Part shown: positions 1 to 64,000 of the stretch, in pieces
Layout: each line of letters opens with the position of its first letter
Position numbering within the stretch: position 1 is the first letter of the stretch
Assembly (NCBI GenBank): GCA_034927595.1
Contig: JAYFPQ010000065.1
Span: 2,994 to 66,993, forward strand
DNA: 64,000 nt
Direction: 5' to 3'
From: Christensenella sp.
Lineage (GTDB): Bacteria > Bacillota > Clostridia > Christensenellales > CAG-138
Position numbers and translations under genes: made by a program
Notes under the pieces: generated by a model
Seen by the model: the letters and a program-made list of their open reading frames with translations, nothing else
The model's database searches: none
What the model was told of the DNA's origin: nothing

Positions 1-1203
1 GTTCCGGGCAAGCACGCGGCGGATCTCGCGCAGAGCTGCCTGGATCGAAACATCAACGTCATGCTGTTTTCGGACAACGTGACCATCGAAGAGGAAAAAG
101 CGCTCAAAACCTACGCCTACGAACACGAGCTGCTCATGATGGGGCCGGACTGCGGAACGGCAATCATCAACCATGTGCCGCTCGCGTTTGCAAACGTGGT
201 TAAGAGTGGAGATATTGGCATTGTCGCGGCAAGCGGCACGGGCACACAGGAGGTTTCGAGCATCGTCGATCAGCTTGGCGGCGGCGTGAGCCAGGTCATC
301 GGCACCGGCGGACGCGACCTGAAGAAGGAAATCGGCGGGCTGATGATGAAACTCGGGCTCGACGCGCTGAAGAACGACCCGAAGACGAAGGTGATCGTGC
401 TCATCAGCAAGCCCCCGGCCAAGGAGATCGCAACCGAAATGCTCGGTCTCGCGGCTAAGACCGGCAAACCGACGGTCGTCTGCTTCATCGGCGGGGATCG
501 CAAAGAGGTGGAATCCTTTGGCCTCGTGGCGGCGGTTTCGCTGGAGGACGCGGCGCACAAAGCCGTTGCGCTCAGCCGCGGCGAGCGGGCGGAGGACTAC
601 GCCGGATTCGCCATGGGCGAAGCGCAGGCGGAAACGCTGGCAAAATCGATTGCGAAGAAAATGGCGAAGGGGCAGCAGTACGTGCGCGGGTTCTACACCG
701 GCGGAACGCTCTGCGACGAAGCCATGAAGCTCATGATCGGTTCGCTGGGGCACATCTACAGCAATATTCCGCTCAACGCGGAGGATAAACTGGAAGACGC
801 GAAGGGCGGCAAGAGCTACGCGCATACCTTCCTCGACTTTGGGGACGACGAGTTCACCGTCGGCCGTCCGCACCCGATGATCGACCCAAGCCTGCGCGCC
901 GAGCGCGTGGTGGCGGACGGCAACGACCCGGAGTGCGCAATGATCTTGACGGATTGTGTGATTGGCTACGGCTCGCACCCAAATCCAGCGGAGGATCTTG
1001 CGGAGTCTATTCGAACCGCGAAGGCAAACGCGGAGCGCGCGGGGCGGTATCTTTGCTGTATCTGCGCCGTCTGCGGAACGGAAGGCGACCCGCAGAGCCT
1101 GAGCCGCACGCAGAAGCAGCTGGAAGACGCGGGCGCGGTCGTTCTGCCGAGCAATGCACAGGCAACGCGCTTTGCACTCCGCGTGCTGGCGAATCTGCAG
1201 TAG
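1..1203 (+). CDS. fdrA: FdrA-like acyl-CoA synthetase (succinyl-CoA synthetase alpha-like), 5' partial
   Basis: Frame 1 is open from nt 1 (VPGKHAADLAQSCLDRNINVMLFSDNV...). It shows the FdrA-like blocks MGPDCGTAIIN, VAASGTGTQE, GTGGRDL, ISKPPA and FTVGRPHPMIDP. Confidence 0.85.
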   Translation, partial: VPGKHAADLAQSCLDRNINVMLFSDNVTIEEEKALKTYAYEHELLMMGPDCGTAIINHVPLAFANVVKSGDIGIVAASGTGTQEVSSIVDQLGGGVSQVIGTGGRDLKKEIGGLMMKLGLDALKNDPKTKVIVLISKPPAKEIATEMLGLAAKTGKPTVVCFIGGDRKEVESFGLVAAVSLEDAAHKAVALSRGERAEDYAGFAMGEAQAETLAKSIAKKMAKGQQYVRGFYTGGTLCDEAMKLMIGSLGHIYSNIPLNAEDKLEDAKGGKSYAHTFLDFGDDEFTVGRPHPMIDPSLRAERVVADGNDPECAMILTDCVIGYGSHPNPAEDLAESIRTAKANAERAGRYLCCICAVCGTEGDPQSLSRTQKQLEDAGAVVLPSNAQATRFALRVLANLQ

Positions 1204-1216
1204 GGAGGACGCGAAG

Positions 1217-2644
1217 ATGAGCAAGCTGAACGAACTGTTTACAACGTCCCTGCATGTGGTCAACTTTGGCATCGAGTCGTTTTACGACGACCTCGCGAGC
1301 CAGAAGGTGGACGCGGTACACGTGGACTGGAAGCCGGTTGCGGGCGGGGACAAAGCCGCCGCCGCGAACCTGCGAAAATTGCAGCAGCCGGACCTCGCGG
1401 CAAAGATTGACGCGGCCAATCAGGAAGCGCTGCGCCGAATTCTCGCGGCAAAGCCGACCATCGTCGGCCTCGGTATTGCGGGAGAGGTGATCCCCGGCAT
1501 GGCAAAAAAGACGATTCTGCACGCGGGACCGCCGGTTACCTGGGCACGGATGAGCGGGCCGCAGCGCGGCGCGGTCATGGGCGGGCTGATCTACGAAGGC
1601 CTCGCGAAAAACGTTTCGGAGGCGGAAGCGCTCGCCGCGAGCGGCGAGATCACGTTTGATCCCTGCCATATGCACGATACGGTCGGCCCAATGGCGGGCG
1701 TTGTGACCGCGAGCATGCCGGTATGGATTCTCGAGAACAAGGCCTTTGGTAACCGCGCATACTGCACGATTAACGAAGGCTTGGGCAAGGTATTGCGCTT
1801 TGGCGCGTACGACGACGAGGTGCTCACGCGCCTGCGCTGGATGGAACGCGAGCTCTACCCGATTCTCAAAGAAGCGCTCTCGATTCGCGGCGAGATTGAC
1901 ATTAAGGTCATCGTCGCAAAGCTGCTGCAGATGGGCGACGAGGGACACAACCGCAACGAGGCGGGAACGTCCCTGCTGATTCGCGAGCTGGTTCCGGCGA
2001 TTCTGCGCTGCGACAAAACGCAGGAGCAGAAGCTCGCGGCCTATAACTTCATCAACGGAAACAACCATACGTTCTTGAACATCTCCATGCCCGCGATGAA
2101 GTGCACGCTCGACCCGATCTTCGACATTCCCTATTGCACGGTAGTTGCAACCATGGCGCGCAACGGCACGGACTTTGGCATTCGCATTGCGGGGCTCGGC
2201 AAGAACCGCTGGTTCACGGGCGAGGCAGAGATGGTCAAAGGTCTGTACTTCCCCGGCTACGAGGAAAAGGACGCCGCGCGGGATATGGGCGACAGCTGCA
2301 TCACCGAGACGGCGGGCATTGGCGGGTTCTGCATGGCTGCGGCTCCGGCTATCGTCCAGTTCGTCGGCGGTCAGGTCAGCGACTCCATCAATTATTCCAC
2401 GCGCATGTACGAGATCACCGTTGGCGAAGGGCAGTCCTATAAGATTCCCGCGCTGGACTTCCGCGGCAGCGCGACGGGCATCGACATTCGAAAGGTCATT
2501 GAAACCGGCATCCGCCCCATCATCAACACGGGCATTGCGCACAAAGATCCCGGCGTTGGACAGGTTGGCGCGGGCATTGTGTATCCGCCCGAAGTGTGCT
2601 TCAAATCCGCTCTGGCAGCCTGCGCCGAAGCCTGGGCAAACTAA
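1217..2644 (+). CDS. DUF1116 (YlbE-like) protein, usual partner of FdrA
   Basis: GGGAGGA RBS lies 6 nt before the ATG at 1217 (MSKLNELF...). The N-terminal WKPVAGGDK...LRKLQ block is FdrA/YlbE-like. The first 21 codons of the tracked ORF overlap fdrA and are rejected. Confidence 0.8.
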   Translation: MSKLNELFTTSLHVVNFGIESFYDDLASQKVDAVHVDWKPVAGGDKAAAANLRKLQQPDLAAKIDAANQEALRRILAAKPTIVGLGIAGEVIPGMAKKTILHAGPPVTWARMSGPQRGAVMGGLIYEGLAKNVSEAEALAASGEITFDPCHMHDTVGPMAGVVTASMPVWILENKAFGNRAYCTINEGLGKVLRFGAYDDEVLTRLRWMERELYPILKEALSIRGEIDIKVIVAKLLQMGDEGHNRNEAGTSLLIRELVPAILRCDKTQEQKLAAYNFINGNNHTFLNISMPAMKCTLDPIFDIPYCTVVATMARNGTDFGIRIAGLGKNRWFTGEAEMVKGLYFPGYEEKDAARDMGDSCITETAGIGGFCMAAAPAIVQFVGGQVSDSINYSTRMYEITVGEGQSYKIPALDFRGSATGIDIRKVIETGIRPIINTGIAHKDPGVGQVGAGIVYPPEVCFKSALAACAEAWAN

Positions 2645-2709
2645 CGCGTAACCGCATCCCGAAAGGGAAGCTACCGATACCGAATACTTTTTTACAGGAG
2701 GCAAACACG

Positions 2710-3510
2710 ATGAGCAAATGGTCCGATATTAAGATGTACGACCTCACGATCCCGATTGGTATCTGCACGCCGGCATGGCCAACCTACGAACCGCTGCAGA
2801 TGAAGTTCTTCAAGCGCCTGACCCCGAACGGCGCAAACGGACAGCTCCTGACGCACAGCAACCACGTCGGCACGCACCTCGACGGCCCGCTGCACTTTGA
2901 TACCGCAGGCCGCGACATTGCGAGCATTGAGTTGACCCGCCTTTGCCGCCCCGGCGTCGTCGTAGACCTGAGCGATCAGGCGGAGGACTTCGGCATCTAC
3001 ACGCCGCAGGACATCGAAAAGCGCGTAACTGTCAAGGAAGGCGACGTGCTGATCATCAACACCGGCTATCATGTCTACGGCTGGGACAGCCCGACCGCGG
3101 ACGAGCGCCGCTACATGCTGCGCCATCCCGGCCCGTCGCTGGACTTTATTCAGTGGGTGCGCGATAAGAAGATCAGCTGGATCGGCGTGGACTGCGGCAG
3201 CGCGGATCACCCGATGAACACGAAGATTCGCGACTGGGAGCCGATGGAAGCGACCAAGTGCGATGCGGTCTTCCAGAAGAAGTATGGCAAGACGCTCAAC
3301 GAAGTGTACCCCTGGCCGGAACATTACCAGGCGATGCACATTGAGCTGTTCTGCAAACCCTACGAAGCGATTCACGCGGAGTGCCTCGGTGGTGAAATCG
3401 AGCAGCTCTCGAACAAGCGCTGCGTCATCGGCATCTTCCCGTGGAAGCTGGTCGAGGGCGAAAGCTGTATTTCGCGCGTCGTTGCGTTCGACGGGTTCGA
3501 TGATGTATAA
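2710..3510 (+). CDS. putative cyclase / kynurenine-formamidase-like metal hydrolase
   Basis: AGGAGG RBS precedes the ATG at 2710. The HxGTHxDxPxH motif is present (HVGTHLDGPLHF), as is a GVDCGSADHP block. Confidence 0.8.
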   Translation: MSKWSDIKMYDLTIPIGICTPAWPTYEPLQMKFFKRLTPNGANGQLLTHSNHVGTHLDGPLHFDTAGRDIASIELTRLCRPGVVVDLSDQAEDFGIYTPQDIEKRVTVKEGDVLIINTGYHVYGWDSPTADERRYMLRHPGPSLDFIQWVRDKKISWIGVDCGSADHPMNTKIRDWEPMEATKCDAVFQKKYGKTLNEVYPWPEHYQAMHIELFCKPYEAIHAECLGGEIEQLSNKRCVIGIFPWKLVEGESCISRVVAFDGFDDV

Positions 3511-3521
3511 TAGACTATCGA

Positions 3522-3560
3522 ATATATGGTCGGAGTGTAGACTACACTCCGACCATATAT
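3522..3560. repeat. perfect 19-bp inverted repeat (ATATATGGTCGGAGTGTAG-A-CTACACTCCGACCATATAT)
   Basis: Read directly from the sequence, just downstream of the cyclase stop codon. No U-tract follows it. Confidence 0.6.
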
Positions 3561-3586
3561 GGATCGGGATGAAATGAGGGTAACAG

Positions 3587-4129
3587 ATGGAGCAATTCCT
3601 CGCAATTCTGGTAGTTCTGGTGGTTGCCGCGGCGTTCTATGGAATTTCCTATCTGCGTAAAAAAAGACTCTATCCAACCTGCGATCAATTTGCGCGCCGC
3701 TATTGCGAAATTGCGGATCGCCTCCTGGCGGACGTCGACGAGCAAGTCAACCTACAGGTTGTCTCGCTGGACGGCGGGCTCTGCCAGCTAAAACCTCTGG
3801 AACAGCAGTCGAAAGCCGCACAGGCCGCATTACAAAAATCGGTTGACGACGCGATGCTTAGCGATCTTCGCGATTTGTTCTTCCTGCGGGATGAGATTCA
3901 GTCGCAGGCGAGCAACGGCAACTTTTCGAAGGACAAGTACAACGCAATTACCAATCAACTCTTCGATTCTCTGAACTTATATCTTTCTCTTCTTAACAAT
4001 CCAGCGCAGGTTCTTTCCACAAAAGATCTGGATCAGATTCACTATTTTCTGCAAAAACAAACACATATTCGAACGGTTTCGCTTCCAAGCATCGTCTCTC
4101 GCGCGTGCGCGGAAAGCCTTGCTGCTTAG
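3587..4129 (+). CDS. hypothetical N-terminally membrane-anchored protein
   Basis: 180-aa ORF with a weak RBS (TGAGGG) and one N-terminal hydrophobic helix (FLAILVVLVVAAAFYGISYL). I recognise no domain. The region is locally less GC-rich. Confidence 0.5.
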   Translation: MEQFLAILVVLVVAAAFYGISYLRKKRLYPTCDQFARRYCEIADRLLADVDEQVNLQVVSLDGGLCQLKPLEQQSKAAQAALQKSVDDAMLSDLRDLFFLRDEIQSQASNGNFSKDKYNAITNQLFDSLNLYLSLLNNPAQVLSTKDLDQIHYFLQKQTHIRTVSLPSIVSRACAESLAA

Positions 4130-4274
4130 TTCTCTTCAAGTTTTCTAAGCGAACATCGAACACACATGGGACCCAAACCCTCGGAATTCATGCTTGCTTT
4201 CGAAGCATGGATACAGTAGGATAACAGGAAGATAAACCCCATATGTTGTGTTCGTGCAATCAAAAAAGCGTTTG

Positions 4275-4352
4275 TAACGGTTATCCAGAGCGAAGGCTCT
4301 TGATAATAAAGAGAAATGGAGACCTAATTATCGAAAAACATTAGGAGGTAAT
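4275..4352 (+). promoter_or_regulatory. candidate PyrR-type binding hairpin plus RBS-sequestering hairpin in the uracil permease leader
   Basis: TTATCCAGAGCGAAGGCTCTTGATAA forms a hairpin containing UCCAGAG..AGGCU, which resembles the PyrR site core UCCAGAGAGGCU. Downstream, ACCTAAT...ATTAGGAGGT can pair across the AGGAGG RBS. Confidence 0.3.
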
Positions 4353-4355
4353 TCA

Positions 4356-5657
4356 ATGGAAAACAAAGTCGAAGGCATTTACGATGGCTTTAAAGAGCTT
4401 GGAACGGGCAAAATGCTTGTTCTGGGTCTCCAGCACGTATTTGCAATGTTTGGCGCCACAGTCCTTGTTCCGATCATTTGTGGCATGTCCATCTCCGTGA
4501 CCTTGTTCTGCGCTGGTATTGCTACGATCTGGTTCTTCTTTATCACGAAGAAAAAGATTCCGATTTTCCTCGGTTCCTCATTTGCGTTTATCGGCGCGAT
4601 TCTGGGCGCCGCGGGAACGCTCGGCATGCCGTATGCAACCGGCGGTATCGTTGCCGCGGGCGTAACGTACGTCATTTTTGCTCTTCTGTTCCTGGTCTTT
4701 GGAGCAAAGAGAATCATGAAACTGTTCCCGCCCGTTGTCACCGGCCCGATCATTATGTTAATCGGTCTCGGACTGGCATACTTCGCGTTCAACCAGGCTT
4801 CCAAGAACTGGTGGCTCGCAATTTTGACCATCATCATCGTGATCTCGGTCAACATGTGGGGCAAGGGCATGATCAAGATTCTGCCGGTTCTCGTCGGCAT
4901 TTTCGGCGCCTATGCAGTTGCATGCATCGTAACGCTCTTTGGGCCGGCATGGGTGGATTTCACCGGCCTGCAGGTCAAGAGCATTGCGGATGTCGTGTCC
5001 GTGCCTCCGTTCTTCCTCCCGAAGTTCGACTTCAGCACGATGCTTACCTTCATCGTGGTTGCGGTTGCTGCGTTGGTTGAGCACATCGGCGATATCTGTG
5101 CGATCGGCGCAACCTGCGGGAAGAACTTCATTGCCGACCCGGGCCTGACCCGTACGCTCCTTGGCGACGGTATTGGTACCTCTCTGGCCGGTATGCTGGG
5201 CGGACCGGCGAACACGACCTACTCCGAGAACACCGGCGTCGTCGCGCTGACGAAGGTTTACGATCCGAAAGTTATGTTTATCGCGGCTTGCTTTGCGATT
5301 ATCCTTTCGTTCGTGAGCATTTTCGAAGCGTTTGTCAATACGATTCCGGCAGCCATCATCGGCGGCATCTCCATCGTTCTCTACGGCATGATCACGGCGA
5401 CCGGCGTCCGCACCGTGATCGAGAACAAAGTCGACTTCAAGAACATGCGTAACGTTCTGGTTGCGGCGCTCATCCTCGTAACGGGCCTTGGCATTCAAAC
5501 CAGCTCGGCGATGGGTTCCGACTCCGCAAACCTGATCTGGGGCACCGTGAAAATTGGCACATTGAGCTTCTCCGGTCTGGCCACTGCGGCAATCGTCGGC
5601 ATCGTTATCAACGCGATTCTGCCCGGTAAGGACTATGTATTCAACGAGGAAGCTTAA
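4356..5657 (+). CDS. uraA: uracil permease (NCS2/UraA-PyrP family)
   Basis: AGGAGG RBS. Close motif match to UraA: LGLQHVFAMFGATVLVP, KIPIFLGSSFAF, PANTTYSENTGV. The protein is polytopic. Confidence 0.9.
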   Translation: MENKVEGIYDGFKELGTGKMLVLGLQHVFAMFGATVLVPIICGMSISVTLFCAGIATIWFFFITKKKIPIFLGSSFAFIGAILGAAGTLGMPYATGGIVAAGVTYVIFALLFLVFGAKRIMKLFPPVVTGPIIMLIGLGLAYFAFNQASKNWWLAILTIIIVISVNMWGKGMIKILPVLVGIFGAYAVACIVTLFGPAWVDFTGLQVKSIADVVSVPPFFLPKFDFSTMLTFIVVAVAALVEHIGDICAIGATCGKNFIADPGLTRTLLGDGIGTSLAGMLGGPANTTYSENTGVVALTKVYDPKVMFIAACFAIILSFVSIFEAFVNTIPAAIIGGISIVLYGMITATGVRTVIENKVDFKNMRNVLVAALILVTGLGIQTSSAMGSDSANLIWGTVKIGTLSFSGLATAAIVGIVINAILPGKDYVFNEEA

Positions 5658-5709
5658 CTGATTTTCGCTTGATTCCAGAACACCAAACACTCCATTTCTC
5701 GTTACAACG

Positions 5710-5740
5710 AGGACGGCGGATTCCGCCGTCCTCTTCGTTT
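5710..5740. terminator. intrinsic terminator hairpin between convergent genes
   Basis: GAGGACGGCGG-ATT-CCGCCGTCCTC followed by TTCGTTT. Confidence 0.6.
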
Positions 5741-5748
5741 ACCGAGTT

Positions 5749-5979
5749 TTATGATTGAGCAAGCTGTGCTTGCAGCCGCTCGATCTCCGCGGTCAGTGCT
5801 TGTATCCGTTCCACTTCGGTCAACACCGGCTCGCCGTTTCGCAGGAATACGCCGTCTGCGTATGTGTCCCCAATGGTGACCGGGCGGCCGTTCAGAGCGA
5901 TGCCCTCAATTCCGTCCGGCAGTGGGCCGACGATCACATTGGCGACAATTCCATTTTCGATCATCGCATAGTCGTTCAT
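5749..5979 (-). CDS. small phage tail-associated protein with a C-terminal coiled coil
   Basis: 76 aa (MNDYAMIENGIVANVIVGP...ERIQALTAEIERLQAQLAQS). Its AGGAGG RBS overlaps the stop of the upstream glycine-rich gene. The longer 222-aa tracked ORF is an out-of-frame overlap and is rejected. Confidence 0.6.
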   Translation of the reverse strand: MNDYAMIENGIVANVIVGPLPDGIEGIALNGRPVTIGDTYADGVFLRNGEPVLTEVERIQALTAEIERLQAQLAQS

Positions 5980-5989
5980 ACATTCCTCC

Positions 5990-6751
5990 TTATGCCGCGC
6001 GATGGTTGCGAATGACGCAGATGCCAGAGCCTCCACTGCAACCCCCAGAGTTACCGCCTGCACCACCTCCTGTATTGGCTGTGCCGCTGGTGGCACCTGC
6101 GCCTCCACCGCCAGCGCCTCCGGCGCCATTCCAACTGCCACCCCCACCAGCATATATAGCCCCAGAGGTCTCACCAAATTCTTTGGTTGTAGTGCCTTGG
6201 CCTGCGCCGCCAGCACCTTGACCGGCGCTACCATTGGAGCCACCCGCAGAAAGGTTATATCCGCCGCCGCCAGAGCCACCAGCACCACCAACACCGGGAG
6301 AGTTATAGTCGCCATAACCGCCGCCGTATCCACCCGCCGCTGAATAATTAAAACTAGTTGTGGTACCCCCGCGGGATCCAACGGAGTTGAACCCGTTCGT
6401 TGTACCACCCGAACCAACCATAATAGAATATGGGGTTCCTGCCGCTATTACTACGCCAGATACTGTGGTCGTATACCCACCGCCACCGCCTGCGCCATAG
6501 TTATACCCGCCGCCACCTCCGCCGCCGACCAAAAACAAGTCAATCGTGACCGAACGAGCCATCGTAAGCGTGCCGCTCGATAAAAACTTAATCCGCCAGT
6601 TCCTGTCGCCGTCATCGATCAGGGTATAGATACCCGTATACGTAAACGAAGGCAATCTACCCGTCGATGCTCCCCCGCCAATCCGGATAATTCCGGGGCA
6701 TTGGAACAGCAGCATTGTCAGCATGTAGTTGATCTTTCTCAGCATGTTCAT
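5990..6751 (-). CDS. glycine-rich domain protein (phage tail-fibre-associated type)
   Basis: VTIDLFLVGGGGGGGYNYGAGGGGGYT followed by long G/S/N/T-rich repeats. Its start codon shares one nucleotide with the upstream gene's stop (TGATG). Confidence 0.75.
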   Translation of the reverse strand: MNMLRKINYMLTMLLFQCPGIIRIGGGASTGRLPSFTYTGIYTLIDDGDRNWRIKFLSSGTLTMARSVTIDLFLVGGGGGGGYNYGAGGGGGYTTTVSGVVIAAGTPYSIMVGSGGTTNGFNSVGSRGGTTTSFNYSAAGGYGGGYGDYNSPGVGGAGGSGGGGYNLSAGGSNGSAGQGAGGAGQGTTTKEFGETSGAIYAGGGGSWNGAGGAGGGGAGATSGTANTGGGAGGNSGGCSGGSGICVIRNHRAA

Positions 6752-7695
6752 CAGTACAAATCCCCCCGAAGAATGATTCGTATGGGCACATCAATCGTTG
6801 GCGCACCGTCCTTTGCGCGGAGCGTAATGCTGCCTGCGCTTTGTCCGCCATCCAAGAGGTTTGCCGCCTGCAGGGCTTCGATTTCCGCGTCGGTTGCCGA
6901 AAGGCCGGGCAGTACTTCCCAGGCGGTGGCCGCCGTGACGGCTGCGAGCGCGGCGACGTCCGTCGCGGTCAGCGTATAGGTGTTGTTGGACCAGTTGCTC
7001 TGGCTGAGAGTTGCCGTTGCCAGCGTGGACTTTCCCGCCGCCAGAATGGAAGCGGGCGATACGGCGTCCTCGCCGTTTGCCGCGTGACGCGCCGCGTGCG
7101 TCAACGGCGCGCCTACGTTGCCCGCGACGACGGGGATTGTCGGCTTATTGCGGATGAACGCATCCTGCGTATCGTCCTGCTCGTTCCAGTCCGCCTGAAC
7201 GTTGAGTTCGCCAATGTCCGTGTCAACGCGCGCGGCGGCGGCGAGCGCGCTGGCAGCCGCTTCGTTTGCCACGCGAGCGGCCTCTACCAGCGGGGGATAG
7301 GCGGTGTTTGCGCGAATGATGTCCCCGCTGATGAGCGACTTGCGGCAGCGAAAATCGAAGCGTGTGCTCGTGATCAGCGTTTTAGCGTCCGTGCCGCTGT
7401 AGACCTGCACGTCCGCGCTGACGTTGCCCGCGCCATAGGCGGTGGGGTAGAGCGTCAGGTCGAACGTGCCCGCCTGCGCTGTTTTCTGAATTCCGCTGGT
7501 TTCATCCTGAATGGCAAAGCCGATGCTGGAGGCAAACGCAATCTGAATGTTGCAGCCGTCCAGCGCGACGGGGTCGCCGTCGTTGAGCAGCGTGACGTGC
7601 AGAACGTTGCCCGTGTCGCCTTCGACCACCTCAAATGGACGAAACGGAAGCGTTCGGATCATGTCGAGCGTAATGGAATAATCTTTTGTCTGCAT
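6751..7695 (-). CDS. BppU-like phage baseplate/tail-fibre protein
   Basis: GGGAGGG RBS before the ATG at 7695 (MQTKDYSITLD...). The N-terminal region is a BppU-like Ig-type domain. The tail-fibre signature QADWNEQDDTQDAFIRNKP is present. Confidence 0.75.
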   Translation of the reverse strand: MQTKDYSITLDMIRTLPFRPFEVVEGDTGNVLHVTLLNDGDPVALDGCNIQIAFASSIGFAIQDETSGIQKTAQAGTFDLTLYPTAYGAGNVSADVQVYSGTDAKTLITSTRFDFRCRKSLISGDIIRANTAYPPLVEAARVANEAAASALAAAARVDTDIGELNVQADWNEQDDTQDAFIRNKPTIPVVAGNVGAPLTHAARHAANGEDAVSPASILAAGKSTLATATLSQSNWSNNTYTLTATDVAALAAVTAATAWEVLPGLSATDAEIEALQAANLLDGGQSAGSITLRAKDGAPTIDVPIRIILRGDLY

Positions 7696-7807
7696 GATTC
7701 CCTCCCTGAAATCGATTTGGTTGTTTGGGGTACCCAACCGTATTATCTATTAAATCAGGGCGAAAAAATTACGATAATTTTGGATATCGCCATTCAACGG
7801 GAATCGC

Positions 7808-7845
7808 CAAAAACAAAACAAGCGCCGTGAAGAATGCGGCGCTCG
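7808..7845 (-). terminator. intrinsic terminator of the alcohol dehydrogenase gene
   Basis: On the minus strand: AGCGCCG-CATTCTTCA-CGGCGCT followed by TGTTTTGTTTTT. Confidence 0.6.
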
Positions 7846-7940
7846 CTTGTTCCGTACGACCAACGGAGGAGGGAAGGTATATTCGATTCGTGCCGACATG
7901 CCCCATTGCAGAAGACGGGTATGCCGACCAGACAGTGTGC

Positions 7941-9116
7941 TTAGAAATCGACCTCGGTGTCGTAGTAGCAGGCTTTCAGCAGGCGTTCCATCTCGGCGGG
8001 AGTGATGGGGCGCGGGTTGGAGCCGGTGCAGGCGTCGCCAACGGCGAGCTCGGCAACCTTGGGCAGCTTCTCGAGGAATTCCTGCGCGTTGATGATTCCG
8101 CCTTCGTAGTCGCGGATGCAGGTCGGGATTTCCAGCTTGGCGTTCAGTTCGCGAATGTGGCGAATCAGTGCCTTTGCGCTGGGCTCCAGATCGAGCCGCG
8201 CGGCGATCTCGGCATAGCGCTTTGCCGCTTCCGGGTTCTTGCTGTTAAACGCGATTACCTTCGGCAGGTACATTGCGTTTGCGCAGCCGTGGACAATATG
8301 CCCGCCGCTGTATGCCGCGCCGGTTTTGTGCGCCATGGAGTGGACAATGCCGAGCAGCGCGTTGGAAAACGCCATGCCCGCGAGGCACTGCGCGTTGTGC
8401 ATGCTGGCGCGTGCCTCCATATTGCCGTTGAACGAAGGTACCAGGAACTCGCTGACCATCTCAATGGCGTGCAGCGCAAGCGGGTCGGTATAGTCGCAAT
8501 GCAGGGTGGACACATACGCTTCGACTGCGTGGGTCATTGCGTCCATGCCGGTATGCGCGGTGAGCTTCTTCGGCATGGTTTCCGCGAGGTCGGGGTCGAC
8601 AATCGCGACGTCCGGCGTGATGTTGAAGTCCGACAGCGGGTACTTCACGCCCTTTGCGTAGTCCGTAATGACCGAGAACGCGGTCACCTCGGTCGCCGTG
8701 CCGGAGGTGGAGGGAATGGCGCAGAAGCGCGCTTTCGTGCGCAGCGTCGGGAAATTAAACGGAATGCAGAGCGACTCGAACGTCACGTCCGGATACTCGT
8801 AGAATGCCCACATGGCCTTTGCCGCGTCAATCGGCGATCCGCCGCCGATGGAGACGATCCAGTCCGGCTGAAAGCGGCGCATGGCTTCGGCGCCGCGCAG
8901 AACGGTTTCCACGGAGGGATCGGGCTCAACGCCTTCGAACAGCTCGACTTCCATACCCGCTTCATGCAAGTAAGCTTCGACCTTGTCGAGGAAACCGAAG
9001 CGCCGCATGGAACCGCCGCCGACAACGACGATTGCGCGTTTCCCGCGGAGCGTCTTGAGCGCTTCGAGCGAACCTTTGCCATGGTACAGATCTCTTGGTA
9101 ATGTAAAACGTGACAT
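7941..9116 (-). CDS. iron-containing (group III) alcohol dehydrogenase
   Basis: Motifs GGGSPIDAAKA, IPSTSGTATEVT, the metal-ligand histidines (HGCANA, HSMAH), and the C-terminal YYDTEVDF. Start placed at MSRFTLP, with GAGGAG about 10 nt upstream. Confidence 0.9.
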   Translation of the reverse strand: MSRFTLPRDLYHGKGSLEALKTLRGKRAIVVVGGGSMRRFGFLDKVEAYLHEAGMEVELFEGVEPDPSVETVLRGAEAMRRFQPDWIVSIGGGSPIDAAKAMWAFYEYPDVTFESLCIPFNFPTLRTKARFCAIPSTSGTATEVTAFSVITDYAKGVKYPLSDFNITPDVAIVDPDLAETMPKKLTAHTGMDAMTHAVEAYVSTLHCDYTDPLALHAIEMVSEFLVPSFNGNMEARASMHNAQCLAGMAFSNALLGIVHSMAHKTGAAYSGGHIVHGCANAMYLPKVIAFNSKNPEAAKRYAEIAARLDLEPSAKALIRHIRELNAKLEIPTCIRDYEGGIINAQEFLEKLPKVAELAVGDACTGSNPRPITPAEMERLLKACYYDTEVDF

Positions 9117-9272
9117 ATCGAACATCTCCTCTTGAATCAGTAATGCAGTATCGGTAAACAACAATCGATAATATAGCACCGATATAGAGACGTGTCAACC
9201 CAAACCGCGAAATTAAGTTCTTTCTATTTTCTTAAGTTTTGCGAATGCGTCGTCTTTGAAATAGAAGACAAG

Positions 9273-9296
9273 AAAAAAGCACCCCGAAGGGTGCTT
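9273..9296 (-). terminator. intrinsic terminator of rex
   Basis: On the minus strand: AGCACCC-TTCG-GGGTGCT followed by TTTTTT. Confidence 0.65.
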
Positions 9297-9314
9297 GCTT
9301 AAGCAGAGAGGTGG

Positions 9315-9974
9315 TCAGTCAACCAGCTTGGAGTCCAACCGCTCGGAAAGGTGCTTCGAGAGCACGGCGAGCGAAGCCGCCATGTTTTCGTTTTGCACCA
9401 GGATGCCTTCCGGCGTATTCAGATGCATGGGCGCGAAGTTCCAAATCGCGAGGATTCCGCTGGAAACCAGCGCGTCACAGACCGCCTGCGCCTGCGAAGC
9501 GGGCACGGTAATGATGCCGATGTGGATGTTCATGTTGTGGCAAACGCTGCTCAGCTTGCTCATCGGGAGCACCTGCTTGCCGGAGATTTCACCGCCGGTC
9601 AGGTTGGGGTCCACGTCGAACGCGGCGGCAATGCTCAGGCCATAGGCCTCAAACCCGCGGTAGGAGAGCAGCGCACGGCCGAGGCTTCCCGCGCCGACAA
9701 GCACCGCGTCGTTCGTGTTGTCATATCCAAGGGTACGCTCAATCGCGGCGATCAGTTCGCTCGTTTGAAAACCGGTCTTCGGTTTTCCGGCGGTGTCGCT
9801 GACCGAGGCAAAGTCCTTTCGAACCTGAACTTCGTTTAGGCCAAGCTGCGCGGCTACGGTAGGGGCGGATATGATTTCCGCGCCCGCATCGCGCGCGGCG
9901 CGCAGCGCCTGCAGGTAATACGGCATACGCTGCAGCGCTTGTCTCGAAATTGAGTCGGGGGTATTCTTATCCAT
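9315..9974 (-). CDS. rex: redox-sensing transcriptional repressor Rex
   Basis: GGAGGTG RBS. N-terminal winged helix (RMPYYLQALR...ISAPTVAAQLGLNEVQVRKDF) plus a Rossmann domain (VLVGAGSLGRALL). Confidence 0.9.
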   Translation of the reverse strand: MDKNTPDSISRQALQRMPYYLQALRAARDAGAEIISAPTVAAQLGLNEVQVRKDFASVSDTAGKPKTGFQTSELIAAIERTLGYDNTNDAVLVGAGSLGRALLSYRGFEAYGLSIAAAFDVDPNLTGGEISGKQVLPMSKLSSVCHNMNIHIGIITVPASQAQAVCDALVSSGILAIWNFAPMHLNTPEGILVQNENMAASLAVLSKHLSERLDSKLVD

Positions 9975-10172
9975 TGCGCACCTCCGGAAAAACTATATCG
10001 ATATTATATTACTGCTATTGCAAGTTTGTCAAATAATCTTAATCAAGCGGAAGCAAAAGCGATTTGCCACGCATTCTGCTGGCATAGTTCGAAAACATTC
10101 TCTGTATCATAACATAATAAATGTTATTTTTCCAGTCTTACAAAAGGTTTTCGTGCCTTACACAAGATCGTG

Positions 10173-11111
10173 TTACGGGTGCCTGCCATCCTCCGTCAGC
10201 GTGGCCTGGTGTGTCGCGCGGTATCTGCGCGGACTCATGAGCAGTTCCTGCCGAAAGACCTTTGCAAAGTAACTGGGGCTGTTGAAACCCGTCGCAAAAC
10301 AGATGTCCGATATGCTCTTGTCCGAGCCGGAGAGCATGCCCGCCGCCGCGCGAATGCGATATTGCAGCAGGTAGTCGATGGGCGAGGTATCCAGCACCTT
10401 TCGAAAACAGCGGTAGCATTCGCTCTCGCTGATGGACGAGGCGGCGGCAATTTGCGAAACGGTCAGCGGCTCGGCATAGTGCTCGTGAATGTAACCCAAC
10501 ATTTGCTTGATGCGGATAGCGTCCTTGTTTTGCGTCAACGCGGTTTCGCAGATGCGCTCCTGCTGGTTTTCCAGCAGCACGAGCAGCAGGTACATCAGCT
10601 CTACCTGAACGATGATCTCGTAGCCGAACCGGTCGCTGTTGAACGCTTCAAACGCGCGCCGAAAATGCGCAATCGCTTCCTCCTGCCAAGGCACGGCTGG
10701 CAGCAGCAGTACCTCGGAGAGCTGGGCGCAGCGAACGAGTGGCGCAATGAAGCGCTGTTGAATGATGCTCTGTGGAAAGCCGGAGATGAACTCCGGGGTA
10801 AACAGCAGGCTGTTGATCCGGCACGGAACGCCTTTCTGCCCGCGCTTAAGCTTATGCAGCACGTTTGTGTTGACAAAGATCATTTCGCCCTCGTGCAGCA
10901 AAAACTCCGCCTCGTCGCAGAGCACGAGCGTATCGCCCTCGACGGAGAGGATGATTTCGATCTCCTCGTGCCAGTGCCAGGGAATGTTGCCGACGAGGTA
11001 TTTTCCGGGGTCCTCGTCATAACCGGCGCAAGGAAATACCGGCGTGCCGTGCTGCGTGAGCTCGTGCAGGTCCGGTGCAACCGAGATATCGAGTAACTGA
11101 AGCGCTTTCAT
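10173..11111 (-). CDS. AraC family transcriptional regulator (cupin sensor plus AraC HTH)
   Basis: N-terminal cupin-like region (HWHEEIEIILSVEG). C-terminal AraC HTH (SISDICFATGFNSPSYFAKVFRQ). Confidence 0.85.
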   Translation of the reverse strand: MKALQLLDISVAPDLHELTQHGTPVFPCAGYDEDPGKYLVGNIPWHWHEEIEIILSVEGDTLVLCDEAEFLLHEGEMIFVNTNVLHKLKRGQKGVPCRINSLLFTPEFISGFPQSIIQQRFIAPLVRCAQLSEVLLLPAVPWQEEAIAHFRRAFEAFNSDRFGYEIIVQVELMYLLLVLLENQQERICETALTQNKDAIRIKQMLGYIHEHYAEPLTVSQIAAASSISESECYRCFRKVLDTSPIDYLLQYRIRAAAGMLSGSDKSISDICFATGFNSPSYFAKVFRQELLMSPRRYRATHQATLTEDGRHP

Positions 11112-11210
11112 CGTTCAACCTTCGATTTTTGCAGAAATGTGTTAGAAGTTACTGTTATTATAGCGGTTCCTTCTTACATTCGCAAGGATTTTTACAGTTT
11201 GCACAATTGT

Positions 11211-11246
11211 AAAAAAAGACCCGCCTCCTTTTCGGAAAGCGGGTCT
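11211..11246 (-). terminator. intrinsic terminator of purB
   Basis: On the minus strand: AGACCCGC...GCGGGTCT followed by TTTTTTT. Confidence 0.65.
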
Positions 11247-11263
11247 TGCAGACGATCATTTGT

Positions 11264-12670
11264 TCAGACGAGTATATCCGAAAGCGCCGCGGACGGAGGA
11301 ACCGGGTGCGAACGCAAGAAGCGATCCGTCTGTTCGATGGAGCGGCCAATGTGCTTCATCGGGTCAAGTTCAAGCCGAATCTCCTCAAGCGAGAGCGGAA
11401 AGTCTGCATCTTCTGCGAGTCGATTGGCGAGGTCGTTCGGTTCGCCCTGCGACATGCGCTCTTTTGCCGCGAGGGAGTGCTTGCGGATGATTTCGTGCAG
11501 CTGCTGCCGGTCGCCGCCTTTTTTGACGGCCGCCATGAGCAGGTTTTCCGTTGCCAGGAACGGCAGCGCGTCGCCAAGGATGCGCGCGTTCGCTTGCTCG
11601 TGGACGACGAGGCCGCGCGCGACGTTTGCCATGATGCGCAGCACCGCGTCCGTGGCGAGAAACGATTCCGGCAGGGCGATACGCCGGTTTGCGGAATCGT
11701 CCAGCGTGCGCTCCAGCCATTGTGTGCTGGCGGTCAGCGGCGCGTTGAGCGCGGTGGTAATCACGAAGCGCGAGAGCGAGCAGATGCGTTCCGAGCGCAT
11801 GGGGTTTTGCTTGTAAGCCATGGCGGAGGAGCCGATTTGCTTGCTCTCAAACGGTTCCGAAAGGATACCGTCGTGCTGGAGCAGGCGAATGTCGTCCCCA
11901 AAGCGGTAGGCGGTCTGCGCAATGCTCGAGAGCGCGTTGAGCACGCGGCTGTCGAGCTTGCGCGGATAGGTCTGCCCGCTGACATCGTAGATGCGCTCAA
12001 AACCGAAGTCCGCCGCGATCCGGCGATTCAGCTCGTCGATTTTCTTGGTGTCCCCGTTGAAGAGCGAAACAAAGCTTGCTTCCGTTCCCGTTGCGCCGCG
12101 GCAGCCGAGGAACCGAATGGCCGAGAGCGCGTCGTTGAGCTCCTCCACGTCGAGCCAGAGTTCCTGCAGCCAGAGGCAGGCGCGCCGACCGACCGTGACC
12201 GGCTGGGCGGGCTGAAAGTGCGTGTACCCAACGGTCGGAATACTCTTTGTGCGCTCCGCAAACGCGGAGAGCGAGGAGAGAACGGCATACACGCTGTTGC
12301 GAATGCTGGTCAGCGCGTCCCGCAGGATCACAAGATCCGCGTTGTCGGTGACGTAGCAGCTCGTCGCGCCGAGGTGGATGACGCCCGCCGCCTTGGGGCA
12401 AACGAGTCCGTAGGCGTAGATATGCGCCATCACGTCGTGGCGGACTTCCGCTTCGCGCGCGGCAACCGCGTCGTAGTCAATGTCCGAAATGTGCGCGGAA
12501 AGCTCGTCAATCTGCTCCTGCGAAACGGGCAGGCCGAGCGCATGCTCCGCCTTAGCTAGGCTGAGCCAGAGTTTTCTCCAGGTGGAGTAACGCATGTCCG
12601 GCGAGAAGAGCCGCTGCATCTCGTCCGAAGCGTAGCGGCTGTTCAGCGGGCTCTCATAACGATCCCGCAT
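11264..12670 (-). CDS. purB: adenylosuccinate lyase
   Basis: GGAGG RBS before MRDRYESPLNSRYAS. The fumarate-lyase signature SSAMAYKQNP is present. The 145-codon Arg-rich N-terminal extension of the tracked ORF overlaps purA and is rejected. Confidence 0.92.
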   Translation of the reverse strand: MRDRYESPLNSRYASDEMQRLFSPDMRYSTWRKLWLSLAKAEHALGLPVSQEQIDELSAHISDIDYDAVAAREAEVRHDVMAHIYAYGLVCPKAAGVIHLGATSCYVTDNADLVILRDALTSIRNSVYAVLSSLSAFAERTKSIPTVGYTHFQPAQPVTVGRRACLWLQELWLDVEELNDALSAIRFLGCRGATGTEASFVSLFNGDTKKIDELNRRIAADFGFERIYDVSGQTYPRKLDSRVLNALSSIAQTAYRFGDDIRLLQHDGILSEPFESKQIGSSAMAYKQNPMRSERICSLSRFVITTALNAPLTASTQWLERTLDDSANRRIALPESFLATDAVLRIMANVARGLVVHEQANARILGDALPFLATENLLMAAVKKGGDRQQLHEIIRKHSLAAKERMSQGEPNDLANRLAEDADFPLSLEEIRLELDPMKHIGRSIEQTDRFLRSHPVPPSAALSDILV

Positions 12671-12675
12671 AGCCG

Positions 12676-13947
12676 TTACCTCCGGATGATCGCATCGCGC
12701 GAGGCTCCGACGGAGATGTTCGAAATCCTGCAGCCGATGTTCTTTTCGATGAAGAGAATATACTCCTGCGCGGCCTTCGGCAAATCGTCGAAGTTGCGGC
12801 AGCCGGAGACGTCGCACTGCCAGCCGGGCATGTATTCGATTACGGGCTTGGCCTCCGCAATGACGGCGGGGAAGGGGAATTCGTCCGTCTTCTCGCCGTG
12901 GAGCTCGTACTGCGTGCAGATCGGAATCTGCTCCATATAGGAGAGGATATCGACCTTCGTGAGCGCGACCTCGGTTGCGCCCTGCATGGTGACGCCGTAG
13001 CGCGTGGCGACGATGTCCATGGGGCCTACGCGGCGGGGACGGCCGGTTGCCGCGCCGTATTCCGCGCCTTCTTCCCGAAGACGGGCCGCCTCTTCGCCGA
13101 ACCATTCCGCCGTGAACGGGCCTTCGCCGACGCAGGTGGAGTACGCCTTGACCACGCCGATCACGCGGTCAATCTTTGTACCCGGCATGCCTGCGCCAAT
13201 GGGCGCGTAGGCCGCCAGCGGCGCGGAACTGGAGGTGTAGGGGTAAATACCGAAATCCACGTCCCGAAGCACGCCGAGCTGCGCTTCAAAGAGAATGTTC
13301 TGTTTGCCGTCGACGCTGCGCAGGAACTTGCCCGTGTCGCAGAGGTAGGGCTTGAGCTGCTCGCCATAGGTCATCAGCCAATCCCAGACTTCGTCGAGCG
13401 AGTAGGTCTTTCCGCCGTAGACGTTCTTGAGCGTCAGGTTCTTCCACTCCAGAATGCCCTCGAGGCGCTTCTTGAGATATTCCGGATAGAACAGCTCGCC
13501 GAGCATCACGGTCTTCTTCATGTACTTGTCGCCATAGACCGGCGCGATGCCGCGCTTGGTCGAGCCGTACTTCGCGTCTAAAAGGCGCGCTTCTTCGAGC
13601 ACGTCCTGATCGCGATGGTAGGGGAACACGATCGGTGCGCGGTCGCTGATTTTGAGGTTTTCCGGCGAAACGGCGATGCCGTGGGACTGCAGCTCCGTAA
13701 TCTCCTCCAGCAGTTTTTCCGGATCGATGACCGTGCCGTTTCCGAGCACGTTGACAACGCCCTTGCGAAAAATACCGGAAGGCAGGAGGTGCAGCGCGAA
13801 TTTACCGTATTCGTTGACCACGGTATGGCCCGCGTTGTTGCCGCCCTGATAACGGACGACGACGTCAAAATCCGCCGCGACAAGGTCGACCATACGGCCC
13901 TTGCCCTCATCACCCCAGTTGATTCCTACGATTGCACAGTTCGACAT
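12676..13947 (-). CDS. purA: adenylosuccinate synthetase
   Basis: AAGGAG RBS before MSNCAIVGINWGDEGKGRMVD (the P-loop GDEGKG). GNNAGHT and GATGRPRR motifs are present. Confidence 0.92.
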   Translation of the reverse strand: MSNCAIVGINWGDEGKGRMVDLVAADFDVVVRYQGGNNAGHTVVNEYGKFALHLLPSGIFRKGVVNVLGNGTVIDPEKLLEEITELQSHGIAVSPENLKISDRAPIVFPYHRDQDVLEEARLLDAKYGSTKRGIAPVYGDKYMKKTVMLGELFYPEYLKKRLEGILEWKNLTLKNVYGGKTYSLDEVWDWLMTYGEQLKPYLCDTGKFLRSVDGKQNILFEAQLGVLRDVDFGIYPYTSSSAPLAAYAPIGAGMPGTKIDRVIGVVKAYSTCVGEGPFTAEWFGEEAARLREEGAEYGAATGRPRRVGPMDIVATRYGVTMQGATEVALTKVDILSYMEQIPICTQYELHGEKTDEFPFPAVIAEAKPVIEYMPGWQCDVSGCRNFDDLPKAAQEYILFIEKNIGCRISNISVGASRDAIIRR

Positions 13948-14026
13948 GTTCTGCTCCTTTCGAAAGTACGACGCTCCCATGAGATAGTATCGTGTGACCA
14001 ATGTGAAACAAATTCAGTTGCGCATG

Positions 14027-14557
14027 TTACCGCGCGGTTCGATCGTAAACGTCGTTGCCTTGCAGATCGAACGATACGATCACCGGAAAATCCTGCACGG
14101 TCAGCCGGTAGACGGCCTCCGCGCCAAGATCGCCAAAGGCGACGAGCTCGCAGCTCGTAATTCGCGAGGCATAGAGCATGCCTGCGCCTCCGGTGGCGGA
14201 AAAGTGCACGGCGCGTCCTGCCATGGCCTCGTTGACCGCGGGACTGCGCGCGCCCTTGCCGATAAACTGGCATATGCCGTAGTCAATCAGCGCGGGGGTG
14301 TAGCGATCCATGCGTTTGCTGGTGGTCGGCCCGCAAGGGCCAATCACTTCGCCCGGCGCGGCGGGGCAGGGACCGGCATAGTAGATTGCCGCGCCCTTGG
14401 GCACGGGCAGCGATTCGCCGCGGGACAGCAGCTCCGCAAAGCGGGCGTGCGCGGCGTCGCGGGCGGTATACAGTTCGCCGCTGAGGAGAACGACGTCCCC
14501 CGCGCGAAGAACGGACAAATCTTCTGTTGAGACCGGAACGCGAAACGAGTATTCCAT
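14027..14557 (-). CDS. class I Fe-S hydro-lyase beta subunit (fumarate hydratase/tartrate dehydratase type)
   Basis: GAGGAGG RBS. Motifs LSGELYTARDAAHARF and GPTTSKRMD...IGKG. It follows the alpha subunit after a 5-nt gap. Confidence 0.85.
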   Translation of the reverse strand: MEYSFRVPVSTEDLSVLRAGDVVLLSGELYTARDAAHARFAELLSRGESLPVPKGAAIYYAGPCPAAPGEVIGPCGPTTSKRMDRYTPALIDYGICQFIGKGARSPAVNEAMAGRAVHFSATGGAGMLYASRITSCELVAFGDLGAEAVYRLTVQDFPVIVSFDLQGNDVYDRTAR

Positions 14558-14562
14558 TCGGT

Positions 14563-15402
14563 TCAGACCTCCTCGCTCGAGTGGCGGCAGGCGTGACACT
14601 GAATGTTGACCGCAACGGGCAGCCCCGCAATGTGCGTCGGTTCGGCGGCAATCTGCACGGCGAGCGCCGTCGTCGCTCCGCCAAGCCCCATGGGGCCGAT
14701 ACCGGTTGCGTTGATGCGAAGCAGCGCTTCCTGCTCCAGCTTCGCGAGGTCTTCCCGCTCAGCGGGCTCGCCAAGCGGGCGAAGTAGCTGGCGCTTTGCC
14801 AGCAGCGCGCAGGATTCCATGGTTCCGCCAATACCAACGCCAACAACGACCGGCGGGCAGGCGGAAGCGCCCGCCTCCGAGACCGCCGACACAATCTGAT
14901 TCAGAATTCCTTCCGTTCCGGCGGAGGGCGGGAGCATGGTCAACCGGCTCATGTTCTCGCTGCCAAAGCCCTTTGGCGCGACGGTGAGCAGCAGCTTGTC
15001 GCCCTCGACAAAACGAACATGGAGCACGGCGGGCGTGTTGTCGCCGGTATTTACGCGAGTAATCGGGTCGAGCACGGACTTTCGTAGATAGCCGTCCACA
15101 TACGCACGACGAACACCCTCGTTGACGGCCTCGGTTAGGTCGCCATCGACGAATACTTCTCGCCCGATGTCCACAAAGACAACGGCCATGCCGGTATCCT
15201 GGCAGATGGGGCGTTGTTTCTCCCGCGCGAGTTGCTGATTTTCAATTAACTGGTTCAGCACAGAATGCGCGGCGCCACCGCTTGTCTCCGTGTTTCGGGC
15301 GCGCAAAAGCGCGGCGCAGACATCCTCCGGCAGGGTACAGCATGCGCGAAGGCAGAGCCGTTTGATGGGCTCAACGAGCGCGGAAGCCGGAACCAGACGC
15401 AT
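14563..15402 (-). CDS. class I Fe-S hydro-lyase alpha subunit (fumarate hydratase type)
   Basis: Motifs ICQDTGMAVVFVDIG and PPVVVGVGIGGT. The ATG at 15402 is preferred; the alternative GTG at 15414 is 4 codons upstream. Confidence 0.85.
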   Translation of the reverse strand: MRLVPASALVEPIKRLCLRACCTLPEDVCAALLRARNTETSGGAAHSVLNQLIENQQLAREKQRPICQDTGMAVVFVDIGREVFVDGDLTEAVNEGVRRAYVDGYLRKSVLDPITRVNTGDNTPAVLHVRFVEGDKLLLTVAPKGFGSENMSRLTMLPPSAGTEGILNQIVSAVSEAGASACPPVVVGVGIGGTMESCALLAKRQLLRPLGEPAEREDLAKLEQEALLRINATGIGPMGLGGATTALAVQIAAEPTHIAGLPVAVNIQCHACRHSSEEV

Positions 15403-15680
15403 GCAGCCAAGCACCTTTCATGAGATGTAAGCATCGCTCCGAAAAAAATATTATCGCATAGATTCTACGGTATTTCAACATGTAAATTCGCTGAATACGA
15501 ATATTATGCATCGAAAGAGCATAAATATGAGCACTTCTTTCTTCTTCGACTGGTGATTTCGTATTTTTGCATTTGACCGTCTCGTTGAAATTATGACTCG
15601 TTTGTAAAGAATCGTTCCGGAACCCAAAGATAACCGGATTCGGGTTGATCTTCCAATCTCGTGTTGCAGGTCGTTTGCAT

Positions 15681-15698
15681 TTGTTCACATTCGAACAA
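15681..15698. promoter_or_regulatory. candidate Rex operator TTGTTCACATTCGAACAA
   Basis: 18-bp site with perfect 6-bp inverted arms (TTGTTC / GAACAA). It fits the Rex template TTGTnnnnnnnnnnACAA. It lies about 75 nt upstream of apbE, in the divergent fumarase/apbE intergenic region. Confidence 0.35.
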
Positions 15699-15771
15699 GA
15701 TTCTGCTCTTGCCATATCTCGATTCGCCGCTAAACTAACGGTATGGAAACACCCAAAAGGCGGTAGCTACG

Positions 15772-16710
15772 ATGAATGGAACGTTAAGCAGGTTATTTCG
15801 GGCACTCGGTACGATGAACACCATCACCGTGGAGCAGGCGGAGGATCACGCCCGCGCGGCGGACGCGCTGGAACGCGCCGAGCGCCGCGTGCTGGAGCTC
15901 GACGAGGTGCTCTCGGCGTTTCGTCCGGAAAGCGAGGTTTCGCTACTGAACGCCTCCGCCGGATGCAAGGAAGTTCCCGTCGGCGCGGACACGATGTTTC
16001 TATTAAAGGAAAGCAAGCGATATTCCGAATTGACCGGCGGCGCATTTTGCGTGACCACGCGCCCATTAAGCGCCCTCTGGGAACTCAACGCGCGTTGCGG
16101 CACCGTGCCGTCCCGTGCGGAGATTGAGCAGGCGCTGTTGCTCGCCAGCGACGAGGACATTGTGCTGGACGAGGAACACGGCACGGCGGCGCTCAAGCGT
16201 TTTGGACAGGCGGTGGACTTTGGCGGCATCGCGAAGGGATACGCCGCGGACGAGGTGCGCCGCATCCTGCTCGAAGGCGGGGTGACCAGCGCCTTGATCA
16301 ACCTCGGCGGAACGGTGATTTCACTGGGGCGGGAACGCAACGTCGGCATTCAGCATCCCGACCGCTGCACGGGCATCGCCATGGGGCGGGTCACGCTCTG
16401 CGACAACTGTGCGGTGACGTCCGGCGACTACGAGCGGTACTACGAGGTGGACGGCGTTCGATACCACCACATACTCGACCCGAGAACGGGATATCCCTCC
16501 CGCTCGAATCTGCGCAGCGTGACCTTGATCGGCGAGTCGGCAATGGAGCTGGACGCGCTCTCGACCGCGATCTTTGCGCTCGGCGCCGAAGATGGCCTGC
16601 CGCTGGCCGAGCAGGCGCGGGTGGAGTCCGTATTCGTAACGAACGCACTGGATGTCTTTTGTTCTGAGCACCTACGGGAGAACTTCTCTCTGTTGGCAAC
16701 GCCATCATAA
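15772..16710 (+). CDS. apbE: FAD:protein FMN transferase (ApbE), no signal peptide visible
   Basis: Motifs FRALGTMNTITV, SEVSLLN, VDFGGIAKGYAAD, YHHILDPRTG and DALSTAIFALG. Confidence 0.9.
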   Translation: MNGTLSRLFRALGTMNTITVEQAEDHARAADALERAERRVLELDEVLSAFRPESEVSLLNASAGCKEVPVGADTMFLLKESKRYSELTGGAFCVTTRPLSALWELNARCGTVPSRAEIEQALLLASDEDIVLDEEHGTAALKRFGQAVDFGGIAKGYAADEVRRILLEGGVTSALINLGGTVISLGRERNVGIQHPDRCTGIAMGRVTLCDNCAVTSGDYERYYEVDGVRYHHILDPRTGYPSRSNLRSVTLIGESAMELDALSTAIFALGAEDGLPLAEQARVESVFVTNALDVFCSEHLRENFSLLATPS

Positions 16711-16887
16711 GAAAGAATTTCGCGAAAAATTAGTTGAAAAGTCAGTATTGTGTATTGGTTACTGACTGTACTATAATTTTCGCATAACATAATAATGATT
16801 ATCAATATTACATGTGCGACAGGTCAATTCGAACTGGGTTTGCAAAACGAATACAGTGCGACCTTGGCAGCACAGAGGTTTGGTTTG

Positions 16888-18657
16888 ATGAAGAAGAAAT
16901 TATTCCATAAAATCACGGCGTTAACGCTCACGCGGCGCATCATACAGGTGCTGTCGTTTGTACTTTTTCCGGGGCTGTTTATCACTACCTTTTCGGCGAT
17001 CAAATCCATCTACGTCGCGCTGATTGCGGGAACGTTCAGCGCCTCCGCACTCGCGGGGCAGATTGTCCTCGCGGCGGCGATGCTGCTTATCACGGCGATC
17101 ATGGGGCGCTTCTTTTGCGGGTTCCTCTGCGCGTTTGGCACGATGGGCGACTTTTTCTGGTATTTGGGAACGAAGCTGAAGCTGCCTCGACCCAGGATCG
17201 GCTCAAAAGCAGATCGTATTCTTAAGAAACTGAAGTACGTGATTCTCGTGTTAATCGTACTCCTGATCTGGACGTTTGGCGCGACCATTCTGAACGGAAC
17301 GAACAACCCCTGGACGGTGTTTGGCATGTATGCCTCCGTCAAAGGCTGGGCGGATCTCTCCGCGCTGGTCTCCGTTGGGGCACTGCTGCTGCTGCTGATC
17401 ATCGTCGGCTCGCTGTTCATTGAGCGGATGTTCTGCCGCTATCTTTGCCCGCTGGGCGGCGTGTTTGCGATTGTCTCCAAGTTCCGGCTGTTCAAAATCC
17501 GCAAGCCGCGCACGAAGTGCGGCGCCTGCCGCGCCTGCACAAAGCGTTGCTCCATGGGCATTCCGCTGTATCGAACCAGTGTGGTGACGAGTGCGGAGTG
17601 CATCGATTGCATGAACTGCGTTGAAATCTGTCCGCGCGATAACGTGACGGCCAACCCCAAGCCCGCGTTCGCGGCGGCGGTTGCGGTTGTTGCACTCAGC
17701 GGCATGTACTACGTCGGCAACATTGCCGGCAGCGCAGCCGCGTCCTACCAGACGGTCACGGCGGCGGAGAGCGTCAGCAGCGCAAACACGGCGTCCGCCG
17801 GCCCGTTTGTGGACGGAAGCTATACCGGCAAAGCGGCGGGCTATCATGGTCAAACCTGCGTGCAGGTCACTGTTCAGAACGGCTATCTGGCGGATATCTC
17901 CGTTCTGTCGACGGGCGACGACATGGAGTTCTTTAACCAGGCAAAGAGCGGTGTGATCGCAGGGATTCTCTCCTCGCAGAGCGTCAACGTCGACACGGTT
18001 ACGGGCGCAACCTTCTCCAGCCGCGGCATCATCGACGCGGTGTCCAGCGCTATTTCCGGGGCACTTAAGACCAACAGCGACGTCTCGGTCTTTACGGCGG
18101 ACACGTCGAATCTGACGCCGACGCCCGTACTGACGCCAACGCCGTCTCCGGTGCCCACGCCTACGCCGACCGCGACGCCGGAGCAGACCAACGAAGGACC
18201 GATTACGCTGGCCGACGGCGAGTACACCGGTTCTGGCACCGGATTCCATGGAACGATAAAGGTTGCCATTACCATTCAAAACGGCTATCTCACGGGTATT
18301 CGAATTGTATCGTCCCATGACGATGAAAAATACTTCTCCCGCGCGAAAAGCAAAATGATCGAACGGATCATCTCCGCGCAGAGTCTGCAAGTGGACACGG
18401 TCTCCGGCGCAACCTACAGCAGCCAGGGCATTCTGGAAGCCGTTGCGGACGCGATTGGCAACAACTATCGCACCGCGTCAACCGCGACATCCGCGACAAC
18501 CGCGAAAACGGGGACGGTGGACACGGTTTCCGGTGCAACTACCATTAGTCGCGGTTCCGGCTCCAGCGCCGGTTCCGGCACCGGTTCGAGCGCATCGGGC
18601 GGCGGAACGAACGCAGCGGTCTATTATGACGACGATGATGACTACGACGACGACTAG
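16888..18657 (+). CDS. NapH-like membrane polyferredoxin fused to two FMN-binding domains, with a third short flavinylation motif and an acidic tail
   Basis: Motifs RFFCGFLCAFG and FCRYLCPLG. Two 4Fe-4S motifs (CGACRACTKRC, CIDCMNCVEICP). An extra TM helix follows. Two FMN_bind-like domains end in VDTVTGATFSS and VDTVSGATYSS, with a PT-rich linker between them. Start placed at MKKKLFHK. Confidence 0.8.
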   Translation: MKKKLFHKITALTLTRRIIQVLSFVLFPGLFITTFSAIKSIYVALIAGTFSASALAGQIVLAAAMLLITAIMGRFFCGFLCAFGTMGDFFWYLGTKLKLPRPRIGSKADRILKKLKYVILVLIVLLIWTFGATILNGTNNPWTVFGMYASVKGWADLSALVSVGALLLLLIIVGSLFIERMFCRYLCPLGGVFAIVSKFRLFKIRKPRTKCGACRACTKRCSMGIPLYRTSVVTSAECIDCMNCVEICPRDNVTANPKPAFAAAVAVVALSGMYYVGNIAGSAAASYQTVTAAESVSSANTASAGPFVDGSYTGKAAGYHGQTCVQVTVQNGYLADISVLSTGDDMEFFNQAKSGVIAGILSSQSVNVDTVTGATFSSRGIIDAVSSAISGALKTNSDVSVFTADTSNLTPTPVLTPTPSPVPTPTPTATPEQTNEGPITLADGEYTGSGTGFHGTIKVAITIQNGYLTGIRIVSSHDDEKYFSRAKSKMIERIISAQSLQVDTVSGATYSSQGILEAVADAIGNNYRTASTATSATTAKTGTVDTVSGATTISRGSGSSAGSGTGSSASGGGTNAAVYYDDDDDYDDD

Positions 18658-18672
18658 CGAGTAGGCGCTTCA

Positions 18673-18705
18673 CTCCCCTGCCAGAAACGGCGGGGGAGTT
18701 TTTTT
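18673..18705 (+). terminator. intrinsic terminator
   Basis: CTCCCCTGCC-AGAAAC-GGCGGGGGAG followed by TTTTTTT. Confidence 0.6.
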
Positions 18706-18791
18706 GTGTGTAAAGGGACTCCACGCTGCGTAGGTTGCGCCTAATTACGCGCAATGTTATGCTAACGGCGAAGAGAAGAGGAGTAACCACG

Positions 18792-18845
18792 ATGAACAAC
18801 AATATGACGGGGAGCGCAATTTACGCCTTGTGGGAACAAAGATGA
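18792..18845 (+). promoter_or_regulatory. 17-codon upstream ORF (MNNNMTGSAIYALWEQR) that duplicates the start of the downstream gene
   Basis: GAGGAG RBS lies 8 nt upstream. Its TGA stop overlaps the ATG of the XRE gene as ATGA. 12 of 17 residues match the first 17 residues of the downstream protein. Confidence 0.4.
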
Positions 18846-19426
18846 ATAACTACGTAACGGGGAGCGCAATACGCGCGCTGCGTGAGCAAAAGGGATATAC
18901 GCAAAAACAGCTCGCCGAACGCCTGCTGGTCAGCGACAAAGCGGTGTCCAAGTGGGAGTCTGGTCGCGGACTTCCGGACATCAGCCTGATTGAGCCGCTG
19001 GCAAAGACGCTTGGCGTTTCGGTGGCGGAGTTGCTCTCCGGCGAATATGTTCAAAACCGCAATCGCCACGGAAATATGCTCAAGAGCCGGTTTTACGTTT
19101 GCCCGGTCTGCGGAAACGCGATGTTCGCCACGGGGGAAGGTGCATTCAGTTGCTGCGGCGTGTCGCTGCCGCCGCTCGAACCGGAAGAGCCGGACGAGGC
19201 GCACGAAATTCGAACGGAGCGCATCGAGGACGAGCACTATGTTCGCTTGGACCACCCGATGGACAAGACGCACTACATTTCGTTTCTCGCGTTTGTGACG
19301 GCGGATCGTGTGCAATTTGTCAAGCTCTACCCGGAGCAGAATGCGGAAGCGCGGTTTCACCTATCCGGTCGCGGGGTACTCTACGCGCTCTGCAACCGCC
19401 ACGGGTTATTTAAAAAGAAAATTTGA
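18842..19426 (+). CDS. XRE-family HTH fused to a desulfoferrodoxin (2Fe-SOR)-like domain
   Basis: N-terminal HTH_3 (IRALREQKGYTQKQLAERLLVSDKAVSKWESG). C-terminal CxxC...CC centre-I pattern (YVCPVCGN...SCCG). SOR centre-II ligand pattern: AHEI, DHPMDKTHYI, CNRHG. Confidence 0.8.
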   Translation: MNNYVTGSAIRALREQKGYTQKQLAERLLVSDKAVSKWESGRGLPDISLIEPLAKTLGVSVAELLSGEYVQNRNRHGNMLKSRFYVCPVCGNAMFATGEGAFSCCGVSLPPLEPEEPDEAHEIRTERIEDEHYVRLDHPMDKTHYISFLAFVTADRVQFVKLYPEQNAEARFHLSGRGVLYALCNRHGLFKKKI

Positions 19427-19438
19427 GGAACAAGGACA

Positions 19439-20110
19439 ATGAAGATACTGGTGATCAACGGTTCGCCAAAGGGCGAACAAAGCGTTACGCTGAGCATCAC
19501 CCGCGCATTCATCGAAGGCATGGGCGAAACATACGAAACCATCGATACCATGCGGGTCAACGTGAAACCCTGCCTCGGCTGTTACGCCTGCTGGCGGATC
19601 ACACCGGGCAAATGCGTTCAGCAGGACGACATGGCGGGCATTCTGGATCGAATTCTCGAAAGCGAACTAGTGATTTGGTCGACGCCGCTTTACTGCTACA
19701 GCGTGCCTTCCAATGTCAAGGTGCTCTACGACCGGCTGATTCCGCTGGGCACAATGGAGCAGCGCGTCGACGAAGAGGGCGGCACCTACCACCCCGGACG
19801 GCAGAACATTCAAACGCAGATCATGCTGATCTCCGGCTGCGGTTTTCCGAATCGCGAGAACAACTATGAAGCGATGGACTTTCAGTTTAACCGGATGTTC
19901 AGCCCGACCTGCCCGCGCATCTACTGCGTCGAGTCCCCGCTGCTGGACATTCCGGAAGCAAAGCCTGTAGCGGATCAGTACCTCGCGTATGCGCGCCGCG
20001 CGGGAGCGGAGTTCAAAGCGACGGGTACGATCAGCGCGGAAACACAGGCGCTGCTCGATGCGCCGATGATCCCGCCGGACGTCTACCGCGCGCAGATCAA
20101 CGCACGGTAA
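19439..20110 (+). CDS. flavodoxin-fold NAD(P)H-dependent FMN reductase / iron-sulfur flavoprotein-like
   Basis: Motifs MKILVINGSPKG, KPCLGCYACW and VIWSTPLYCYSVPS. Confidence 0.8.
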   Translation: MKILVINGSPKGEQSVTLSITRAFIEGMGETYETIDTMRVNVKPCLGCYACWRITPGKCVQQDDMAGILDRILESELVIWSTPLYCYSVPSNVKVLYDRLIPLGTMEQRVDEEGGTYHPGRQNIQTQIMLISGCGFPNRENNYEAMDFQFNRMFSPTCPRIYCVESPLLDIPEAKPVADQYLAYARRAGAEFKATGTISAETQALLDAPMIPPDVYRAQINAR

Positions 20111-20152
20111 AATCCATTGAAATCCGCTATACTTCTGCGTAGAATATGATAG

Positions 20153-20190
20153 AATGGATTCGGCGATCAAGTATCGCCGAATCCATTTTT
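20153..20190 (+). terminator. strong hairpin terminator/attenuator between the two flavoprotein genes
   Basis: Perfect 15-bp stem AATGGATTCGGCGAT-CAAGT-ATCGCCGAATCCATT followed by TTT. The AAGGAG RBS of the next gene comes immediately after. Confidence 0.55.
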
Positions 20191-20204
20191 AAGGAGCAGC
20201 GCAG

Positions 20205-20645
20205 ATGAAATCGGTTGTATTATATTACACATTCGGCGGTTCAACGAAGCAGGAAGCGGAGAAGATTGGCGCCGAACAGGAAGCACCCGTCTACCGCGTA
20301 AAGGAAAAGCGCAACCGCAGCACATTTGGCTCGTTTCTGCCCGGCTGCTATCAGGCGTTGAAGCGCAAGCGGTCCAAGATCCTTCCGCTGGAAGTCGATT
20401 TGTCCGCGTTTGATCGCATTTACATCGGCGGGCCGGTTTGGGCGGCATGCCCCGCGCCCGCGGTGAATTCCATCATCGACCTGCTGCCCGCGGGCAAGGA
20501 GGTTGAGGTGTTTCTCTGCGCGGGCGGCAACGATCCGCGCCCGAGCGACGAGGTGACCAAACAGATGATTGAGGCCAAGGGCTGCAAGGTAACGAAGATT
20601 ACTACAATCGCCACCGGAAAGCCACCGGCCAAACTGAAAGATTAG
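20205..20645 (+). CDS. flavodoxin-like protein
   Basis: AAGGAG RBS. Motifs MKSVVLYYTFGGSTKQEAEKI and IYIGGPVWAACPAP, typical of short flavodoxin-family proteins. Confidence 0.7.
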   Translation: MKSVVLYYTFGGSTKQEAEKIGAEQEAPVYRVKEKRNRSTFGSFLPGCYQALKRKRSKILPLEVDLSAFDRIYIGGPVWAACPAPAVNSIIDLLPAGKEVEVFLCAGGNDPRPSDEVTKQMIEAKGCKVTKITTIATGKPPAKLKD

Positions 20646-20662
20646 CTGATACGAATACACAG

Positions 20663-20698
20663 AAAAGCGCGAACGGATTTTTCCGCCCGCGCTTTTTG
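20663..20698. terminator. bidirectional intrinsic terminator
   Basis: AAAAGCGCG...CGCGCTTTTT lies between convergent genes. Confidence 0.6.
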
Positions 20699-20711
20699 TT
20701 TGAACGTGTTT

Positions 20712-21542
20712 CTAGTTCTTCTTCACCGCATTGAGAATTCCGCCGACAATGGCGAACAAGCCGAACAATACGATGTTGACGCAGACGACGCTTGCCCCGC
20801 TCGGCGTTTCGTACACGAAGCTGATCACCATGCCGAGGAAGAACCCGACAATGGCGACGATGGCGGAGAGAATCGTTACGCTCAGATACCGCTTGCCAAT
20901 TCGCATTGCCGTGAGTACTGGAAAGATCACGAGGCTGGAGATCAGCAGCGCGCCCATCATTCGCATGCCGAGCACGACGGTGATAGAGGAGAGCGTTGCG
21001 AGCGCGGCGTTGTACGCGCGCGTGGGAATTCCCGTTGCGCGGGCAAACGACTCGTCAAATGTAACGGCGAACAGGCGCGGATAGAACAGCACAAACAGCA
21101 CGAGCACCACTGCGCTGAGCACGGCGGAGAGAACCGCGTCCCCCTGCGAAAGGGAGAGGATGCTGCCGAACATGTAGTTGTACACGTCCGTATTCATGCC
21201 CGTCGTCATGGAAACGACCATCACACCGATGGCGAGCGAACCCGCGGAGAGCATCGCGATGGCCGCGTCGCCCTTGATGCGCGTGCTCTCGCTCATGCGC
21301 AGCAGCAGAAATGATGCCGCGATACAGACCGGAATTGCGAGGTAGAGCGGGGCAATGTTTGCCGCCGCCGCAATGGCAAGCGCGCCGAAGCCAACGTGGG
21401 ACAGCCCGTCGCCAATCATCGAGAACCGCTTGAGCACGAGGCTGACGCCCAGCAGCGACGCGCAGAGCGCGACGAGCAGACCGACGATCAGCGCGCGGAC
21501 GAGGAACGGATAGGACAGCATTTCGGTCAACGTACTGATCAT
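20712..21542 (-). CDS. znuB: metal (zinc-type) ABC transporter permease
   Basis: ABC-3 family features: FLVRALIVGLLVAL and MIGDGLSHVGFGALA. The protein is polytopic. Its start overlaps the stop of the ATPase gene. Confidence 0.85.
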   Translation of the reverse strand: MISTLTEMLSYPFLVRALIVGLLVALCASLLGVSLVLKRFSMIGDGLSHVGFGALAIAAAANIAPLYLAIPVCIAASFLLLRMSESTRIKGDAAIAMLSAGSLAIGVMVVSMTTGMNTDVYNYMFGSILSLSQGDAVLSAVLSAVVLVLFVLFYPRLFAVTFDESFARATGIPTRAYNAALATLSSITVVLGMRMMGALLISSLVIFPVLTAMRIGKRYLSVTILSAIVAIVGFFLGMVISFVYETPSGASVVCVNIVLFGLFAIVGGILNAVKKN

Positions 21543-22246
21543 TTTGCTTCACCGCCTAAGAATCGTTTGCCGATTTCGCTCTTGCGATAATCCGACGCGG
21601 AGCCGAAGAAGAGCTGTTTGTTGTCCAAATGCAGAATGTTCTTCGCTTCGTGCGCGGCCGCATGCGGGTCGTGGGAAACCATGATGACCGTAACCCCATG
21701 ATCGCGGTTCACGTGCTGAATCAGCCGGTACATCTCCGCCGTCGCCAGCGGGTCCAACCCGGATATCGGCTCGTCGAGGATAATCAGCTTCTGCGTAGCC
21801 GCCAGCGCGCGGGCAAGCAGCGCGCGCTGCTGCTGGCCGCCGGAGAGGTCGCGAAAGCTCGCGTTCTTGAGTTCGGTCAGGCCGACGCAGATGAGCTGCG
21901 CCTGCGCGATCTCCCGCTGCTTTTTCGTATAGAACGGGCGAAGGCCGAGCGAATTGAGCGTTCCGGAGAGCACGACCTCCTGCACGCTGGCGGGAAAGTC
22001 GCGCTGGCTGTCCTTCTGCTGCGGCAGATAGCCGATTTCGCGCGCGCGGAGCCCTTCCTCAAACGAGATGGACCCGCTGGACGGCGCTTTCAGCCCCAGC
22101 AGGCCCTTGACCAGCGTGCTCTTGCCGGAGCCGTTTTCGCCGACCACGCAGAGGTAGTCTCCGCGCTCCACGGCAAACTGGAGGTCGCGAACAACCTCCT
22201 TGCCGTCGTAGCGGAACGATGCGTTCTGAACGTTGATGAATGCCAT
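21539..22246 (-). CDS. znuC: metal ABC transporter ATP-binding protein
   Basis: Walker A GENGSGKST, signature LSGGQQQR, Walker B LIILDEP. Confidence 0.85.
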   Translation of the reverse strand: MAFINVQNASFRYDGKEVVRDLQFAVERGDYLCVVGENGSGKSTLVKGLLGLKAPSSGSISFEEGLRAREIGYLPQQKDSQRDFPASVQEVVLSGTLNSLGLRPFYTKKQREIAQAQLICVGLTELKNASFRDLSGGQQQRALLARALAATQKLIILDEPISGLDPLATAEMYRLIQHVNRDHGVTVIMVSHDPHAAAHEAKNILHLDNKQLFFGSASDYRKSEIGKRFLGGEAK

Positions 22247-22296
22247 GAAACCGGATTGCCTCCTTGGGTTGCGCGATTTATGCGAACCCGTTCGAT

Positions 22297-23262
22297 TTAG
22301 CCGAGCGCCTTTTGCAGCGCGAGCACGTTGTTTTGCATGAGCGAAAGATACGTGGCCCCACTCTCAAACTCCGCCTTGGTCACGTTGTGGCAGGTGTGGA
22401 AGAGCAGCTTCTGTGCGCCGGTTTCTTCGCAGACGGTGTCCGCCATCTTTTGATTCGACATTTCAATATAGAACACGTAGGGGATTTGTTCCGTCCGTAC
22501 ATGGTCAATCAGCGCGGCGAGCGTTGCGGCGGAAGGTTCGGTATCCGTCGAACAGCCGGGGAAGGCGGCGTAATACTGGAGGCCAAACTCCTCAACGAAG
22601 TAGCGAACGGGAAACCGATCCGCAAAGACCATAATCTTGCGAGCAGAACCGTTGACCACGTCCCGGAACGACTGGTCGAGCGCTTCGAGTTGCTTGACGT
22701 AGGCGTCCGAATTGGCCTGATAGGTCGCCGCGTTGGCGGGATCGATCGCGGCCAGCTCGCTCGTCATCGCCTTGACAATCGAAATGGCGTTGACTGGCGC
22801 GGTCCAAACGTGTTCGTCCCACTCGGCTTCCGCGGCAGCTCCCGCGGGCTGCGGCTGCTCCTGTTCGGGCTGCATGCCGTCGGTCAGTTCCTCCTCATAG
22901 AGTGTGACATAATCCATCATCTTGAACGTGTGGACGCTCTTGTCGAGGCCGGAAAGCACGTTTTCCACCCACGTGTCGTTCTCTCCGCCAACGTAGAGAA
23001 ACAGGTCTGCGTTCTGCACGCGAATGATGTCCTGACTCGTCGGGTCGAAGGAGTGCACCTCCTCGCCGGGCTGCAGCAGCATGGTTACGCTGGCGTTTGT
23101 GCCCGCCGTGATCTGGCGCGCAAAGTCGTAGCTGGGGAACACGGTGGAAACAATCGAGATTCCGTCGGTTTTTGCTGCGGTTGGTTGCGGCACGCAGGCG
23201 GCAAGGGACGACAGTAAGAGTAGTAAGAAGATTGCGATTGCAATGATTTTGTGTTTGCGCAT
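22297..23262 (-). CDS. znuA: metal ABC transporter substrate-binding lipoprotein (cluster A-I, ZnuA/AdcA-like)
   Basis: GGAGG RBS. Lipobox LSSLAAC. An acidic Glu/Gln-rich loop (PEQEQPQPAGAAAEAEWDEH). Confidence 0.85.
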   Translation of the reverse strand: MRKHKIIAIAIFLLLLLSSLAACVPQPTAAKTDGISIVSTVFPSYDFARQITAGTNASVTMLLQPGEEVHSFDPTSQDIIRVQNADLFLYVGGENDTWVENVLSGLDKSVHTFKMMDYVTLYEEELTDGMQPEQEQPQPAGAAAEAEWDEHVWTAPVNAISIVKAMTSELAAIDPANAATYQANSDAYVKQLEALDQSFRDVVNGSARKIMVFADRFPVRYFVEEFGLQYYAAFPGCSTDTEPSAATLAALIDHVRTEQIPYVFYIEMSNQKMADTVCEETGAQKLLFHTCHNVTKAEFESGATYLSLMQNNVLALQKALG

Positions 23263-23307
23263 GAAAAGCCTCCAAAGGGTCGGTTGTTTGGGTTGTCCGG
23301 GAATCGT

Positions 23308-23721
23308 TTATTTTCGTTTGCTGCAATTCTTGCAGGTGCCAAAGAGCACCGTCTCTTTTTGATCGAGCGAAAACGCGCTTTGTTCAAGCACCTCGTCGAT
23401 GATCTGCTCGGAGACGGCATGGTTCATGTGAAAGAGGCTGCCGCAAGCGGTGCATTTCAGGTGCAGGTGCGCCTGGCACTCCTCGCAGGCGACGAGCTGG
23501 TATTGAAACCGCCGCCCGCGTTCCCCCGCGAACCGCTTGACCAGCCCTTCCGCAACCAACTTCGGAATCAGGCGGTAGAGCGTGCTCTTTCCGGGGAGTT
23601 GCTCCGACGGACAGCAGGAAGCCAACGCATCGTAGAGTTCCTCAATCGAGAACCCACGATCCGGATGCTCCTTTAGAAAGTCGAGCAAAACCCGCCGCTG
23701 CTGGGTTTCGTACTCCGCCAT
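23308..23721 (-). CDS. zur: Fur-family metalloregulator, probably Zur
   Basis: Winged helix (STLYRLIPKLVAEGLV). Two CxxC pairs (CEEC, CTAC...CKNC). It is the first gene of the zinc ABC operon. Confidence 0.8.
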   Translation of the reverse strand: MAEYETQQRRVLLDFLKEHPDRGFSIEELYDALASCCPSEQLPGKSTLYRLIPKLVAEGLVKRFAGERGRRFQYQLVACEECQAHLHLKCTACGSLFHMNHAVSEQIIDEVLEQSAFSLDQKETVLFGTCKNCSKRK

Positions 23722-23738
23722 GGCATTCGCCTCCGAAA

Positions 23739-23755
23739 ATGAGAATTACTCTCAT
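23739..23755. promoter_or_regulatory. candidate Zur/Fur box ATGAGAATTACTCTCAT
   Basis: Perfect 6-5-6 palindrome in an AT-rich context. It lies 17 nt upstream of the zur start codon, just upstream of the GGAGG RBS. Confidence 0.45.
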
Positions 23756-23876
23756 ATCTTTGCATGGATATATCCGTTTGTCAAGCGGTTTTCGCGTTAA
23801 GTCGGTTCCTACGGCAAAAGAAAAAGGCTTGCGGGAATACCCTACAAGCCTTTGTGCAGCGATTGCCTGTTTTTGC

Positions 23877-24188
23877 TTAGCGGAACTTAACCGCCGTTCC
23901 GTATACGATGACTTCCGCCGCGCCGGACATGACCGCGCTGGAAGCATAGCGAATGTTGACGATGGCGTCCGCGCCCATCTCGGTTGCTTCGGCAACCATG
24001 CGCTTGGTCGCCAGCGCGCGCGCGTCGTTCATCATCTCGTTGTACGCCTTCAACTCGCCGCCAACCAGCGTCTTAAACGCCTGCGTAATGTCTTTTCCAA
24101 TGTTCTTCGTCTGGATGGTGCTGCCCTTTACAAGGCCGAGCGTCTCCAGCTCCTTGCCGGACACATAATCAGTATTGACTAAGATCAT
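23877..24188 (-). CDS. ybjQ: YbjQ/UPF0145 family protein
   Basis: Family-typical sequence: MILVNTDYVSGKELETLGLV...GGELKAYNEM...ARALATKRMVAEA...GADAIVNIRY. The ATG at 24188 is preferred over the GTG at 24197. Confidence 0.8.
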   Translation of the reverse strand: MILVNTDYVSGKELETLGLVKGSTIQTKNIGKDITQAFKTLVGGELKAYNEMMNDARALATKRMVAEATEMGADAIVNIRYASSAVMSGAAEVIVYGTAVKFR

Positions 24189-24396
24189 CTTCTTCACCGC
24201 TCCTTATTTCTTTGATTCGTTGAACGAGCACAAACACGCTCGCGCAAAGCAATCCGAGGGGAATCAATCCGACCAACACCTTGACCCAAACCGGCATTGG
24301 CAGCGAGAGCAATACCAGCAGATACGCCAGCATGTATGCCGAAAGCAAAACCGTGATCACAATCGGCGCAATCATCTTCTTTTGATGCGTATTCAT
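24169..24396 (-). CDS. small two-TM membrane protein
   Basis: 75 aa (MNTHQKKMIAPIVITVLLSAYML...) with two hydrophobic helices. Its 3' end overlaps the ybjQ start by 20 nt. Confidence 0.5.
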   Translation of the reverse strand: MNTHQKKMIAPIVITVLLSAYMLAYLLVLLSLPMPVWVKVLVGLIPLGLLCASVFVLVQRIKEIRSGEEDDLSQY

Positions 24397-24820
24397 CGAA
24401 ACACCTTCTACTCTTTGGAATGCAAACTTTACGGTGGAAACAGGCAATGTTTTAAACGATGCTACTTACTTACGAAAGAGGAATCAGTTCCCGATACTCC
24501 ATATTCCGAGTGTATCAGAAAAAACCTCGCGTGAAAAGATTATGGAGTACAGAACTTATTTCATTGCATCATGTTCAATGTAAGAGCATAAGCGAAGAGA
24601 TGAACGAGCTTCCGAAAACGGATAGACGGTTGAACCGTTAGTTTTTCTTGCATTTCGCTCGACATGGCGTTGGATTCTTATTAAAATATAAACGATAGAC
24701 AATTTCTTCAGTTTTTTGCGATTTCTTGCGATTCGACAGTGAAGCAACAGCGAAACAACAATCGAATACGCCGGTGCGGGCGGGAGCGAACGATGCGCCA
24801 AGCCGGTTGGAGGGAAAAAG

Positions 24821-27800
24821 ATGGACGATCGAGTGGGTATCTCCGGTGGATTGGACGCGCATTATGCGGAGTTTGCCAGGAGCATTGGCGTATCCGTAAA
24901 GCAATTGCGCGCCTGGACGGCGAAGACGAAATTCGACACGGAGTTTCTCGCGCAGTTTGGCCACCGCGTGTCCTGCACGGCGGTTGCGGCGTTTTGCGAG
25001 CCGGTGATCAAGCGCTTTGGCGAGCTGCCGACCGAAGGGCTGCTGCCGTATACCTACGAGGCGCTCTCCGTGGGCTTATACCCGTATTCCGGCGCGCCGC
25101 GCTCCACAAAGGGGCAAAAGATCGCGCAGAAGTTCTATCTTTCGGTGCTTTCGCGCCTGCTCGACGCGGAGCGGGACCAAGCGTTTGACCCGCTGCTGGA
25201 CTATCTGCCCGTTACGGAAGCGGAGCTGGAAAAAAGCGCCGTCCGCGCGCAATGCATTGTGTTTTCGGACGTGATGAAGAAGAGCAACTACCGTGAACTC
25301 CTTCGCATCGGCAAGGAGATTATGCGATTTGACCCCGCCGGGCATACCTTTGGCGTTCGGCATGTTGCCGTGCACATGGCGCGTCAGGCCGCCGCCGCAG
25401 GGCTTCCAGCGGACGTTGCGCTGGTGGCAGCCGCCGCGCTGAGCCACGACATCGGTAAGTTCGGCTGCCGCGGCGAGGACATGGGGCGCATTCCGTATCT
25501 GCACTATTATTACACCTGGAAGTGGCTCGAAGAGCGCGCCATGCCGGACATTGCGCATATCGCGGCGAACCACTCCACCTGGGATTTGGAGTTTGAAAAC
25601 CTGCCAATCGAGTCCCTGCTTTTAATCTACGCGGACTTTCGCGTTCGTGCGGAGGCGGGGGAGGACGGCAAGGACAAGACCATCGTCGGCACGCTGCAGG
25701 AGGCGCGGGATCGCATCTTCGTCAAGCTCGCGGACATGACGCCGGAAAAGAAGCTACGGTACGAAACGGTCTATCGCAAGCTGGACGATTTTGAGCGCTA
25801 TCTGGAGACGCACGGCGTCGGCACAAACGTCTTTGCCAGTTCGTTTGGCCTGCCGGAGAGCCGCGACGCGGCACTGCTGACTCAGGGCGAGGTCATTCGC
25901 GCGCTGACGAACCATGCGTTCGACAACAACATTCACCTGATGCATACGATTTCGGTCAGCGATTCGTTCGAGGCGCTGCTGGAGCAGGCGAGGGACGAAA
26001 AGAACCTGAACCGGATTCGCACCTACCTGATGCTGTTTGAAGAATACAGCACCTATATGACGCGCACGCATAAGCTGCTAACGTTGCGGTTTCTCTACGA
26101 ACTGCTCATGCACCACGACGGGGACGTTCGCCGCCACGCGGGGCGCATTATGGGCAGCATTCTCGCCAACTCCGGCCCGCGTTATCGAAAGGAACTGCCG
26201 CGCGGGGCGGGGTCGCTCGCGATTGCTCCGGCGCTGCACGCGGTGCTCAGCGAGAGCACGACGCTTTGGGACGACTACATTGAACTCTGCCTGCATCCGG
26301 ACTATAAGATTTCGCAAAAGCACGCCTCGCGCATCAGCAATTCACTCAAAACCATCTCCGGTAGCCTGTTTGCAAATTGCTCGCCCGAGGAGCGGCGCGG
26401 CTACTGGGAAAAGCTCTGCCGCCGGATTCTTTCGAGCGGCAGCGAGGAGTTGTTTGTGCTCATGGACACCCTGCCGCACATTCCGCAGAGCGTGATGACG
26501 CGCCTGGAAATCGAGCGCATGCTGCCGATTCTCGCGGGCGCGGCGGGTTCCATCGATGCGCGGATTCGCATCTGCGCCCTTCGCGCCATCCGCGCGGTTG
26601 TGGACGGGGACACGACGCTGCTCAAGCGCGGCGTGGAGGCGGTGCACCTTTCGTCGGACGCGGAGTTTGCCTCCGTCTGGATGCTCAACCGCCTGCGTCG
26701 GGAAGCAGGACTGTCGCCGCTGCCCGAACCGTCGTTTCCGGTTGCGGAAATCTATCTGGCAAACCTCAAGAGCAGCATTCCCTGGACAATGAAGCTCGCG
26801 CACATCGACCGGCTCTGCGAGTCCGTGCTGGAAAACGCGGACGAGGCGTTTCATATTGCGATGCATTTGAGCAACCTGCTCTCGGTCAGCGAGCACCTTC
26901 CGGTGCGCGAGCGTGCGGGGCAGGCGCTGGTGGAGATTTCCTCCGTGCTCTCGGTCGACCAGAAGAACGAAATCATGATCGACCTGCTGCGCGAGCTCGA
27001 GACCGGACAAAACGAAATCTCCGGCTACATTCCGCCCTACCTGGGGCGGCTGGTCTGCAACGTGCCGGAAAAGGAGATGGACGAGGCAATCGACTACCTG
27101 CAGGGGCTGATTCGCGCGTCCAATACGCGCGCGGCCCGCGCGGCGCTCGTTACGCTCTCCGTGATTCTAACGATCTATACCGCCGAAAACGGCGCGCGGA
27201 CGGACGCGGTGACCGAGCGCATCTTCGGCCTGCTGCTCACGGGCGTTGCGCATTTTGACGACGACATTCGCCTGACTGCGCTGGAGGCGATCTGCCGCAA
27301 CTACTTTGGAAACGACGATTGCCCGCTGCCCGCGCGGCGCGCCTGCCTCGTTCGATTCGGCAAAAAGCTCTTAACGCTGCTTGGCGAGCGGCGGGACGGC
27401 ATGCTCGCGTTCTTCAACGAAGCGGCGATGCTCAACCATCTCTACCGCTTCATCACGCTCTGCGAAACGAGCGGCGGCTTCACCTTTGAACCGCTCAAGC
27501 CGGTTGCGTTCTTTCCCGGCACGTTCGACCCGTTTTCCGCCGGGCACAAGCGCATTGTCGAGGAAATCGTCGTGCGCGGGTTTGAGGTGTACCTCTCAGT
27601 GGACGAGTTCAGCTGGAGCAAGCGCACGCTGGCAAAGCTGCTGCGGCGCGAAATCGTCAGCATGTCTGCCGCGTTTTTGCCGGACGTGTACCTCTTTCCA
27701 GACGAGATACCGGTCAACCTCGCCGTCGTGGACGACCTCAAGAAGCTCGGTTCGCTGTTTCGCGACCGCGAAATCTATCTCGTCGCCGGAAGCGACGTCA

Positions 27801-29482
27801 TTCTCAACGCGAGCGCCTATCGCCAGACCGGCCCCGGCACGGCGGCAACCTGGAACCACATTCTCTTTTTGCGCGTGGACACGGCGCACCAAAACGACCC
27901 GCGCCGCGCGGAGGACATCCTGCGCGGGAAGGTTGTTTCGCTGACGAGTCCGGCCTATTACGAGAGCGCGAGCAGCACGCAGATTCGCGACTACATCGAC
28001 AAGGATATGGACATCGGCATGCTGGTTGACCCCGTCGTGCAGGACTATATCTACGCGCGCGGGCTCTATCTAAGGATGCCGCAGTACAAGCGCGAGCTCA
28101 ACGAAATTGAGAAGAACCGCTGCGAGGTGCGCGAAACCGGCGAGGAATACAACGGCGTCTATCGCGACGATGCGGGCGGCGTGCTCGCGCACGTGAATTC
28201 CCGCAGCGTGAGCGTAACCGACCTGTACGACGTGCTCGGCGAGATGCGCCGCGCGGCGGAGACCGTGCGCCGGCTCGCTTCCGGACGGATCATCTGGATC
28301 ACGGAGACGAGCGGGGAAGGCGAGCCGCTTCGCGCGCTGCTCTGCGACCTGCTTGCGCGCTCGCTGATTCGCGAGCACACCTACGCGCTCTACCGCTGCG
28401 GAAGCGACGCGGAGCGCGAAATTGCGCAGCAACTCGGCTTTTTGCCCGTCTCCGGGCAGGAGTCGCTGCTGTATGCGGATATGCGCGCGCCGATCGTGCT
28501 GCTGGAGGACACGCTCCAGCGCATCAAGGAGCCGTTCGACACGGACGAGGCCGTCCGCGAGGCGGTGATGTCCACGCGGCCCGCGCTGCGCCGCTCGATC
28601 TGCGCCATGTTCCCCGGAACGCTGCTGTTGAGCTTCGACATGGAGGCGATCAACGCAGGGCTGATTGAGAAGGTTCGCGCGTACAACGGCGTTTCCAACG
28701 TGCCGCCGACGGAAAAGACGCTCGGTCGGGCCATGTGCGTGCCCTACGGCAAGGTGCTGGCCGAAACGATTGTGCCAAACACCGTGACCAAGGCGCTCCA
28801 CGCGGATAAGGCGTTCCATGCCAACGAGAGCGGATTTGACATTACGGAATCCCCCGGTTACTCGCCGCTGGTCAACCAGATCAAGACGCTCAAGTCCTTC
28901 CGCCGTCCCGTGCTGTTGATTGACGATCTGCTGCACAACGGCTATCGCCTTGAAAAGCTCGATCCGTTGTTCCGGCAGGAGGGCGTTGAGATTGAGCGGA
29001 TCATCGTTGGCATTTTGTCCGGTCGCGGGCTGGATTTGATGCGCGAGCAGAAGCGAAATGTGGACTGTGAATACTTCATTCCAAACATGCTCTACTGGTT
29101 CACGGAGAGCCTGATATACCCGTTTATCGGCGGGGACAGCGTCGAGGGCGCGATTGTTGAGCGCGATTTTCCGCCGAGCATCAACCTGATTTTGCCGTAC
29201 CAGTACCCCAAATATCTGCACGGCGCGCCGCCGTCCACCGTAAGGGAATATTCGCGCGTCGCGTTGCGAAACACGCTGACGATCATGACCGTTCTGGAGG
29301 AACGCTACCTGAAGCTCCAGGGGACCGGACTCACGCTGCGCCGACTTGGTGAGGCGTTACTGCGCCCGCGCCTGCCGGATAAGGGAACGCACATGAAATA
29401 CGACCTCAACACCGTCGCTTCGGCGTATATCAAGGACGATATCCGCCAGATGCGTCGAATCTCCCATGCGGAGGATGTGTAA
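24821..29482 (+). CDS. 1553-aa multidomain protein: HD phosphohydrolase, helical (HEAT/ARM-like) repeats, NadD/HIGH-type nucleotidyltransferase, unassigned middle domain, PRTase-like C-terminus
   Basis: GGAGGG RBS. HD motif H181...SHDIGK (nt 25442-25459). Nucleotidyltransferase motifs GTFDPFSAGH (nt 27518-27547) and SSTQIR (nt 27971-27988). PRPP-loop-like RRPVLLIDDLLHNGYR (nt 28901-28948). A single uninterrupted ORF. Confidence 0.85.
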   Translation: MDDRVGISGGLDAHYAEFARSIGVSVKQLRAWTAKTKFDTEFLAQFGHRVSCTAVAAFCEPVIKRFGELPTEGLLPYTYEALSVGLYPYSGAPRSTKGQKIAQKFYLSVLSRLLDAERDQAFDPLLDYLPVTEAELEKSAVRAQCIVFSDVMKKSNYRELLRIGKEIMRFDPAGHTFGVRHVAVHMARQAAAAGLPADVALVAAAALSHDIGKFGCRGEDMGRIPYLHYYYTWKWLEERAMPDIAHIAANHSTWDLEFENLPIESLLLIYADFRVRAEAGEDGKDKTIVGTLQEARDRIFVKLADMTPEKKLRYETVYRKLDDFERYLETHGVGTNVFASSFGLPESRDAALLTQGEVIRALTNHAFDNNIHLMHTISVSDSFEALLEQARDEKNLNRIRTYLMLFEEYSTYMTRTHKLLTLRFLYELLMHHDGDVRRHAGRIMGSILANSGPRYRKELPRGAGSLAIAPALHAVLSESTTLWDDYIELCLHPDYKISQKHASRISNSLKTISGSLFANCSPEERRGYWEKLCRRILSSGSEELFVLMDTLPHIPQSVMTRLEIERMLPILAGAAGSIDARIRICALRAIRAVVDGDTTLLKRGVEAVHLSSDAEFASVWMLNRLRREAGLSPLPEPSFPVAEIYLANLKSSIPWTMKLAHIDRLCESVLENADEAFHIAMHLSNLLSVSEHLPVRERAGQALVEISSVLSVDQKNEIMIDLLRELETGQNEISGYIPPYLGRLVCNVPEKEMDEAIDYLQGLIRASNTRAARAALVTLSVILTIYTAENGARTDAVTERIFGLLLTGVAHFDDDIRLTALEAICRNYFGNDDCPLPARRACLVRFGKKLLTLLGERRDGMLAFFNEAAMLNHLYRFITLCETSGGFTFEPLKPVAFFPGTFDPFSAGHKRIVEEIVVRGFEVYLSVDEFSWSKRTLAKLLRREIVSMSAAFLPDVYLFPDEIPVNLAVVDDLKKLGSLFRDREIYLVAGSDVILNASAYRQTGPGTAATWNHILFLRVDTAHQNDPRRAEDILRGKVVSLTSPAYYESASSTQIRDYIDKDMDIGMLVDPVVQDYIYARGLYLRMPQYKRELNEIEKNRCEVRETGEEYNGVYRDDAGGVLAHVNSRSVSVTDLYDVLGEMRRAAETVRRLASGRIIWITETSGEGEPLRALLCDLLARSLIREHTYALYRCGSDAEREIAQQLGFLPVSGQESLLYADMRAPIVLLEDTLQRIKEPFDTDEAVREAVMSTRPALRRSICAMFPGTLLLSFDMEAINAGLIEKVRAYNGVSNVPPTEKTLGRAMCVPYGKVLAETIVPNTVTKALHADKAFHANESGFDITESPGYSPLVNQIKTLKSFRRPVLLIDDLLHNGYRLEKLDPLFRQEGVEIERIIVGILSGRGLDLMREQKRNVDCEYFIPNMLYWFTESLIYPFIGGDSVEGAIVERDFPPSINLILPYQYPKYLHGAPPSTVREYSRVALRNTLTIMTVLEERYLKLQGTGLTLRRLGEALLRPRLPDKGTHMKYDLNTVASAYIKDDIRQMRRISHAEDV

Positions 29483-29486
29483 GCCG

Positions 29487-30731
29487 ATGAAGTATTACCG
29501 ATACCGCGATGTCTGTCTCTGCCCCTGCGGCGGAGCGCTGCCGGACGGCGCAATTCCGGCGGATGAGCCGTTTGCGCCACTTGTGCTGCTCGTTTGGCGC
29601 GATCCGCTCATAAACCGCGGCTTGTTCGCGATTCGTGATCTTGCGGAGCTGGACGAGCCGGAAGGAATCCGCTTGCTGCTACCCGTAAAACCGGCGGAGC
29701 AGACGGAGGCGCTCGCACGGTTCGTTGCAGAGCATGGCGCCTGCGTAGCAAACACTGCGTTCTCGCGCTGGTTTCGTGTGCTGGAGGCGTACCGCTGGAC
29801 GATTGGCGTCAAAAAGAAGGTCAATCTCGTCGGCTTGGGCAACGTCGGCGGCACGACGGCAACGGCGCTGAAGCTGCTCGGCAGCGACCTTTCCGAAATC
29901 GGGCTGTACGATACGGACTTTAACAAGCGTCTGCGCTACGAGGCCGAGCTGAATCAGGTATTGCCCATCCAGGACGGCGAACCCCTGCCGAATATCGTGC
30001 TGGAAGACAACGATCATCTATTTCGCTGTGACGCAGTGCTCTTTACCGCCGCGCAGTTCGTTCCGGACGTGGGCGAGGAAAGCGGAAAAGATGTGCGCAT
30101 GATGCAGTATCAGGCAAACCGCGAACTGCTGCGCGACTACGCGCGGCAAGCGCGCGAGGCGGATTTTCTCGGCCTGTTTGCGCAGATCTCCGACCCCGTC
30201 GATCACTTAAGCCGCGCGGTGTTTCTCATGAGCAATCAAGATGAGCGCGGGGAGTTCGACTGGAACGGACTGTTGCCAGAGCAGGTACGCGGGTTCGGAC
30301 TTGGCGTCATGCACGCGCGGGCAATCTTCTGCGCACGGCAGGAGGGGGTGCACGACGAACGCATCTGCGCGTTTGGGCCGCATGGCAAGGGCCTCGTCGT
30401 AGCAAACGCGCCGGACGATGGGTATACCGACGATCTATCCCGCTTTCTCACCAAAAGGGCGGAGGAAGCGAATCTCGAAATCCGCAAGATCGGCTACAAG
30501 CCGTATATCGCGCCGGGGATATCCTCTGCGGCGGTCTCGGTGCTCCGTGCGTTGCGCGGGCAGTGGCACGACGCGGCGGTGCCGATGGGCGGCGCTTACT
30601 TTGGCTGCCGCGCGCGCTTTGGTCGAAACGGGCCGGAGATGCTCCGCCAGCCGCTGCACGAGCAGCTGGTCGCGCGGATCGAGGAGAGCTACGATATGCT
30701 GCGGGAGTTTGACGTAAGATGGGCAGACTGA
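29487..30731 (+). CDS. LDH/MDH-superfamily dehydrogenase-like protein with a roughly 115-aa N-terminal extension
   Basis: GGAGGA RBS overlaps the end of the upstream gene. Rossmann motif KVNLVGLGNVGGTTATALKLLG. LDH-like blocks FGLGVMHARAIF and AFGPHGKGLVV. Starts 5 nt after the upstream stop. Confidence 0.75.
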   Translation: MKYYRYRDVCLCPCGGALPDGAIPADEPFAPLVLLVWRDPLINRGLFAIRDLAELDEPEGIRLLLPVKPAEQTEALARFVAEHGACVANTAFSRWFRVLEAYRWTIGVKKKVNLVGLGNVGGTTATALKLLGSDLSEIGLYDTDFNKRLRYEAELNQVLPIQDGEPLPNIVLEDNDHLFRCDAVLFTAAQFVPDVGEESGKDVRMMQYQANRELLRDYARQAREADFLGLFAQISDPVDHLSRAVFLMSNQDERGEFDWNGLLPEQVRGFGLGVMHARAIFCARQEGVHDERICAFGPHGKGLVVANAPDDGYTDDLSRFLTKRAEEANLEIRKIGYKPYIAPGISSAAVSVLRALRGQWHDAAVPMGGAYFGCRARFGRNGPEMLRQPLHEQLVARIEESYDMLREFDVRWAD

Positions 30732-31804
30732 TCGTCGTCGAAAATCCGAATAATGACCGCTTGAATTCCGTACTCGCGTTTGCGCTGGACGGCGTTGCGC
30801 ATGAGCGCGTGCCCGTATCGGAGGCGGTGTCCCGCCTGCGGGGCGAGCGGGTGCTCTTTGCGTTGAGTTTGAGTGAGCACGGATTGGACGCGGAGCTCTG
30901 CGCGCTGATTGCCGCGCTCAGACAGAACCCGACCGCGATGGAGGGCTCTATTGGTGCAATGCTTGTGGACGGCGCGGGCGAACTGTATACCAAACAAATG
31001 GCGGACATGCTCGCGTTCGCGGCAAACGGCGCGGGCTGCCTCTTTCCGGGCAAGCCGCTCGTGGAGGCGACCGCCTCGCTCGACAACTGGCGCGTGCAGG
31101 CGTCGCGACGGAACGTGGAACCCGCGGAGGCGTATACACAGTCCGCGCGGGAGCTCGTGCAGCGGCTTGCGTCCTGCGCGCCAAAACAGACGGATCGTCC
31201 GAAGGTACTGCTGCTGCACGCCTCCGACCGATCCACCTCCAACACGCTCCAAATCGGCTCGGCCATTGCCGCGCGGCTCGAGAACGACTGCGACATTCGC
31301 GAAATCTCGCTGCAAAACGGCGCAATTTACGACTGCCGGGGTTGCTCGTATACCACCTGCGCGCACTTTGCGCGGCAGAACAGCTGCTTCTACGGCGGCG
31401 TGATCACAAACGATGTGTATCCCGCCATCAACGAGTGCGACGCGCTGTTGCTGCTCTGCCCAAACTACAACGACAGCGTGAGCGCAAACATTCTCGCGTT
31501 CATCAACCGCCTGACCAGCGTGCTGGTCTATAATTCGCTCTACGACAAGTACCTCTATTCCATCATCGTCTCCGGCTACAGCGGGGGGGATCTGATTGCG
31601 CAGCAGGTGCTCGGCGCGCTTTGCCTGAACAAGACCTTTATGCTGCCGCCGCGGTTTGCCTTTCTGCAAACAGCGAATAACCCAGGCGAGGCGATGGAGG
31701 CAGAGGGGATTCTAGAGCGAATCGACGCATTTGCAGAGCAGATGCGAAACACCATGTGCACGCCGTCCGGCGGAACCGGGCTTGCGAAACAACATGTCAC
31801 ATGA
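30719..31804 (+). CDS. tandem flavodoxin-fold protein; the C-terminal half is NAD(P)H-FMN reductase / iron-sulfur flavoprotein-like
   Basis: The start overlaps the upstream gene by 13 nt. The C-terminal half has KVLLLHASDRSTSNT, CRGCSYTTCAHFARQNSC and ALLLLCPNYNDSVSA. Confidence 0.7.
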   Translation: MGRLIVVENPNNDRLNSVLAFALDGVAHERVPVSEAVSRLRGERVLFALSLSEHGLDAELCALIAALRQNPTAMEGSIGAMLVDGAGELYTKQMADMLAFAANGAGCLFPGKPLVEATASLDNWRVQASRRNVEPAEAYTQSARELVQRLASCAPKQTDRPKVLLLHASDRSTSNTLQIGSAIAARLENDCDIREISLQNGAIYDCRGCSYTTCAHFARQNSCFYGGVITNDVYPAINECDALLLLCPNYNDSVSANILAFINRLTSVLVYNSLYDKYLYSIIVSGYSGGDLIAQQVLGALCLNKTFMLPPRFAFLQTANNPGEAMEAEGILERIDAFAEQMRNTMCTPSGGTGLAKQHVT

Positions 31805-31992
31805 TAGAATTTTTCCGTGCGAGAGGCTCGCATAATCCAGCATAAAGGAAGTGTCTTTTTGATCGTTGTTCGGTAGGAAACACAGACTCCGCGTTCGAGA
31901 GAAGGGGATTCTATTTGAGTTACTCAATTTCGAATGCGCGCGTTTCATACCAGACAGCACCAGCCGCGACACGAGAGATCGCATTATAGACG

Positions 31993-32020
31993 GCATGGAG
32001 CTCTGTTCCATGCGTTTTTT
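31993..32020 (+). terminator. intrinsic terminator/attenuator
   Basis: GCATGGA-GCTCTGT-TCCATGC followed by GTTTTTT. It lies 75 nt upstream of the methyltransferase start. Confidence 0.55.
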
Positions 32021-32094
32021 GTTCTTTGGGGTTCTATTTAGATGAAACGCAATGCACAGGAGGACGAAAATCAATCGTTGAAAGGAAAGAAAAC

Positions 32095-32817
32095 ATGCAA
32101 TACAAACTGGCAACCAAGTTCGACAAGGACTTTTTAAAGGAAAACATCATGGGGCCGAACCCGGTTAAGCTGCTCGAAGAAGCGCTAACGCTGTTTCCGC
32201 TAGAGGCGGGCGGCACGGTGCTCGACCTCGGCTGCGGGCGAGGAGTTACCTCGATCATGCTCGCAAAGGAATATGGTCTGCGGGTGTTCGCAACCGATCT
32301 TTGGATCACCGCGACGGATAACTTCCGGCGGTTTACCGAAGCCGGGCTGACGCGCGAGCAGATCGTCGCCATCCATGCGGACGCGCACGAGCTACCCTAC
32401 GCGGAGGAGTTCTTCGACGCGGCGGTCTGCATCGACTCGTACCAGTACTTTGGGTTGGACCCGGAGTATCTCGGCAAACACCTGCTTCCACTCGTCAAGC
32501 ACGGCGGCAAGCTGATTCTGCTCGCGCCGGGGTTTCGAAAGGACGTCCACGAGAATCTGCCACCGGAACTGCTGCTCTCCTGGACACCGGAGGCGCTGGA
32601 CACAATTCACGACTGCGAACATTGGCGAAAGGTGATCTCGGCGACGGAGGGAATCAAGATTCTCGCCCTTCAGGAGCTGGATCGGGAGCACTTTGACGAA
32701 TGCTGGCAGGAATGGCTGGATACGGACAACGAATATGCCGTTGGCGACCGCGTTTCCATGAACGCCGGCGCGGGAGACTGGATGAACTTCGTGCTCATCG
32801 CGCTTCGCCGTCTGTAA
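32095..32817 (+). CDS. class I SAM-dependent methyltransferase
   Basis: Motif I VLDLGCGRGVTS. Post-I and motif II regions (VFATDL, AVCIDSYQYF). Start placed at MQYKLATKF with an AAAGGA RBS. Confidence 0.8.
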   Translation: MQYKLATKFDKDFLKENIMGPNPVKLLEEALTLFPLEAGGTVLDLGCGRGVTSIMLAKEYGLRVFATDLWITATDNFRRFTEAGLTREQIVAIHADAHELPYAEEFFDAAVCIDSYQYFGLDPEYLGKHLLPLVKHGGKLILLAPGFRKDVHENLPPELLLSWTPEALDTIHDCEHWRKVISATEGIKILALQELDREHFDECWQEWLDTDNEYAVGDRVSMNAGAGDWMNFVLIALRRL

Positions 32818-32900
32818 ACGTCAGCACAAGGCAATCAAAAAAACGCGCTTCGGATGGTTCCGAGGCGCGTTCTTGATTTTAATTCTTACTTATTGATGAT

Positions 32901-33491
32901 TTACGACTCCGGTTCCGGCTCCGGTTCCCGCTCGGCGGGGATGCCAAGCGCGATGAGCTTGCCCGCGAGCAGGCGCGCAAAGCTCGCCGCAACCGCCGCG
33001 CCGATGATGAGGTCGTTGACCTCCGCGCCGGTGTTGCTCTCCGGGTCAAAGATCGGTTCCGCGCTCGCTTTGGCCTGCTGAACCACGTAGCGGGAGATGC
33101 GCAGGTACGACGCAATGAAACGATCATATTCCGCGTGAATCAGCGCTTCGTCGTCCGGCGGAAGCATGCTTGCCACCGCGGCCATGCCGATGGTCTGCTT
33201 CATCGTGCAGATCATAAGCAACAGCGCAATGTGCTTTCTGCCGTACTTTTTGCGAACGGGCGCGGGCAACAGGCGCTGCTTGACGTAGTTGTTTACCATG
33301 GAGGGCGTGAGCAGCTTCTCCTCACTCGGATCGTACACGAAGAAGCCGAGGTATTGATTAATCAGCCCGATCACCTGATCCATATACAACGCGATTTTCG
33401 GCAGTTCATCCCAACTGGGCAGCCGAAAACCATCCAAGAATCGTTCCCAGCGGAGCAGTTTGTCCGCGACAACCGTTTTGTCGTACTGCAT
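32901..33491 (-). CDS. DUF1836 domain protein
   Basis: AGGAGGG RBS. Family-like block LTPSMVNNYVKQRLLPAPVRKKYGRKHIALLLMI. Divergent from a DegV gene, which is the usual arrangement. Confidence 0.8.
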   Translation of the reverse strand: MQYDKTVVADKLLRWERFLDGFRLPSWDELPKIALYMDQVIGLINQYLGFFVYDPSEEKLLTPSMVNNYVKQRLLPAPVRKKYGRKHIALLLMICTMKQTIGMAAVASMLPPDDEALIHAEYDRFIASYLRISRYVVQQAKASAEPIFDPESNTGAEVNDLIIGAAVAASFARLLAGKLIALGIPAEREPEPEPES

Positions 33492-33638
33492 GTTGCCCTC
33501 CTAACTCACACTGTCTGATCTATTATAGCCGTTGTGGTTTGAAAAAACCAGCTTCATTTTATTCATTATACCTCTTTACATAATGTTGTAAAGCGGTTAT
33601 CATAGTTTCATTAACTAGATAAAGAGGTGAAACAAACA

Positions 33639-34505
33639 ATGTCAATCGCACTCTATACCGATTCTTCCGCAAACCTGACCGAGGCGCAGCTCAACGAACA
33701 CCACATTGAGGTCGTCTCGCTGACGGTTTCGCTGAACGGTGAGGAGATTGTCTGCTACGAACCGGGCGTCGTCTTTGACCACGCGGCGATGATCAAGCGC
33801 ATGCGCGAGGACAGCACGCTGGAGATGAAGACCTCCATGGTCAACACCGCTACGTTTCTTGCCGCGTTTGAAGCGCATCTGAAGGCGGGCGAGGACGTGC
33901 TCTATATTGCGATGTCGAGCGGCATCAGCGGCACCTGCGGATGCAGCCAGACGGCGGCGGAGATTCTGCGCCCGAAATATCCGGATCGCAGCATCGTCAT
34001 CGTGGACTCGCTGACGGCGGTTGCCGGCGAGGGCATGATTGTTCTCGAAGCGGCGAAGCTGCGCGAAAACGGCGCGTCGCTGGAGGAAATCACCGCGCAC
34101 GCGGAGCGCCGCAGCCATGAAATCCATTCGTACATCATGGTGGACGACCTGAACTTTCTCAAGCGTGGCGGCCGTATTTCCGGCAGCGCGGCGCTGGCGG
34201 GATCGATTGTGCACCTGAAGCCGATTCTCAAGGGTGACGAGGAAGGCCGCCTTGTGCTCGACCAGAAGATGCTGGGACGCAAGAAGGCGCTCAAGTCGAT
34301 GTTTGAGCTGTTCCGGCAATACCACGTGGCAAATCCGGATAACCGCAAGCTTGGGATTACGCATACCGGCTGCGAGGACGAAGCGCACCTGCTGGCGGCG
34401 GACATCGGCGATTTTGCGCCGGACACAGAGGTGTCGGTTGCCTACTTTGAACCCTGTACGGCGTCGCACGTCGGACCCGGCTCGGTGGGACTGTTCTTCT
34501 TCTAA
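33639..34505 (+). CDS. DegV family fatty-acid-binding protein
   Basis: Motifs IALYTDSSANL, TSMVN and YIAMSSGISGT. The ATG at 33639 is preferred because AGAGGTG sits directly on the alternative GTG at 33627. Confidence 0.88.
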   Translation: MSIALYTDSSANLTEAQLNEHHIEVVSLTVSLNGEEIVCYEPGVVFDHAAMIKRMREDSTLEMKTSMVNTATFLAAFEAHLKAGEDVLYIAMSSGISGTCGCSQTAAEILRPKYPDRSIVIVDSLTAVAGEGMIVLEAAKLRENGASLEEITAHAERRSHEIHSYIMVDDLNFLKRGGRISGSAALAGSIVHLKPILKGDEEGRLVLDQKMLGRKKALKSMFELFRQYHVANPDNRKLGITHTGCEDEAHLLAADIGDFAPDTEVSVAYFEPCTASHVGPGSVGLFFF

Positions 34506-34554
34506 GCATTGATCGAATACCATACGAACTGATTCATCGTTTCATTCAAACAAA

Positions 34555-34593
34555 GACGGCGGAGCGCTCTGGGATGGGGCTCTGCCGTTTTTG
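34555..34593 (+). terminator. intrinsic terminator of degV
   Basis: GACGGCGGAGC...GGCTCTGCCGT followed by TTTTG. Confidence 0.6.
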
Positions 34594-34803
34594 TATGCCT
34601 TGTGTTTCCAATTGAGATAGGGAGAAGGGATCGTGTGGGAAAACAGGAAAATAACCGAGGAAGTCGATTTTATCCAATTTATTAAGAATATGTATGATGC
34701 TTGCAAATTAGACTACAAAAACCTATAGTATATTTGTACGATAAATACAGTTTATCAGATGGAACAAAGCCGGACACGACGCCATGAACAGAAGGGAATC
34801 GGC

Positions 34804-35808
34804 ATGGACAGCGAATGGCTGAATCATTTGTACGAGCTTGTGCTGCAGCAATTGCGCGACGGAATTGTTCTTTCCGACGCGGAAGGGAATATGGTCTTTG
34901 TCAACGATGCGGCGGAGCAGATTCGCAGTGTGCGGCGTGAAGATCTCCTCGGCAAGAGCATGGTGGACTGCCACCGACCGGAGTCCAGAGAAAAGGTGCT
35001 TCGCGCACTCGACCATTTAAAAACACACGAGGGAAGCTCGTTTAGCCGAATGGTGACCGACGTAAAGAACGACAAGATCTACGAAAATGTTTACGCGCCG
35101 GTCTTTGAGCCGGGGCACGAACTGCAAGGCATTGCCGTTATCTCACGGGACATCACCGCGCAGCGCAAGAGTGAGGAGAGCAAGGCGGCCTATCAGCGGG
35201 CGCAGCAGGTGGCGCACGATCTACTACGCGAGCAGTACCACAACCTCGTGCTCACGAGCATGGAGATGCTCTGTAACCTTCTGGAGGCGAGGGATCATTA
35301 CACGGACGGGCACTCGAAGCGCGTCTGCGAGATCGCCGTTAAGCTCTACGAAGAGAAGTATGGGGTAACCGAGGTCTTGCTGGACGTGCAATGGGCGGCA
35401 AAGCTGCACGATATCGGCAAAATCTGCATACCGGACAGCATTGTGCAAAAGCCCGGCAAGCTGACCAGCGAGGAATACGAAGCGATTAAGCAGCATAGCC
35501 GACTCGCCGGGGAAATCATCCGCCCGCTCGATCCGGGCAGCCGCATCTGGCCGATCATTCGGCACCATCATGAGCGCTTTGACGGAAAAGGGTATCCGGA
35601 CGGGTTGAAGGAGGAAGAGATTCCAGACGGATCGCGCGTGATCGCGATTGCGGACGCGTTTGACGCGATGCGCTCCAGCCGTCCCTACCGAGAGACGATG
35701 CGATATGAACAATGCGTAGAGGAAATTCAAAACAACGCCGGAAAACAGTTTGATCCGAAATGGGTGGATATTTTTCTCGAACTGGCAAAGACCGGAAGCA
35801 TCGATTAA
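34804..35808 (+). CDS. PAS-domain HD-GYP phosphodiesterase (c-di-GMP type)
   Basis: PAS-like N-terminus. HD-GYP motifs: HYTDGHSKRV, KLHDIGK, HHERFDGKGYPDGL. Start placed at MDSEWLN with an AAGGGA RBS; an alternative ATG lies at 34759. Confidence 0.85.
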   Translation: MDSEWLNHLYELVLQQLRDGIVLSDAEGNMVFVNDAAEQIRSVRREDLLGKSMVDCHRPESREKVLRALDHLKTHEGSSFSRMVTDVKNDKIYENVYAPVFEPGHELQGIAVISRDITAQRKSEESKAAYQRAQQVAHDLLREQYHNLVLTSMEMLCNLLEARDHYTDGHSKRVCEIAVKLYEEKYGVTEVLLDVQWAAKLHDIGKICIPDSIVQKPGKLTSEEYEAIKQHSRLAGEIIRPLDPGSRIWPIIRHHHERFDGKGYPDGLKEEEIPDGSRVIAIADAFDAMRSSRPYRETMRYEQCVEEIQNNAGKQFDPKWVDIFLELAKTGSID

Positions 35809-35826
35809 CAGGCATACAGCACATAA

Positions 35827-35850
35827 CCCGCCGGAAACGGCGGGCTTTTT
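35827..35850 (+). terminator. intrinsic terminator
   Basis: CCCGCCG-GAAA-CGGCGGG followed by CTTTTT. Confidence 0.65.
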
Positions 35851-35864
35851 CTCGCATAATGTAG

Positions 35865-37118
35865 TTAAAGCGAAAAGTAATAGGAGCCGAGCAGATACTC
35901 CTGCGAATAGGTTTTCGCGAGGCGGTAGAGCAACACTTTTCCTTCGGAAAGAGGGGCGGAACCGTTTTGATATCGAGCGAGAAAAGACGCATATCGCTTT
36001 TGCTCGGCGGTCGAAGCGCAACCGCTGAAATACCCCCAAACATGCTCCAGCGCATTGACCGCGCGCCCGCGATCCTCCGGAAGGGCGAGCGCGGACTCCA
36101 CCAAGCGATAGAACGGAATCGCGAGATCGCCCTGTTTGTCCTTGAGGAGCGTTCGAAGCTCCTGATACACCTGCGGCGAGCGCTCCAATACGGCGTATTT
36201 GTAGCGGCCCCATTCCGTTTCGAGCAGCCGCTGGTTTGGCGAAGCAAGGCACAGCTGGCATTTCACGGCGGAGCGGTTTTTGTCCTTCACCTCCAGCATG
36301 ATGTCCGGTCGGAGCTCCGGCAGGCTCTCGACATAGGTTAGAAACGGGTCGATGGCAATATTATCCGAATGCGCACCGCGCGTCTTTTCGGGATTTGGCT
36401 GGGAATAGTGCGTCTTTTGCGCGCCGTCCTCCACGCGCCAGGTCGGGCGGCAGGCTTTGACCCAATATGCGTCGCTCTTCGTAACGTCCGCGGGGTGGAT
36501 GGCGTTGTGCAGGTTGTCGTAGACGGCCGGGGCGCCGATGGAGAGGCAGAGCTCCAGCACCTCCGCAATGGTATAGATGGAGCCGTCGTTCTCCAGCACA
36601 AGGCGGCGGCGAATGGACTCGTCCAGGTCGCGGTAGACCGCGCGAAAGCGCGCGAGCGCCTCGGCGGGATCGTTGTACTTTCCGCCGACGTGCAGAATGA
36701 TCTTGTGCGTTTGATCGAGCTTCAGCGCGTCGAGCACGCGCGCGTGATACTGCAAGTCCTCAATGGCGCGCTGCACCACGCCGGAACCCTCGGAGTTCAG
36801 CACCGTATACTGCCCGGGGTGCATGGAAACGCGCATGCCGCTCTTCGCGATCTTATTCGAAATGGATGCGATTCGCTCGGCATAGACCGTTTCCCAGGGG
36901 AGGTTTGCGGCGAGGCTGGAGCCAAACGGGATCAGGTCCGAGCTGATTCGATACAGCCGGATTCCGTTGGCTATGTTGTAGTCAACCATGCGCTCCAGCG
37001 CGAGCAGGTTTTCACCCGCGAGCGAGAGGAGCGTTTCCGGCGCGGCATGTTTCAGCGTACAGGTGCGAATGCCGGTTTGCTCAACCGCGACAGTCAGGCA
37101 GGCGTAGCCGATGCGCAT
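35865..37118 (-). CDS. uvsE: UV damage endonuclease UvsE fused to a DUF1722-like C-terminal domain
   Basis: GGAGGA RBS before MRIGYACL. Motifs YRISSDLIPFGS, RVSMHPGQY, ILHVGG, LENDG and EVKDKN. The C-terminal 121 aa carries LEHVWGYF...EQKRYASFLARYQNG...YL. Confidence 0.85.
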   Translation of the reverse strand: MRIGYACLTVAVEQTGIRTCTLKHAAPETLLSLAGENLLALERMVDYNIANGIRLYRISSDLIPFGSSLAANLPWETVYAERIASISNKIAKSGMRVSMHPGQYTVLNSEGSGVVQRAIEDLQYHARVLDALKLDQTHKIILHVGGKYNDPAEALARFRAVYRDLDESIRRRLVLENDGSIYTIAEVLELCLSIGAPAVYDNLHNAIHPADVTKSDAYWVKACRPTWRVEDGAQKTHYSQPNPEKTRGAHSDNIAIDPFLTYVESLPELRPDIMLEVKDKNRSAVKCQLCLASPNQRLLETEWGRYKYAVLERSPQVYQELRTLLKDKQGDLAIPFYRLVESALALPEDRGRAVNALEHVWGYFSGCASTAEQKRYASFLARYQNGSAPLSEGKVLLYRLAKTYSQEYLLGSYYFSL

Positions 37119-37262
37119 GTGGAAAGTTCCTCCATTCAAAGTAGGCTGTTCTCCGTAAAACGCACGCAGAATTCGGTATTGTTGCAATTGTTTTGCAAAC
37201 AGGCTGCCCGGTTTGTGGTAAAATCGATGGCATAGTATTTGTTTTTCACAGACGGAGGGCCC

Positions 37263-37823
37263 ATGCAACAGAATCCAACGGATCAGGACTTAATCGAAGT
37301 ACCCGTCTCCTCGGAGGAGATTTACAACGGAAAAATCGTGCACCTGTTTCGGGACACGGTGCGCCTGCCAAACGGCAAGACCGCCATCCGCGAGGTGATG
37401 CGTCACCCCGGCGCGGTTTGCATCGTCCCGCTGACCGAGCAAAACGAGGTGCTCATGGTGCGCCAGTTTCGCCATCCGTTTTCGAAGGTGTTGCTGGAAG
37501 CGCCCGCGGGCAAGCTTGACCCGAACGAAGCCCCGGAGGACTGCGCGCGCCGCGAGCTCTCGGAAGAGACCGGCGCCGAGGCGGGCGAGCTGACGTACAT
37601 TGGCGACTATTACCCCTCCGTCGCCGTGCTGGACGAGAACATTCGCCTCTATATTGCGCGAAAACTGTCGTTCCATAGCCAGCATACGGACGACGACGAA
37701 TTCCTGCGTGTTGAGCGGATTCCGCTCAAGACGCTGGTGGAGCAGGTACTCTCCGGCGAAATCTGCGACGGAAAAACGCAGGCGGCGATTCTGAAAACTT
37801 GGTTTCTGGAGCAGAACCGGTAA
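37263..37823 (+). CDS. nudF: Nudix hydrolase, ADP-ribose pyrophosphatase type
   Basis: GGAGGG RBS. Nudix box GKLDPNEAPEDCARRELSEETG. Confidence 0.85.
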   Translation: MQQNPTDQDLIEVPVSSEEIYNGKIVHLFRDTVRLPNGKTAIREVMRHPGAVCIVPLTEQNEVLMVRQFRHPFSKVLLEAPAGKLDPNEAPEDCARRELSEETGAEAGELTYIGDYYPSVAVLDENIRLYIARKLSFHSQHTDDDEFLRVERIPLKTLVEQVLSGEICDGKTQAAILKTWFLEQNR

Positions 37824-37830
37824 ACAAAGA

Positions 37831-37856
37831 AAGAGCGGACGTCCGCTCTTTTTTTA
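37831..37856. terminator. bidirectional intrinsic terminator
   Basis: AGAGCGGAC-GTCCGCTCT followed by TTTTTTT. Confidence 0.7.
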
Positions 37857-37861
37857 TGTGC

Positions 37862-38689
37862 TCAGGTCGATTGTTCGTCCTTGGGTAAGGAAATACAGTA
37901 TTTTCCGCTGTAGGGTTTCGAAGGGAGCACGCCCTTTTGAATCAGAACCAGCAACGCGATTCCAACGAGAATTAAAATGCCGGAGAGCAGCTGCGAGACG
38001 CGGATGCTGCCAAAGAGGTAGAGGCTGTCCATTCGAAATCCTTCGACGATCACGCGGATCAACCCGTAGCCGATGAAGTAGACGGCAAGCAACGTGCCGT
38101 CCTTCGGCTGCTTTCGGCTGAGGAGTAGCGTAACGGTCAGGAGGATTGCGTTGCCGAAGCTCTCGTAGAAAAACGTCGCCTGATGCCATTCGCCAAGCGC
38201 GTCAATGTACACGGCGAAGGGAAAGAACTGCAGCGCGGGATTGGAAACCAGCCCGCCGAACGCTTCCTGATTGATGAAGTTGCCCCAGCGTCCGAGCATC
38301 TGCCCGAGAATCAGGCTCGGAATTACGAGATCAAGCAGCTTGAGAAACGGAAACTTCGCCGCGCGGGTAAAGAAAAACGCGGCGAGAAATCCGCCGATCA
38401 CCGCGCCGTAGATGGCGAGGCCACCTTCATTGATTGCGAAAATCTTGATGAGGTTTTGCGCGTACTGCTCCCATTCGAACGCGACGTAATAGAGCCGCGC
38501 GCCGATGACCGCCAGCGGAATCGCAAGCAGAATGAAATCCAGCACCAGATCGGACTTCCAGCCGCGGCGCTTGGCACGAACGCCGGCGAGCAATATGCCA
38601 AGCAGCATGCCGGAGGCGATGATCACCCCATACCAGGTAATGTTTAATCCTTGAACGCCAAATAAGCTCTCTACGATAAAACGATTCAT
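37862..38689 (-). CDS. lgt: prolipoprotein diacylglyceryl transferase
   Basis: Motifs ITWYGVIIASG, GARLYYV and GRWGNFINQEAFG. Confidence 0.9.
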   Translation of the reverse strand: MNRFIVESLFGVQGLNITWYGVIIASGMLLGILLAGVRAKRRGWKSDLVLDFILLAIPLAVIGARLYYVAFEWEQYAQNLIKIFAINEGGLAIYGAVIGGFLAAFFFTRAAKFPFLKLLDLVIPSLILGQMLGRWGNFINQEAFGGLVSNPALQFFPFAVYIDALGEWHQATFFYESFGNAILLTVTLLLSRKQPKDGTLLAVYFIGYGLIRVIVEGFRMDSLYLFGSIRVSQLLSGILILVGIALLVLIQKGVLPSKPYSGKYCISLPKDEQST

Positions 38690-38765
38690 TGAAACCCTTT
38701 CCGGTTACGATTGTTTCCCAGCCGGAAACAATGCGGTTGATGCGAATACCCTAATTGGTATTCTA

Positions 38766-39251
38766 TCAAATTTGATTCAGAAGATCAAAGCGCTCTAAAC
38801 AGGCAATGTACTCCGCAACGCTGTAGTAGTTCGCAAGATCGGTTTCATTGAGCCCGCGAAACGCGTAGAGTTCGTCCCAAAGGCGGCTGCTTCCCTCGAC
38901 AACGAAATAGCCGGTGACTAGATCGATGCCAACGAAGATTTCGATTCCCTGAAAACAGGCGTCCTGCTCTCGATAGAGCGCCTCGCCCGCGCCAACGGGT
39001 TCGACAATGCAGCATACGGGCTTTGGCGCGGCACTCGGCGGGAGTTCGCGCGCGAGTGATTCGTTTTGCAGTATGTTTTGAATGACCACCTGATCCGCCC
39101 TCGAATCGTGCAGCATACGCAGTGAATAGCGCGAGCGAAGATAGGCAAGCAATTCCTCGCCGCTTTTCCGGTTCGGATTCAGGCGGGGGCGATACTGGGC
39201 AAACACCTGTTTCCAGGTTGCGATATCCTGTATAGTAGGTTCATGCGTGAG
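38766..39251 (-). CDS. hypothetical protein, no recognised domain
   Basis: A 161-173 aa ORF with normal composition. GAAAGG RBS before the ATG at 39251; an alternative start is at 39287. Confidence 0.5.
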   Translation of the reverse strand, partial: LTHEPTIQDIATWKQVFAQYRPRLNPNRKSGEELLAYLRSRYSLRMLHDSRADQVVIQNILQNESLARELPPSAAPKPVCCIVEPVGAGEALYREQDACFQGIEIFVGIDLVTGYFVVEGSSRLWDELYAFRGLNETDLANYYSVAEYIACLERFDLLNQI

Positions 39252-39480
39252 CATACGTTCTACCTTTCTTTGGATCAATCTTTGCATCCACTGGGAAATA
39301 GGATACCATTTTTTTGCGTCAGATTGCGCGATTTTTTATTAGAATCGTTCCTCGAAAAGGCAAAACTGTGAAGAAATAAGAAAATTATACGCCAGTTGAT
39401 CTTCCGTTCATAATTTCGCGTTACAATGCGCAAGCATTATTTGAAAAAACGGTTGCTGGAAACAACCTGGAGGAATATGG

Positions 39481-40185
39481 ATGGCACCATACGTACAGTT
39501 TGAAAACGTCGCAAAGGTCTATCGCACCGAAGGCGAAGCGGTACACGCGCTGCGCGACGTGAACTTTTCTATTGAGCAGGGCGAGGTCTGCGTGATCGTC
39601 GGTCAGTCCGGCGCGGGTAAGACGACGCTGCTGAACATTCTCGGCGGCATGGACACGCTCACGAGCGGCAAGGCCTTTCTTGGCGGCGAGGAGATCTCCG
39701 CCTATAGCAAACGACAATTGACCCGTTGTCGCCGCGAGGACGTCGGGTTTGTGTTTCAGTTTTACAATTTAATTCCGAACCTGACCGCACTGGAAAATGT
39801 TGAGATGGCGACGGAACTGGCAAAGACGCCGTTCTCCGCCGCCGAAACGCTCAAGGACGTTGGCCTTGGCGAGCGCATGAACAACTTTCCCGCGCAGCTT
39901 TCGGGCGGCGAGCAGCAGCGCGTCGCGATTGCGCGCGCGCTGGCAAAGAATCCCAAGCTGCTGCTCTGCGACGAGCCGACCGGCGCACTCGACGACAGCA
40001 CCGGCAAGCAGGTGCTCAAGGTGCTTTCCGATCTCGGCCGGGTCAAGGGAAAGACGGTCGTCATCATTACCCATAACTCCGCGATAACGCAGATGGCAGA
40101 TCGCGTGGTGCGCGTGAAAAACGGAACGGTGGTCTCCGTGCAGAGAAACGAACATCCAAAATCGGTAGAGGAGATCGATTGGTGA
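39481..40185 (+). CDS. ABC transporter ATP-binding protein (MacB/LolD-like)
   Basis: GGAGGA RBS. Walker A GQSGAGKTT, signature LSGGEQQR, Walker B LLLCDEPTGALD. Confidence 0.9.
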   Translation: MAPYVQFENVAKVYRTEGEAVHALRDVNFSIEQGEVCVIVGQSGAGKTTLLNILGGMDTLTSGKAFLGGEEISAYSKRQLTRCRREDVGFVFQFYNLIPNLTALENVEMATELAKTPFSAAETLKDVGLGERMNNFPAQLSGGEQQRVAIARALAKNPKLLLCDEPTGALDDSTGKQVLKVLSDLGRVKGKTVVIITHNSAITQMADRVVRVKNGTVVSVQRNEHPKSVEEIDW

Positions 40186-43100
40186 TGCGCGTTCTTTCTG
40201 CCTGGAGAAAAAATAGAACTCGGGAAGTGCTGCAGTCCCTTGGGCGTTTTCTGGCGATTCTTTCCATCGTCGCGCTTGGCGTCGGCGTATTTTCGGGACT
40301 CAAGGTCACCCAGCGGGCAATGGTTGACACCGCGGATCTCTACATCAAGCAAAACGCGATGTACGACGACAAGCTGGTCTCTACCGTTGGCTGGGAAACG
40401 CAGGACGTTGGCGAAGTTGCCAAGATCAAGGGCGTAACCGCGGCGGAGGGTTCCGTCAGCATGGACGTGATTGTCGATATGGAGAACGACGGCTCCTATG
40501 TGGTCAGCGCGCATGCGATGTTGAACCAGCTCAATCAGCTCAGTTTGACGAATGGGCGGATGCCGCAGGCGGCGAACGAGTGCGTTGGCGACGCGGACAT
40601 GCTCGACAAAAGCAGTCTTGGCAAAAAGATCCATATTTCCAGCGAGAACGATTCCGACACGCTGGATGCGTTCGCGTACGACGAATATACGATTGTCGGG
40701 CTCGCGAATTCAATCGAGTACCTTAACATTGAACGCGGAACGACGAAGCTCTCCGGCGGAAAGGTCAGCGCATTTGTCTATCTGCCAGCGGACGGATTCT
40801 CGACCGACTATTATACGGAGATCTATGTTTCGCTGCAGGGCACCGAACAACGGATCTTCAGCGACGCGTATCAAAGTGCGATGGATGCGATGGAGCAGCC
40901 GCTCAAGAACGACATCCAGCGGCTGGCCGACACGCGTTACGATAATCTGGTTTCGGACGCAAACCAGAAAATAGCGGACGGCGAGCAGGAATACAACGAC
41001 GGCCTGGACGAATACAACACCAAGAAGGCGGACGCGGACAAGGAGCTCGGCGAAGCGGAGGACGCGCTGGCAAGCGCGAAATCGCAGATTGAGGCGGGTT
41101 GGGGTCGCATTTATAAATACGAAGACGACCTGAACGAAGCCGAGCAGGAATATCAGGCAGGCTTGCCCGTCTGGCAGCAGGCGTACGCGGACTATACCAC
41201 GTCCCGCGCGAGCACCGAAGCGCAGCTGGCCGCGAGCCAGTCGACCATCGACTCCCAACGCTCGTCGCTGAACACCGCGCTGCTTGCCGCGCAGGCGGCG
41301 GGCGACACGACGCAGGAAGCGATCATTCAGGGGCAGCTTAGCGCGCTGGACACGGCGCAGTCCCAGCTGGACGGCCAGAAGGCCGCCGCGGCGGCGCAGT
41401 TCAACGCGGCAGAAGCGCAGCTCAACGCGAACAAGGCGCAGCTGGACGCGGCGCCCGCACAGATTGCGGCGGGGCGCTCGCAGATCGCCTCCGGAAAGCA
41501 CGACCTCGCGGTTGCGCAGGATCAGTACGACAGGGGAATGCAGGAGTACCTCGACGCAAAGGCCGAGGCGGACCAAAAACTCAGCGACGCGAAGCAGAAA
41601 CTCGACGATGCGAAGCAGAAGATTGACGACGCGAAGGCCGATCTGGCGGATCTGGAGCGGCCGGACGTCTACGTGCTTGACCGCGAGACGAACAGCGGCT
41701 ATGTCGGGTTTGAAAACGACTCCGCCATCGTCGCCGGTATTGCGAAGGTCTTTCCGCTGTTCTTTTTCCTGATTGCCGCGTTGGTCTGCATGACGACGAT
41801 GACGCGCATGGTGGAGGAACAACGTACGCAGATCGGAACACTCAAGGCGCTCGGCTATAGCGATACCACCATCGCGATGAAGTTCATCACCTATGCCGCG
41901 AGCGCGGCGGGTATTGGCTGTCTGATTGGATTCTTTGGCGGAATCAAGCTCTTTCCGTGGGTCATCTGGCAGGCGTACGGCATGCTCTACGGCTTTGCGC
42001 CGATTCTCTACGTGGTGGACTGGAATCTACTCGCGATTTTGTTCGTTTCGTCGATTGTGGGGCTGTCCGGCGTGACGTTTTTAACCTGCCGCGCGGAACT
42101 GAGCCTTATGCCTGCGGAACTCATGCGCCCGAAAGCGCCAAAGGAAGGCAAGCGTGTGTTTCTGGAGCGGATTCCGTTCCTCTGGAACCGATTGAGTTTC
42201 ATGAAGAAAATATCGTTCCGCAACGTGTTTCGCTACACCAAGCGGCTGATCATGATGGTGCTTGGAATCGGCGGCTGCACGGCGCTGCTGATGACGGGCT
42301 TTGGCATAAGGGACTCGATTGCCAACATTGCGGACGACCAGTTTGACAACATCATGGTCTACGACTTTGCCGTGCTGTTTGACGAGCCTAAGGACGAAAC
42401 AGAGCAGCAAACCTTCCAAACGGATACGGAAAGCCTGCTGTCGAAATGCGTATTTGTTACGACGGATTCCCTCAAGGTGGATACGCGCGACGGCGCGAAG
42501 ACGACAAACGTTATTGCAACGGGTGAACCGAAGATCGGCGAGCTGATGAACCTGCATACGCTGAAGCAGGACAAATTGAGCTTTCCAACGGACGGCGGCG
42601 TGCTGATCAGCGAGAAACTCGCTCAGATCAGCGGCGTTTCGCCGGGGGGCACCATCCACGTGACGCTGGACGATGCGCGCGAGTTGGATTTAACGGTCAA
42701 CGGCGTGTTTGAGAACTTCGTGTATAACTACGTGCTGATGTCGCCCGAAACGTATGCGTCGGTCTATCAGCACAGCGGGGAATACGACACCGCGTTTGCC
42801 AACGCCGCCGGGGCGGATAAGCACGCCGCGGCCGCCGCGCTGCTGGACGACTACGGCGCGACAAACGTCACCGTGACGTCGGACATTCGCGAACGCGTGG
42901 ACAGCATGATGACCAGCCTCAACCTCGTAATCTTTGCGGTGATCATCAGTGCGGGCGCGCTGGCATTCGTCGTGCTGTTTAACCTGAGCAACATCAACAT
43001 CACGGAGCGCATTCGCGAAATTGCGACGATCAAGGTGCTGGGGTTCTACGCGCCGGAGGTTGGCGCCTACGTGTTCCGCGAGAATCTGGTGCTAACGCTG

Positions 43101-43319
43101 CTGGGCGCGCTGGCTGGCATTCCGCTCGGGCTCTGGCTGCATGCGTTCGTCATGAGCCAGCTGAACTTCGACATGGTGAACTTTCACGCTGTGATCAAGC
43201 CCATCAGTTATCTCTTCTCGGTTGCGCTGACGTGTGTGTTCGCGTTTTGCATGGACATCATCATGCGCCCGAAGCTCGAAAAGATCAACATGGTCGAGTC
43301 GCTCAAGGCGATTGAGTAA
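40185..43319 (+). CDS. FtsX/MacB-type ABC permease with two FtsX modules and a roughly 250-aa extracytoplasmic coiled coil
   Basis: The start overlaps the ATPase stop (TGATG). The topology is N-terminal TM, large ectodomain, then two blocks of FtsX-type helices. The segment at nt 40935-41685 is Q/A/D/K-rich with heptad periodicity. Confidence 0.85.
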   Translation: MRVLSAWRKNRTREVLQSLGRFLAILSIVALGVGVFSGLKVTQRAMVDTADLYIKQNAMYDDKLVSTVGWETQDVGEVAKIKGVTAAEGSVSMDVIVDMENDGSYVVSAHAMLNQLNQLSLTNGRMPQAANECVGDADMLDKSSLGKKIHISSENDSDTLDAFAYDEYTIVGLANSIEYLNIERGTTKLSGGKVSAFVYLPADGFSTDYYTEIYVSLQGTEQRIFSDAYQSAMDAMEQPLKNDIQRLADTRYDNLVSDANQKIADGEQEYNDGLDEYNTKKADADKELGEAEDALASAKSQIEAGWGRIYKYEDDLNEAEQEYQAGLPVWQQAYADYTTSRASTEAQLAASQSTIDSQRSSLNTALLAAQAAGDTTQEAIIQGQLSALDTAQSQLDGQKAAAAAQFNAAEAQLNANKAQLDAAPAQIAAGRSQIASGKHDLAVAQDQYDRGMQEYLDAKAEADQKLSDAKQKLDDAKQKIDDAKADLADLERPDVYVLDRETNSGYVGFENDSAIVAGIAKVFPLFFFLIAALVCMTTMTRMVEEQRTQIGTLKALGYSDTTIAMKFITYAASAAGIGCLIGFFGGIKLFPWVIWQAYGMLYGFAPILYVVDWNLLAILFVSSIVGLSGVTFLTCRAELSLMPAELMRPKAPKEGKRVFLERIPFLWNRLSFMKKISFRNVFRYTKRLIMMVLGIGGCTALLMTGFGIRDSIANIADDQFDNIMVYDFAVLFDEPKDETEQQTFQTDTESLLSKCVFVTTDSLKVDTRDGAKTTNVIATGEPKIGELMNLHTLKQDKLSFPTDGGVLISEKLAQISGVSPGGTIHVTLDDARELDLTVNGVFENFVYNYVLMSPETYASVYQHSGEYDTAFANAAGADKHAAAAALLDDYGATNVTVTSDIRERVDSMMTSLNLVIFAVIISAGALAFVVLFNLSNINITERIREIATIKVLGFYAPEVGAYVFRENLVLTLLGALAGIPLGLWLHAFVMSQLNFDMVNFHAVIKPISYLFSVALTCVFAFCMDIIMRPKLEKINMVESLKAIE

Positions 43320-43346
43320 AGCGAAAACTCGTTTTTCGGAACAAAG

Positions 43347-43379
43347 CGGACGGGATCAAACGGATTCCGTCCGTTTTTG
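43347..43379 (+). terminator. intrinsic terminator
   Basis: GCGGACGG...CCGTCCGT followed by TTTTTG. Confidence 0.65.
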
Positions 43380-43443
43380 TTTACACCAATGAATTGTCGC
43401 AGGAAATGCAAAAAAGCTTTTCTGTATATACACATTCCGGCAC

Positions 43444-43472
43444 TTGAAGAGGTGTGAATCGACGGTTACAAT
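43444..43472 (+). promoter_or_regulatory. sigma-70-type promoter: TTGAAG, 17-nt spacer, TACAAT
   Basis: Hexamers and the 17-nt spacer were read directly. The promoter lies about 50 nt upstream of the AGGAGG RBS of the next gene. Confidence 0.4.
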
Positions 43473-43529
43473 AGGTACTAGATTCCGTTTTATTAGTAAT
43501 CATATCGTTCCAAACAGGAGGTGTTGCGC

Positions 43530-44201
43530 TTGAGCACTCCAACGCCCATCGACGGCACCCTCCGTAAGTTCGCTCTGCGAATTCCGGAGGCGATTCATTC
43601 CTGCAGCGGGATTCCCATCTTCGGCAAATGCATTCGTTCCATCGTATTTTCCACCGATCTTGCCATCATTCGAAACATCAATGCAGACGCGATTATGGCG
43701 GTGTATCCGTTTACGCCGCAGCCGGTCATTACGCAGGCGATTCTCTCGGCGGCGGATATTCCCGTGTTCGCGGGCGTCGGCGGCGGACTGACGCAGGGCA
43801 AGCGCGTGGTGCACATGGCTTCCTACGCGGAGATGCAGGGCGCGATTGGCGTTGTGGTCAATGCGCCGACGGCGAACGAGGTCATTCGCGAGGTGGCGGA
43901 CACCATCGATATTCCGGTGATCGTGACCGTTGCCCGCGCGGATACGGACATCTCCGCGCGACTGCTTGCGGGCACGTCGATCCTAAACGTATCCGCCGCG
44001 GCACAGACCGCCGAGGTGGTGCGTTCGATTCGCGAACGCTATCCCGATCTGCCGATCATTGCAACCGGCGGGCCGAGCGCGGAGTCGATTCAGCAGACGA
44101 TTGACGCGGGCGCGAACGCAATCACCTGGACGCCGCCTTCGAGCGCCGAAATATTCAAGAGCATTATGGCGGCTTACCGCGCGGGCGAACAGCACCCGTA
44201 A
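43530..44201 (+). CDS. uncharacterised TIM-barrel-like (phosphate-binding barrel) protein
   Basis: Alternating beta/alpha pattern with GVGGG and IIATGGP glycine-rich loops near the strand ends. The start is uncertain: TTG at 43530 lies 9 nt after AGGAGG, and an alternative GTG is at 43521. Confidence 0.6.
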   Translation: MSTPTPIDGTLRKFALRIPEAIHSCSGIPIFGKCIRSIVFSTDLAIIRNINADAIMAVYPFTPQPVITQAILSAADIPVFAGVGGGLTQGKRVVHMASYAEMQGAIGVVVNAPTANEVIREVADTIDIPVIVTVARADTDISARLLAGTSILNVSAAAQTAEVVRSIRERYPDLPIIATGGPSAESIQQTIDAGANAITWTPPSSAEIFKSIMAAYRAGEQHP

Positions 44202-47372
<3,171 letters not shown>

Positions 47373-47391
47373 GAAACAAGAGCAAACAAAC

Positions 47392-47417
47392 AGGGACGCG
47401 GAGAAGTTCGCGTCCCT
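47392..47417. terminator. bidirectional terminator hairpin
   Basis: AGGGACGCG-GAGAAGTT-CGCGTCCCT followed by TTG, between convergent genes. Confidence 0.55.
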
Positions 47418-47444
47418 TTGCGTTGATGGAAATTCTAAGACTGA

Positions 47445-48371
47445 TTACGGTTCCGGCGTTGCGGGCAGGGTGTAATAGCGAACGTAGTCGACGAGCATTT
47501 GCTGCGGAAAAACCGCGTCGTCTACGCCCTTTGCGCCGCCCCAGGTGCCGCCGACCGCCAGGTTCAGAATCAGATGAAACGGAACGTCAAATGGCCATGT
47601 TTCCGACGAGGCGTTCTCCGCTCTGCGGTAATTCAGCGCTTCCACGCCGTCCTGATAGATCCGCAGGGAATCCTCCGTCCAGAGCAGCCCGTAGATGTGG
47701 AACGTGTCGTCTTTTTTTGTCAGGCGCGAGGAGGCCGTAATCGCGTTGTTTGAAACGGCATTGTTCTGGAAAGTGTGGATGGAATGATGCACGCGCTTTG
47801 CGTCGTATCCAACCCGCTCCGCCACATCGATTTCGCCGGAATGCAGGTACCCGCCGTAGCGCAAATCGGTTGGCAGCAGCCAGACAGCCGACCAGGTGCC
47901 CTTGCCAACGGGGAGCGCCGCGCGCACCTCGATATAGCCATAGGTGAGATCGAGTTTACCCTGCGTTGTCAGCCGCGCGGAGGTGTAGGAACGTCCCTCG
48001 AACGCTTCCGCGCGCGCTTCGATCACGAGATTGCCATCCTCGATCCATGCATTTTCCGGACGGTAGTACTCCAGCTCTTCGTTGTAAGGCCAAGGCCCCG
48101 TTTCGAAGTTCCAGACGGTTTCGTCGATCTGTGGTTGGTCAAACTCGTCCGCAAAGGCGAGCACGTAACCCTCCGGCGGGCCCGGCGTCGGCGAGGGGGA
48201 GGGTGTTGGCGAAGGGGTAGGCGAGGGAGTTGGCGTTGGCGAGAGGGTTGGGGACGGCGTCGGCGTTTGAATCGATGGCTTTGGCGCTTCTGCCACGGGC
48301 AGACTTGGCGCGCAAGCGGCGCATGCGGCAAACAACAGAACAACCGCAAGTCGGAACACGGTTTGTCTCAT
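47445..48371 (-). CDS. GH16 beta-glucanase lipoprotein with a PT-rich linker
   Basis: GAGGAGG RBS. Lipobox LLFAAC. Linker TPTPSPTLSPTPTPSPTPSPTPSPSPTP. Catalytic motif GEIDVAE. Confidence 0.85.
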   Translation of the reverse strand: MRQTVFRLAVVLLFAACAACAPSLPVAEAPKPSIQTPTPSPTLSPTPTPSPTPSPTPSPSPTPGPPEGYVLAFADEFDQPQIDETVWNFETGPWPYNEELEYYRPENAWIEDGNLVIEARAEAFEGRSYTSARLTTQGKLDLTYGYIEVRAALPVGKGTWSAVWLLPTDLRYGGYLHSGEIDVAERVGYDAKRVHHSIHTFQNNAVSNNAITASSRLTKKDDTFHIYGLLWTEDSLRIYQDGVEALNYRRAENASSETWPFDVPFHLILNLAVGGTWGGAKGVDDAVFPQQMLVDYVRYYTLPATPEP

Positions 48372-48446
48372 CGAATCCTCCTCACAACTGGATTTGGGTG
48401 TCGATCGAGCTTGAGTGGGCAGAGATCGCTGCCATCACCCGTTCTC

Positions 48447-48986
48447 TTATTTATGCTCAAATATCCGCTCGGTATTAAACCACGCACGCTCACCGAATGG
48501 CTTTTTTACAGGGCGCTTGACGGGCTCCGAGGCGACGCCGATGGGCAGGTAGCAAACCAGTTCGTATTCCTGTGGAATGCCGAGGAAGTCCGCCATCTGG
48601 CGGCCAATGCGATCCACGTCGGTAACCTGCCCTTCGACCCAGCAGCTTTCATAACCGAGCGAAACCGCCGCCAGCAGAATGTTTTGAATCGCGGCGGAAT
48701 AGTCCTGAATATAAAATGTGCGGTCGCGATAAGCGATGGTCTTCTGCGCGAGCACAAGGATCATTGCAGGGGCGGTGTCGCCAATGTGTTTCTGCGTCAG
48801 CGCGACGAGCGGTTTGAGCAGCGCGGGATCGTCGATGGCGACGAGGTTGGTCGTCTGCTTGTTGCAGCCGGAGGGTGCGGATAGCCCCGCCTCGAGCAGC
48901 TGCTGCAGGTGTTCGCGCGGAACGGGAGTTGGTTCGTATTTACCGCGATAACTGGTGCGGGCAAAAATCGTAGAGAGGGTGTCCAT
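48447..48986 (-). CDS. nitroreductase family protein
   Basis: AAGGAG RBS. Motifs RTSYRGKY and LEAGLSAPSGCNKQ. Confidence 0.85.
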   Translation of the reverse strand: MDTLSTIFARTSYRGKYEPTPVPREHLQQLLEAGLSAPSGCNKQTTNLVAIDDPALLKPLVALTQKHIGDTAPAMILVLAQKTIAYRDRTFYIQDYSAAIQNILLAAVSLGYESCWVEGQVTDVDRIGRQMADFLGIPQEYELVCYLPIGVASEPVKRPVKKPFGERAWFNTERIFEHK

Positions 48987-49164
48987 CGAGTCGCTCCTTT
49001 GCTGCCTTACGTAAAATGGTGTGGGATGCTGTATAAATTATTCTATCGCGTATCTGCTGTACATGCAAATAGAAAGGGATAAACGGTAGAATGACGTCAC
49101 ATTTCGCATTGAAACCAGTTTCATTCGTTGCTATAATAACATAAGCTGTGCTGGTGGAGGTTAT

Positions 49165-50247
49165 ATGAACGAACGAAATCACGAGATCGATTTTTTTCGG
49201 CTGGTATTTGCCTTGTTTATCATGGGGCATCATGCGGCTGGGTTACTTGGCTGGAACCATTGCAAAGACGGGGCTATCGGAGTTGAGTTTTTCTTTGTTG
49301 TCGCCGGTGTCTTCTTTGCCCGATCCATCAAACGTGTCGCGTGCGATCCGGATCTGAATCCCCCAAAGTCACTCTATCGTGACTCGGTTCGCTTTATCTT
49401 TCATAAGATCAGCATTTTCTATCCATACTTCCTATTTTCCTTCATTGTTGCATTCACTGTGCGTCAGATGATTCCTGGAATCCGGCTGTGGAATATTTTG
49501 GAAAACGGCGTTGGTTCCATATGGGAACTGTTGATGCTTCAAACGGCGGGATATGCCGGTTATTGGCCGACCGGCACCGGCTGGTACCTTTCCGCGTTGA
49601 TTCTCGCACAGTGGATTCTTTACCCGCTGGCGCGCAAGAACTATCATCGGTTTATTTATTGGATTTCGCCACTGGCAGTCATTCTGATTAACGGTATCTC
49701 CAACTATAATTACCCGACCATTCACGGTACGGTCGATCTGTTTCTTGGATTCGCTTCTCGCGGAATACTACGCGCGATCAACGAAATCTGTCTGGGTTCC
49801 ATTGCGTATGAAGTTGCATTGTGGCTCGCAAAGCTCAGTTTAACAAAACTGGCGCGCGGCTTATTGACTGCGCTGGAGGTGTTCTGCTACGGTTTTACCA
49901 TCGCAAGCGCCTGGTATATGCCGATTTCGCAATACGATTACGTCCTGTTATTACTGATTGCCATCGCTGTCACCATAACGATCAGCGGACAAGGCTTAAT
50001 CGGCTCCTGGTTCCAAGGGCGGCTGCCGCTGGCAAAATTCAGCCTCGTGCTGTTTATGAATCACTTCTACTGGGCTTTAGCCATTCAGGTTTGGCTCCCT
50101 CAATGGAGCGCCGCGCAGAAGACGCTGTTGTTCTTCGGGATTTCGTTTGTCACCGCGATTGTGTGCCTCATTGTGGTGGATGCGATCAAGAGGACCTTCA
50201 AACCAGAGGTTTGGAAGAAGCGTTTATTGAAAGAAGAACCCGTTTAA
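49165..50247 (+). CDS. acyltransferase family 3 membrane O-acyltransferase
   Basis: GGAGG RBS. N-terminal motif EIDFFRLVFALFIMGHH. About 10 TM helices. Confidence 0.8.
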   Translation: MNERNHEIDFFRLVFALFIMGHHAAGLLGWNHCKDGAIGVEFFFVVAGVFFARSIKRVACDPDLNPPKSLYRDSVRFIFHKISIFYPYFLFSFIVAFTVRQMIPGIRLWNILENGVGSIWELLMLQTAGYAGYWPTGTGWYLSALILAQWILYPLARKNYHRFIYWISPLAVILINGISNYNYPTIHGTVDLFLGFASRGILRAINEICLGSIAYEVALWLAKLSLTKLARGLLTALEVFCYGFTIASAWYMPISQYDYVLLLLIAIAVTITISGQGLIGSWFQGRLPLAKFSLVLFMNHFYWALAIQVWLPQWSAAQKTLLFFGISFVTAIVCLIVVDAIKRTFKPEVWKKRLLKEEPV

Positions 50248-50320
50248 TCGAGAGTATCCTTCCTTGGCGAAAAAGAGACCGGCGACAAAACCGGCCTCTT
50301 TGTTTTTGTTCGAATGAATG

Positions 50321-51571
50321 CTAAAAGCTTCCGCGATCCGTGCTGTCGTCGTTTATATACGTTGCATCTTTTGAGTCGCGCGTGGAGATCTCATAGATGT
50401 ACTCGCTTTCCAGCGTGAATTCGTAGGTGTCTCCGAAGAGCTGTCGATAGTATACGCCCTCGTCGCCAAACATATCCTCCGGACCAAACCAGCGCGTGCC
50501 ATACGCCTGGTTGAGCGTATAGGTGCCTTCGGGCACGCGGACGGTCGCCTTCTTTTCGGAAGAAATGTAGAACGAACAGACGAGATCCCCGTTGGCGGCA
50601 TAGAGCTTGAGAAACGAATCATTTGAACTGGAGTTGTAAACCGTAAGTTGCGTTTGGCTGAAATTGTAATTCTCGTTGTGGTAGAGCTCGCCGTTCTTTG
50701 GCGCGGCAAGGACGCAGGCATCCGCACGCAGAAATGCGCCGTCGAAGTCGCCCAGTGCGGCAAATGATTTGTATGCCTCGTAATTCTTGCCATCGGCGAG
50801 CAACTGCTCGGCGGCGGCAAAGTCGATCTTGTTGTCGCAGAGTTCAAGTTTATCGTTCGCATCCTCAAAGTTGCTTTTCGCGGGTGCCGCCAGTTTTACT
50901 GCTGCGGCGGTGTAGTCGCCCTGCTCCATGAGCGCGCAGGCGGCCTGATAGTCCAGCGTGTCCGAGCAGAAGCGGGCACGTTCCTTCGAATTGTTGAAAT
51001 CGCCAAGCGCTTCGAACCCTGCTTGTGCTGCCGCGAAATCTCCGGCGGTTTCCAGATCGTCCGCTGCGGCATAATCGATTCGGTTCTGGCAGAACACCGC
51101 CATGTCCGCCGAATCCTGAAAGTCGCCGAGCGAGAGGAAGATCTGTTTTGCTTCGGTCGTGTCGTCGTAGCGATACGGTTCAATCAGGTTGCTCGCGCGG
51201 CTATAGGACGCCCAGTTCTGGCTTTCGATCGTGCGGTCGGCGGAATCCTTAAAGTGCCCTAGCTTGGCAAACGCCTCCGCCGCCTGAGAGTATTTCTCAG
51301 AGTCGAACAGCGCGGAAGCTTCCTCGTAGTTCTTCTGGCGAATCGTTCCGAAGACAATCAGAAATAGGATGACGAGCATCGAAAGCCCCACGATGGCGAG
51401 AACCGTGCGCCGCACCTTGGTGGCCGCTTTGTTCTGCAAACCGGTGGAAGCATCCTGCGTTTGGTTCAACAGCGCCGAGAGGTCGGGCGTGGGGGTAGGG
51501 TCGCTGGAAGGAGTGACGGGTGTCGAGGGGGTGTTGTCGGGCAAGTTGGGTTCAGTCGTTTTGAAGGCCAT
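50321..51571 (-). CDS. single-pass membrane protein with 4-5 GDFxDS repeats and a C-terminal beta-rich domain
   Basis: GGAGGA RBS before MAFKTTEP. One TM helix (VLAIVGLSMLVILFLIVFG). Repeats: LGHFKDSADR, LGDFQDSADM, LGDFNNSKER, SNFEDANDK, LGDFDGAF. Confidence 0.6.
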   Translation of the reverse strand: MAFKTTEPNLPDNTPSTPVTPSSDPTPTPDLSALLNQTQDASTGLQNKAATKVRRTVLAIVGLSMLVILFLIVFGTIRQKNYEEASALFDSEKYSQAAEAFAKLGHFKDSADRTIESQNWASYSRASNLIEPYRYDDTTEAKQIFLSLGDFQDSADMAVFCQNRIDYAAADDLETAGDFAAAQAGFEALGDFNNSKERARFCSDTLDYQAACALMEQGDYTAAAVKLAAPAKSNFEDANDKLELCDNKIDFAAAEQLLADGKNYEAYKSFAALGDFDGAFLRADACVLAAPKNGELYHNENYNFSQTQLTVYNSSSNDSFLKLYAANGDLVCSFYISSEKKATVRVPEGTYTLNQAYGTRWFGPEDMFGDEGVYYRQLFGDTYEFTLESEYIYEISTRDSKDATYINDDSTDRGSF

Positions 51572-51867
51572 GATGTGTTTTCCTCCATAGAATATATGTA
51601 TCAGCAATGTGCGAGTCTGGTGCGTCGTGAATAAATACATGGATCAAAAGGGCTGGAAGATGATTCATAGGCGATTCTGATATAGGAATAGATGATACAC
51701 GCAAAGTATCTTCTCTACCAGTATACCGAGTAAGAATCAGGAAGACAAGTGGACAAGAGGATTTGGTTGGGAAGTCTATGAAATGAGGATATGGATAGTA
51801 GAACAAAGCTATGACAAGAAAAGTTTTACACTTCGCCTTGCTCGAATTTCGAAGAGCCAATATATAG

Positions 51868-51993
51868 GAACTGGAAATAGTCAAGACAGACTGCGGGCTG
51901 TCTCAGCGAATCAAAGTCGATAGCGAGCCTGAGTTCGCCACCCGGGCGCTGAACGCCTGGGTGTAATTCAACAAGGTCGAATATGTGGACTCA
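51868..51993 (+). pseudogene. relic of an IS3-family (IS407-like) transposase OrfB integrase core
   Basis: Translates to ...QRIKVDSEPEFATRALNAWV*FNKVEYVDS*. This aligns with the rve-core block IRVDNGPEFISKALDRWAYENGVTLDFS. It has an in-frame stop and is truncated at both ends. Confidence 0.45.
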
Positions 51994-52036
51994 TAATCTG
52001 TTGTATCTCTCTAATCTGAGGGAGAATACGGAGTAG

Positions 52037-54013
52037 CTAATCAACATAAGCTTTTGGAACTGCATATACATAAGTAAAACCGTTAATCTCAAATGAGCGG
52101 ATGATATCGTAATTGCGATATAAATATAACATTGTGTATGGAAAATCTAACGATTGCTCATAGGGATTAATGAATATTGGAGCATCGTTCTTCTGAATGA
52201 TTGTAGCATAGAAGTCCCATGCGGTTTGAGATAACCCTATTGCGGGCGCATCACAGACTCGAATACTGTTTTCCCATCCGAGTTGCGAGTATATATATGC
52301 GGTACCATTTCCGAGCGCATTTGTGTTTGGGGGCACAGTCTGACGGATTTCACTCAATACGGCGTTCTCTTTACGAACCTGCTCAGAAATAGACTGAATT
52401 TGTGTTGGCTGAAACTGGATCCCTAAAACGACTGCCATGATGCAAAGCAAGAACAGAATGGAACCTGAGAATACTTTTAGAGAACGAGCTAGAATTGTCA
52501 TGACACTATTTTGGGGATTATAAACGCACCAGTCAGTCGCCCACTGCGCAAGCACACCGATTAGTAAACAGGTAACATAGAATACGATATAGAGACCTCC
52601 GAATCCAGCTCTGTTGACAAAGAAAATCAAGGAACCCAGGCCCAGAATTGCCAAACCAGCACATGTTATTTGGGCATTGGTGGAGCCACCGCCACGAAGC
52701 AATCGACTTTTCAAAAAGCATATCCCGACAAAGAATATAAAAATAAGTGTTATATGCAGCCATAGACTGTTTCCTGATTGAAGCGGAATTTGTAAACCTC
52801 TTACAAAATCAACACTCCGCCCTAAACTCAATATCGGTACAACAAAAAGACGAAAAGAGAGTGGCTCGCCTCCATTGATTAGATTCCAAAGAGTGGTCAT
52901 CCCCCAAGCGGCGAAAAATGCTGCAATGCATGACATTCCATACACAAAAGTTCTAATTAGGAGTGAAGGTAGACGAATGCCTTCTCTGTTTAAAGTCGAA
53001 AGAATCAGCAGACAAGAAGTTGCTACAGCACAGACTAAGCCTGTTTCTAAGTTCCACTGAATAGCAAAGGCTGCTAAAACGAACAGAAATATTTGGTAAG
53101 AAATTTTCTGCAACTTCTTTTTGTATACGCCCCAAGTAAAAATAGCGCTAAAGAGAGCAATAAACAAAAATCGATGAGGATATCCTTGATAAGAAACATA
53201 CCCGATATAGTTTCCTGCACACATACAAACGGAAGCTATTACGGTCATTATCTTGATCCATTGGTTTTTGATCAGTTTGTCAGCGCAGTAGCAATAACAA
53301 AGAAAGCATACGCCGCATAATACAGCCATTAACTCTGGGAAGTGGGCCAAACCAAAGATTTTCAATAGAGCGGACAAAACAATTGCATAATGGCCATATG
53401 TACCGTAATTCAAGGCACTGTAAGGTTCATTATAATAAGCATTGTATATGCTATTGAAATAAGCATCTTGATTATAGATTGTGAAAAAAGAGCTTAGATT
53501 TGATGGAAACCAACAAAAGAGAGTAACGAGAAGCGCTGCAAGAATTGAAACCAACCAAAATGCTTTGCTGCTACTCGTTTTTGCATCAAGAAACTGAAAC
53601 TTGTGCTGTAAAAAGTAGAGTATTGATAATATACAAGTTACGATCAAGATGAGATGTGAATATCGAAGATTCTGCCAACAAAACACCGTCGGGGCATTTT
53701 CCATTTCCAGCGTATGTACATACATATTGCATAAAATGAATGTCCATCCAGCCAGAAGAATCACCAATAATATTGTTCTATTCCGAGCGCTCAAGTCAGT
53801 TAAGAGCATTTGATCATTGCGCTTTGGAAGCACAAGCGTTAGTAATGAAAATGCCGTTAATACAAACATTGCTCCTGCTAAACTAAATAAGAACAGGAGC
53901 ACATCGCTAGACTCCTGGGTTGCATGACCCAAGGCATAGTCAATAAGAAAGCAAAAACTTGAGAATGCCATAATTAGTGTAACGAGATATGAAGCCTTAG
54001 AGCGTGTTTGCAT
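52037..54013 (-). CDS. large polytopic membrane protein (more than 12 TM), possibly a GT-C-like glycosyltransferase/polymerase, with a C-terminal soluble domain
   Basis: Long ORF in AT-richer DNA with a continuous hydrophobic helix pattern. I recognise no diagnostic motif, so the function is a guess. Start is at 54013 or 54031. Confidence 0.55.
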   Translation of the reverse strand: MQTRSKASYLVTLIMAFSSFCFLIDYALGHATQESSDVLLFLFSLAGAMFVLTAFSLLTLVLPKRNDQMLLTDLSARNRTILLVILLAGWTFILCNMYVHTLEMENAPTVFCWQNLRYSHLILIVTCILSILYFLQHKFQFLDAKTSSSKAFWLVSILAALLVTLFCWFPSNLSSFFTIYNQDAYFNSIYNAYYNEPYSALNYGTYGHYAIVLSALLKIFGLAHFPELMAVLCGVCFLCYCYCADKLIKNQWIKIMTVIASVCMCAGNYIGYVSYQGYPHRFLFIALFSAIFTWGVYKKKLQKISYQIFLFVLAAFAIQWNLETGLVCAVATSCLLILSTLNREGIRLPSLLIRTFVYGMSCIAAFFAAWGMTTLWNLINGGEPLSFRLFVVPILSLGRSVDFVRGLQIPLQSGNSLWLHITLIFIFFVGICFLKSRLLRGGGSTNAQITCAGLAILGLGSLIFFVNRAGFGGLYIVFYVTCLLIGVLAQWATDWCVYNPQNSVMTILARSLKVFSGSILFLLCIMAVVLGIQFQPTQIQSISEQVRKENAVLSEIRQTVPPNTNALGNGTAYIYSQLGWENSIRVCDAPAIGLSQTAWDFYATIIQKNDAPIFINPYEQSLDFPYTMLYLYRNYDIIRSFEINGFTYVYAVPKAYVD

Positions 54014-54280
54014 AGAAGTACTTCCCCACATGGTTTTATAAAAATTGTACAGCTTAGTACTTATATATAATGTTAAGTTTAATCGACAAAAGCTATTATA
54101 AACTACCAAAAACAGAAAAGCTACCATCCCAATGAATAAGAATCACACAGTGCAGTATTTTCATGTGTATACAGACTGGATCATTCAAATCCTTCTTCCC
54201 TCCGTTGCTTTCCCATCCCCATTGTGTTAAACTCACGGGAACACAACAGAGATTATCTTTCGGATTGGAGCCCAATACCC

Positions 54281-54550
54281 ATGCATGCCATTGTTACCGT
54301 CATCGGCCGCGACCGCGTCGGCATTATCGCGGGCATCTGCGTCGCGCTCGCCAACATCAACGTAAACGTTCTGGACATCAGCCAGACGATTCTCGGCGGC
54401 ATGTTCACGATGATTATGCTCGTGGACGTTCAGGACGCCAGCGTTCCGTTCGACCGGATTGCCACCGCGCTCGACGAAGAGGGCGAGCGGCTCGGCGTGA
54501 ACATTCGCATTCAGCGGGAAGACATCTTCAACGCCATGCACCGCGTCTAA
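54281..54550 (+). CDS. ACT domain protein (UPF0237)
   Basis: The 89-aa sequence [36 protein letters not shown] is typical of the family. It sits upstream of its usual UPF0210 partner. Confidence 0.85.
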
Positions 54551-54564
54551 GGGGGCGCCATTTC

Positions 54565-55923
54565 ATGATCGACCTCAAGGAAATATTCGAAACACAGCAC
54601 ATGATCGACCGCGAGCACCTCGACATTCGCACGATCACGATGGGCATTTCCCTTCGCGACTGCGCGCATAGCGACGTGAACATCGCGACTCGAAAGATAT
54701 ACGACAAGATTACGCATTGCGCAGAACGGCTCGTCTCCGTCGGCACGGACATTGAGCGCGAAATGGGAATCCCGATCGTTCATAAGCGCATCTCAGTGAC
54801 GCCCATGGCGCTGGTTGCCGAGGCGAGCGAAACGGAGGACTATGTTCCCTTTGCAAAGGCGATGGATCGCGCGGCGGAGACCTGCGGCGTGAACTTCATC
54901 GGCGGGTTTTCCGCGCTCGTGCAAAAGGGCTTTACCGTAGGCGACCGTCGGCTGATTCTATCCATTCCGGAAGCGCTCGCGACCACGAAATACGTCTGCT
55001 CATCCATCAACGTCGCCTCGACGCGCGCGGGCATCAACATGGACGCCGTGCGCCTCATGGGCGAAATCATCAAGGCAACTGCGGAGCGCACCGCCGATCA
55101 GGGCGGACTGGGCTGCGCAAAGCTCGTGGTCTTCTGTAACGCCGTGGAGGACAACCCGTTTATGGCGGGCGCGTTCCACGGAACGGGCGAGGCGGAGTGC
55201 GTCATCAACGTTGGTGTGTCCGGCCCCGGCGTGGTGCACCATGCGCTCAAGGAAGTGCGCGGCGCGTCGATTGACGTTGTCGCCGAAACGGTCAAGAAGA
55301 CCGCGTTTAAGGTGACGCGCATGGGGCAGCTCATTGCGCGCGAAGCGAGCATTCGGCTCAACGTTCCCTTTGGCATCGTCGATCTCAGCCTAGCGCCGAC
55401 GCCCGCGCAGGGAGATTCCGTTGCGCGGATTCTCGAGGAAATGGGGCTGGAACGCTGCGGAACCCACGGCACCACAGCGGCGCTCGCGCTGCTCAACGAC
55501 GCGGTGAAAAAGGGCGGGGTCATGGCCTCGTCGCAGGTTGGCGGGCTCTCCGGCGCGTTCATTCCGGTTTCGGAGGACGAGGGGATGATTGCTGCCGCGT
55601 TGGCGGGTACGCTCACGATTGACAAGCTCGAAGCGATGACCTGCGTCTGCTCCGTCGGGCTGGACATGATCGCTGTCCCCGGTGACACGCCCGCCGAGAC
55701 GCTCTCCGCAATCATCGCCGACGAAGCCGCGATTGGCATGATCAACAACAAGACCACCGCCGTGCGCATCATTCCCGCGCCGGGCAAACAGGTTGGCGAT
55801 CTCATCGAGATGGGCGGCCTGCTCGGCAGCGCGCCGGTGATGCCGGTGCATACGGAATCCAGCGCGGCGTTCATTCAGCGCGGTGGGCGCATTCCCGCGC
55901 CGCTCAACGCGCTGCGCAATTAA
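54565..55923 (+). CDS. UPF0210 (DUF711) protein
   Basis: Family-typical sequence [30 protein letters not shown]. 452 aa. The tracked ORF's 134-codon N-terminal extension overlaps the ACT gene and is rejected. Confidence 0.88.
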
Positions 55924-55938
55924 CCGAACAAGCAACAT

Positions 55939-55966
55939 AAAAAGCAGCCCGCCGGAAGGCGGGCTG
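55939..55966. terminator. bidirectional intrinsic terminator
   Basis: AAAAAG-CAGCCCGCC-GGAA-GGCGGGCTG. The U-tract is on the minus-strand reading. Confidence 0.65.
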
Positions 55967-55983
55967 TCGTGTTATAGACGAAT

Positions 55984-56496
55984 TTAGTCTTGCGGTAAGT
56001 CGATTTCCGCCGGATCGTTCTCGCGCGGGTACACGCGCCAGCTTTCGCCGTTCGCGTCAAAATCCGCAATGTTCGGCAGCGGCATCTTCATGTATTTTCC
56101 CGTTGCGGTTGCGGCGACTTCGCCGCCGGGCAGCAGGAGTTCCCCTTCGCCGGTGAACACGCGGCGGTTGTTCGCGGTAATTCGGCCAACGACTTTGAGC
56201 TCAACGTCGTATGGCACGGGTTTCTTATATTGTAGTGAGAGCTCCGCGGTCACGGCCCAGGTATCCGGCTCGGCAATGTTGATTGCCCGGCCAATCGTCT
56301 CGTCCAGCAGCGCGGCGATGATTCCGCCATGCAGCCGCCCGGGATAGCTCTGGTGCTCGCTGTGCGGCGTTACGAGCGCGGCGAGCGAACCGTCCTCCAG
56401 CTCGTAAAAATCGGTGTGCAGTCCAAAGGGATTCTTGACCCCGCAGATGAAGCAATGGGTTGCAGCGTTCTGCTTTTTTAAGACGGTTTTCTTCAA
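55984..56496 (-). CDS. PaaI/hotdog-fold thioesterase
   Basis: Motifs CFICG and PGRLHGGIIAALLDETIG. A TTG start at 56496 lies 5 nt after GAGGTG; the alternative ATG at 56529 has no RBS. Confidence 0.7.
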   Translation of the reverse strand: MKKTVLKKQNAATHCFICGVKNPFGLHTDFYELEDGSLAALVTPHSEHQSYPGRLHGGIIAALLDETIGRAINIAEPDTWAVTAELSLQYKKPVPYDVELKVVGRITANNRRVFTGEGELLLPGGEVAATATGKYMKMPLPNIADFDANGESWRVYPRENDPAEIDLPQD

Positions 56497-56721
56497 ATTA
56501 TCACCTCGTTGTCTGGGGAATGAGATCATCGGCGTTTCGAACGAAACCGATTGGGCAGATCATAACAAATTTGGATGCTTCGTGCAAGAAGAAGCAGGTA
56601 GCATTTGATTTTTTATCGCCGGGGCAAACTTTCGCAAGACGGAGGTTGACAGGAAATTGCGCGTTACGATACGATAGACCGAACAAAACAATCCGCAAGC
56701 CCTAACAGAAGGAGAACTGGA

Positions 56722-58398
56722 ATGACGAACCGAACCGACATCGAAATTGCGCAGGAATCGCAGATGCAGCCAATATTCGAAATCGCAAAGGGATTGGGCA
56801 TCGACGAGCGATATCTAGAGCAATACGGCAAATACAAAGCGAAGATTGATTACAATCTTTTAAACGAATACAGCGCGCGACTGGACGGGAAGTTGATTCT
56901 CGTTACGGCGATTTCGCCGACCCCGGCGGGCGAAGGAAAGACGACCACGACGGTCGGCCTCGCAGACGGACTGCGTAGGATTGGAAAGAAAGCGGTCGTT
57001 GCGTTGCGCGAACCGTCGCTTGGGCCGGTGTTCGGGGTCAAGGGCGGCGCAGCGGGCGGCGGCTATGCGCAGGTTGTCCCCATGGAGGACATCAACCTGC
57101 ACTTTACGGGGGATTTTCACGCCATCGGCGCTGCAAACAACCTGCTCGCGGCCATGCTGGACAACCATATCTATCAGGGCAACGCGTTGGGCATCGATCC
57201 GCGACGGATCACCTGGCGGCGCTGCGTGGACATGAACGACCGGCAACTGCGCTTCGTGGTGGACGGTCTTGGAGGGCGCGTCAATGGCGTGCCCCGTGAG
57301 GATGGCTACGACATCACCGTCGCCAGCGAGGTTATGGCGGTGCTCTGCCTCGCGTCGGATATTGCGGACTTGAAACAGCGGCTCAGCCGTATTATCGTTG
57401 GCTACACCTACGCCGAGCAGCCCGTGACCGCGGGCGACCGGCACGCCGAGGGCGCGATGACCGCACTATTAAAGGATGCGCTCAAGCCGAATCTGGTGCA
57501 GACGCTCGAACACACGCCCGCGTTTGTGCACGGCGGGCCGTTTGCCAACATTGCGCATGGCTGCAACTCGCTGCTGGCTACGCGCATGGCGCTCAAACTC
57601 GGCGAGTACGCGGTGACGGAGGCGGGCTTTGGCGCGGATCTCGGCGCGGAGAAATTTTTAGACATCAAGTGCCGCATGGCGGGGCTCAAACCCGCGGCGG
57701 TAGTCGTCGTTGCGACGGTTCGCGCGCTCAAGCATCACGGTGGCGTGCCGAAGGATCAGCTTAACGTTGAGAACCTTGATGCGCTCGAAAAAGGACTACC
57801 GAACCTGCTCCAGCACGTGAGCAACATCAAAAACGTGTTCCATCTGCCCTGCGTGGTGGCGATCAACGCGTTCCCGACGGACACGAAGGCCGAGTTGGAC
57901 CTCGTAGAAGCGCGCTGCAAGGAACTCGGCGTCAACGCCGCGCTCTCCGAGGTTTGGGCAAAGGGCGGCGAGGGCGGAAAGGCGCTTGCCGAAGAGGTCT
58001 GCCGCATTGCGGAGCAGCCGAACGAGTTTTCCCAGAGCTACGAACTGGATCTGACAATTGAAGAAAAGATTTCTGCCATTGTAAAGCAGGTTTACCACGG
58101 CGAAGGCGCCGTGCTGACCCCGCAGGCGCGCCAGCAGGCGCAGAAGCTCGCGGAGCTTGGCTTTGGTGGGCTGCCGATCTGTATGGCGAAGACGCAGTAT
58201 TCTTTCTCGGACAACGCCGCGCTGCTCGGCGCGCCAAGCGGGTTTACCGTGACGGTGCGTAACCTTAAGGTCAGTGCGGGCGCGGGCTTCATCGTTGCGC
58301 TCACGGGGGACATCATGACCATGCCGGGGCTGCCGAAGTCGCCCGCCGCGGAGCGGATCGACGTGGACGAAAACGGAAAGATCAGCGGACTGTTCTAA
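56722..58398 (+). CDS. fhs: formate--tetrahydrofolate ligase
   Basis: GAAGGAG RBS. Motifs [15 protein letters not shown] and [19 protein letters not shown]. 558 aa. Confidence 0.95.
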
Positions 58399-58432
58399 GC
58401 AAGTAGTTGCGGAACGGAAGACGGAGGAAACG

Positions 58433-59290
58433 ATGGTGAAGATTCTCAAGGGCGCGGAGGTGGTCTCCGCCCTGCATGCGCGGTTGATTCCGCAGGTCGA
58501 AGAGCTGAAGGCAAAGGGCGTTCAGCCGACGCTCGGCATAGTTCGCGTTGGCGAGCGGGCGGACGACGTTGCCTATGAAAAGGGCGCAACCAAGCGCGCA
58601 GAGACGCTGGGCGTCAGTGTGCAAAAGTTTGTGCTTCCCGCTGACGCATCGCAGCAGGAACTGATCGATACCATTCAACGGATCAACGCGGACGCATCGA
58701 TTCACGGTGTGCTGCTCTTTCGGCCGCTGCCAAAGCACATCAACGACGAGGCGGTTCGCGCGGCTCTGCTGCCGGAAAAGGACGTGGACGGCATTACGGA
58801 CGGGTCGCTCGCGGGCGTGTTTGCGGGAACGAAACGCGGTTTTCCGCCCTGCACGGCGCAGGCCTGCATGGAAATTCTGGAGCATTTCGAAATTCCTGTT
58901 GCCGGCAAAAGCGCGGTGGTCATCGGCCGGAGTCTTGTGGTTGGCAAACCCGCCGCGATGATGCTGCTGCAACGAAACGCGACGGTCACGGTTTGCCACA
59001 CGAAGACGGTAGACATGCCGTCCGTCACGAAACAAGCGGACATCCTGATCGTCGCCGCCGGGCGCGCTGGCGTAATCGGCGCGGAGTATGTGAGCGCGGG
59101 GCAGACGGTCATCGACGTCGGCATCAACTTTACGCCGGAGGGTGCGATGGTTGGCGACGCGGATTTCGCCGCTTTGGAACCGATCGTCGAGGCGATTACT
59201 CCGGTTCCGGGCGGGGTTGGCACCGTAACGACCACCGTGCTGATCGGGCACGTCATCGAAGCGGCGCGGCGCGCGGGGGAGCGCGCTTAA
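58433..59290 (+). CDS. folD: bifunctional methylenetetrahydrofolate dehydrogenase/cyclohydrolase
   Basis: GGAGGA RBS. Motifs PEKDVDG, VVIGRSLVVGKP and TPVPGGVGTVTT. Confidence 0.95.
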   Translation: MVKILKGAEVVSALHARLIPQVEELKAKGVQPTLGIVRVGERADDVAYEKGATKRAETLGVSVQKFVLPADASQQELIDTIQRINADASIHGVLLFRPLPKHINDEAVRAALLPEKDVDGITDGSLAGVFAGTKRGFPPCTAQACMEILEHFEIPVAGKSAVVIGRSLVVGKPAAMMLLQRNATVTVCHTKTVDMPSVTKQADILIVAAGRAGVIGAEYVSAGQTVIDVGINFTPEGAMVGDADFAALEPIVEAITPVPGGVGTVTTTVLIGHVIEAARRAGERA

Positions 59291-59329
59291 CCGTCGGGCG
59301 GTCGCATCTTTGGTTGGGGGGATTTTCTC

Positions 59330-60190
59330 ATGAAGCAGAGCAGGGGGCTTAGTTTTTTATTCACCGTTTTGGTGTATCTGGCTGCCATTGCCGTTGGGCT
59401 CTATGTTTACCGGCTGCTGTCGTTTGAACCGATGGTTCGGCTGTTCTTTGCCGACGTTGCGGCAACGGTGGTTGTTTATCTCGTGAGTGTTCCGCTGGGC
59501 AATGCCTCGGTGTACGATCCGTATTGGTCGGTCGCGCCGGTCATACTGCTGCCGTTCGCGATTTCGGAATTCGGCGTGTGGAACGCGGGCAGCATTGCGT
59601 TATTGGTCTGCGTCGCCTACTGGGGCGTCCGCCTGACCGCGAACTGGGCGTATACCTTTCATGGCTACGCGCATCAGGACTGGCGCTATACCATGCTCCG
59701 CGAAAAATCCGGCGCGCTTTTTCCGCTCGTGAGCCTGATGGGCATCATGTTGTTTCCGACGCTGGTCGTGTTCTTTTGCCTGCTGCCCGCGCTGTTCTAC
59801 GTGCAGATGGGCGGAATCAACGCGGTTACCTGCGTCGGATTCGCGTTGTGCCTCTCCGCGGCGACGTTGCAGCTCGTTGCGGATGTGCAGCTGCATCGCT
59901 TTCAGCAAACGTCGAGCCATCGCGGGGCGATTATTCGAACGGGCGTCTGGAAGAACGCGCGGCACCCGAACTATCTTGGTGAAATCCTGATGTGGTGGGG
60001 CGTGTACGTCGTGCTGCTCTCCGTCTCTCCGCGGCTCTGGCCGCTGGGCATCGGCGCGCTGACGAACACGTTGATGTTCCTATTCATAAGCATTCCGATG
60101 GCGGAAACACGACTCGCCGGGTATAAGGAAGGGTTTTCCGATTACATCGCGGAGACGAACCGCCTGCTGCCGATCAAGCGAAACAAATAG
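59330..60190 (+). CDS. DUF1295 / steroid-5-alpha-reductase-like membrane protein
   Basis: Polytopic. C-terminal motif WKNARHPNYLGEILMWWG. Confidence 0.8.
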   Translation: MKQSRGLSFLFTVLVYLAAIAVGLYVYRLLSFEPMVRLFFADVAATVVVYLVSVPLGNASVYDPYWSVAPVILLPFAISEFGVWNAGSIALLVCVAYWGVRLTANWAYTFHGYAHQDWRYTMLREKSGALFPLVSLMGIMLFPTLVVFFCLLPALFYVQMGGINAVTCVGFALCLSAATLQLVADVQLHRFQQTSSHRGAIIRTGVWKNARHPNYLGEILMWWGVYVVLLSVSPRLWPLGIGALTNTLMFLFISIPMAETRLAGYKEGFSDYIAETNRLLPIKRNK

Positions 60191-60251
60191 GAGCGCTTGC
60201 AGAAGCGCCCCCAGTTTGGATCATCACTTTCTTGTTGAACGAGCGAGTATC

Positions 60252-61190
60252 CTACTTCGCTGTTTGCAGCAGAAACTCGTGAACCATCGGATTCACAACC
60301 TCCGGCTGCTCCAGCGGCAGGATATGCCCCGCATGCGGAACGACCGTAAGCTCGGCGGGTTGTCCGCTTTCGCGAGCAAGCTGGACAGCACGTTCCATTT
60401 CGCTCTGCTTGACAAGCTTGCTCTCCGCACCCCGCAGCCAGAGCGTTGGGCAGGAGATCCGCGGAATCTGGTCGAGCAGGTTCCAGTATAGCCGAAACGG
60501 GCCGATTACGCCGTCCAACTGCCAATCGTCCATGTCGTTCTCATGACAGTCGAATTTTCCCTTGATCTCGTCCATCAAAATCGAAACCAGCCGATCCGGA
60601 TCGGTGGGCGTTGACCCGCCGACGTAGATCGTATCGAGCAGCTTTCGGACCGCAGCGCGGTCTTTTTTTACGTAGCTTTTGCTTAAGATGCGCAGCATGC
60701 CGGGCGTCTTGATGTAAAGCCAGGTAACAAATTGCGCGTCCAGCTTTTCGCCAAGTCCGCCGGGCTCGAAGAGCACCATCGACTGCACCCGATCCGGGTG
60801 CTGCGCGGCGTAGCCAATCGAAAGCGCGCCGCCCATCGAGAGCCCAACGAGCTGAAAACGCCGCAATTGCAACGCGTCGAACACGCCGTCCAGTATCTCT
60901 AGCAGTTTTGCCTGATTCAGCACGCCTTCCCATGGGCGCGACTTCCCGTGCCGCGGCGTGTCGACGGCAAACACGTGATGGCTCTCCGCCAGATACGGAA
61001 AGAGCTGGTCCCAGATGAACCGCGACTCGTCGTACATTGCCCCATGCAGCAGCACGATGGCGGGGGACTCGGGATCGCCCGCCTCGTAGACGCAGACCGG
61101 CCCGCCGCAAACGGTGAGCAGGTGGGTCTGCAAACCTGGCACGCCCTCAATACCGCCGGAATACATTGATTTATCCATATTAGTAGACAT
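60252..61190 (-). CDS. alpha/beta hydrolase
   Basis: LLHGAMY oxyanion region. Nucleophile elbow GLSMGG. C-terminal AGHILP. The RBS overlaps the end of the TetR gene. Confidence 0.8.
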   Translation of the reverse strand: MSTNMDKSMYSGGIEGVPGLQTHLLTVCGGPVCVYEAGDPESPAIVLLHGAMYDESRFIWDQLFPYLAESHHVFAVDTPRHGKSRPWEGVLNQAKLLEILDGVFDALQLRRFQLVGLSMGGALSIGYAAQHPDRVQSMVLFEPGGLGEKLDAQFVTWLYIKTPGMLRILSKSYVKKDRAAVRKLLDTIYVGGSTPTDPDRLVSILMDEIKGKFDCHENDMDDWQLDGVIGPFRLYWNLLDQIPRISCPTLWLRGAESKLVKQSEMERAVQLARESGQPAELTVVPHAGHILPLEQPEVVNPMVHEFLLQTAK

Positions 61191-61201
61191 ATTTTGTTAG
61201 C

Positions 61202-61846
61202 CTACCTTTCTGCCGACGTATCTGCCGGCTGTCGATCGTTACGGAGTAGCGTTTCCAGCACGTCGACCCAACGCGCAAAGCCCTGCTCCAACGAATCCGG
61301 GTCGTCACTGGTTTGGTGCAGCATCTGCTCCAGATACCCCTGCGAAACCCAATAGATCAGCTGCGCGACGGTCTCCGGGGAAACGTCCGGGCGCAGGGTT
61401 CGATACAGAGCGGCGTTCGACGCAGCGCCCGCGTCGCCCTGAGAAGACGGATAGCGGACGAGCTCCTGCCGAACGAGTTCCTGCACGAACGGATCGGGGT
61501 CGAACGCGGCGGTATACGAGAACCGGTAAATCCACGGATACTGCCGAAACAGGGCAAGCCGGGATTTCGCGTTGTTGCGTAACACGGAGAACACGTCGTC
61601 CTCCGCGCTGCCCTGCGTGCGGGCAAGCGCGTCCGCCTCGAGAATGCTGTCCGAGGCGAGACGAAACAGCCGGAGGTAGAGGTTCTCCTTGGTCGAAAAG
61701 TACTTGAATAGTACGCTTTTCGACACCTGCGCGGCGTCCGCAATGTCCCGCATGGAGGCTTTCTGGTAGCCGTGCTTGGCAAATACCTCGCAGGCGGCGT
61801 TGAGGATCGATAACTGTTTTTCCTGTTCTAATTTCTCGAAGGCCAT
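61202..61846 (-). CDS. TetR/AcrR family transcriptional regulator
   Basis: HTH block ILNAACEVFAKHGYQKASMRDIADAAQVSKSVLFKYF. Start placed at MAFEKLE. Confidence 0.85.
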   Translation of the reverse strand: MAFEKLEQEKQLSILNAACEVFAKHGYQKASMRDIADAAQVSKSVLFKYFSTKENLYLRLFRLASDSILEADALARTQGSAEDDVFSVLRNNAKSRLALFRQYPWIYRFSYTAAFDPDPFVQELVRQELVRYPSSQGDAGAASNAALYRTLRPDVSPETVAQLIYWVSQGYLEQMLHQTSDDPDSLEQGFARWVDVLETLLRNDRQPADTSAER

Positions 61847-61998
61847 AGGGGGCACTCTGCTCCTTTCGAACACGCCAAACCGTGACCGATACGGTCACGA
61901 TAAGAATATAGCACTTGACTGCATATCTGTAAAGAGGAATTCTGATGCCGAGCAAAAGAAAAAACCGGGCAACAAGCCCGGTGAATAGCACGCAATGT

Positions 61999-62784
61999 TC
62001 AGATCATTTCTTTTTTCGAAAGATACAGCTGCACCAATTGAGGGATTTCGATTGTTCCGCCGTGTTGATTCAGATAAGCGGTGGTTTCTTCCAGAATGGC
62101 CGTCTGCTGCTCGGGGCGGATGGAATGGAAGTCCGAGTAGGAGTTGATGAGCTTGCAGTAGCGCTCGGTCGAATAGGAATCCACCCAGCGGTACTCTTTG
62201 TAGACCGGATCGCCAAAGAGATTCTGTGTCTGCGAAAGCTGCAACCGCTGCTGATGCACTTCATTCGCCTGCTCTTCGGTGCAGTAGTCGTCCAGCTCTG
62301 GCGCAAGCCTTCGTTCGATAGCGCGAACGCTTTTCTCTCGCTCGGTCTGCGCCTCAACGACGGACTCCATGTGCCAGAATGCTGCGAGCACACCGCCTTC
62401 CTTCAACAATCGATACGCTTTCGGGTACCCGACCAGCGGGTCGATCCAGTGAAATGCGGTTGCGGAGAACACCAGATCAAACGATCCGTCCTCCGCCGCG
62501 AAATCCTCAAACGGCGCGCAGACACAGCGTAGATTGGAATATCCGGCAAACTTTTGCTCCAGATAAGCGACCTGTGGCAAAGAGATTTCGAGCGCGGTCA
62601 CGTCGTATCCGTTTTGTACGAAATAGCTTGTCGCCTGTCCCGGCCCTGCGCCGATTTCGAGAATCCGCGCATGCTTTGGCAGATTCGCGAACGAGACGAT
62701 ATCGCGAAACAGCGCGTCCGGATAGCCGGGACGCGCCGCCGCGTAATCCTCAATGATGGTTTGAAACACATCCTTGTTTCGCAT
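61999..62784 (-). CDS. class I SAM-dependent methyltransferase
   Basis: Motif I ILEIGAGPGQAT. Post-II motif FDLVFSATAFHW. Confidence 0.8.
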   Translation of the reverse strand: MRNKDVFQTIIEDYAAARPGYPDALFRDIVSFANLPKHARILEIGAGPGQATSYFVQNGYDVTALEISLPQVAYLEQKFAGYSNLRCVCAPFEDFAAEDGSFDLVFSATAFHWIDPLVGYPKAYRLLKEGGVLAAFWHMESVVEAQTEREKSVRAIERRLAPELDDYCTEEQANEVHQQRLQLSQTQNLFGDPVYKEYRWVDSYSTERYCKLINSYSDFHSIRPEQQTAILEETTAYLNQHGGTIEIPQLVQLYLSKKEMI

Positions 62785-62838
62785 AGAACGCCTTATGTTA
62801 CTATTTTGAATTGAGAGAAGGAGAACGATTCTTCTCGC

Positions 62839-63291
62839 TTATTCAACCGTATTTTTCTCCAGATAGACAAACGTCAATCCGGGAGCCGCCTGTCGCTCGG
62901 CAAAGCGACGGTACCCTAGCCGCTCGTAGAGGCGAAGATTGTGCTCGCTTTTGTTGCTCGTAAAGAGCTCATAACGAGCAGCGGGACAAACCTCTTCTAC
63001 GGCGAGCAGCAGCGAAGAGCCGATTCCTTTGCCTTGTTGTGATGGATGCACGATGAGTTTGCCGACAAATACGGTGCCGCCCTGCTCGTAGGCGCGAACG
63101 GAGCCGAGGATCGTTTCTCCCTCCGTCGCTTTGAGGATCGCGCCGCGGGCGAACTCCTCCTGCACGCTCTCGAGCGATTGCGTGAGCGGCGGAATCGAGA
63201 AATTCTGGAGAAGCGCCGCCTCGCTTTGATACGCGAGGTACTGCAACGCCAGAATCTCCGGCAAATCATCGTAGGTGGCCTGCGAAATCAT
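62839..63291 (-). CDS. GNAT family N-acetyltransferase
   Basis: Acetyl-CoA motif VHPSQQGKGIGSSLL. The ATG at 63291 with GAGGAA is preferred over the TTG at 63324. Confidence 0.8.
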   Translation of the reverse strand: MISQATYDDLPEILALQYLAYQSEAALLQNFSIPPLTQSLESVQEEFARGAILKATEGETILGSVRAYEQGGTVFVGKLIVHPSQQGKGIGSSLLLAVEEVCPAARYELFTSNKSEHNLRLYERLGYRRFAERQAAPGLTFVYLEKNTVE

Positions 63292-63330
63292 GTAACGTTC
63301 CTCAATGCTGGCAAGTTCTTCCAAAACGGA

Positions 63331-64000
63331 TTACAGACTCCATTCCACACAGCAGTTGCCGCTGCCGTTCTTCGCCTGATACATTGCCTGATCTGCGGCT
63401 TTGAGCATAGCGTCCGCGGACGCGGCGGAAGCGTTGTCGCAAATGCCGATGCTGACGACCAGCGGAATGTTGCACTTGGCTCCACAGGAGACGCTCTGCG
63501 CTTCGGCGGATCGGAGAATGCGGTTGGCAATCTCGGTCGCCTCGCGCTTTGCGATGCCGGGGAGGAGCGCGACGAACTCGTCGCCGCCCAGCCGCGCAAT
63601 TGCGTCCTCATGGCGCAGCGTGCCGGTGAGCAACTCCGCAAACGCGACCAATACGCGATCGCCCGTGTCGTGACCATAGGTATCGTTGATGCTCTTGAAC
63701 TTATCCAGATCCATCATCAAAACAGAGAGGGAAGTGCCCGTTACCGCGCACTGCTGAAACTGCGCGGCGAAGGTTTCCTGAAAACTCTCGCGATTGAGCA
63801 GCCCCGTCAGGCTGTCCGTTTCGGCCTTTGCTTTCAGCGCGAACTCCTGGAGCCGATCGGCGGTTTTGTCATTCATAATGGAGACCGACCCAACGAACAC
63901 GCCTTTGCCGGACTGCAGCTGATAGACGCGAATATGGATGTAGTGTTCTCTTGGGTGCAACAGGTGCAATTCGACCTCGCCGACCGCGTTTTGCTTTGTC
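63331..64000 (-). CDS. diguanylate cyclase (GGDEF), N-terminus outside the window
   Basis: Motifs DSLTGLLNR, LDKFKSINDTYGHDTGD and the active site RLGGDEF. The frame stays open through nt 64000. Confidence 0.85.
   Translation of the reverse strand, partial: TKQNAVGEVELHLLHPREHYIHIRVYQLQSGKGVFVGSVSIMNDKTADRLQEFALKAKAETDSLTGLLNRESFQETFAAQFQQCAVTGTSLSVLMMDLDKFKSINDTYGHDTGDRVLVAFAELLTGTLRHEDAIARLGGDEFVALLPGIAKREATEIANRILRSAEAQSVSCGAKCNIPLVVSIGICDNASAASADAMLKAADQAMYQAKNGSGNCCVEWSL

Follow-up and report, generated by a model that had tools for sequence, protein, structure and literature searches.

NosR and PceC/RdhC carry a NapH-like core with CX3CP motifs, two [4Fe-4S] clusters on the cytoplasmic side and, across the membrane, an N-terminal FMN_bind domain that is flavinylated by ApbE; NosX, the partner of NosR, is exported. 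In the NapH-like flavinylation systems of Meheust et al. (2021; PMC8238504), a PF12801 (Fer4_5) multi-TM Fe-S protein is clustered with apbE and FMN_bind, electrons are proposed to pass from the cytoplasm or the membrane to covalent flavins, and the majority combine an exported ApbE with either a signal-peptide-bearing FMN_bind domain at the N-terminus or a secreted FMN_bind protein encoded separately. The cupric reductase CcoG/FixG consists, in this order, of a NapH-like TM core, two 4Fe-4S clusters, a further TM helix and an Ig-like C-terminal extracytoplasmic domain (PMC7558416). CbFMN4 and SaFMN3 (Tong et al. 2023, PMC10339131; 8p2b, 8p2a) contain FMN_bind domains of ~85 residues with a modified motif Thr, low-complexity linkers and a flanking apbE; both begin with a secretion signal or an anchor and lack an Fe-S membrane module. 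In the Gram-positive Listeria, FmnB and its substrate PplA, which has two flavinylated FMN_bind domains, are lipoproteins; flavinylation takes place outside the cell with exported FAD, and electrons are supplied via Ndh2 and quinone. Klebsiella pneumoniae possesses a signal-less ApbE beside a lipoprotein ApbE in one genome, the former dedicated to one neighbouring substrate, a soluble cytoplasmic fumarate reductase (PMC12052999).

The locus described here lies in a 64,000-nucleotide stretch of Christensenella sp. DNA (the window), where apbE is followed on the same (+) strand by a gene whose product, a NapH/CcoG-like membrane polyferredoxin, continues into two FMN_bind domains (the NapH-FMN protein). 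With a PF12801 protein clustered with apbE and FMN_bind, it falls within the operational definition of Meheust et al., and its kind is already known from their NapH-like flavinylation systems and multi-flavinylated proteins. However, unlike the majority of those systems, its FMN_bind domains lie at the C-terminus behind a fifth helix, and its ApbE bears no export signal. The order of parts is that of CcoG, with FMN_bind instead of the Ig-like domain and without a cbb3 oxidase context, and is permuted relative to NosR and PceC, no nos or rdh gene being found nearby. An N-terminal secretion signal of the CbFMN4 and SaFMN3 type is lacking, whereas an Fe-S membrane module is present. In contrast to the Klebsiella substrate, the substrate domains are preceded by a membrane helix and seem to be extracytoplasmic, and in contrast to Listeria, the ApbE is signal-less, the Fe-S module is fused to the flavin domains, and no MenA scored above cut-off in a profile search of the genome. 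The best explanation is that apbE and its downstream gene constitute a self-contained enzyme-substrate module. A literature search yielded no account of a cytoplasmic ApbE adjoining a NapH-like protein.

The apbE gene (15772..16710, + strand) encodes a predicted FAD:protein FMN transferase of 312 aa. The Pfam ApbE model (PF02424) matches the product with 251.7 bits (cut-off 25.6; E=1.2e-74) along its full length (model positions 1-265 of 266), the domain beginning at residue 12. Among PDB entries, Listeria FmnB (7esa, E=1.7e-53) is the closest, and the motifs GGIAKG151, HHILDPRTG232 and DALST261, which conform to the conserved FAD/Mg and catalytic patterns of the family (GxIAKG, HH[IL]xDPxTG and D[AG]LST), align with those of FmnB and of T. 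pallidum Ftp (4xdt). Judged by these features, the product would be an FMN transferase, predicted to move FMN from FAD to the motif Thr in an Mg-dependent manner. The N-terminal lipoprotein or secretion signal that is typical, if not universal, for ApbE proteins is absent. Since an in-frame stop lies 11 codons 5' of the ATG, a signal peptide would not fit, and the intervening open codons are non-hydrophobic. Throughout ~30 orthologous loci the upstream frames extend over 0-47 codons and are not hydrophobic, which rules out an upstream start or a frameshift as the source of a signal peptide. The absence of both signal peptide and lipobox, pointed out in an earlier sequence-only reading of this DNA, is borne out here and in all ~80 orthologous or distant ApbEs that adjoin a NapH-FMN gene.

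The NapH-FMN gene (16888..18657, + strand) encodes a protein of 589 aa. Although the longest open reading frame starts at 16795, that start is probably 31 codons too far upstream: the ATG at 16888 (MKKKLFHK) is preceded by an AGAGG ribosome-binding site and homologues begin there, making it the likely true start. Pfam recognizes Fer4_5 (47.9 bits, cut-off 22) and two copies of FMN_bind (97.5 bits), and every one of 731 homologues combines Fer4_5 with FMN_bind. Four strongly to moderately hydrophobic TM helices are predicted at aa 18-40, 54-80, 115-136 and 158-186 (16939..17445, +), their cytoplasmic ends bearing CGFLC (17116-17130) and CRYLCP (17434-17451). In the cytoplasmic loop that follows, which contains 13 K/R residues, lie the two 4Fe-4S motifs CGACRACTKRC and CIDCMNCVEICP (17518..17634, +). 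This is the layout of NapH/MauN, namely four TM helices, two CX3C(P) motifs and two cytoplasmic-side C-terminal 4Fe-4S motifs, except that the first motif of the pair, CGFLC(A), lacks the Pro. All 12 cysteines of the two CX3C(P) and two CxxCxxCxxxC motifs are invariant in 44 homologues. The placement of an ApbE beside a NapH-like Fe-S protein with flavinylation targets, as first read from the sequence, is thus upheld by Pfam and motif analysis.

Assignment to a more specific family finds less support. The NapH/MauN models remain below cut-off (TIGR02163, 88.6 versus 213 bits; NF007013, 78.5 versus 234 bits), as do the NosR model NF046105 (69.5 versus 1000 bits, only the C-terminal NapH-like part matching, at model positions 493-661) and the CcoG/FixG model TIGR02745 (38.9 versus 316.7 bits over aa 90-281, with no FixG_C match). 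A Foldseek search with the membrane core returned nothing significant, matches being limited to the FMN_bind domains. Because the NapH family scores are far too low and the genome has no MenA above cut-off, the quinol-oxidoreductase-like role originally suggested for this protein is doubtful; nap genes are absent nearby, so a quinol dehydrogenase with NapG/NapC partners is not indicated either.

The first FMN_bind domain (17803..18063, +) carries the predicted flavinylated residue Thr375 in VDTVTGATFSS (17989-18021, aa 368-378), is modelled by AF2 with a pLDDT of 80-89, and aligns motif on motif with CbFMN4-D1 (8p2b), in whose crystal the motif Thr is covalently bound to FMN (PMC10339131). Structural comparison of 8p2b with the FMN_bind domain gave a TM-score of 0.85 at 36-37% identity. 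The second domain (18205..18462, +), which is the best Pfam stretch, has a pLDDT of 87-93, matches 8p2a, and contains the predicted flavinylated residue Thr509 in VDTVSGATYSS (18391-18423, aa 502-512). Between them lies the Pro/Thr-rich linker (18103..18186, +; pLDDT <50) that had been noticed at the outset, and the motif positions given then were correct within one codon. The C-terminal stretch (18514..18654, +) comprises an orphan third motif, TVDTVSGATTI (18514-18546, aa 543-553), a Gly/Ser-rich segment and the acidic tail AVYYDDDDDYDDD (18616-18654). Additional tail motifs also occur in orthologues, two of which (L012 and L029) have four and three motifs, respectively. With at least two FMN_bind domains, each bearing D-x-x-[ST]-G-A-T, the protein qualifies as multi-flavinylated and is predicted to carry two or three covalent-flavin sites. 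For the AF2 model of the whole protein the pTM is low (0.44).

The Fe-S and FMN parts are joined by a fifth hydrophobic helix, PAFAAAVAVVALSGMYYVGNIAGSAAA (17662..17742, +; aa 259-285), hereafter TM5, which is conserved but marginal. Its KD19 value is 1.64 and its crude Hessa sum +3.5, compared with -0.5 to -3.6 for TM2-4; the family mean is +3.85 (n=119). AF2 places a helix at 259-297 around it, residues P259, G272 and G277 are invariant in 44 homologues, and a hydrophobic helix is kept at this place in all family members examined. The proposed architecture of four TM helices, two 4Fe-4S motifs, a fifth helix and two FMN_bind domains is therefore complete in its parts, with the reservation that the fifth helix is only marginal. 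Topology was judged throughout from hydropathy and charge heuristics, by which neither the apbE product nor the NapH-FMN protein shows a signal peptide. The positive-inside distribution of charges (6 K/R at the N-terminus, 8 in loop 2, 0-1 in loops 1 and 3) assigns the N-terminus, loop 2 and the Fe-S loop to the cytoplasm and the C-terminal part to the outside. Across TM5 the positive-inside bias is 2.2 K/R before and 0.5 after. This bias amounts to +1.7 in the subfamily of the window, +1.9 in the group with exported ApbE only and +0.8 in distant members, and is reversed at two loci (L149 and L151), where K/R residues follow TM5. TM5 is weaker in proteins accompanied by a cytoplasm-facing ApbE (+3.98, n=83) than in those with exported ApbE only (+2.06, n=11; p=5e-4, the samples being phylogenetically non-independent). 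The view that TM5 and the PT linker place the FMN_bind domains outside the cell thus agrees with the charge bias, but because TM5 is marginal an outside location is probable rather than certain. No convincing LPXTG or other surface-anchoring signal was found in family members. Tat export of a folded, flavinylated domain was rejected, as the genome contains neither TatC nor TatA and no twin-arginine motif precedes TM5; TatC is likewise absent from 10 of 12 genomes with the module.

The two genes form one operon with a 177-nt spacer up to the start at 16888. A promoter-like site, TTGCCA-16-TAAACT (15709..15736, +), found by consensus scan, precedes apbE, and both hexamers fall in a conserved block of a 12-species spacer alignment. 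Upstream of the -35 box lies the Rex-operator-like palindrome TTGTTCACATTCGAACAA (15681..15698), which among ~30 orthologous spacers is present only in the three closest relatives (L010, L011 and L017), other species having TTCACAAnnTGACA at the aligned position; a Rex operator as conserved regulation was rejected on this ground. The spacer between the genes contains the 8-bp inverted repeat AGTCAGTA...TACTGACT (16740..16767, +), and an intrinsic-terminator-like hairpin with an 11-bp stem, 8 GC pairs and a T-run closes the operon (18672..18699, +).

Genomes of the genus contain the signal-less ApbE exactly when they also contain an orthologous NapH-FMN gene beside it (both in 11 genomes, neither in 5). 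An ApbE lies directly upstream in ~55 of 79 distant loci, among them those of Ruminococcus, Clostridium, Lachnospiraceae, Peptococcaceae and Olsenella, and the genes often overlap. In C. uliginosum DSM 12992, an Olsenella MAG and one further genome (G029), no ApbE other than the adjacent one is encoded, and the NapH-FMN protein is the only carrier of FMN_bind; as the two are the sole flavinylation components of such genomes, they form a closed enzyme-substrate pair. All 77 adjacent ApbEs, from across Bacillota, group together (SH-aLRT 91), apart from exported ApbEs. The Clostridium forms (n=10) are anchored at the N-terminus; the hydrophobic core of the anchor is followed by 2-6 K/R and, in 8 of 10, preceded by none, opposite to the pattern in exported ApbEs, and because of this polarity their catalytic domain is predicted to be cytoplasmic. 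Conversely, at least nine genomes, including two complete chromosomes, hold a family member together with exported ApbEs only, which favours an outside location of the FMN_bind domains. An apparent ApbE-NapH fusion at one locus (L135) was dismissed, since its 818-aa frame results from a spurious extension through GC-rich DNA that stays open, and the genes lie in different frames. At the distant loci no conserved neighbour names an acceptor, only apbE being conserved; the variable neighbours there include ABC transporters, GGDEF proteins, two-component systems and Fe-ADH.

The sequence-only reading had seen a puzzle in an ApbE without export signal whose substrate domains appear to lie outside, and had called for a search for a second, exported ApbE. 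Such an enzyme exists: a lipoprotein ApbE (...VLLLASLVGC) is encoded on contig C109, in a genome that also encodes RnfG and three other anchored FMN_bind proteins. The puzzle is nevertheless real and family-wide, and the second ApbE does not dissolve it, because the signal-less ApbE is strictly co-inherited with the NapH-FMN gene and is the sole ApbE in some genomes.

We consider it probable that ApbE serves the NapH-FMN protein from the cytoplasmic face, the clade working at this side as a soluble enzyme here and as a membrane-tethered one in Clostridium. FMN from FAD would be transferred to Thr375 and Thr509 of the neighbour, and possibly to Thr551 of the tail. We further propose, tentatively, that flavinylation precedes export of the C-terminal part, probably on the still unfolded chain, and that the weakly hydrophobic TM5 then carries the flavinylated part across via Sec. 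ApbE can modify a 7-residue tag (PMC12052999) and therefore needs no folded domain, and CcoG provides a precedent for a C-terminal periplasmic domain after an Fe-S loop (PMC7558416). Electrons from a low-potential cytoplasmic donor, ferredoxin or flavodoxin, would enter at the two 4Fe-4S clusters, pass to the CX3C/CX3CP cysteines of the 4-TM core, and reach the covalent FMNs on the flexible PT-linked arm outside and finally an extracellular acceptor. Taken as a whole, with export after modification included, this chain is put forward with reserve.

Modification before export is tentatively supported by the closed pair, the cytoplasm-facing enzyme, the outside-looking domains, which in the family form arrays of up to ~13, and the weaker TM5 in proteins with a cytoplasm-facing ApbE. 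We know of no precedent for modification by a cytoplasmic ApbE followed by Sec export, and passage of the Thr-phospho-FMN adduct through SecYEG is an assumption that may fail and is counted against it. TM5 (+3.5 to +4 kcal/mol on the crude scale) would be a poor internal signal-anchor for a domain of 300 residues, or of 1500 in relatives; Tat, by which cofactor-loaded proteins usually travel, is missing; K/R residues follow TM5 at the two loci with reversed bias; the lipoprotein ApbE of the genome could modify an outside domain; and a cytosolic ApbE failed to substitute for the periplasmic enzyme in Salmonella (reviewed in PMC12052999). Alternatively, TM5 may not span the membrane in subfamilies with a signal-less ApbE, this one included, the FMN_bind domains staying and being flavinylated in the cytoplasm, which we regard as only slightly less likely. 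FMN_bind would then be the electron entry to the Fe-S clusters, and the NapH-like core might feed separate partners outside, such as the two single-TM FMN_bind proteins of the genome. Retention inside would agree with the cytoplasm-facing ApbE clade and its sole-ApbE genomes, with the marginal and comparatively weak TM5, with the charge bias, weak in distant members and reversed at two loci, and with the missing Tat; it has precedents in the soluble FMN_bind fumarate reductase of K. pneumoniae with its cytoplasmic ApbE (PMC12052999) and in cytoplasmic fumarate/acrylate reductases, and requires no unprecedented step. A cytoplasmic tether would, however, not need the hydrophobic segment and the invariant P259, G272 and G277 found in all members, the charge bias in the subfamily of the window equals that of the exported-only group, and a Christensenellaceae paralogue (in G003) with a near-identical, equally marginal TM5 is accompanied by a lipoprotein ApbE only. 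Moreover, the PT- or S/T/N-rich linkers and 8-14-domain arrays of relatives, including the 'flavin wires' of Clostridium, fit an extracellular wire better, the extra domain of NosR, PceC and CcoG lies opposite the Fe-S side, and FMN and Fe-S on one side would leave the 4-TM core with no evident acceptor in a genome without a MenA.

It is improbable that the FMN_bind domains are instead flavinylated outside, after export, by the C109 lipoprotein ApbE. This enzyme is needed in any case for RnfG and the other anchored FMN_bind proteins, family members do occur with exported ApbE only, and the outer face is the textbook location of flavinylation (PMC8238504, PMC12052999). Yet this would leave unexplained why the two genes are strictly adjacent and inherited together at 80 or more loci in several families, and the idea fails outright in genomes with no ApbE besides the cytoplasm-facing one and no FMN_bind protein besides the NapH-FMN protein. 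There is correspondingly little chance that the adjacent ApbE is redundant or otherwise employed, for instance in FAD binding or hydrolysis or on another cytoplasmic target: it keeps all transferase motifs, and no other protein of the operon or downstream genes carries a [ST]G[AS][ST] motif, including the FMN_red-like and Flavodoxin_4 genes, whose families can be ApbE substrates (PMC10979944). Least probable is that the signal-less ApbE reaches the outer face non-classically, by co-export with its substrate or by lysis and release, and acts there. The mismatch itself speaks for this, as does one Salmonella study tying ApbE function to a periplasmic location, but 67 sequences lack an export signal, the polarity of the Clostridium anchors is wrong for export, Tat is missing, and the module offers no candidate transporter, its neighbours varying between lineages.

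Published models of bacterial flavin attachment, in which ApbE flavinylation is described as extracytosolic and exported ApbE with exported FAD is taken as the rule, do not explain this mismatch, and large surveys have filtered on signal peptides. The missing export signal of ApbE coincides with outside-looking flavin domains in more than 100 related loci, and species-representative genomes contain at least 528 relatives of the module, among them cultured Ruminococcus flavefaciens, Clostridium beijerinckii and C. carboxidivorans as well as gut Christensenellaceae, the module being coupled to a signal-less ApbE throughout. Tat-less Gram-positives may, on our tentative reading, use a second, hitherto unrecognised biogenesis route for extracellular covalent flavoproteins, in which a dedicated clade of cytoplasm-facing ApbE flavinylates the unfolded NapH-FMN_bind chain and Sec exports it behind a deliberately weak fifth helix; FAD export would be unneeded, since the exported chain would already be flavinylated. 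If the domains are indeed modified inside and then exported, this would be a new maturation route, with Sec capable of translocating a bulky cofactor adduct. Retention in the cytoplasm would mean that 'multi-flavinylated nanowire' proteins joined to a NapH-like core are not extracellular wires and that their function has to be rethought.

The apbE gene (15772-16710, plus strand) and the gene for the NapH-like polyferredoxin carrying FMN_bind domains (NapH-FMN) share one orientation, with a divergent fumarase-purA-purB block on one side and a terminator on the other. The 312-aa ApbE (Pfam 251.7 bits, domain from residue 12) retains the GGIAKG, HHILDPRTG and DALST motifs, and its closest solved structure is Listeria FmnB (7esa, E=1.7e-53). 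An in-frame stop lies 11 codons upstream of its ATG, so that a signal peptide is impossible unless there is a frameshift; this bears out the sequence-only reading, which had found neither a signal peptide nor a lipobox. Ahead of apbE lies a conserved promoter-like site (15709-15736, plus strand) whose -35 and -10 boxes are kept across 12 species. A Rex-like palindrome, TTGTTCACATTCGAACAA, within 15681-15736, is limited to the three closest relatives; in the 12-species conservation its position is occupied, alongside the -35 and -10 boxes, by the block TTCACAAnnTGACA, which suggests a different or diverged operator. The spacer between the two genes is unusually long (177 nt; in many other species they abut or overlap) and contains an 8-bp inverted repeat, AGTCAGTA(12 nt)TACTGACT, at 16740-16767, followed by TATAAT at 16772-16777. 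Downstream of the operon, past the terminator, lie genes for an HTH-desulfoferrodoxin regulator, an FMN_red-like protein and a Flavodoxin_4 protein, neighbours conserved in many orthologous loci; none of the three carries a flavinylation motif in the window.

The open reading frame of NapH-FMN spans 16795-18657, but the protein most likely starts at the ATG at 16888, with an AGAGG ribosome-binding site and in agreement with homologue N-termini, giving 589 residues. It comprises a K/R-rich N-terminus, four transmembrane (TM) helices whose cytoplasmic ends carry CGFLC and CRYLCP, a strongly basic Fe-S loop containing CGACRACTKRC and CIDCMNCVEICP, another hydrophobic helix (TM5, aa 259-285), and two FMN_bind domains joined by a PT-rich linker. 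The domain motifs, VDTVTGATFSS and VDTVSGATYSS, had already been located correctly to within one codon. Across 44 homologues, the 12 cysteines of the clusters and motifs, and the threonine of each domain motif, vary little or not at all. The AlphaFold2 model built on this alignment (mean pLDDT 67.5, pTM 0.44) scores 80-93 in the FMN_bind domains and about 80 in the membrane core, with a helix at 259-297 and disordered linkers. A Foldseek search with it matched the FMN_bind domains only, to 8p2b (CbFMN4 domain 1; TM-score 0.85, 36-37% identity) and to 8p2a (SaFMN3 domain 2). The motif Thr is covalently FMN-bound in both crystals (PMC10339131), and the NapH-FMN motifs align with theirs residue for residue. 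We infer that NapH-FMN is covalently flavinylated, with Thr375 and Thr509 as the predicted sites in the two domains.

The C-terminal end of the protein (18514-18654) holds an orphan motif without a domain (TVDTVSGATTI), a Gly/Ser stretch and an acidic tail, AVYYDDDDDYDDD. Since ApbE is able to modify a 7-residue tag (PMC12052999), Thr551 of this motif may be a third flavin site, set on a flexible arm. The extra tail motifs differ among orthologues (four motifs at locus L012, three at L029), and the majority of the remaining family members close with a conserved ...FTNPNS... and then a basic tail rich in Gly, His and Arg.

The window ApbE probably serves NapH-FMN from the cytoplasmic face of the membrane. 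About 25 Christensenellaceae species share the gene order purA-fumB-fumA / apbE-napHFMN-HTH_Dfx, and in distant loci (35-48% identity) apbE is the sole neighbour kept. Within the genus, the signal-less ApbE tracks the orthologous NapH-FMN exactly (both in 11 of 16 genomes, neither in the other 5). The lipoprotein ApbE is universal in the order. A profile-guided scan of species genomes for the wider family found at least 528 relatives, with C. beijerinckii among the carriers of the module; among the 79 loci read, ApbE lies directly upstream in about 55, often overlapping, and none of the adjoining ApbEs has a signal peptide or lipobox. In Clostridium sensu stricto, the hydrophobic anchor at the N-terminus of the adjacent ApbE has its polarity reversed: K/R residues are absent ahead of the core in 8 of 10 cases and number 2-6 after it (e.g., MNILLLIIILALIIMLILIV-RTDKSKKR), compared with 2-5 K/R before the core in exported ApbEs; by the positive-inside rule, this would tether the catalytic domain to the cytoplasmic face. 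Maximum-likelihood phylogeny separates the exported ApbEs from the adjacent ones, all 77 of which fall into a single group (SH-aLRT 91). Moreover, C. uliginosum DSM 12992, an Olsenella MAG and genome G029 each encode a single, signal-less ApbE and have FMN_bind domains only in NapH-FMN, so that in these genomes the former must act on the latter. At two loci from Anaerovoracaceae and Lachnospiraceae, an OmpR-type response regulator and a histidine kinase flank the pair (L047, 3188-3925 and 6268-7572; L048, 3385-5318) and are possible dedicated regulators.

The pair belongs to a published class, the 'NapH-like' flavinylation clusters and 'multi-flavinylated proteins' (PMC8238504). The NapH, NosR and CcoG family models match the NapH-FMN core, but far below their cut-offs; CcoG (PMC7558416) shares its order of core, Fe-S domain, extra TM helix and C-terminal outside domain, whereas the domain order of NosR differs. 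The kind is already known; its systematic pairing with a cytoplasm-facing ApbE clade, of which we found no description in the literature searched, appears undescribed and may have escaped the main flavinylation survey through that survey's filter on signal peptides.

The side of the membrane on which the FMN_bind domains lie was assessed heuristically throughout. The K/R counts (N-terminus 6, loop 1 0, loop 2 8, loop 3 1, Fe-S loop 13), together with 14 K/R against 30 D/E in the 304-residue C-terminal part, assign the Fe-S domain to the cytoplasmic side and the FMN_bind domains to the outer side. The weak point of this outside placement is TM5, with a KD19 of 1.64 and a crude Hessa sum (lower for stronger helices) of +3.5, compared with -0.5 to -3.6 for TM2-4 and -1 to -3 for the anchors of the other FMN_bind proteins of this genome. 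The weakness is conserved (family mean +3.85, n=119) and is greater beside a cytoplasm-facing ApbE (+3.98, n=83) than in genomes with only exported ApbEs (+2.06, n=11; Mann-Whitney p=5e-4, on phylogenetically non-independent samples). Judged by charge bias across TM5, the window's subfamily (+1.7) is on a par with the exported-only group (+1.9), whereas distant members show only a weak bias (+0.8) and the giant proteins of C. manihotivorum and C. arbusti one of opposite direction.

At least nine genomes, including two complete chromosomes (G026 and G027) and the Christensenellaceae genome G003, combine a family member with only exported ApbEs, so that the domains must be modified outside there. 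G003 carries only a 60% paralogue of NapH-FMN. Paralogues of about 60% identity and the same architecture, lacking an adjacent apbE, occur at L049 and L051, and also at L034, L036-L041, L043 and L045; they follow a VTC / DUF4956 / Cthe_2159 / NAGPA cluster, behind a 101-142-aa ORF and with an OmpR-type two-component system nearby. The giant members have 1259 aa and 8 SGAT-like motifs in C. manihotivorum CT4 (L149, 3890-7669), and 1799 aa and 14 such motifs in C. arbusti SL206 (L151, 3850-9249), with Asn/Ser/Thr-rich linkers. Since both have a signal-less ApbE upstream and K/R-rich sequence past TM5, these 'flavin wires', like the window protein, may lie on either side.

The search for a second, exported ApbE that the sequence-only reading had proposed was positive. 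On contig C109 of the same genome (92% complete), an ApbE with a clear lipoprotein signal (...VLLLASLVGC) is encoded with a NusG_II protein and an Hpre_diP_synt_I ('Gx transporter'-like) membrane protein (1898-4055, minus strand; locus L002, 1441-3598). In genome G026 (L177), ApbE is fused to a membrane domain like Hpre_diP_synt_I, which hints that this protein partners the exported ApbE, perhaps in flavin delivery. RnfG and three further FMN_bind proteins with membrane anchors are also encoded in this genome, and for these an exported transferase is necessary. On contig C81 (46462-47169), a 4-TM protein with weak ferric-reductase / cytochrome b561 similarity and a C-terminal FMN_bind domain (DSVSGATNSS) is a candidate second, MsrQ-like type of flavinylated membrane protein. 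No TatC, TatA or MenA homologue scored above cut-off in this genome, and Christensenella sp. seems to have neither a Tat pathway nor a route to menaquinone. Tat is likewise missing from 10 of 12 module-bearing genomes; without it, a folded, cofactor-loaded domain cannot be exported.

The lipoprotein ApbE makes a simple reading available, in which it modifies the window protein and the adjacent enzyme is redundant; this is improbable, as it fails in the genomes where the signal-less ApbE and NapH-FMN are the sole pair. Non-classical export of the signal-less enzyme itself is very improbable. Flavinylation on the cytoplasmic side followed by Sec export is a reading that we advance tentatively. 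It would reconcile a cytoplasm-facing ApbE with the evidence for modification outside, would make the weak TM5 a delay device, and is chemically conceivable given the 7-residue tag (PMC12052999); it needs two unprecedented steps, and the failure of a cytosolic ApbE to complement in Salmonella (PMC12052999) runs against it. Only slightly less likely, and equally tentative, is that the FMN_bind domains stay inside in ApbE-coupled subfamilies: this would require no new mechanism and has a Klebsiella precedent, but it fits poorly with the conserved helix and linkers and with the paralogue in G003, and leaves no acceptor for the FMN on the same side. The sequence-only reading thus stands as an observation, and its interpretation holds in part; action of the exported ApbE alone is an insufficient answer to the topology puzzle.

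Its quinol-oxidoreductase-like role for NapH-FMN is unlikely, given that MenA is missing above cut-off. Ferredoxin or flavodoxin is more plausibly the electron donor to the two 4Fe-4S clusters. With no terminal reductase linked to the pair in any lineage examined, the default reading of apbE-NapH-FMN is a putative general-purpose outlet that would pass electrons to soluble acceptors, flavins, metals or oxygen.

Follow-up and report, generated by a model that had tools for sequence, protein, structure and literature searches.

Proteins in which an N-terminal helix-turn-helix (HTH) is followed by a desulforedoxin-like (Dx) domain and then by a superoxide reductase (SOR) domain were catalogued in 2011 as the HTH-Dx-SOR class of SORGOdb (Lucchetti-Miganeh et al., PMC3116461). 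This class was set up from 19 sequences on the basis of domain content alone, with CX2CX15CC as its pattern for centre I, and the accompanying text offers no function, operator or ligand-conservation analysis (PMC3116461). When the literature was searched for a characterised HTH-Dx-SOR member, none was found, and the SORGOdb class definition was all that was retrieved. The related 2Fe-SORs are homodimers, and the lysine of their loop E-K-H-x-P guides and protonates superoxide. We know of no description of an SOR-type Fe(His)4Cys site as a sensor; to our knowledge, moreover, no superoxide sensor of strict gut anaerobes is well understood, and these organisms often lack SoxR and OxyR.

We analysed a window of 64,000 nucleotides of Christensenella DNA (the whole stretch, to which all coordinates refer) that contains one such gene. 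Judged by its sequence, the product belongs to the HTH-Dx-SOR class, so that the fusion as such is already catalogued. The novelty lies in a palindrome, C(T/C)ACG-N3-CGTAGGT, which is near-invariant and is joined to the promoter of the gene itself at a constant distance.

Domain architecture and predicted fold

The gene occupies positions 18842..19426 of the forward strand, as one open reading frame of 194 codons without internal stops. The first-pass annotation had described its 194-aa product as an XRE-type HTH fused to a desulfoferrodoxin-like domain, and this fusion is real: the stop-free translation, the profile matches, the PDB matches and the Foldseek matches all concern a single reading frame. 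Four parts can be distinguished, namely the XRE HTH (residues 10-64, 18869-19033, PF01381 HTH_3), a linker (residues 65-82) recognised as conserved from the family alignment and the model, a desulforedoxin-like Cys4 domain (residues 83-110, 19088-19171) and an SOR-like beta-sandwich (residues 111-194, 19172-19423), the last two assigned by homology to 2Fe-SOR.

The N-terminal part was confirmed as an HTH_3 DNA-binding domain, since the match to PF01381 lies far above the gathering score (60.8 bits versus 23, E 1.3e-16), covers the full profile (1-55) and is accompanied by the fold of P22 c2 and SinR. The AlphaFold2 model, computed from a 64-sequence family alignment (pLDDT 92.8, pTM 0.78; 82-88 for pLDDT in the linker), indeed places helices at residues 7-17, 21-28, 32-40, 47-57 and 61-66, which corresponds to the five-helix fold of Cro/cI type. 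In the Foldseek search, its N-terminal 64 residues matched the P22 c2 repressor and SinR-DNA complexes with TM scores of 0.85-0.9 and an rmsd of 1.2-1.3 A.

For the C-terminal part, the profile check proposed with the first annotation gave a divided answer. Desulfoferrodox (PF01880) was matched above threshold (residues 136-192, 25.1 bits versus a gathering score of 22.2), in a match that opens at profile position 34, past the catalytic loop, while Desulfoferrod_N (PF06397) stayed below it (12.5 bits versus 23). TIGR00320 (dfx_rbo) was matched over residues 83-192 (E 7.9e-13), and HMMER aligned residues 83-191 with residues 6-123 of the 2Fe-SOR of D. baarsii, 2ji2 (E 4.3e-9). Foldseek aligned the C-terminal 120 residues of the model with 2ji2, 1vzg and 1dfx (E 1.6e-10, TM 0.74); matches were also obtained to HppE, HEPD and MPnS, iron enzymes with an HTH_3-like N-domain.

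Reading frame, leader and extent of the family

The ATG at 18842 is the correct start, and the GTG upstream of it at 18830 is not, because more than 100 database homologues (194-196 aa, 69-97% identity) align across 100% of the protein. In the start region, the ribosome-binding site and the first codons are duplicated in tandem (18785..18884, forward strand; two copies of 50 nt, 72% identical), which creates a 17-codon upstream open reading frame at 18792-18845 (MNNNMTGSAIYALWEQR), the stop of which overlaps the start codon of the regulator (ATGA). The sole good Shine-Dalgarno sequence, AGAGGAG (18777-18783), stands before this upstream frame. The duplication is present at the locus of an uncultured Christensenella MAG whose protein is 99% identical to that of the window (L001), and absent from a locus whose protein is 97% identical (L002). 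An Rfam search of the leader returned no RNA element.

Relatives are numerous. Clusters formed at 50% identity and matching at E <1e-30 amount to 192, and a survey of the spread of the fusion placed relatives in at least 478 species genomes. Their hosts include Christensenellaceae, Oscillospiraceae and other Clostridia, Coriobacteriia (Collinsella, Slackia, Enorma, Paraeggerthella) and one spirochaete MAG. In JGI annotations these relatives carry the label 'DNA-binding XRE family transcriptional regulator/desulfoferrodoxin', and at NCBI merely 'helix-turn-helix domain-containing protein'. Some members bear additional TipAS, GNAT or DUF2087 domains, of which TipAS and DUF2087 are typical ligand domains of regulators.

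Putative operator and predicted promoter of the regulator gene

An alignment of the sequences upstream of the relatives brought out a conserved putative operator, CTCCACGCTGCGTAGGTTG, at 18719..18737 on the forward strand. Its palindromic core, CCACG-N3-CGTAGG, lies at 18721-18734, with an imperfect left half-site (CCACG). The corresponding family motif, T-C-(T/C)-A-C-G-N3-C-G-T-A-G-G-T-(T/G)-G, was found upstream of nearly every locus, and among 53 unique segments its positions are 92-100% conserved, save for the T/C that is second in the core and the T/G that precedes the final G. Its frequency was evaluated on 78 loci that were chosen with protein similarity as sole criterion and extend 200 nt or more upstream of the gene, a site being counted when it differed by at most one mismatch from CTACGNNNCGTAGG within 250 nt upstream. 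It was present in 77 of them, versus 2 of 936 control windows (0.2%) taken from the same loci, and the loci that bear it span three phyla (Bacillota, Coriobacteriia and one spirochaete). A cis element co-inherited with a gene across three phyla would most simply be the operator of that gene's own product. The presence of such a palindrome at the promoter of the gene itself, in essentially all relatives, is indirect evidence that the product binds DNA sequence-specifically, which we take to be very probable.

The palindrome and the promoter form a unit of fixed geometry. In the 53 unique segments, a -35 element (TTGCnn) begins right after the right half-site and is separated by a 17-nt spacer from a -10-like hexamer (of TATGCT, CATACT or GATAAT type), the offset of which from the operator is fixed at +37 to +42. 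In the window, a sigma-70-type promoter is accordingly predicted at 18735..18763 (forward strand), read from the sequence and from the fixed offset of the -10, with TTGCGC as -35 (18735-18740), the same 17-nt spacer, a TG at 18755-18756 and TATGCT as -10 (18758-18763). The centre of the palindrome would then fall at about -42.5 relative to the predicted transcription start, some 7 nt past the -10. Lambda OR2 takes the same position, about -42, at PRM. Such a position would fit either activation through sigma region 4, in the manner of lambda cI, or occlusion of the -35. Another palindrome, TTGCGCCTAA/TTACGCGCAA (18735-18754), looks perfect and was considered as operator; it is not conserved in relatives and was discarded.

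Of the two regions earlier put forward for gel-shift assays, 18706-18841 does contain the operator, while 19427-20204 is almost wholly coding sequence of the downstream flavoprotein and holds no site. A scan of the 64 kb showed that the window carries one full operator match only. Weaker matches at 13025, 23619 and 43044, with 1-3 mismatches, lie inside coding sequence and were taken as chance. Within 5 kb on either side of 80 related loci, the only copies encountered were the self sites. In metagenome contigs, the exact pattern occurred 121 times; a homologous gene follows directly in 76 cases, one further case is truncated by the contig end, and the rest are mostly intragenic, in soil or marine sequences. 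None of the non-self matches made a convincing regulon member: they were intragenic, or left over from the same locus (L109, L143), or, in L196, part of a promoter that had been duplicated. No regulon beyond the own operon was thus found in the window, in the 5-kb surroundings of the 80 loci or in the metagenome contigs.

The loci of distant members whose centre II has degenerated were obtained by exact-protein look-up. Most of them retain a recognisable operator, which reads CTACT-N3-CGTAGG in L203 and L204 and CTACT-N3-GGTAGG in L210. In two separate loci, L202 and L212, it takes the form of a symmetric variant, CTACT-N3-AGTAGG, and such a symmetric change is what is predicted for a dimer on a palindrome. 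The left half-site alone was recognised in L201, L207 and L209. No recognisable site was seen in L208 and L211, where the recognition helix has T/P-Q-A versus the usual D/E-K-A. There was likewise no site in the 250 nt upstream of L205 and L206, and no promoter is expected there because the gene starts 8 nt after the preceding one. As the operator is mostly kept where centre II has degenerated, sensing through centre II cannot be the universal mechanism of the family.

Metal ligands and departure from superoxide reductase

The nine residues named in the first-pass annotation as metal ligands do stand at canonical positions, with exact correspondence to the known ligands in the HMMER as well as in the MAFFT alignment. 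C87, C90, C104 and C105 of centre I align with Cys10, Cys13, Cys29 and Cys30 of D. baarsii SOR, and H121, H138, H144, C184 and H187 of centre II align with its His49, His69, His75, Cys116 and His119. The ligands of the D. baarsii enzyme are here taken to be Cys10/13/29/30, His49/69/75, Cys116 and His119. The same annotation had called the SOR domain complete, and this was an overstatement, the catalytic lysine being gone here and in nearly all relatives. Indeed, the catalytic loop E47-K48-H49-V-P of SOR reads E119-A120-H121-E-I in the window protein, with Ala120 in place of Lys48. The spacing of centre I is CX2CX13CC, not CX2CX15CC, and the score against the TIGR00320 equivalog, 48.7 bits versus a cut-off of 146.9, falls about 100 bits short. 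On these alignments and scores, the protein appears clearly as a diverged relative of 2Fe-SOR and not as an orthologue.

Conservation was followed at two depths. Across the family, in 58 full-length representatives at no more than 50% identity (the window protein included), three Cys of centre I are invariant (58/58), and at the fourth position 53 have Cys and 5 have His. The canonical set of centre II (H,H,H,C,H) is complete in about 27 of the 58, Asp takes the place of the last His in 10, and about 13, or about a quarter, are multiply degenerate at this centre; Lys occupies the position of Lys48 in only four. In the 121 sequences that make up the window's clade (69% identity or more), none of the nine ligands varies, H187N being the one exception. 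The loop around them varies in the same 121 sequences: the equivalent of Glu47 is E, A, P, D or G, and that of Lys48 is E, A or D and never K. The best-conserved stretches are the HTH with its recognition helix V-S-D-K-A-V-S-K-W-E, the linker residues N72, N74, R75 and N78, and the metal ligands; family-wide, the recognition helix (S/T)(D/E)KA(V/I)SKWE is near-invariant. This pattern would suit a metal-binding regulator better than an enzyme of superoxide turnover, and the Dx-SOR module is, as far as alignments can tell, under selection as a metal site and not as an enzyme.

Neighbouring genes

Upstream of the regulator gene lies a unit encoding ApbE and an FMN-binding membrane protein, which is closed by an intrinsic terminator on the forward strand (18672..18710; an 11-bp GC-rich stem and a T-run). 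This terminator separates the unit from the regulator gene. The suggestion that the protein controls these ApbE and FMN-binding genes found no support: they are located upstream and end in the strong terminator at 18672-18710, they have no copy of the operator, and the synteny is confined to Christensenellaceae.

Downstream, a flavodoxin-fold FMN reductase of 223 aa (19439..20110, forward strand; Pfam Flavodoxin_2/FMN_red) starts 12 nt after the regulator stop with no terminator between the two, and because of this short uninterrupted gap it should share the regulator promoter. It contains the motif C45-X2-C48-X2-C51-X7-C59; the compact motif of iron-sulfur flavoproteins (Isf) is CX2CX2CX5-7C, and members of the Isf family are associated with the reduction of O2 and H2O2 in anaerobes (PMC3164229). 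A search for a direct sequence match of the flavoprotein to a solved Isf found none, for which reason it is labelled Isf-like only. In an unrelated lineage (L099), too, the regulator is followed by a homologue (32% identity); among Christensenellaceae loci only some have the flavoprotein gene, and most lineages lack it. A small flavodoxin-like gene of 146 aa comes next (20205..20645, forward strand), the presence of which varies among relatives. It may be carried on the regulator transcript, and it has a promoter-like site of its own at 20117-20145. A bidirectional terminator (20663-20696) follows it.

In Christensenellaceae, the order of genes is ApbE, a NapH/NosR-like membrane protein with two FMN_bind domains, the regulator, the optional flavoprotein and the optional flavodoxin, and the neighbourhood is closed by a convergent fur-like/znuA/znuC/znuB operon. 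Control of znuACB by the regulator was considered and rejected, given that the operon runs convergently, includes a Fur-like gene of its own and shows no site. This neighbourhood is conserved in Christensenellaceae only; elsewhere the neighbours are RpiR, GH106-like proteins, dehydrogenases, GNAT proteins and others, and no neighbour conserved across lineages was found. TrtA of Treponema denticola, an XRE protein discussed alongside desulfoferrodoxin, was also examined as a possible relative and proved to be an unrelated protein of 104 aa.

Discussion

Taken together, we propose that the protein is a dimeric XRE-family factor that would bind C(T/C)ACG-N3-CGTAGGT abutting the -35 of its own promoter and so regulate its own gene, as well as, in the window, the co-transcribed Isf-like flavoprotein and perhaps the flavodoxin gene. 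The module derived from desulfoferrodoxin would contribute the dimer interface and a pair of iron sites, Fe(Cys)4 and Fe(His)4Cys, and these sites would most likely be the sensor. Their oxidation (by superoxide, O2 or peroxide) or their re-reduction would cause a conformational change, which the conserved linker would pass on to the HTH domains, thereby altering the occupancy of the operator. What the sequences show is the homology of the domains, the placing of the ligands, the conserved unit of operator and promoter, and the arrangement of the co-transcribed genes; what we infer is that the site is bound by the HTH-Dx-SOR protein and not by another factor, that the Dx-SOR module binds iron, and that redox state is the signal. 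As a whole, the reading as an autoregulated XRE factor with a Dx-SOR module for dimerisation and probable redox or oxidant sensing seems to us evenly balanced between right and wrong. Its regulatory part is held with good confidence, its sensing part with slightly less than even confidence.

The sensor role suggested for this protein in the first annotation is plausible on sequence grounds; the intact ligands would be the sole support for the DNA-tethered detoxifier suggested as its alternative. A more general and more doubtful proposition, which we hold to be rather less likely than not, is that HTH-Dx-SOR proteins might be widespread direct superoxide- or O2-sensing factors of strict anaerobes, among them the Christensenellaceae, Oscillospiraceae and Coriobacteriia of the gut, in which oxidation of Fe(His)4Cys or Fe(Cys)4 would switch the binding of CTACG-N3-CGTAG.

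Much of the same evidence could be read without any redox sensing. The Dx-SOR part of an autoregulated XRE factor might be a co-opted dimerisation module with structural metal, the signal coming from elsewhere or the factor acting as a constitutive autoregulator, and the invariance of centre I, the loss of centre II in many members most of which still have the operator, the absent catalytic lysine and the ligand domains (TipAS, GNAT, DUF2087) added to some members, as though the core were non-sensing, would all agree with such a scaffold. Nevertheless, we consider it unlikely, as the retention of the five centre II ligands in 121 clade sequences despite a variable loop is hard to explain without a function, centre II being buried in no interface. 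Occupancy of the Cys4 or the His4Cys site, or of both, could alternatively control DNA binding in response to the availability of Fe or Zn and not to redox state. The invariant Cys4 site could indeed hold either metal, and in Christensenellaceae the gene persistently adjoins the fur-like, znuACB-type metal ABC transporter operon, an arrangement seen for both of two paralogous copies in a single genome (L009, L015). However, this operon is convergent, possesses its own Fur-family regulator and has no copy of the operator, the sole nearby match having 3 mismatches and lying inside the fur gene, and the linkage vanishes outside Christensenellaceae, which makes a sensor of metal availability decidedly improbable.

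Two further readings would leave the module with an enzymatic or electron-carrying role. A bifunctional trigger enzyme, at once a working superoxide reductase and an autoregulator, with the flavoprotein as its reductase, would make sense of the complete ligand set, of the predicted 2Fe-SOR fold and of the FMN reductase-like gene 12 nt downstream. There is also a precedent in the SOR of Ignicoccus hospitalis, a natural SOR without the canonical Lys that is still active and whose structures, 4bk8 and 4brv, are among the matches obtained. Against this stand the Ala, Glu or Asp that nearly all members have in place of Lys48, in a loop whose acidity should repel superoxide, the missing of the dfx equivalog cut-off by about 100 bits, the absence of the flavoprotein partner in most lineages and the usually low abundance of transcription factors, and we regard such a dual function as rather improbable. 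Finally, the HTH could be vestigial as in HppE, so that the protein would be an enzyme or electron carrier only and the palindrome would belong to another regulator. The Foldseek matches to HppE, HEPD and MPnS might recall this situation, yet few parts of the protein are as conserved as the recognition helix, and a palindrome co-inherited across three phyla needs a co-inherited binder; this last reading is hardly credible.

If the more general proposition made above is true, such direct sensing would rely on a chemistry unrelated to that of SoxR, OxyR, PerR or FNR, derived through the domestication of a detoxification enzyme that is now without its catalytic lysine. A regulator built from a superoxide reductase would be a natural candidate for a sensor, and its hosts number in the hundreds of species, cultivable Collinsella among them. 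Should the module be a scaffold only, the family would still exemplify the recruitment of an enzyme fold for dimerisation. The operator-promoter unit provides a defined DNA probe (18719-18737), a motif for the prediction of regulons and targets for mutation, and through it the role of oxidant sensor in strict anaerobes is now testable.

Comparison with known systems

With respect to the HTH-Dx-SOR class of SORGOdb, the window protein has the identical order of domains and no architectural difference. With the 2Fe-SORs (D. baarsii 2ji1/2ji2, D. desulfuricans 1dfx) it shares the fold (TM 0.74) and homologous ligands at both centres, at about 30% identity; it differs from them by the added HTH and linker, by the change of the loop EKHxP to EAHEI and of the centre I spacing from X15 to X13, and by the degeneration of centre II in part of its family. 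The HTH_3 fold is common to lambda cI, 434 and P22 c2 repressors (TM 0.9 with P22 c2), SinR, ClgR and DdrO. Lambda-type repressors likewise have a palindromic operator that abuts their own -35 at about -42, as does OR2 at PRM, the operator and its position being predicted ones here. In contrast, lambda-type and other XRE regulators carry a C-terminal LexA-like, SinI-binding or protease-target domain where a metalloprotein module is found here, and the sequence of their operators is unrelated to the present one.

The likeness to SoxR ([2Fe-2S]), PerR (Fe/Zn), FNR ([4Fe-4S]) and Rex is a functional analogy only, in that a DNA-binding domain is combined with a redox-active metal site in a setting of oxidative stress; there is no homology, and DNA-binding folds of MerR, Fur or CRP type take the place of the XRE fold seen here. 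HppE, HEPD and MPnS, retrieved through Foldseek, likewise fuse an XRE-like helical domain to a non-haem iron domain. In these enzymes, however, the iron domain is a cupin and the HTH_3-like domain is structural, serving for oligomerisation and not for binding to DNA, whereas the family described here conserves both its recognition helix and the palindrome.

Leader and operator of the regulator gene

The leader of the regulator gene (18842-19426, + strand) carries a 50-nt tandem duplication with 72% identity (18785-18884), which repeats the ribosome-binding site and the first 14 codons. A product of this duplication is a 17-codon upstream ORF, MNNNMTGSAIYALWEQR (18792-18845), whose TGA overlaps the main ATG of the regulator. 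Because the sole strong Shine-Dalgarno sequence of the leader lies 5' of the upstream ORF, regulator translation may, judging from the sequence, need coupling to translation of this ORF. The duplication is present in one close relative (locus L001) and absent from another (L002), the regulator proteins of both being 97-99% identical to that of the window.

In one lineage, represented by the upstream regions of loci L109, L143, L196, and L115, a hairpin, (A)CTCCACG...CGYGGAG(T), holds the operator within its loop and has a T-run after it. For the gene upstream, the promoter region is therefore at the same time a terminator-like element. Two of these loci, L109 and L143, are decayed regulator loci. 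The operator-promoter unit was kept in both, while the regulator was reduced to roughly its first 20 codons in L109 (around 430-700) and deleted in L143, where the unit lies directly 5' of a ruvA-like gene. A second operator-promoter copy occurs in L196 at position 1028, where no regulator gene follows it. In a gut metagenome contig (L121, 6941-7040), the right half of the operator was found within a long inverted repeat (GTTTCGTAGGTTGTATATATAAAA ... TTTTATATATACAACCTACGAAAC) located between tgt-like and chorismate-synthase-like genes, and no regulator gene lies close to it.

Additional domains in the regulator family

Part of the HTH-Dx-SOR family has an additional domain C-terminal to the core (L098 and L196, whose regulator products are 381 aa long, and family proteins P0131, P0128, P0179, and P0210). 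The appended domains are a GNAT acetyltransferase, a TipAS antibiotic-recognition domain, an LCM-type methyltransferase and DUF2087, and the GNAT fusion was found in 27 of the metagenome loci selected by the operator motif. In L107, GNAT is an ORF of its own, 27 nt downstream of the regulator gene.

Neighboring genes

A Fur-family gene (23308-23721, - strand), with weak best matches to the PerR and Fur models, heads a znuA/znuC/znuB-type operon in the window; its product may be a Zur, a Fur or a PerR, and the transporter a putative importer of Zn or Mn. The operator-like sequence within this gene (23619-23637, three mismatches) is probably due to chance. One Christensenellaceae genome (OY762290.1) contains two paralogous regulator genes (L009 and L015), each tail-to-tail with a fur-like/znuA/znuC/znuB operon; since both paralogues adjoin the metal-transporter operon, regulator and transporter block seem to have been duplicated as one. 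Another ORF in the window (24821-29482, + strand) is very long, at 1553 aa, and HD-domain-like and nucleotidyltransferase-like motifs (HxGH-type FDPFSAGH) were recognized in it by eye.

Upstream of the regulator lie a gene for an ApbE flavin transferase (15772-16710) and, 3' of it, one for a 620-aa membrane protein (16795-18657). The membrane protein combines a NapH/NosR-like 4Fe-4S ferredoxin part with two FMN_bind domains, Thr/Pro-rich linkers between domains and an acidic Tyr/Asp terminal tail, YYDDDDDYDDD. Together, the two proteins look like an extracytoplasmic flavinylated electron-transfer system.

Follow-up and report, generated by a model that had tools for sequence, protein, structure and literature searches.

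A vertically inherited, chromosomal three-protein module restricted to Clostridia is encoded within the 64,000-nucleotide stretch of Christensenella sp. DNA analysed here (the window). We infer that the core of this module is a nucleotide assembly-and-editing enzyme, and the same holds for its catalytic steps, the complex it may form and the direction of flux. The best reading, to which we assign a probability of roughly 40%, is an assembly line that would make a mononucleotide and then a dinucleotide, with hydrolysis or proofreading by an HD domain and redox chemistry by two partner proteins.

Operon organization and inheritance

Genes A, B and C form a single, tightly coupled operon with its own conserved promoter and terminator-like hairpin. 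The elements in the window are as follows:

24659–24687 (+): sigma-70-type promoter, TCGACA, 17-nt spacer, TAAAAT (10/12 in a consensus scan)
24695–24820 (+): 5′ UTR of ~125 nt, with a CCGG...CCGG hairpin (24771–24806) immediately 5′ of the RBS
24809–24814 (+): gene A RBS, GGAGGG
24821–29482 (+): gene A, 1553 aa, multidomain; 4.66-kb ORF ending in TAA at 29480–29482
29487–30731 (+): gene B, 414 aa; ATG start chosen by homologues, GGAGGA upstream
30719–31804 (+): gene C, 361 aa; 13-nt overlap with the end of gene B (30731)
31993–32013 (+): terminator-like hairpin and T-run 3′ of gene C; 9-bp stem with 5 GC pairs, tail GTTTTTTGTT (consensus scan)

An upstream alignment of 10 Christensenellaceae loci shows no variation in either promoter hexamer block, CTCGACA or TTAAAATA. 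It also reveals conservation of ACCGG and CCGG-ACGGAGG within the 5′ UTR, which matched no family in Rfam. A preliminary description of this DNA had reported an uninterrupted 4.66-kb frame with a good RBS, a second gene starting 5 nt after its stop, and a third gene overlapping the second by 13 nt. The frame and RBS were recovered at the positions listed, the overlap is exact (30719 vs. 30731), and the first spacing was essentially right, the spacer being 4 nt; a mechanical ORF list places the start of gene B at 29466, whereas the start that matches homologues is the ATG at 29487. The tight coupling proposed on these grounds extends beyond the window: at 44 of 48 loci, the A-B and B-C spacings lie between −14 and +5 nt.

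Protein A is identical to MEA4939276.1, a hypothetical protein from a Christensenella sp. MAG. It has more than 3400 full-length homologues, and its relatives occur in at least 586 species-level genomes; Clostridia is the only class in which the family was found. Hundreds of Clostridia from gut and sludge retain the whole operon, and the A-B-C order was found in 64 of the 67 loci with enough downstream sequence, which bears out the suggested co-conservation of the three genes. Furthermore, loci in which one of the three proteins is closer to its window copy tend to have closer versions of the other two as well (r = 0.92–0.95 between their identities). Identity follows taxonomy, ranging from 74–99% in Christensenellaceae through about 50% to Oscillospiraceae to 33–37% to Lachnospirales, Tissierellales and Peptostreptococcales, and Anaerotignum, Sedimentibacter and Acetoanaerobium still have the complete cassette at 33–37% identity. 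Two copies were found in at least one genome. A search of the literature found no published function for the operon, and comparison with the literature and databases found no characterised orthologue, in agreement with the preliminary description.

Domains of protein A

Protein A comprises six regions, most of them predicted from profiles and structural models:

25328–25645 (+): HD phosphohydrolase domain, aa ~170–275 (Pfam HD, E 1e-5)
25718–27490 (+): HEAT/ARM-like helical repeat region, aa ~300–890 (Pfam HEAT, profile match)
27503–28075 (+): NadD-fold nucleotidyltransferase domain, aa 895–1085 (AF2 model, Foldseek, profile)
28103–28525 (+): predicted GNAT-like fold domain, aa ~1095–1235 (AF2 and Foldseek)
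28547–29230 (+): predicted type I phosphoribosyltransferase-like domain, aa ~1243–1470 (Foldseek)
29231–29479 (+): C-terminal helical bundle carrying conserved residues, aa 1471–1553 (DSSP on the AF2 model)

The motifs quoted for protein A in the preliminary description are all present: SHDIGK at aa 208–213, GTFDPFSAGH at 900–909, SSTQIR at 1051–1056 and VLLIDDLLHNG at 1364–1374. The domains proposed there also survive closer analysis, and the segment that had been left unassigned is given a fold.

The N-terminal domain is predicted to be a two-metal HD hydrolase. Its Pfam HD score of 26.2 bits exceeds the curated cut-off of 22, and the metal-ligand set H175, H209-D210, H228, H251 and D272 (pattern H..HD..H..H..D) is invariant across 21 diverse homologues. 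The domain weakly matches the HD-GYP structure 4mcw, and no YqeK family model appears among its NCBIfam matches at E ≤ 1. The HEAT/ARM-like region that follows is taken to be a scaffold. Nine of 22 homologues contain a Pfam HEAT match (best E 8e-7), and aa 685–843 match the HEAT protein CAND2 in a profile comparison (E 0.013), supporting the helical repeats first described. The predicted repeat region covers about 590 residues.

The evidence for a nucleotidyltransferase of the HIGH class comes from both structure and sequence. The AF2 model of the domain (pLDDT 84) retrieves NadD structures in Foldseek (E 1e-7, TM to target 0.65–0.77), its profile matches the NaMNAT structure 5llt over the full length (E 2e-9), and among its motifs (FFPGTFDPFSxGH, DEFSWSK, GSDV..NAS.Y and SST[QR]IR) the two signatures GTFDPFSxGH and SST[QR]IR are invariant among homologues. 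In common with NadD/NaMN adenylyltransferases (HIGH-class, Pfam CTP_transf_like), the domain features a Rossmann-like fold, a (T/H)xGH-type motif (here SxGH), an ISSTxxR-type motif (SST[QR]IR), and a conserved Lys at the PPHK position (here SWSK). The NadD-type motifs are invariant, and so is the aromatic residue (Y1000) that stands where NaMNAT has its base-stacking Trp. Unlike NadD, it is embedded within a 1553-aa chain and scores far under the curated cut-offs: the NadD equivalog models of NCBIfam have cut-offs of 112–187 bits, and the best of them, NF000840, gives 31.7 bits (E 1e-7) against a cut-off of 150. In addition, an invariant Ser occupies the position of the first His in HxGH, which counts against the assembly-line reading.

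A NadD-type transferase is also joined with a two-metal HD hydrolase in the NadD-YqeK pairs and fusions of Firmicutes and mycoplasmas. The HD domains of these systems cleave erroneous dinucleotides, Ap4A or c-di-AMP (PMC9426524, PMC12879401), with proofreading of NadD products described for the NadD-YqeK fusion (PMC9426524) and c-di-AMP hydrolysis for a mycoplasma NadD-HD protein (PMC12879401). Protein A differs from them in that its two domains come in the opposite order and lie ~600 residues of HEAT-like repeats apart, the HD domain does not match YqeK models, and GNAT-like and PRTase domains as well as two redox partners are added.

For the segment of ~190 aa that had been left unassigned, the AF2 model, built together with the PRTase-like part (pLDDT 90.6, pTM 0.91), predicts a GNAT-like fold at aa ~1095–1235. 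Foldseek matches include agmatine/polyamine N-acetyltransferases, KKT23 and the C-terminal domain of Mtb ICL2 (E 3e-4 to 2e-3). The conserved acetyl-CoA pyrophosphate loop, (Q/R)xxGx(G/A), is absent, and the β4-α3 loop varies in both length and sequence among 22 homologues.

The model of the C-terminal region points to a type I PRTase core fold, with Foldseek matches to XPRT, UPRT, APRT and OPRT (E 5e-5 to 1e-3, TM to target about 0.5), in keeping with the PRTase-like C-terminus originally suggested. Conserved motifs of the domain are CVP[YF]GK, VTKxLHxDK, RPVxLxDDxxHxGxR and YPFxGGD. The type I PRPP motif consists of four hydrophobic, two acidic and two further residues, then (S/T)-G-x-(S/T). 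The corresponding region of protein A, VLL[IV]DDLLHxGxR, retains the Gly, both acidic residues and the hydrophobic stretch, with an invariant His and Arg at the Ser/Thr positions. The acidic pair D1368-D1369 follows a hydrophobic strand, precedes the conserved G1374 and R1376, and is invariant among closer homologues; D1368, H1372, G1374 and R1376 are invariant, and D1369 is Asp in 21 of 22 homologues and Glu in the other. Many polar residues of the site are invariant, as is typical of an active site. At the sequence level, Pfam Pribosyltran was not detected in the window protein and gave 19.4 bits (E 7e-4) against a cut-off of 26.3 in the Acetoanaerobium orthologue, and a profile search of the PDB with the domain gave no PRTase. 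With XPRT, APRT, UPRT and OPRT the domain shares the core fold and the acidic residues after the hydrophobic strand of the PRPP loop, whereas identity is about 12–16%, the phosphate loop is HxGxR instead of (S/T)Gx(S/T), and a GNAT-like domain stands in place of the hood. Among 1.84 billion representative proteins, this GNAT-PRTase module was found only in the protein A family.

The partner proteins B and C

Protein B is predicted to be an LDH/MDH-fold Rossmann protein, with an N-terminal extension of ~105 aa. Its profile matches L-LDH structures over the whole LDH length (E 2e-9). Pfam Ldh_1_N gives 16.9 bits in the window copy, which reaches no Pfam or NCBIfam cut-off, and 27.0 bits in the Acetoanaerobium copy, against a cut-off of 27. 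Similar to L-lactate and malate dehydrogenases, protein B has a Rossmann GxGxxG motif (the conserved GLGDVGG), a conserved Asp that would read the adenosine ribose (D142), and equivalents of LDH R109, R171 and H195 (R204, R278 and H299). Unlike these enzymes, it features the N-terminal extension, an 11-aa insertion after the NPVD helix, and replacement of N140 by D236 and of D168 by M275 in every member. Protein B, put forward earlier as an LDH/MDH-fold dehydrogenase-like protein, thus falls outside the canonical LDH/MDH enzymes, whose complete catalytic set (R109, N140, D168, R171, H195) it does not keep. Since the Asp of the LDH His-Asp pair is missing, protein B may be a binding protein and not an enzyme.

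Protein C has two domains, an N-terminal half of ~155 aa outside known classes, for which no PDB or Pfam match was found, and a C-terminal half resembling FMN_red (Pfam FMN_red at aa 161–314, E 2e-16, 60.4 bits vs. a cut-off of 24). It had been described as a double flavodoxin fold with a Cys cluster. The cluster is real, with four invariant residues, C206, C209, C214 and C223 (nt 31334–31387), alongside the conserved motifs LHAS..TSNT and PNYND. The doubling is unconfirmed because FMN_red matches the C-terminal half only and the halves show no similarity to each other. These sequence features suggest that protein C is a putative FMN protein with a probable [4Fe-4S] cluster. The compact four-Cys cluster lies in the FMN_red domain ~40 residues past the first strand, at the place where the iron-sulfur flavoprotein (Isf) of the FMN_red family binds its [4Fe-4S] cluster. 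Protein C differs from Isf in its spacing of CX2CX4CX8C and in the extra N-terminal domain.

A possible nucleotide assembly line and its alternatives

The preliminary description proposed a machine that makes, edits or degrades a pyridine, flavin or other nucleotide cofactor or dinucleotide, and such a role would be compatible with the domains found. In the assembly-line reading, the type I PRTase domain, over which the GNAT-like domain would sit where a "hood" is expected, would join PRPP to a base to yield a 5′-mononucleotide. The NadD-fold domain would then adenylylate this mononucleotide with ATP to give a pyrophosphate-linked dinucleotide. This logic equals that of two-step NAD salvage, in which a PRTase makes the mononucleotide and an NMNAT the dinucleotide, and for which multifunctional fusions such as NadR and NadM-Nudix exist. 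The HD domain could hydrolyse the product or wrong products, for turnover or for proofreading, as with YqeK HD domains fused to or clustered with NadD. The HEAT-like solenoid would connect these domains and dock the translationally coupled partners; gene coupling is the basis on which a physical A-B-C complex is proposed. Finally, protein B, with its NAD-binding LDH-like fold and altered catalytic set, and protein C, with FMN and the probable [4Fe-4S] cluster, may carry out redox chemistry on either the base or the dinucleotide. Counting against this reading are the low NadD-like score, the HxGxR loop of the PRTase-like domain and its lack of a sequence-level match in Pfam (window protein) or the PDB, the missing cofactor loop of the GNAT-like domain, and the Asp missing from protein B.

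More tentatively, the operon could make, edit and redox-tailor an undescribed dinucleotide, either a cofactor or a signal, from a base by way of a private PRTase and then an adenylyltransferase. If true, such a dinucleotide would occur in Faecousia, Christensenellaceae and Oscillospiraceae, which are abundant Clostridia of the gut. The dinucleotide may be used in connection with nitrogen assimilation, given that asnB, glnN and gdhA occur as neighbours. Counted over the loci, the operon has a bona fide asnB as a neighbour 11 times, a type III glutamine synthetase 8 times, NADP-GDH twice and an ANTAR regulator once. Such neighbours are present at about 15% of loci, in several arrangements and in distant lineages; asnB and type III glutamine synthetase recur near the operon, though the association is weak, and no gene beyond A-B-C is consistently linked across the loci. 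The asnB, type III glutamine synthetase and gdhA neighbours are not accounted for by the assembly-line reading.

These neighbours speak for an alternative that we consider unlikely, in which protein A would both synthesise and hydrolyse a signalling nucleotide, or act as a write-and-erase nucleotidylyl transferase, in the manner of RelA/SpoT or GlnD. The module would report carbon, nitrogen or redox status. The GNAT-like domain would sense acyl-CoA, the PRTase-like domain PRPP or purine nucleotides, and proteins B and C would be NAD(H)/redox sensors or targets. Synthetic and hydrolytic nucleotide domains do share one polypeptide with long interaction repeats, no conserved catalytic loop is seen in the GNAT-like domain, and protein B has lost two LDH catalytic residues, all of which would suit such a role. 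The resemblance to RelA/SpoT and GlnD, in which a transferase, an HD hydrolase and putative ligand-binding domains also lie on one chain, is an analogy of logic only; no homology is claimed, as the transferase of protein A is HIGH-type, unlike the synthetase fold of RelA/SpoT and the pol-beta fold of GlnD. To our knowledge, HIGH-type transferases of the NadD/PPAT class act on small-molecule phosphates and not on proteins, which argues against this alternative. Also against it, the PRTase-like site retains its polar residues in the style of an active site, the nitrogen genes adjoin only a minority of loci, and no enrichment of TnrA/GlnR, Rex or CodY boxes was found upstream of the operon.

Ordinary NAD biosynthesis or salvage, with protein A as a fused housekeeping NaMN/NMN adenylyltransferase that has gained accessory domains and proteins B and C as unrelated co-transcribed redox enzymes, is improbable. 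The best matches of the transferase domain in both family and fold are NadD/NaMNAT, PGAP and IMG name homologues of protein A "nicotinate-nicotinamide nucleotide adenylyltransferase", and a glutamine-dependent NAD+ synthase is encoded two genes upstream at one locus. However, the domain reaches about 30 bits where NadD models require at least 112, and the PRTase fold of protein A is type I, whereas the nicotinate, nicotinamide and quinolinate PRTases of the NAD pathway are type II. Confinement to Clostridia, duplication in at least one genome, and co-inheritance and translational coupling of B and C in nearly all loci also argue against this explanation, and we know of no NAD enzyme with the architecture or partners of protein A.

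A role in repair or salvage of damaged or unusual pyridine or flavin nucleotides is similarly improbable. Here, the HD domain would cleave the damaged dinucleotide, proteins B and C would reduce or re-oxidise its damaged ring, and the PRTase and NadD-like domains would rebuild the cofactor. This draws on the same domain set as the assembly-line reading, suits redox partners with an NAD-binding fold and an FMN/Fe-S character, and has a precedent in HD proofreading of NadD products (PMC9426524), but no known repair family, such as NAD(P)HX epimerase/dehydratase, was found in the neighbourhoods. A role in phage defence or inter-genomic conflict by depletion or modification of nucleotides, as a large protein with several nucleotide-acting domains and two copies in one genome might suggest, is very improbable given that no PADLOC model or phage matched, the sole "plasmid" match is a 2.6-Mb replicon, identity follows taxonomy, and the flanking genes are housekeeping genes (ATP synthase, PPDK, asnB, glnN).

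The A-B-C transcription unit

Gene A, the first of three coupled genes (A, B and C), is an uninterrupted ~4.66-kb frame with a good ribosome-binding site, as the preliminary description had proposed, and it lies in the following arrangement:

24659-24687: sigma-70 promoter of A-B-C (TCGACA, 17 nt, TAAAAT; scores 10/12)
24659-24820 (within): leader of A, ~125 nt, with a conserved A-rich block and a CCGG...CCGG hairpin abutting the ribosome-binding site
24821-29482, + strand: gene A, 1553 aa, with GGAGGG 7 bases 5′ of its ATG
29487-30731: gene B
30719-31804: gene C
31993-32013: terminator-like hairpin 3′ of gene C

The second gene does begin just after the A stop. Although its mechanical ORF listing opens at 29466, the start adopted is the ATG at 29487, which fits the homologues, lies 4 bases past the TAA of A and has GGAGGA ahead of it. 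The 13-nt overlap described for B and C was also recovered, with C starting at 30719 and B ending at 30731. Taken together, the promoter, the coupled frames and the terminator-like hairpin delimit a transcription unit made up of promoter, 125-nt leader, A, B, C and terminator. The promoter hexamer blocks are unchanged across ten Christensenellaceae loci, and the leader could be a regulatory one.

Rfam gave no match in the window at the gathering threshold, and none at E <= 5 in 24100-24900. A riboswitch upstream of A was rejected as a candidate after seven further loci gave unrelated elements alone, namely a T-box beside asnB, a lysine riboswitch and a tRNA. The T-box leader lies directly 5′ of a cassette-neighbouring asnB in Anaerotignum (17087-17327, - strand, of L071, a homologous locus), and the lysine riboswitch lies away from the cassette at 1939-2121 of locus L016; neither controls the cassette. 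Upstream of A at 61 loci, TnrA/GlnR boxes were found in none, and motifs for Rex, CodY, CRP/Fnr-like regulators, Fur and PurBox showed no convincing enrichment.

Domain anatomy of proteins A, B and C

All four motifs quoted in the preliminary description occur in protein A. Its HD domain scores above the Pfam cut-off at aa ~170-275, and residues H175, H209-D210, H228, H251 and D272 are unchanged in 21 diverse homologues, a ligand pattern shared with two-metal HD enzymes. When the N-terminal 300 aa were searched against the PDB by sequence the best E value was 0.37, and the sole structural relative of the HD domain found in this way was a weakly matching HD-GYP protein. The helical repeats that follow (aa ~300-890) prove to be HEAT-like, with Pfam HEAT matches in 9 of 22 homologues and a further match to the HEAT protein CAND2.

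Structure prediction covered the C-terminal half of A, in AlphaFold2 models of aa 881-1553 (pLDDT 84, pTM 0.81) and aa 1085-1553 (pLDDT 90.6, pTM 0.91). The proposed HIGH-class nucleotidyltransferase was recognized by Foldseek, in which aa 895-1085 resemble NadD structures (E 1e-7, TM to target 0.65-0.77), and the profile of this domain and Plasmodium NaMNAT align over their whole length (E 2e-9). The motifs FFPGTFDPFSxGH, DEFSWSK, GSDV..NAS.Y and SST[QR]IR are invariant within it. Curated NadD models score A at only ~30 bits against cut-offs of 112-187; the domain has the NadD fold, yet by curated score is no NadD orthologue.

The segment previously left unassigned takes a GNAT-like fold in the aa 1085-1553 model (aa ~1100-1235). 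Its Foldseek matches (E 3e-4 to 1e-3) are agmatine/polyamine N-acetyltransferases and the acetyl-CoA-binding C-terminal domain of M. tuberculosis ICL2. The conserved GNAT cofactor loop is not kept in A homologues. The PRTase-like C-terminus has a type I fold at aa ~1243-1470, with Foldseek matches to XPRT, UPRT, APRT and OPRT (E 5e-5 to 1e-3), and is followed by a helical bundle. This part does not reach the Pfam Pribosyltran cut-off and is rich in conserved polar residues (CVP[YF]GK, VTKxLHxDK, RPVxLxDDxxHxGxR, SGxGxD and YPFxGGD). A profile of the combined GNAT-PRTase module found no match in the PDB by sequence and only 371 matches (E <= 1e-3) among 1.84 billion representative proteins, the complete ones all being proteins of ~1500-1680 aa in which the module is C-terminal. 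A split form of A, with the HD-HEAT half separate from the NTase-GNAT-PRTase half, was considered and rejected, since the shorter representatives begin mid-domain and are therefore fragments.

Protein B reaches no Pfam or NCBIfam cut-off. Its family profile matches L-LDH structures (E 2e-9), in line with the LDH/MDH-like assignment of the fold, but the classical catalytic set is altered. B keeps the GLGDVGG Rossmann motif and D142, and when it is aligned to LDH with HMMER, MAFFT and hhalign, its R204, R278 and H299 fall at LDH R109, R171 and H195. Two further positions are invariantly replaced, LDH N140 by D236 and LDH D168, the partner of the catalytic His, by M275. This combination is an unusual catalytic set for the LDH fold. 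Relative to LDH, B also carries an 11-residue insertion and an N-terminal extension of ~105 aa. B is probably a divergent member of the LDH fold, and any chemistry it has would be other than that of classical LDH/MDH.

The C-terminal part of protein C is an FMN_red domain (E 2e-16), in which C206, C209, C214 and C223 are invariant. The pairing of FMN_red with a Cys cluster resembles iron-sulfur flavoproteins, whereas the Cys spacing differs. For the N-terminal 155 aa neither Pfam nor the PDB gave a relative. An internal duplication in C was rejected, its two halves not being similar (hhalign probability 0.3%), which leaves the double flavodoxin as no more than a candidate description.

Distribution and inheritance of the cassette

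The sequence of protein A is exactly that of MEA4939276.1, which is annotated as hypothetical in a Christensenella sp. MAG. More than 3400 homologues came up in a word-indexed search, of which the best 120 all measure 1502-1637 aa and are 48-99% identical at a query coverage of at least 95%. With one genome scanned for each GTDB species, at least 586 genomes proved to encode relatives of A; the carriers listed include Christensenellaceae, Oscillospiraceae (Faecousia, Avoscillospira, Vescimonas and Oscillibacter), Anaerotignum, Tyzzerella and Sedimentibacter. A single Faecousia cluster at 90% identity holds 4809 member sequences in public metagenomes.

Co-conservation of the three genes is strong, with B and then C directly 3′ of A in 64 of the 67 loci that have at least 2.7 kb of sequence downstream of A. 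In 44 of 48 loci the A-B and B-C spacing falls in the range -14 to +5 nt, and across loci the three proteins vary together in their identity to the window copies (r = 0.92-0.95). Three loci (L037, L079 and L059) are without the normal B-C pair downstream of A; the genes found there (AMP-binding enzyme, acyltransferase, Fe-ADH, GDH and alanine symporter) were rejected as substitutes, being unrelated neighbours. Identity of the cassette drops as taxonomic distance grows, and it gave no phage, true plasmid or PADLOC match. Conserved order and spacing, correlated identities, agreement with taxonomy and these null searches indicate a chromosomal module that is passed on vertically.

The cultured Acetoanaerobium noterae DSL2 has a complete cassette, at 33.5% identity, on a replicon of 2.6 Mb. 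This replicon (NZ_CP154629.1, 2.63 Mb, with housekeeping genes) is named plasmid pTPELB2; it is more likely a chromosome or chromid, and its entry in a plasmid collection is therefore no evidence of mobility. Anaerotignum sp. MB30-C6 and Faecousia intestinalis CLA-AA-H192 are further cultured carriers, and such hosts make the function of the cassette experimentally testable. One Christensenellaceae chromosome (OY762290.1, 3.67 Mb) has two complete cassettes, at ~8.6 kb and ~3.58 Mb, each ~80% identical to the A of the window.

Proposed function and gene neighbourhood

Each domain of A falls in a known superfamily, while the combination is found in no characterized protein or pathway. No Pfam family scores above its cut-off in the N-terminal ~170 aa of A, its GNAT-like and PRTase-like domains, the whole of B or the N-terminal half of C, and literature searches by architecture, annotation strings and accession numbers found nothing on the A family. 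Databases call A either hypothetical or a nicotinate-nicotinamide nucleotide adenylyltransferase, and the latter is a misnaming. We classify A among multifunctional nucleotide-cofactor enzymes.

The domain anatomy of A is best fitted by a line that would assemble and edit a pyrophosphate-linked dinucleotide, a tentative reading (probability about 0.4) in which we infer every catalytic step. The PRTase domain would convert PRPP and a base to a mononucleotide, which the NadD-fold domain would adenylylate; the putative two-metal HD hydrolase would take away the dinucleotide product or wrong products, and the HEAT region may serve as a scaffold to the redox partners B and C, which are translationally coupled. 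The pairing of NadD with HD has experimental precedent: in fusions or clusters of NadD with YqeK, the HD domain of YqeK proofreads what NadD makes (PMC9426524), and a mycoplasma NadD-HD protein hydrolyzes c-di-AMP (PMC12879401). If the assembly line is real, its carriers have a route, shown on no pathway map, for making or recycling a nucleotide compound, metabolic models of the gut microbiota would be affected, and a new cofactor or signal could emerge. There is a smaller yet real chance that the cassette encodes a new pathway to a dinucleotide not described before.

A sensor or signalling module, the leading rival of the assembly line, is less likely than that line. If regulatory, the cassette would add a novel type of metabolic sensor to Firmicutes, from which GlnD and GlnE are, to our knowledge, absent. 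Ordinary NAD synthesis is improbable. Cofactor repair is rated equally low, and a defence system, for which PADLOC gave no match, scarcely merits consideration.

No further gene is consistently linked to A-B-C, the commonest other neighbour cluster occurring in 11 of ~80 loci. The neighbours that do recur beside the cassette in distant lineages are confined to two genes of nitrogen metabolism:

bona fide asnB (asparagine synthase B), 11 loci in four arrangements: L015, L017, L028, L054, L057, L060, L064, L071, L073, L078, L080
type III glutamine synthetase (glnN), 8 loci: L016, L017, L054, L064, L071, L073, L078, L080

Single or double neighbours include NADP-GDH (L059), the glutamine-dependent NAD+ synthase NadE (L065) and an ANTAR regulator (L001). 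None of the asnB, glnN, GDH, NadE and ANTAR genes adjoins the cassette in the window. The recurrence of asnB and glnN far exceeds chance proximity, yet concerns only ~15% of loci; it is a lead towards nitrogen metabolism that none of the models accounts for.

Elsewhere in the window, a run of small redox genes (18830-20645) lies upstream of the operon and is followed by a transporter:

18830-19426: HTH_3 domain fused to a desulfoferrodoxin-like C-terminus
19439-20110: FMN_red/Flavodoxin_2 protein
20205-20645: weak Flavodoxin_4 protein
20712-23262, - strand: ZnuABC-type transporter

A PAS-HD_5 (HD-GYP-type) protein is encoded 3 kb downstream of the operon (34759-35808), and by family assignment it has no relation to the HD domain in A. 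Finally, a 695-aa ORF with no Pfam match (52037-54127, - strand) lies in a stretch of 39.7% GC, against a window average of ~57%, and may have been horizontally acquired.
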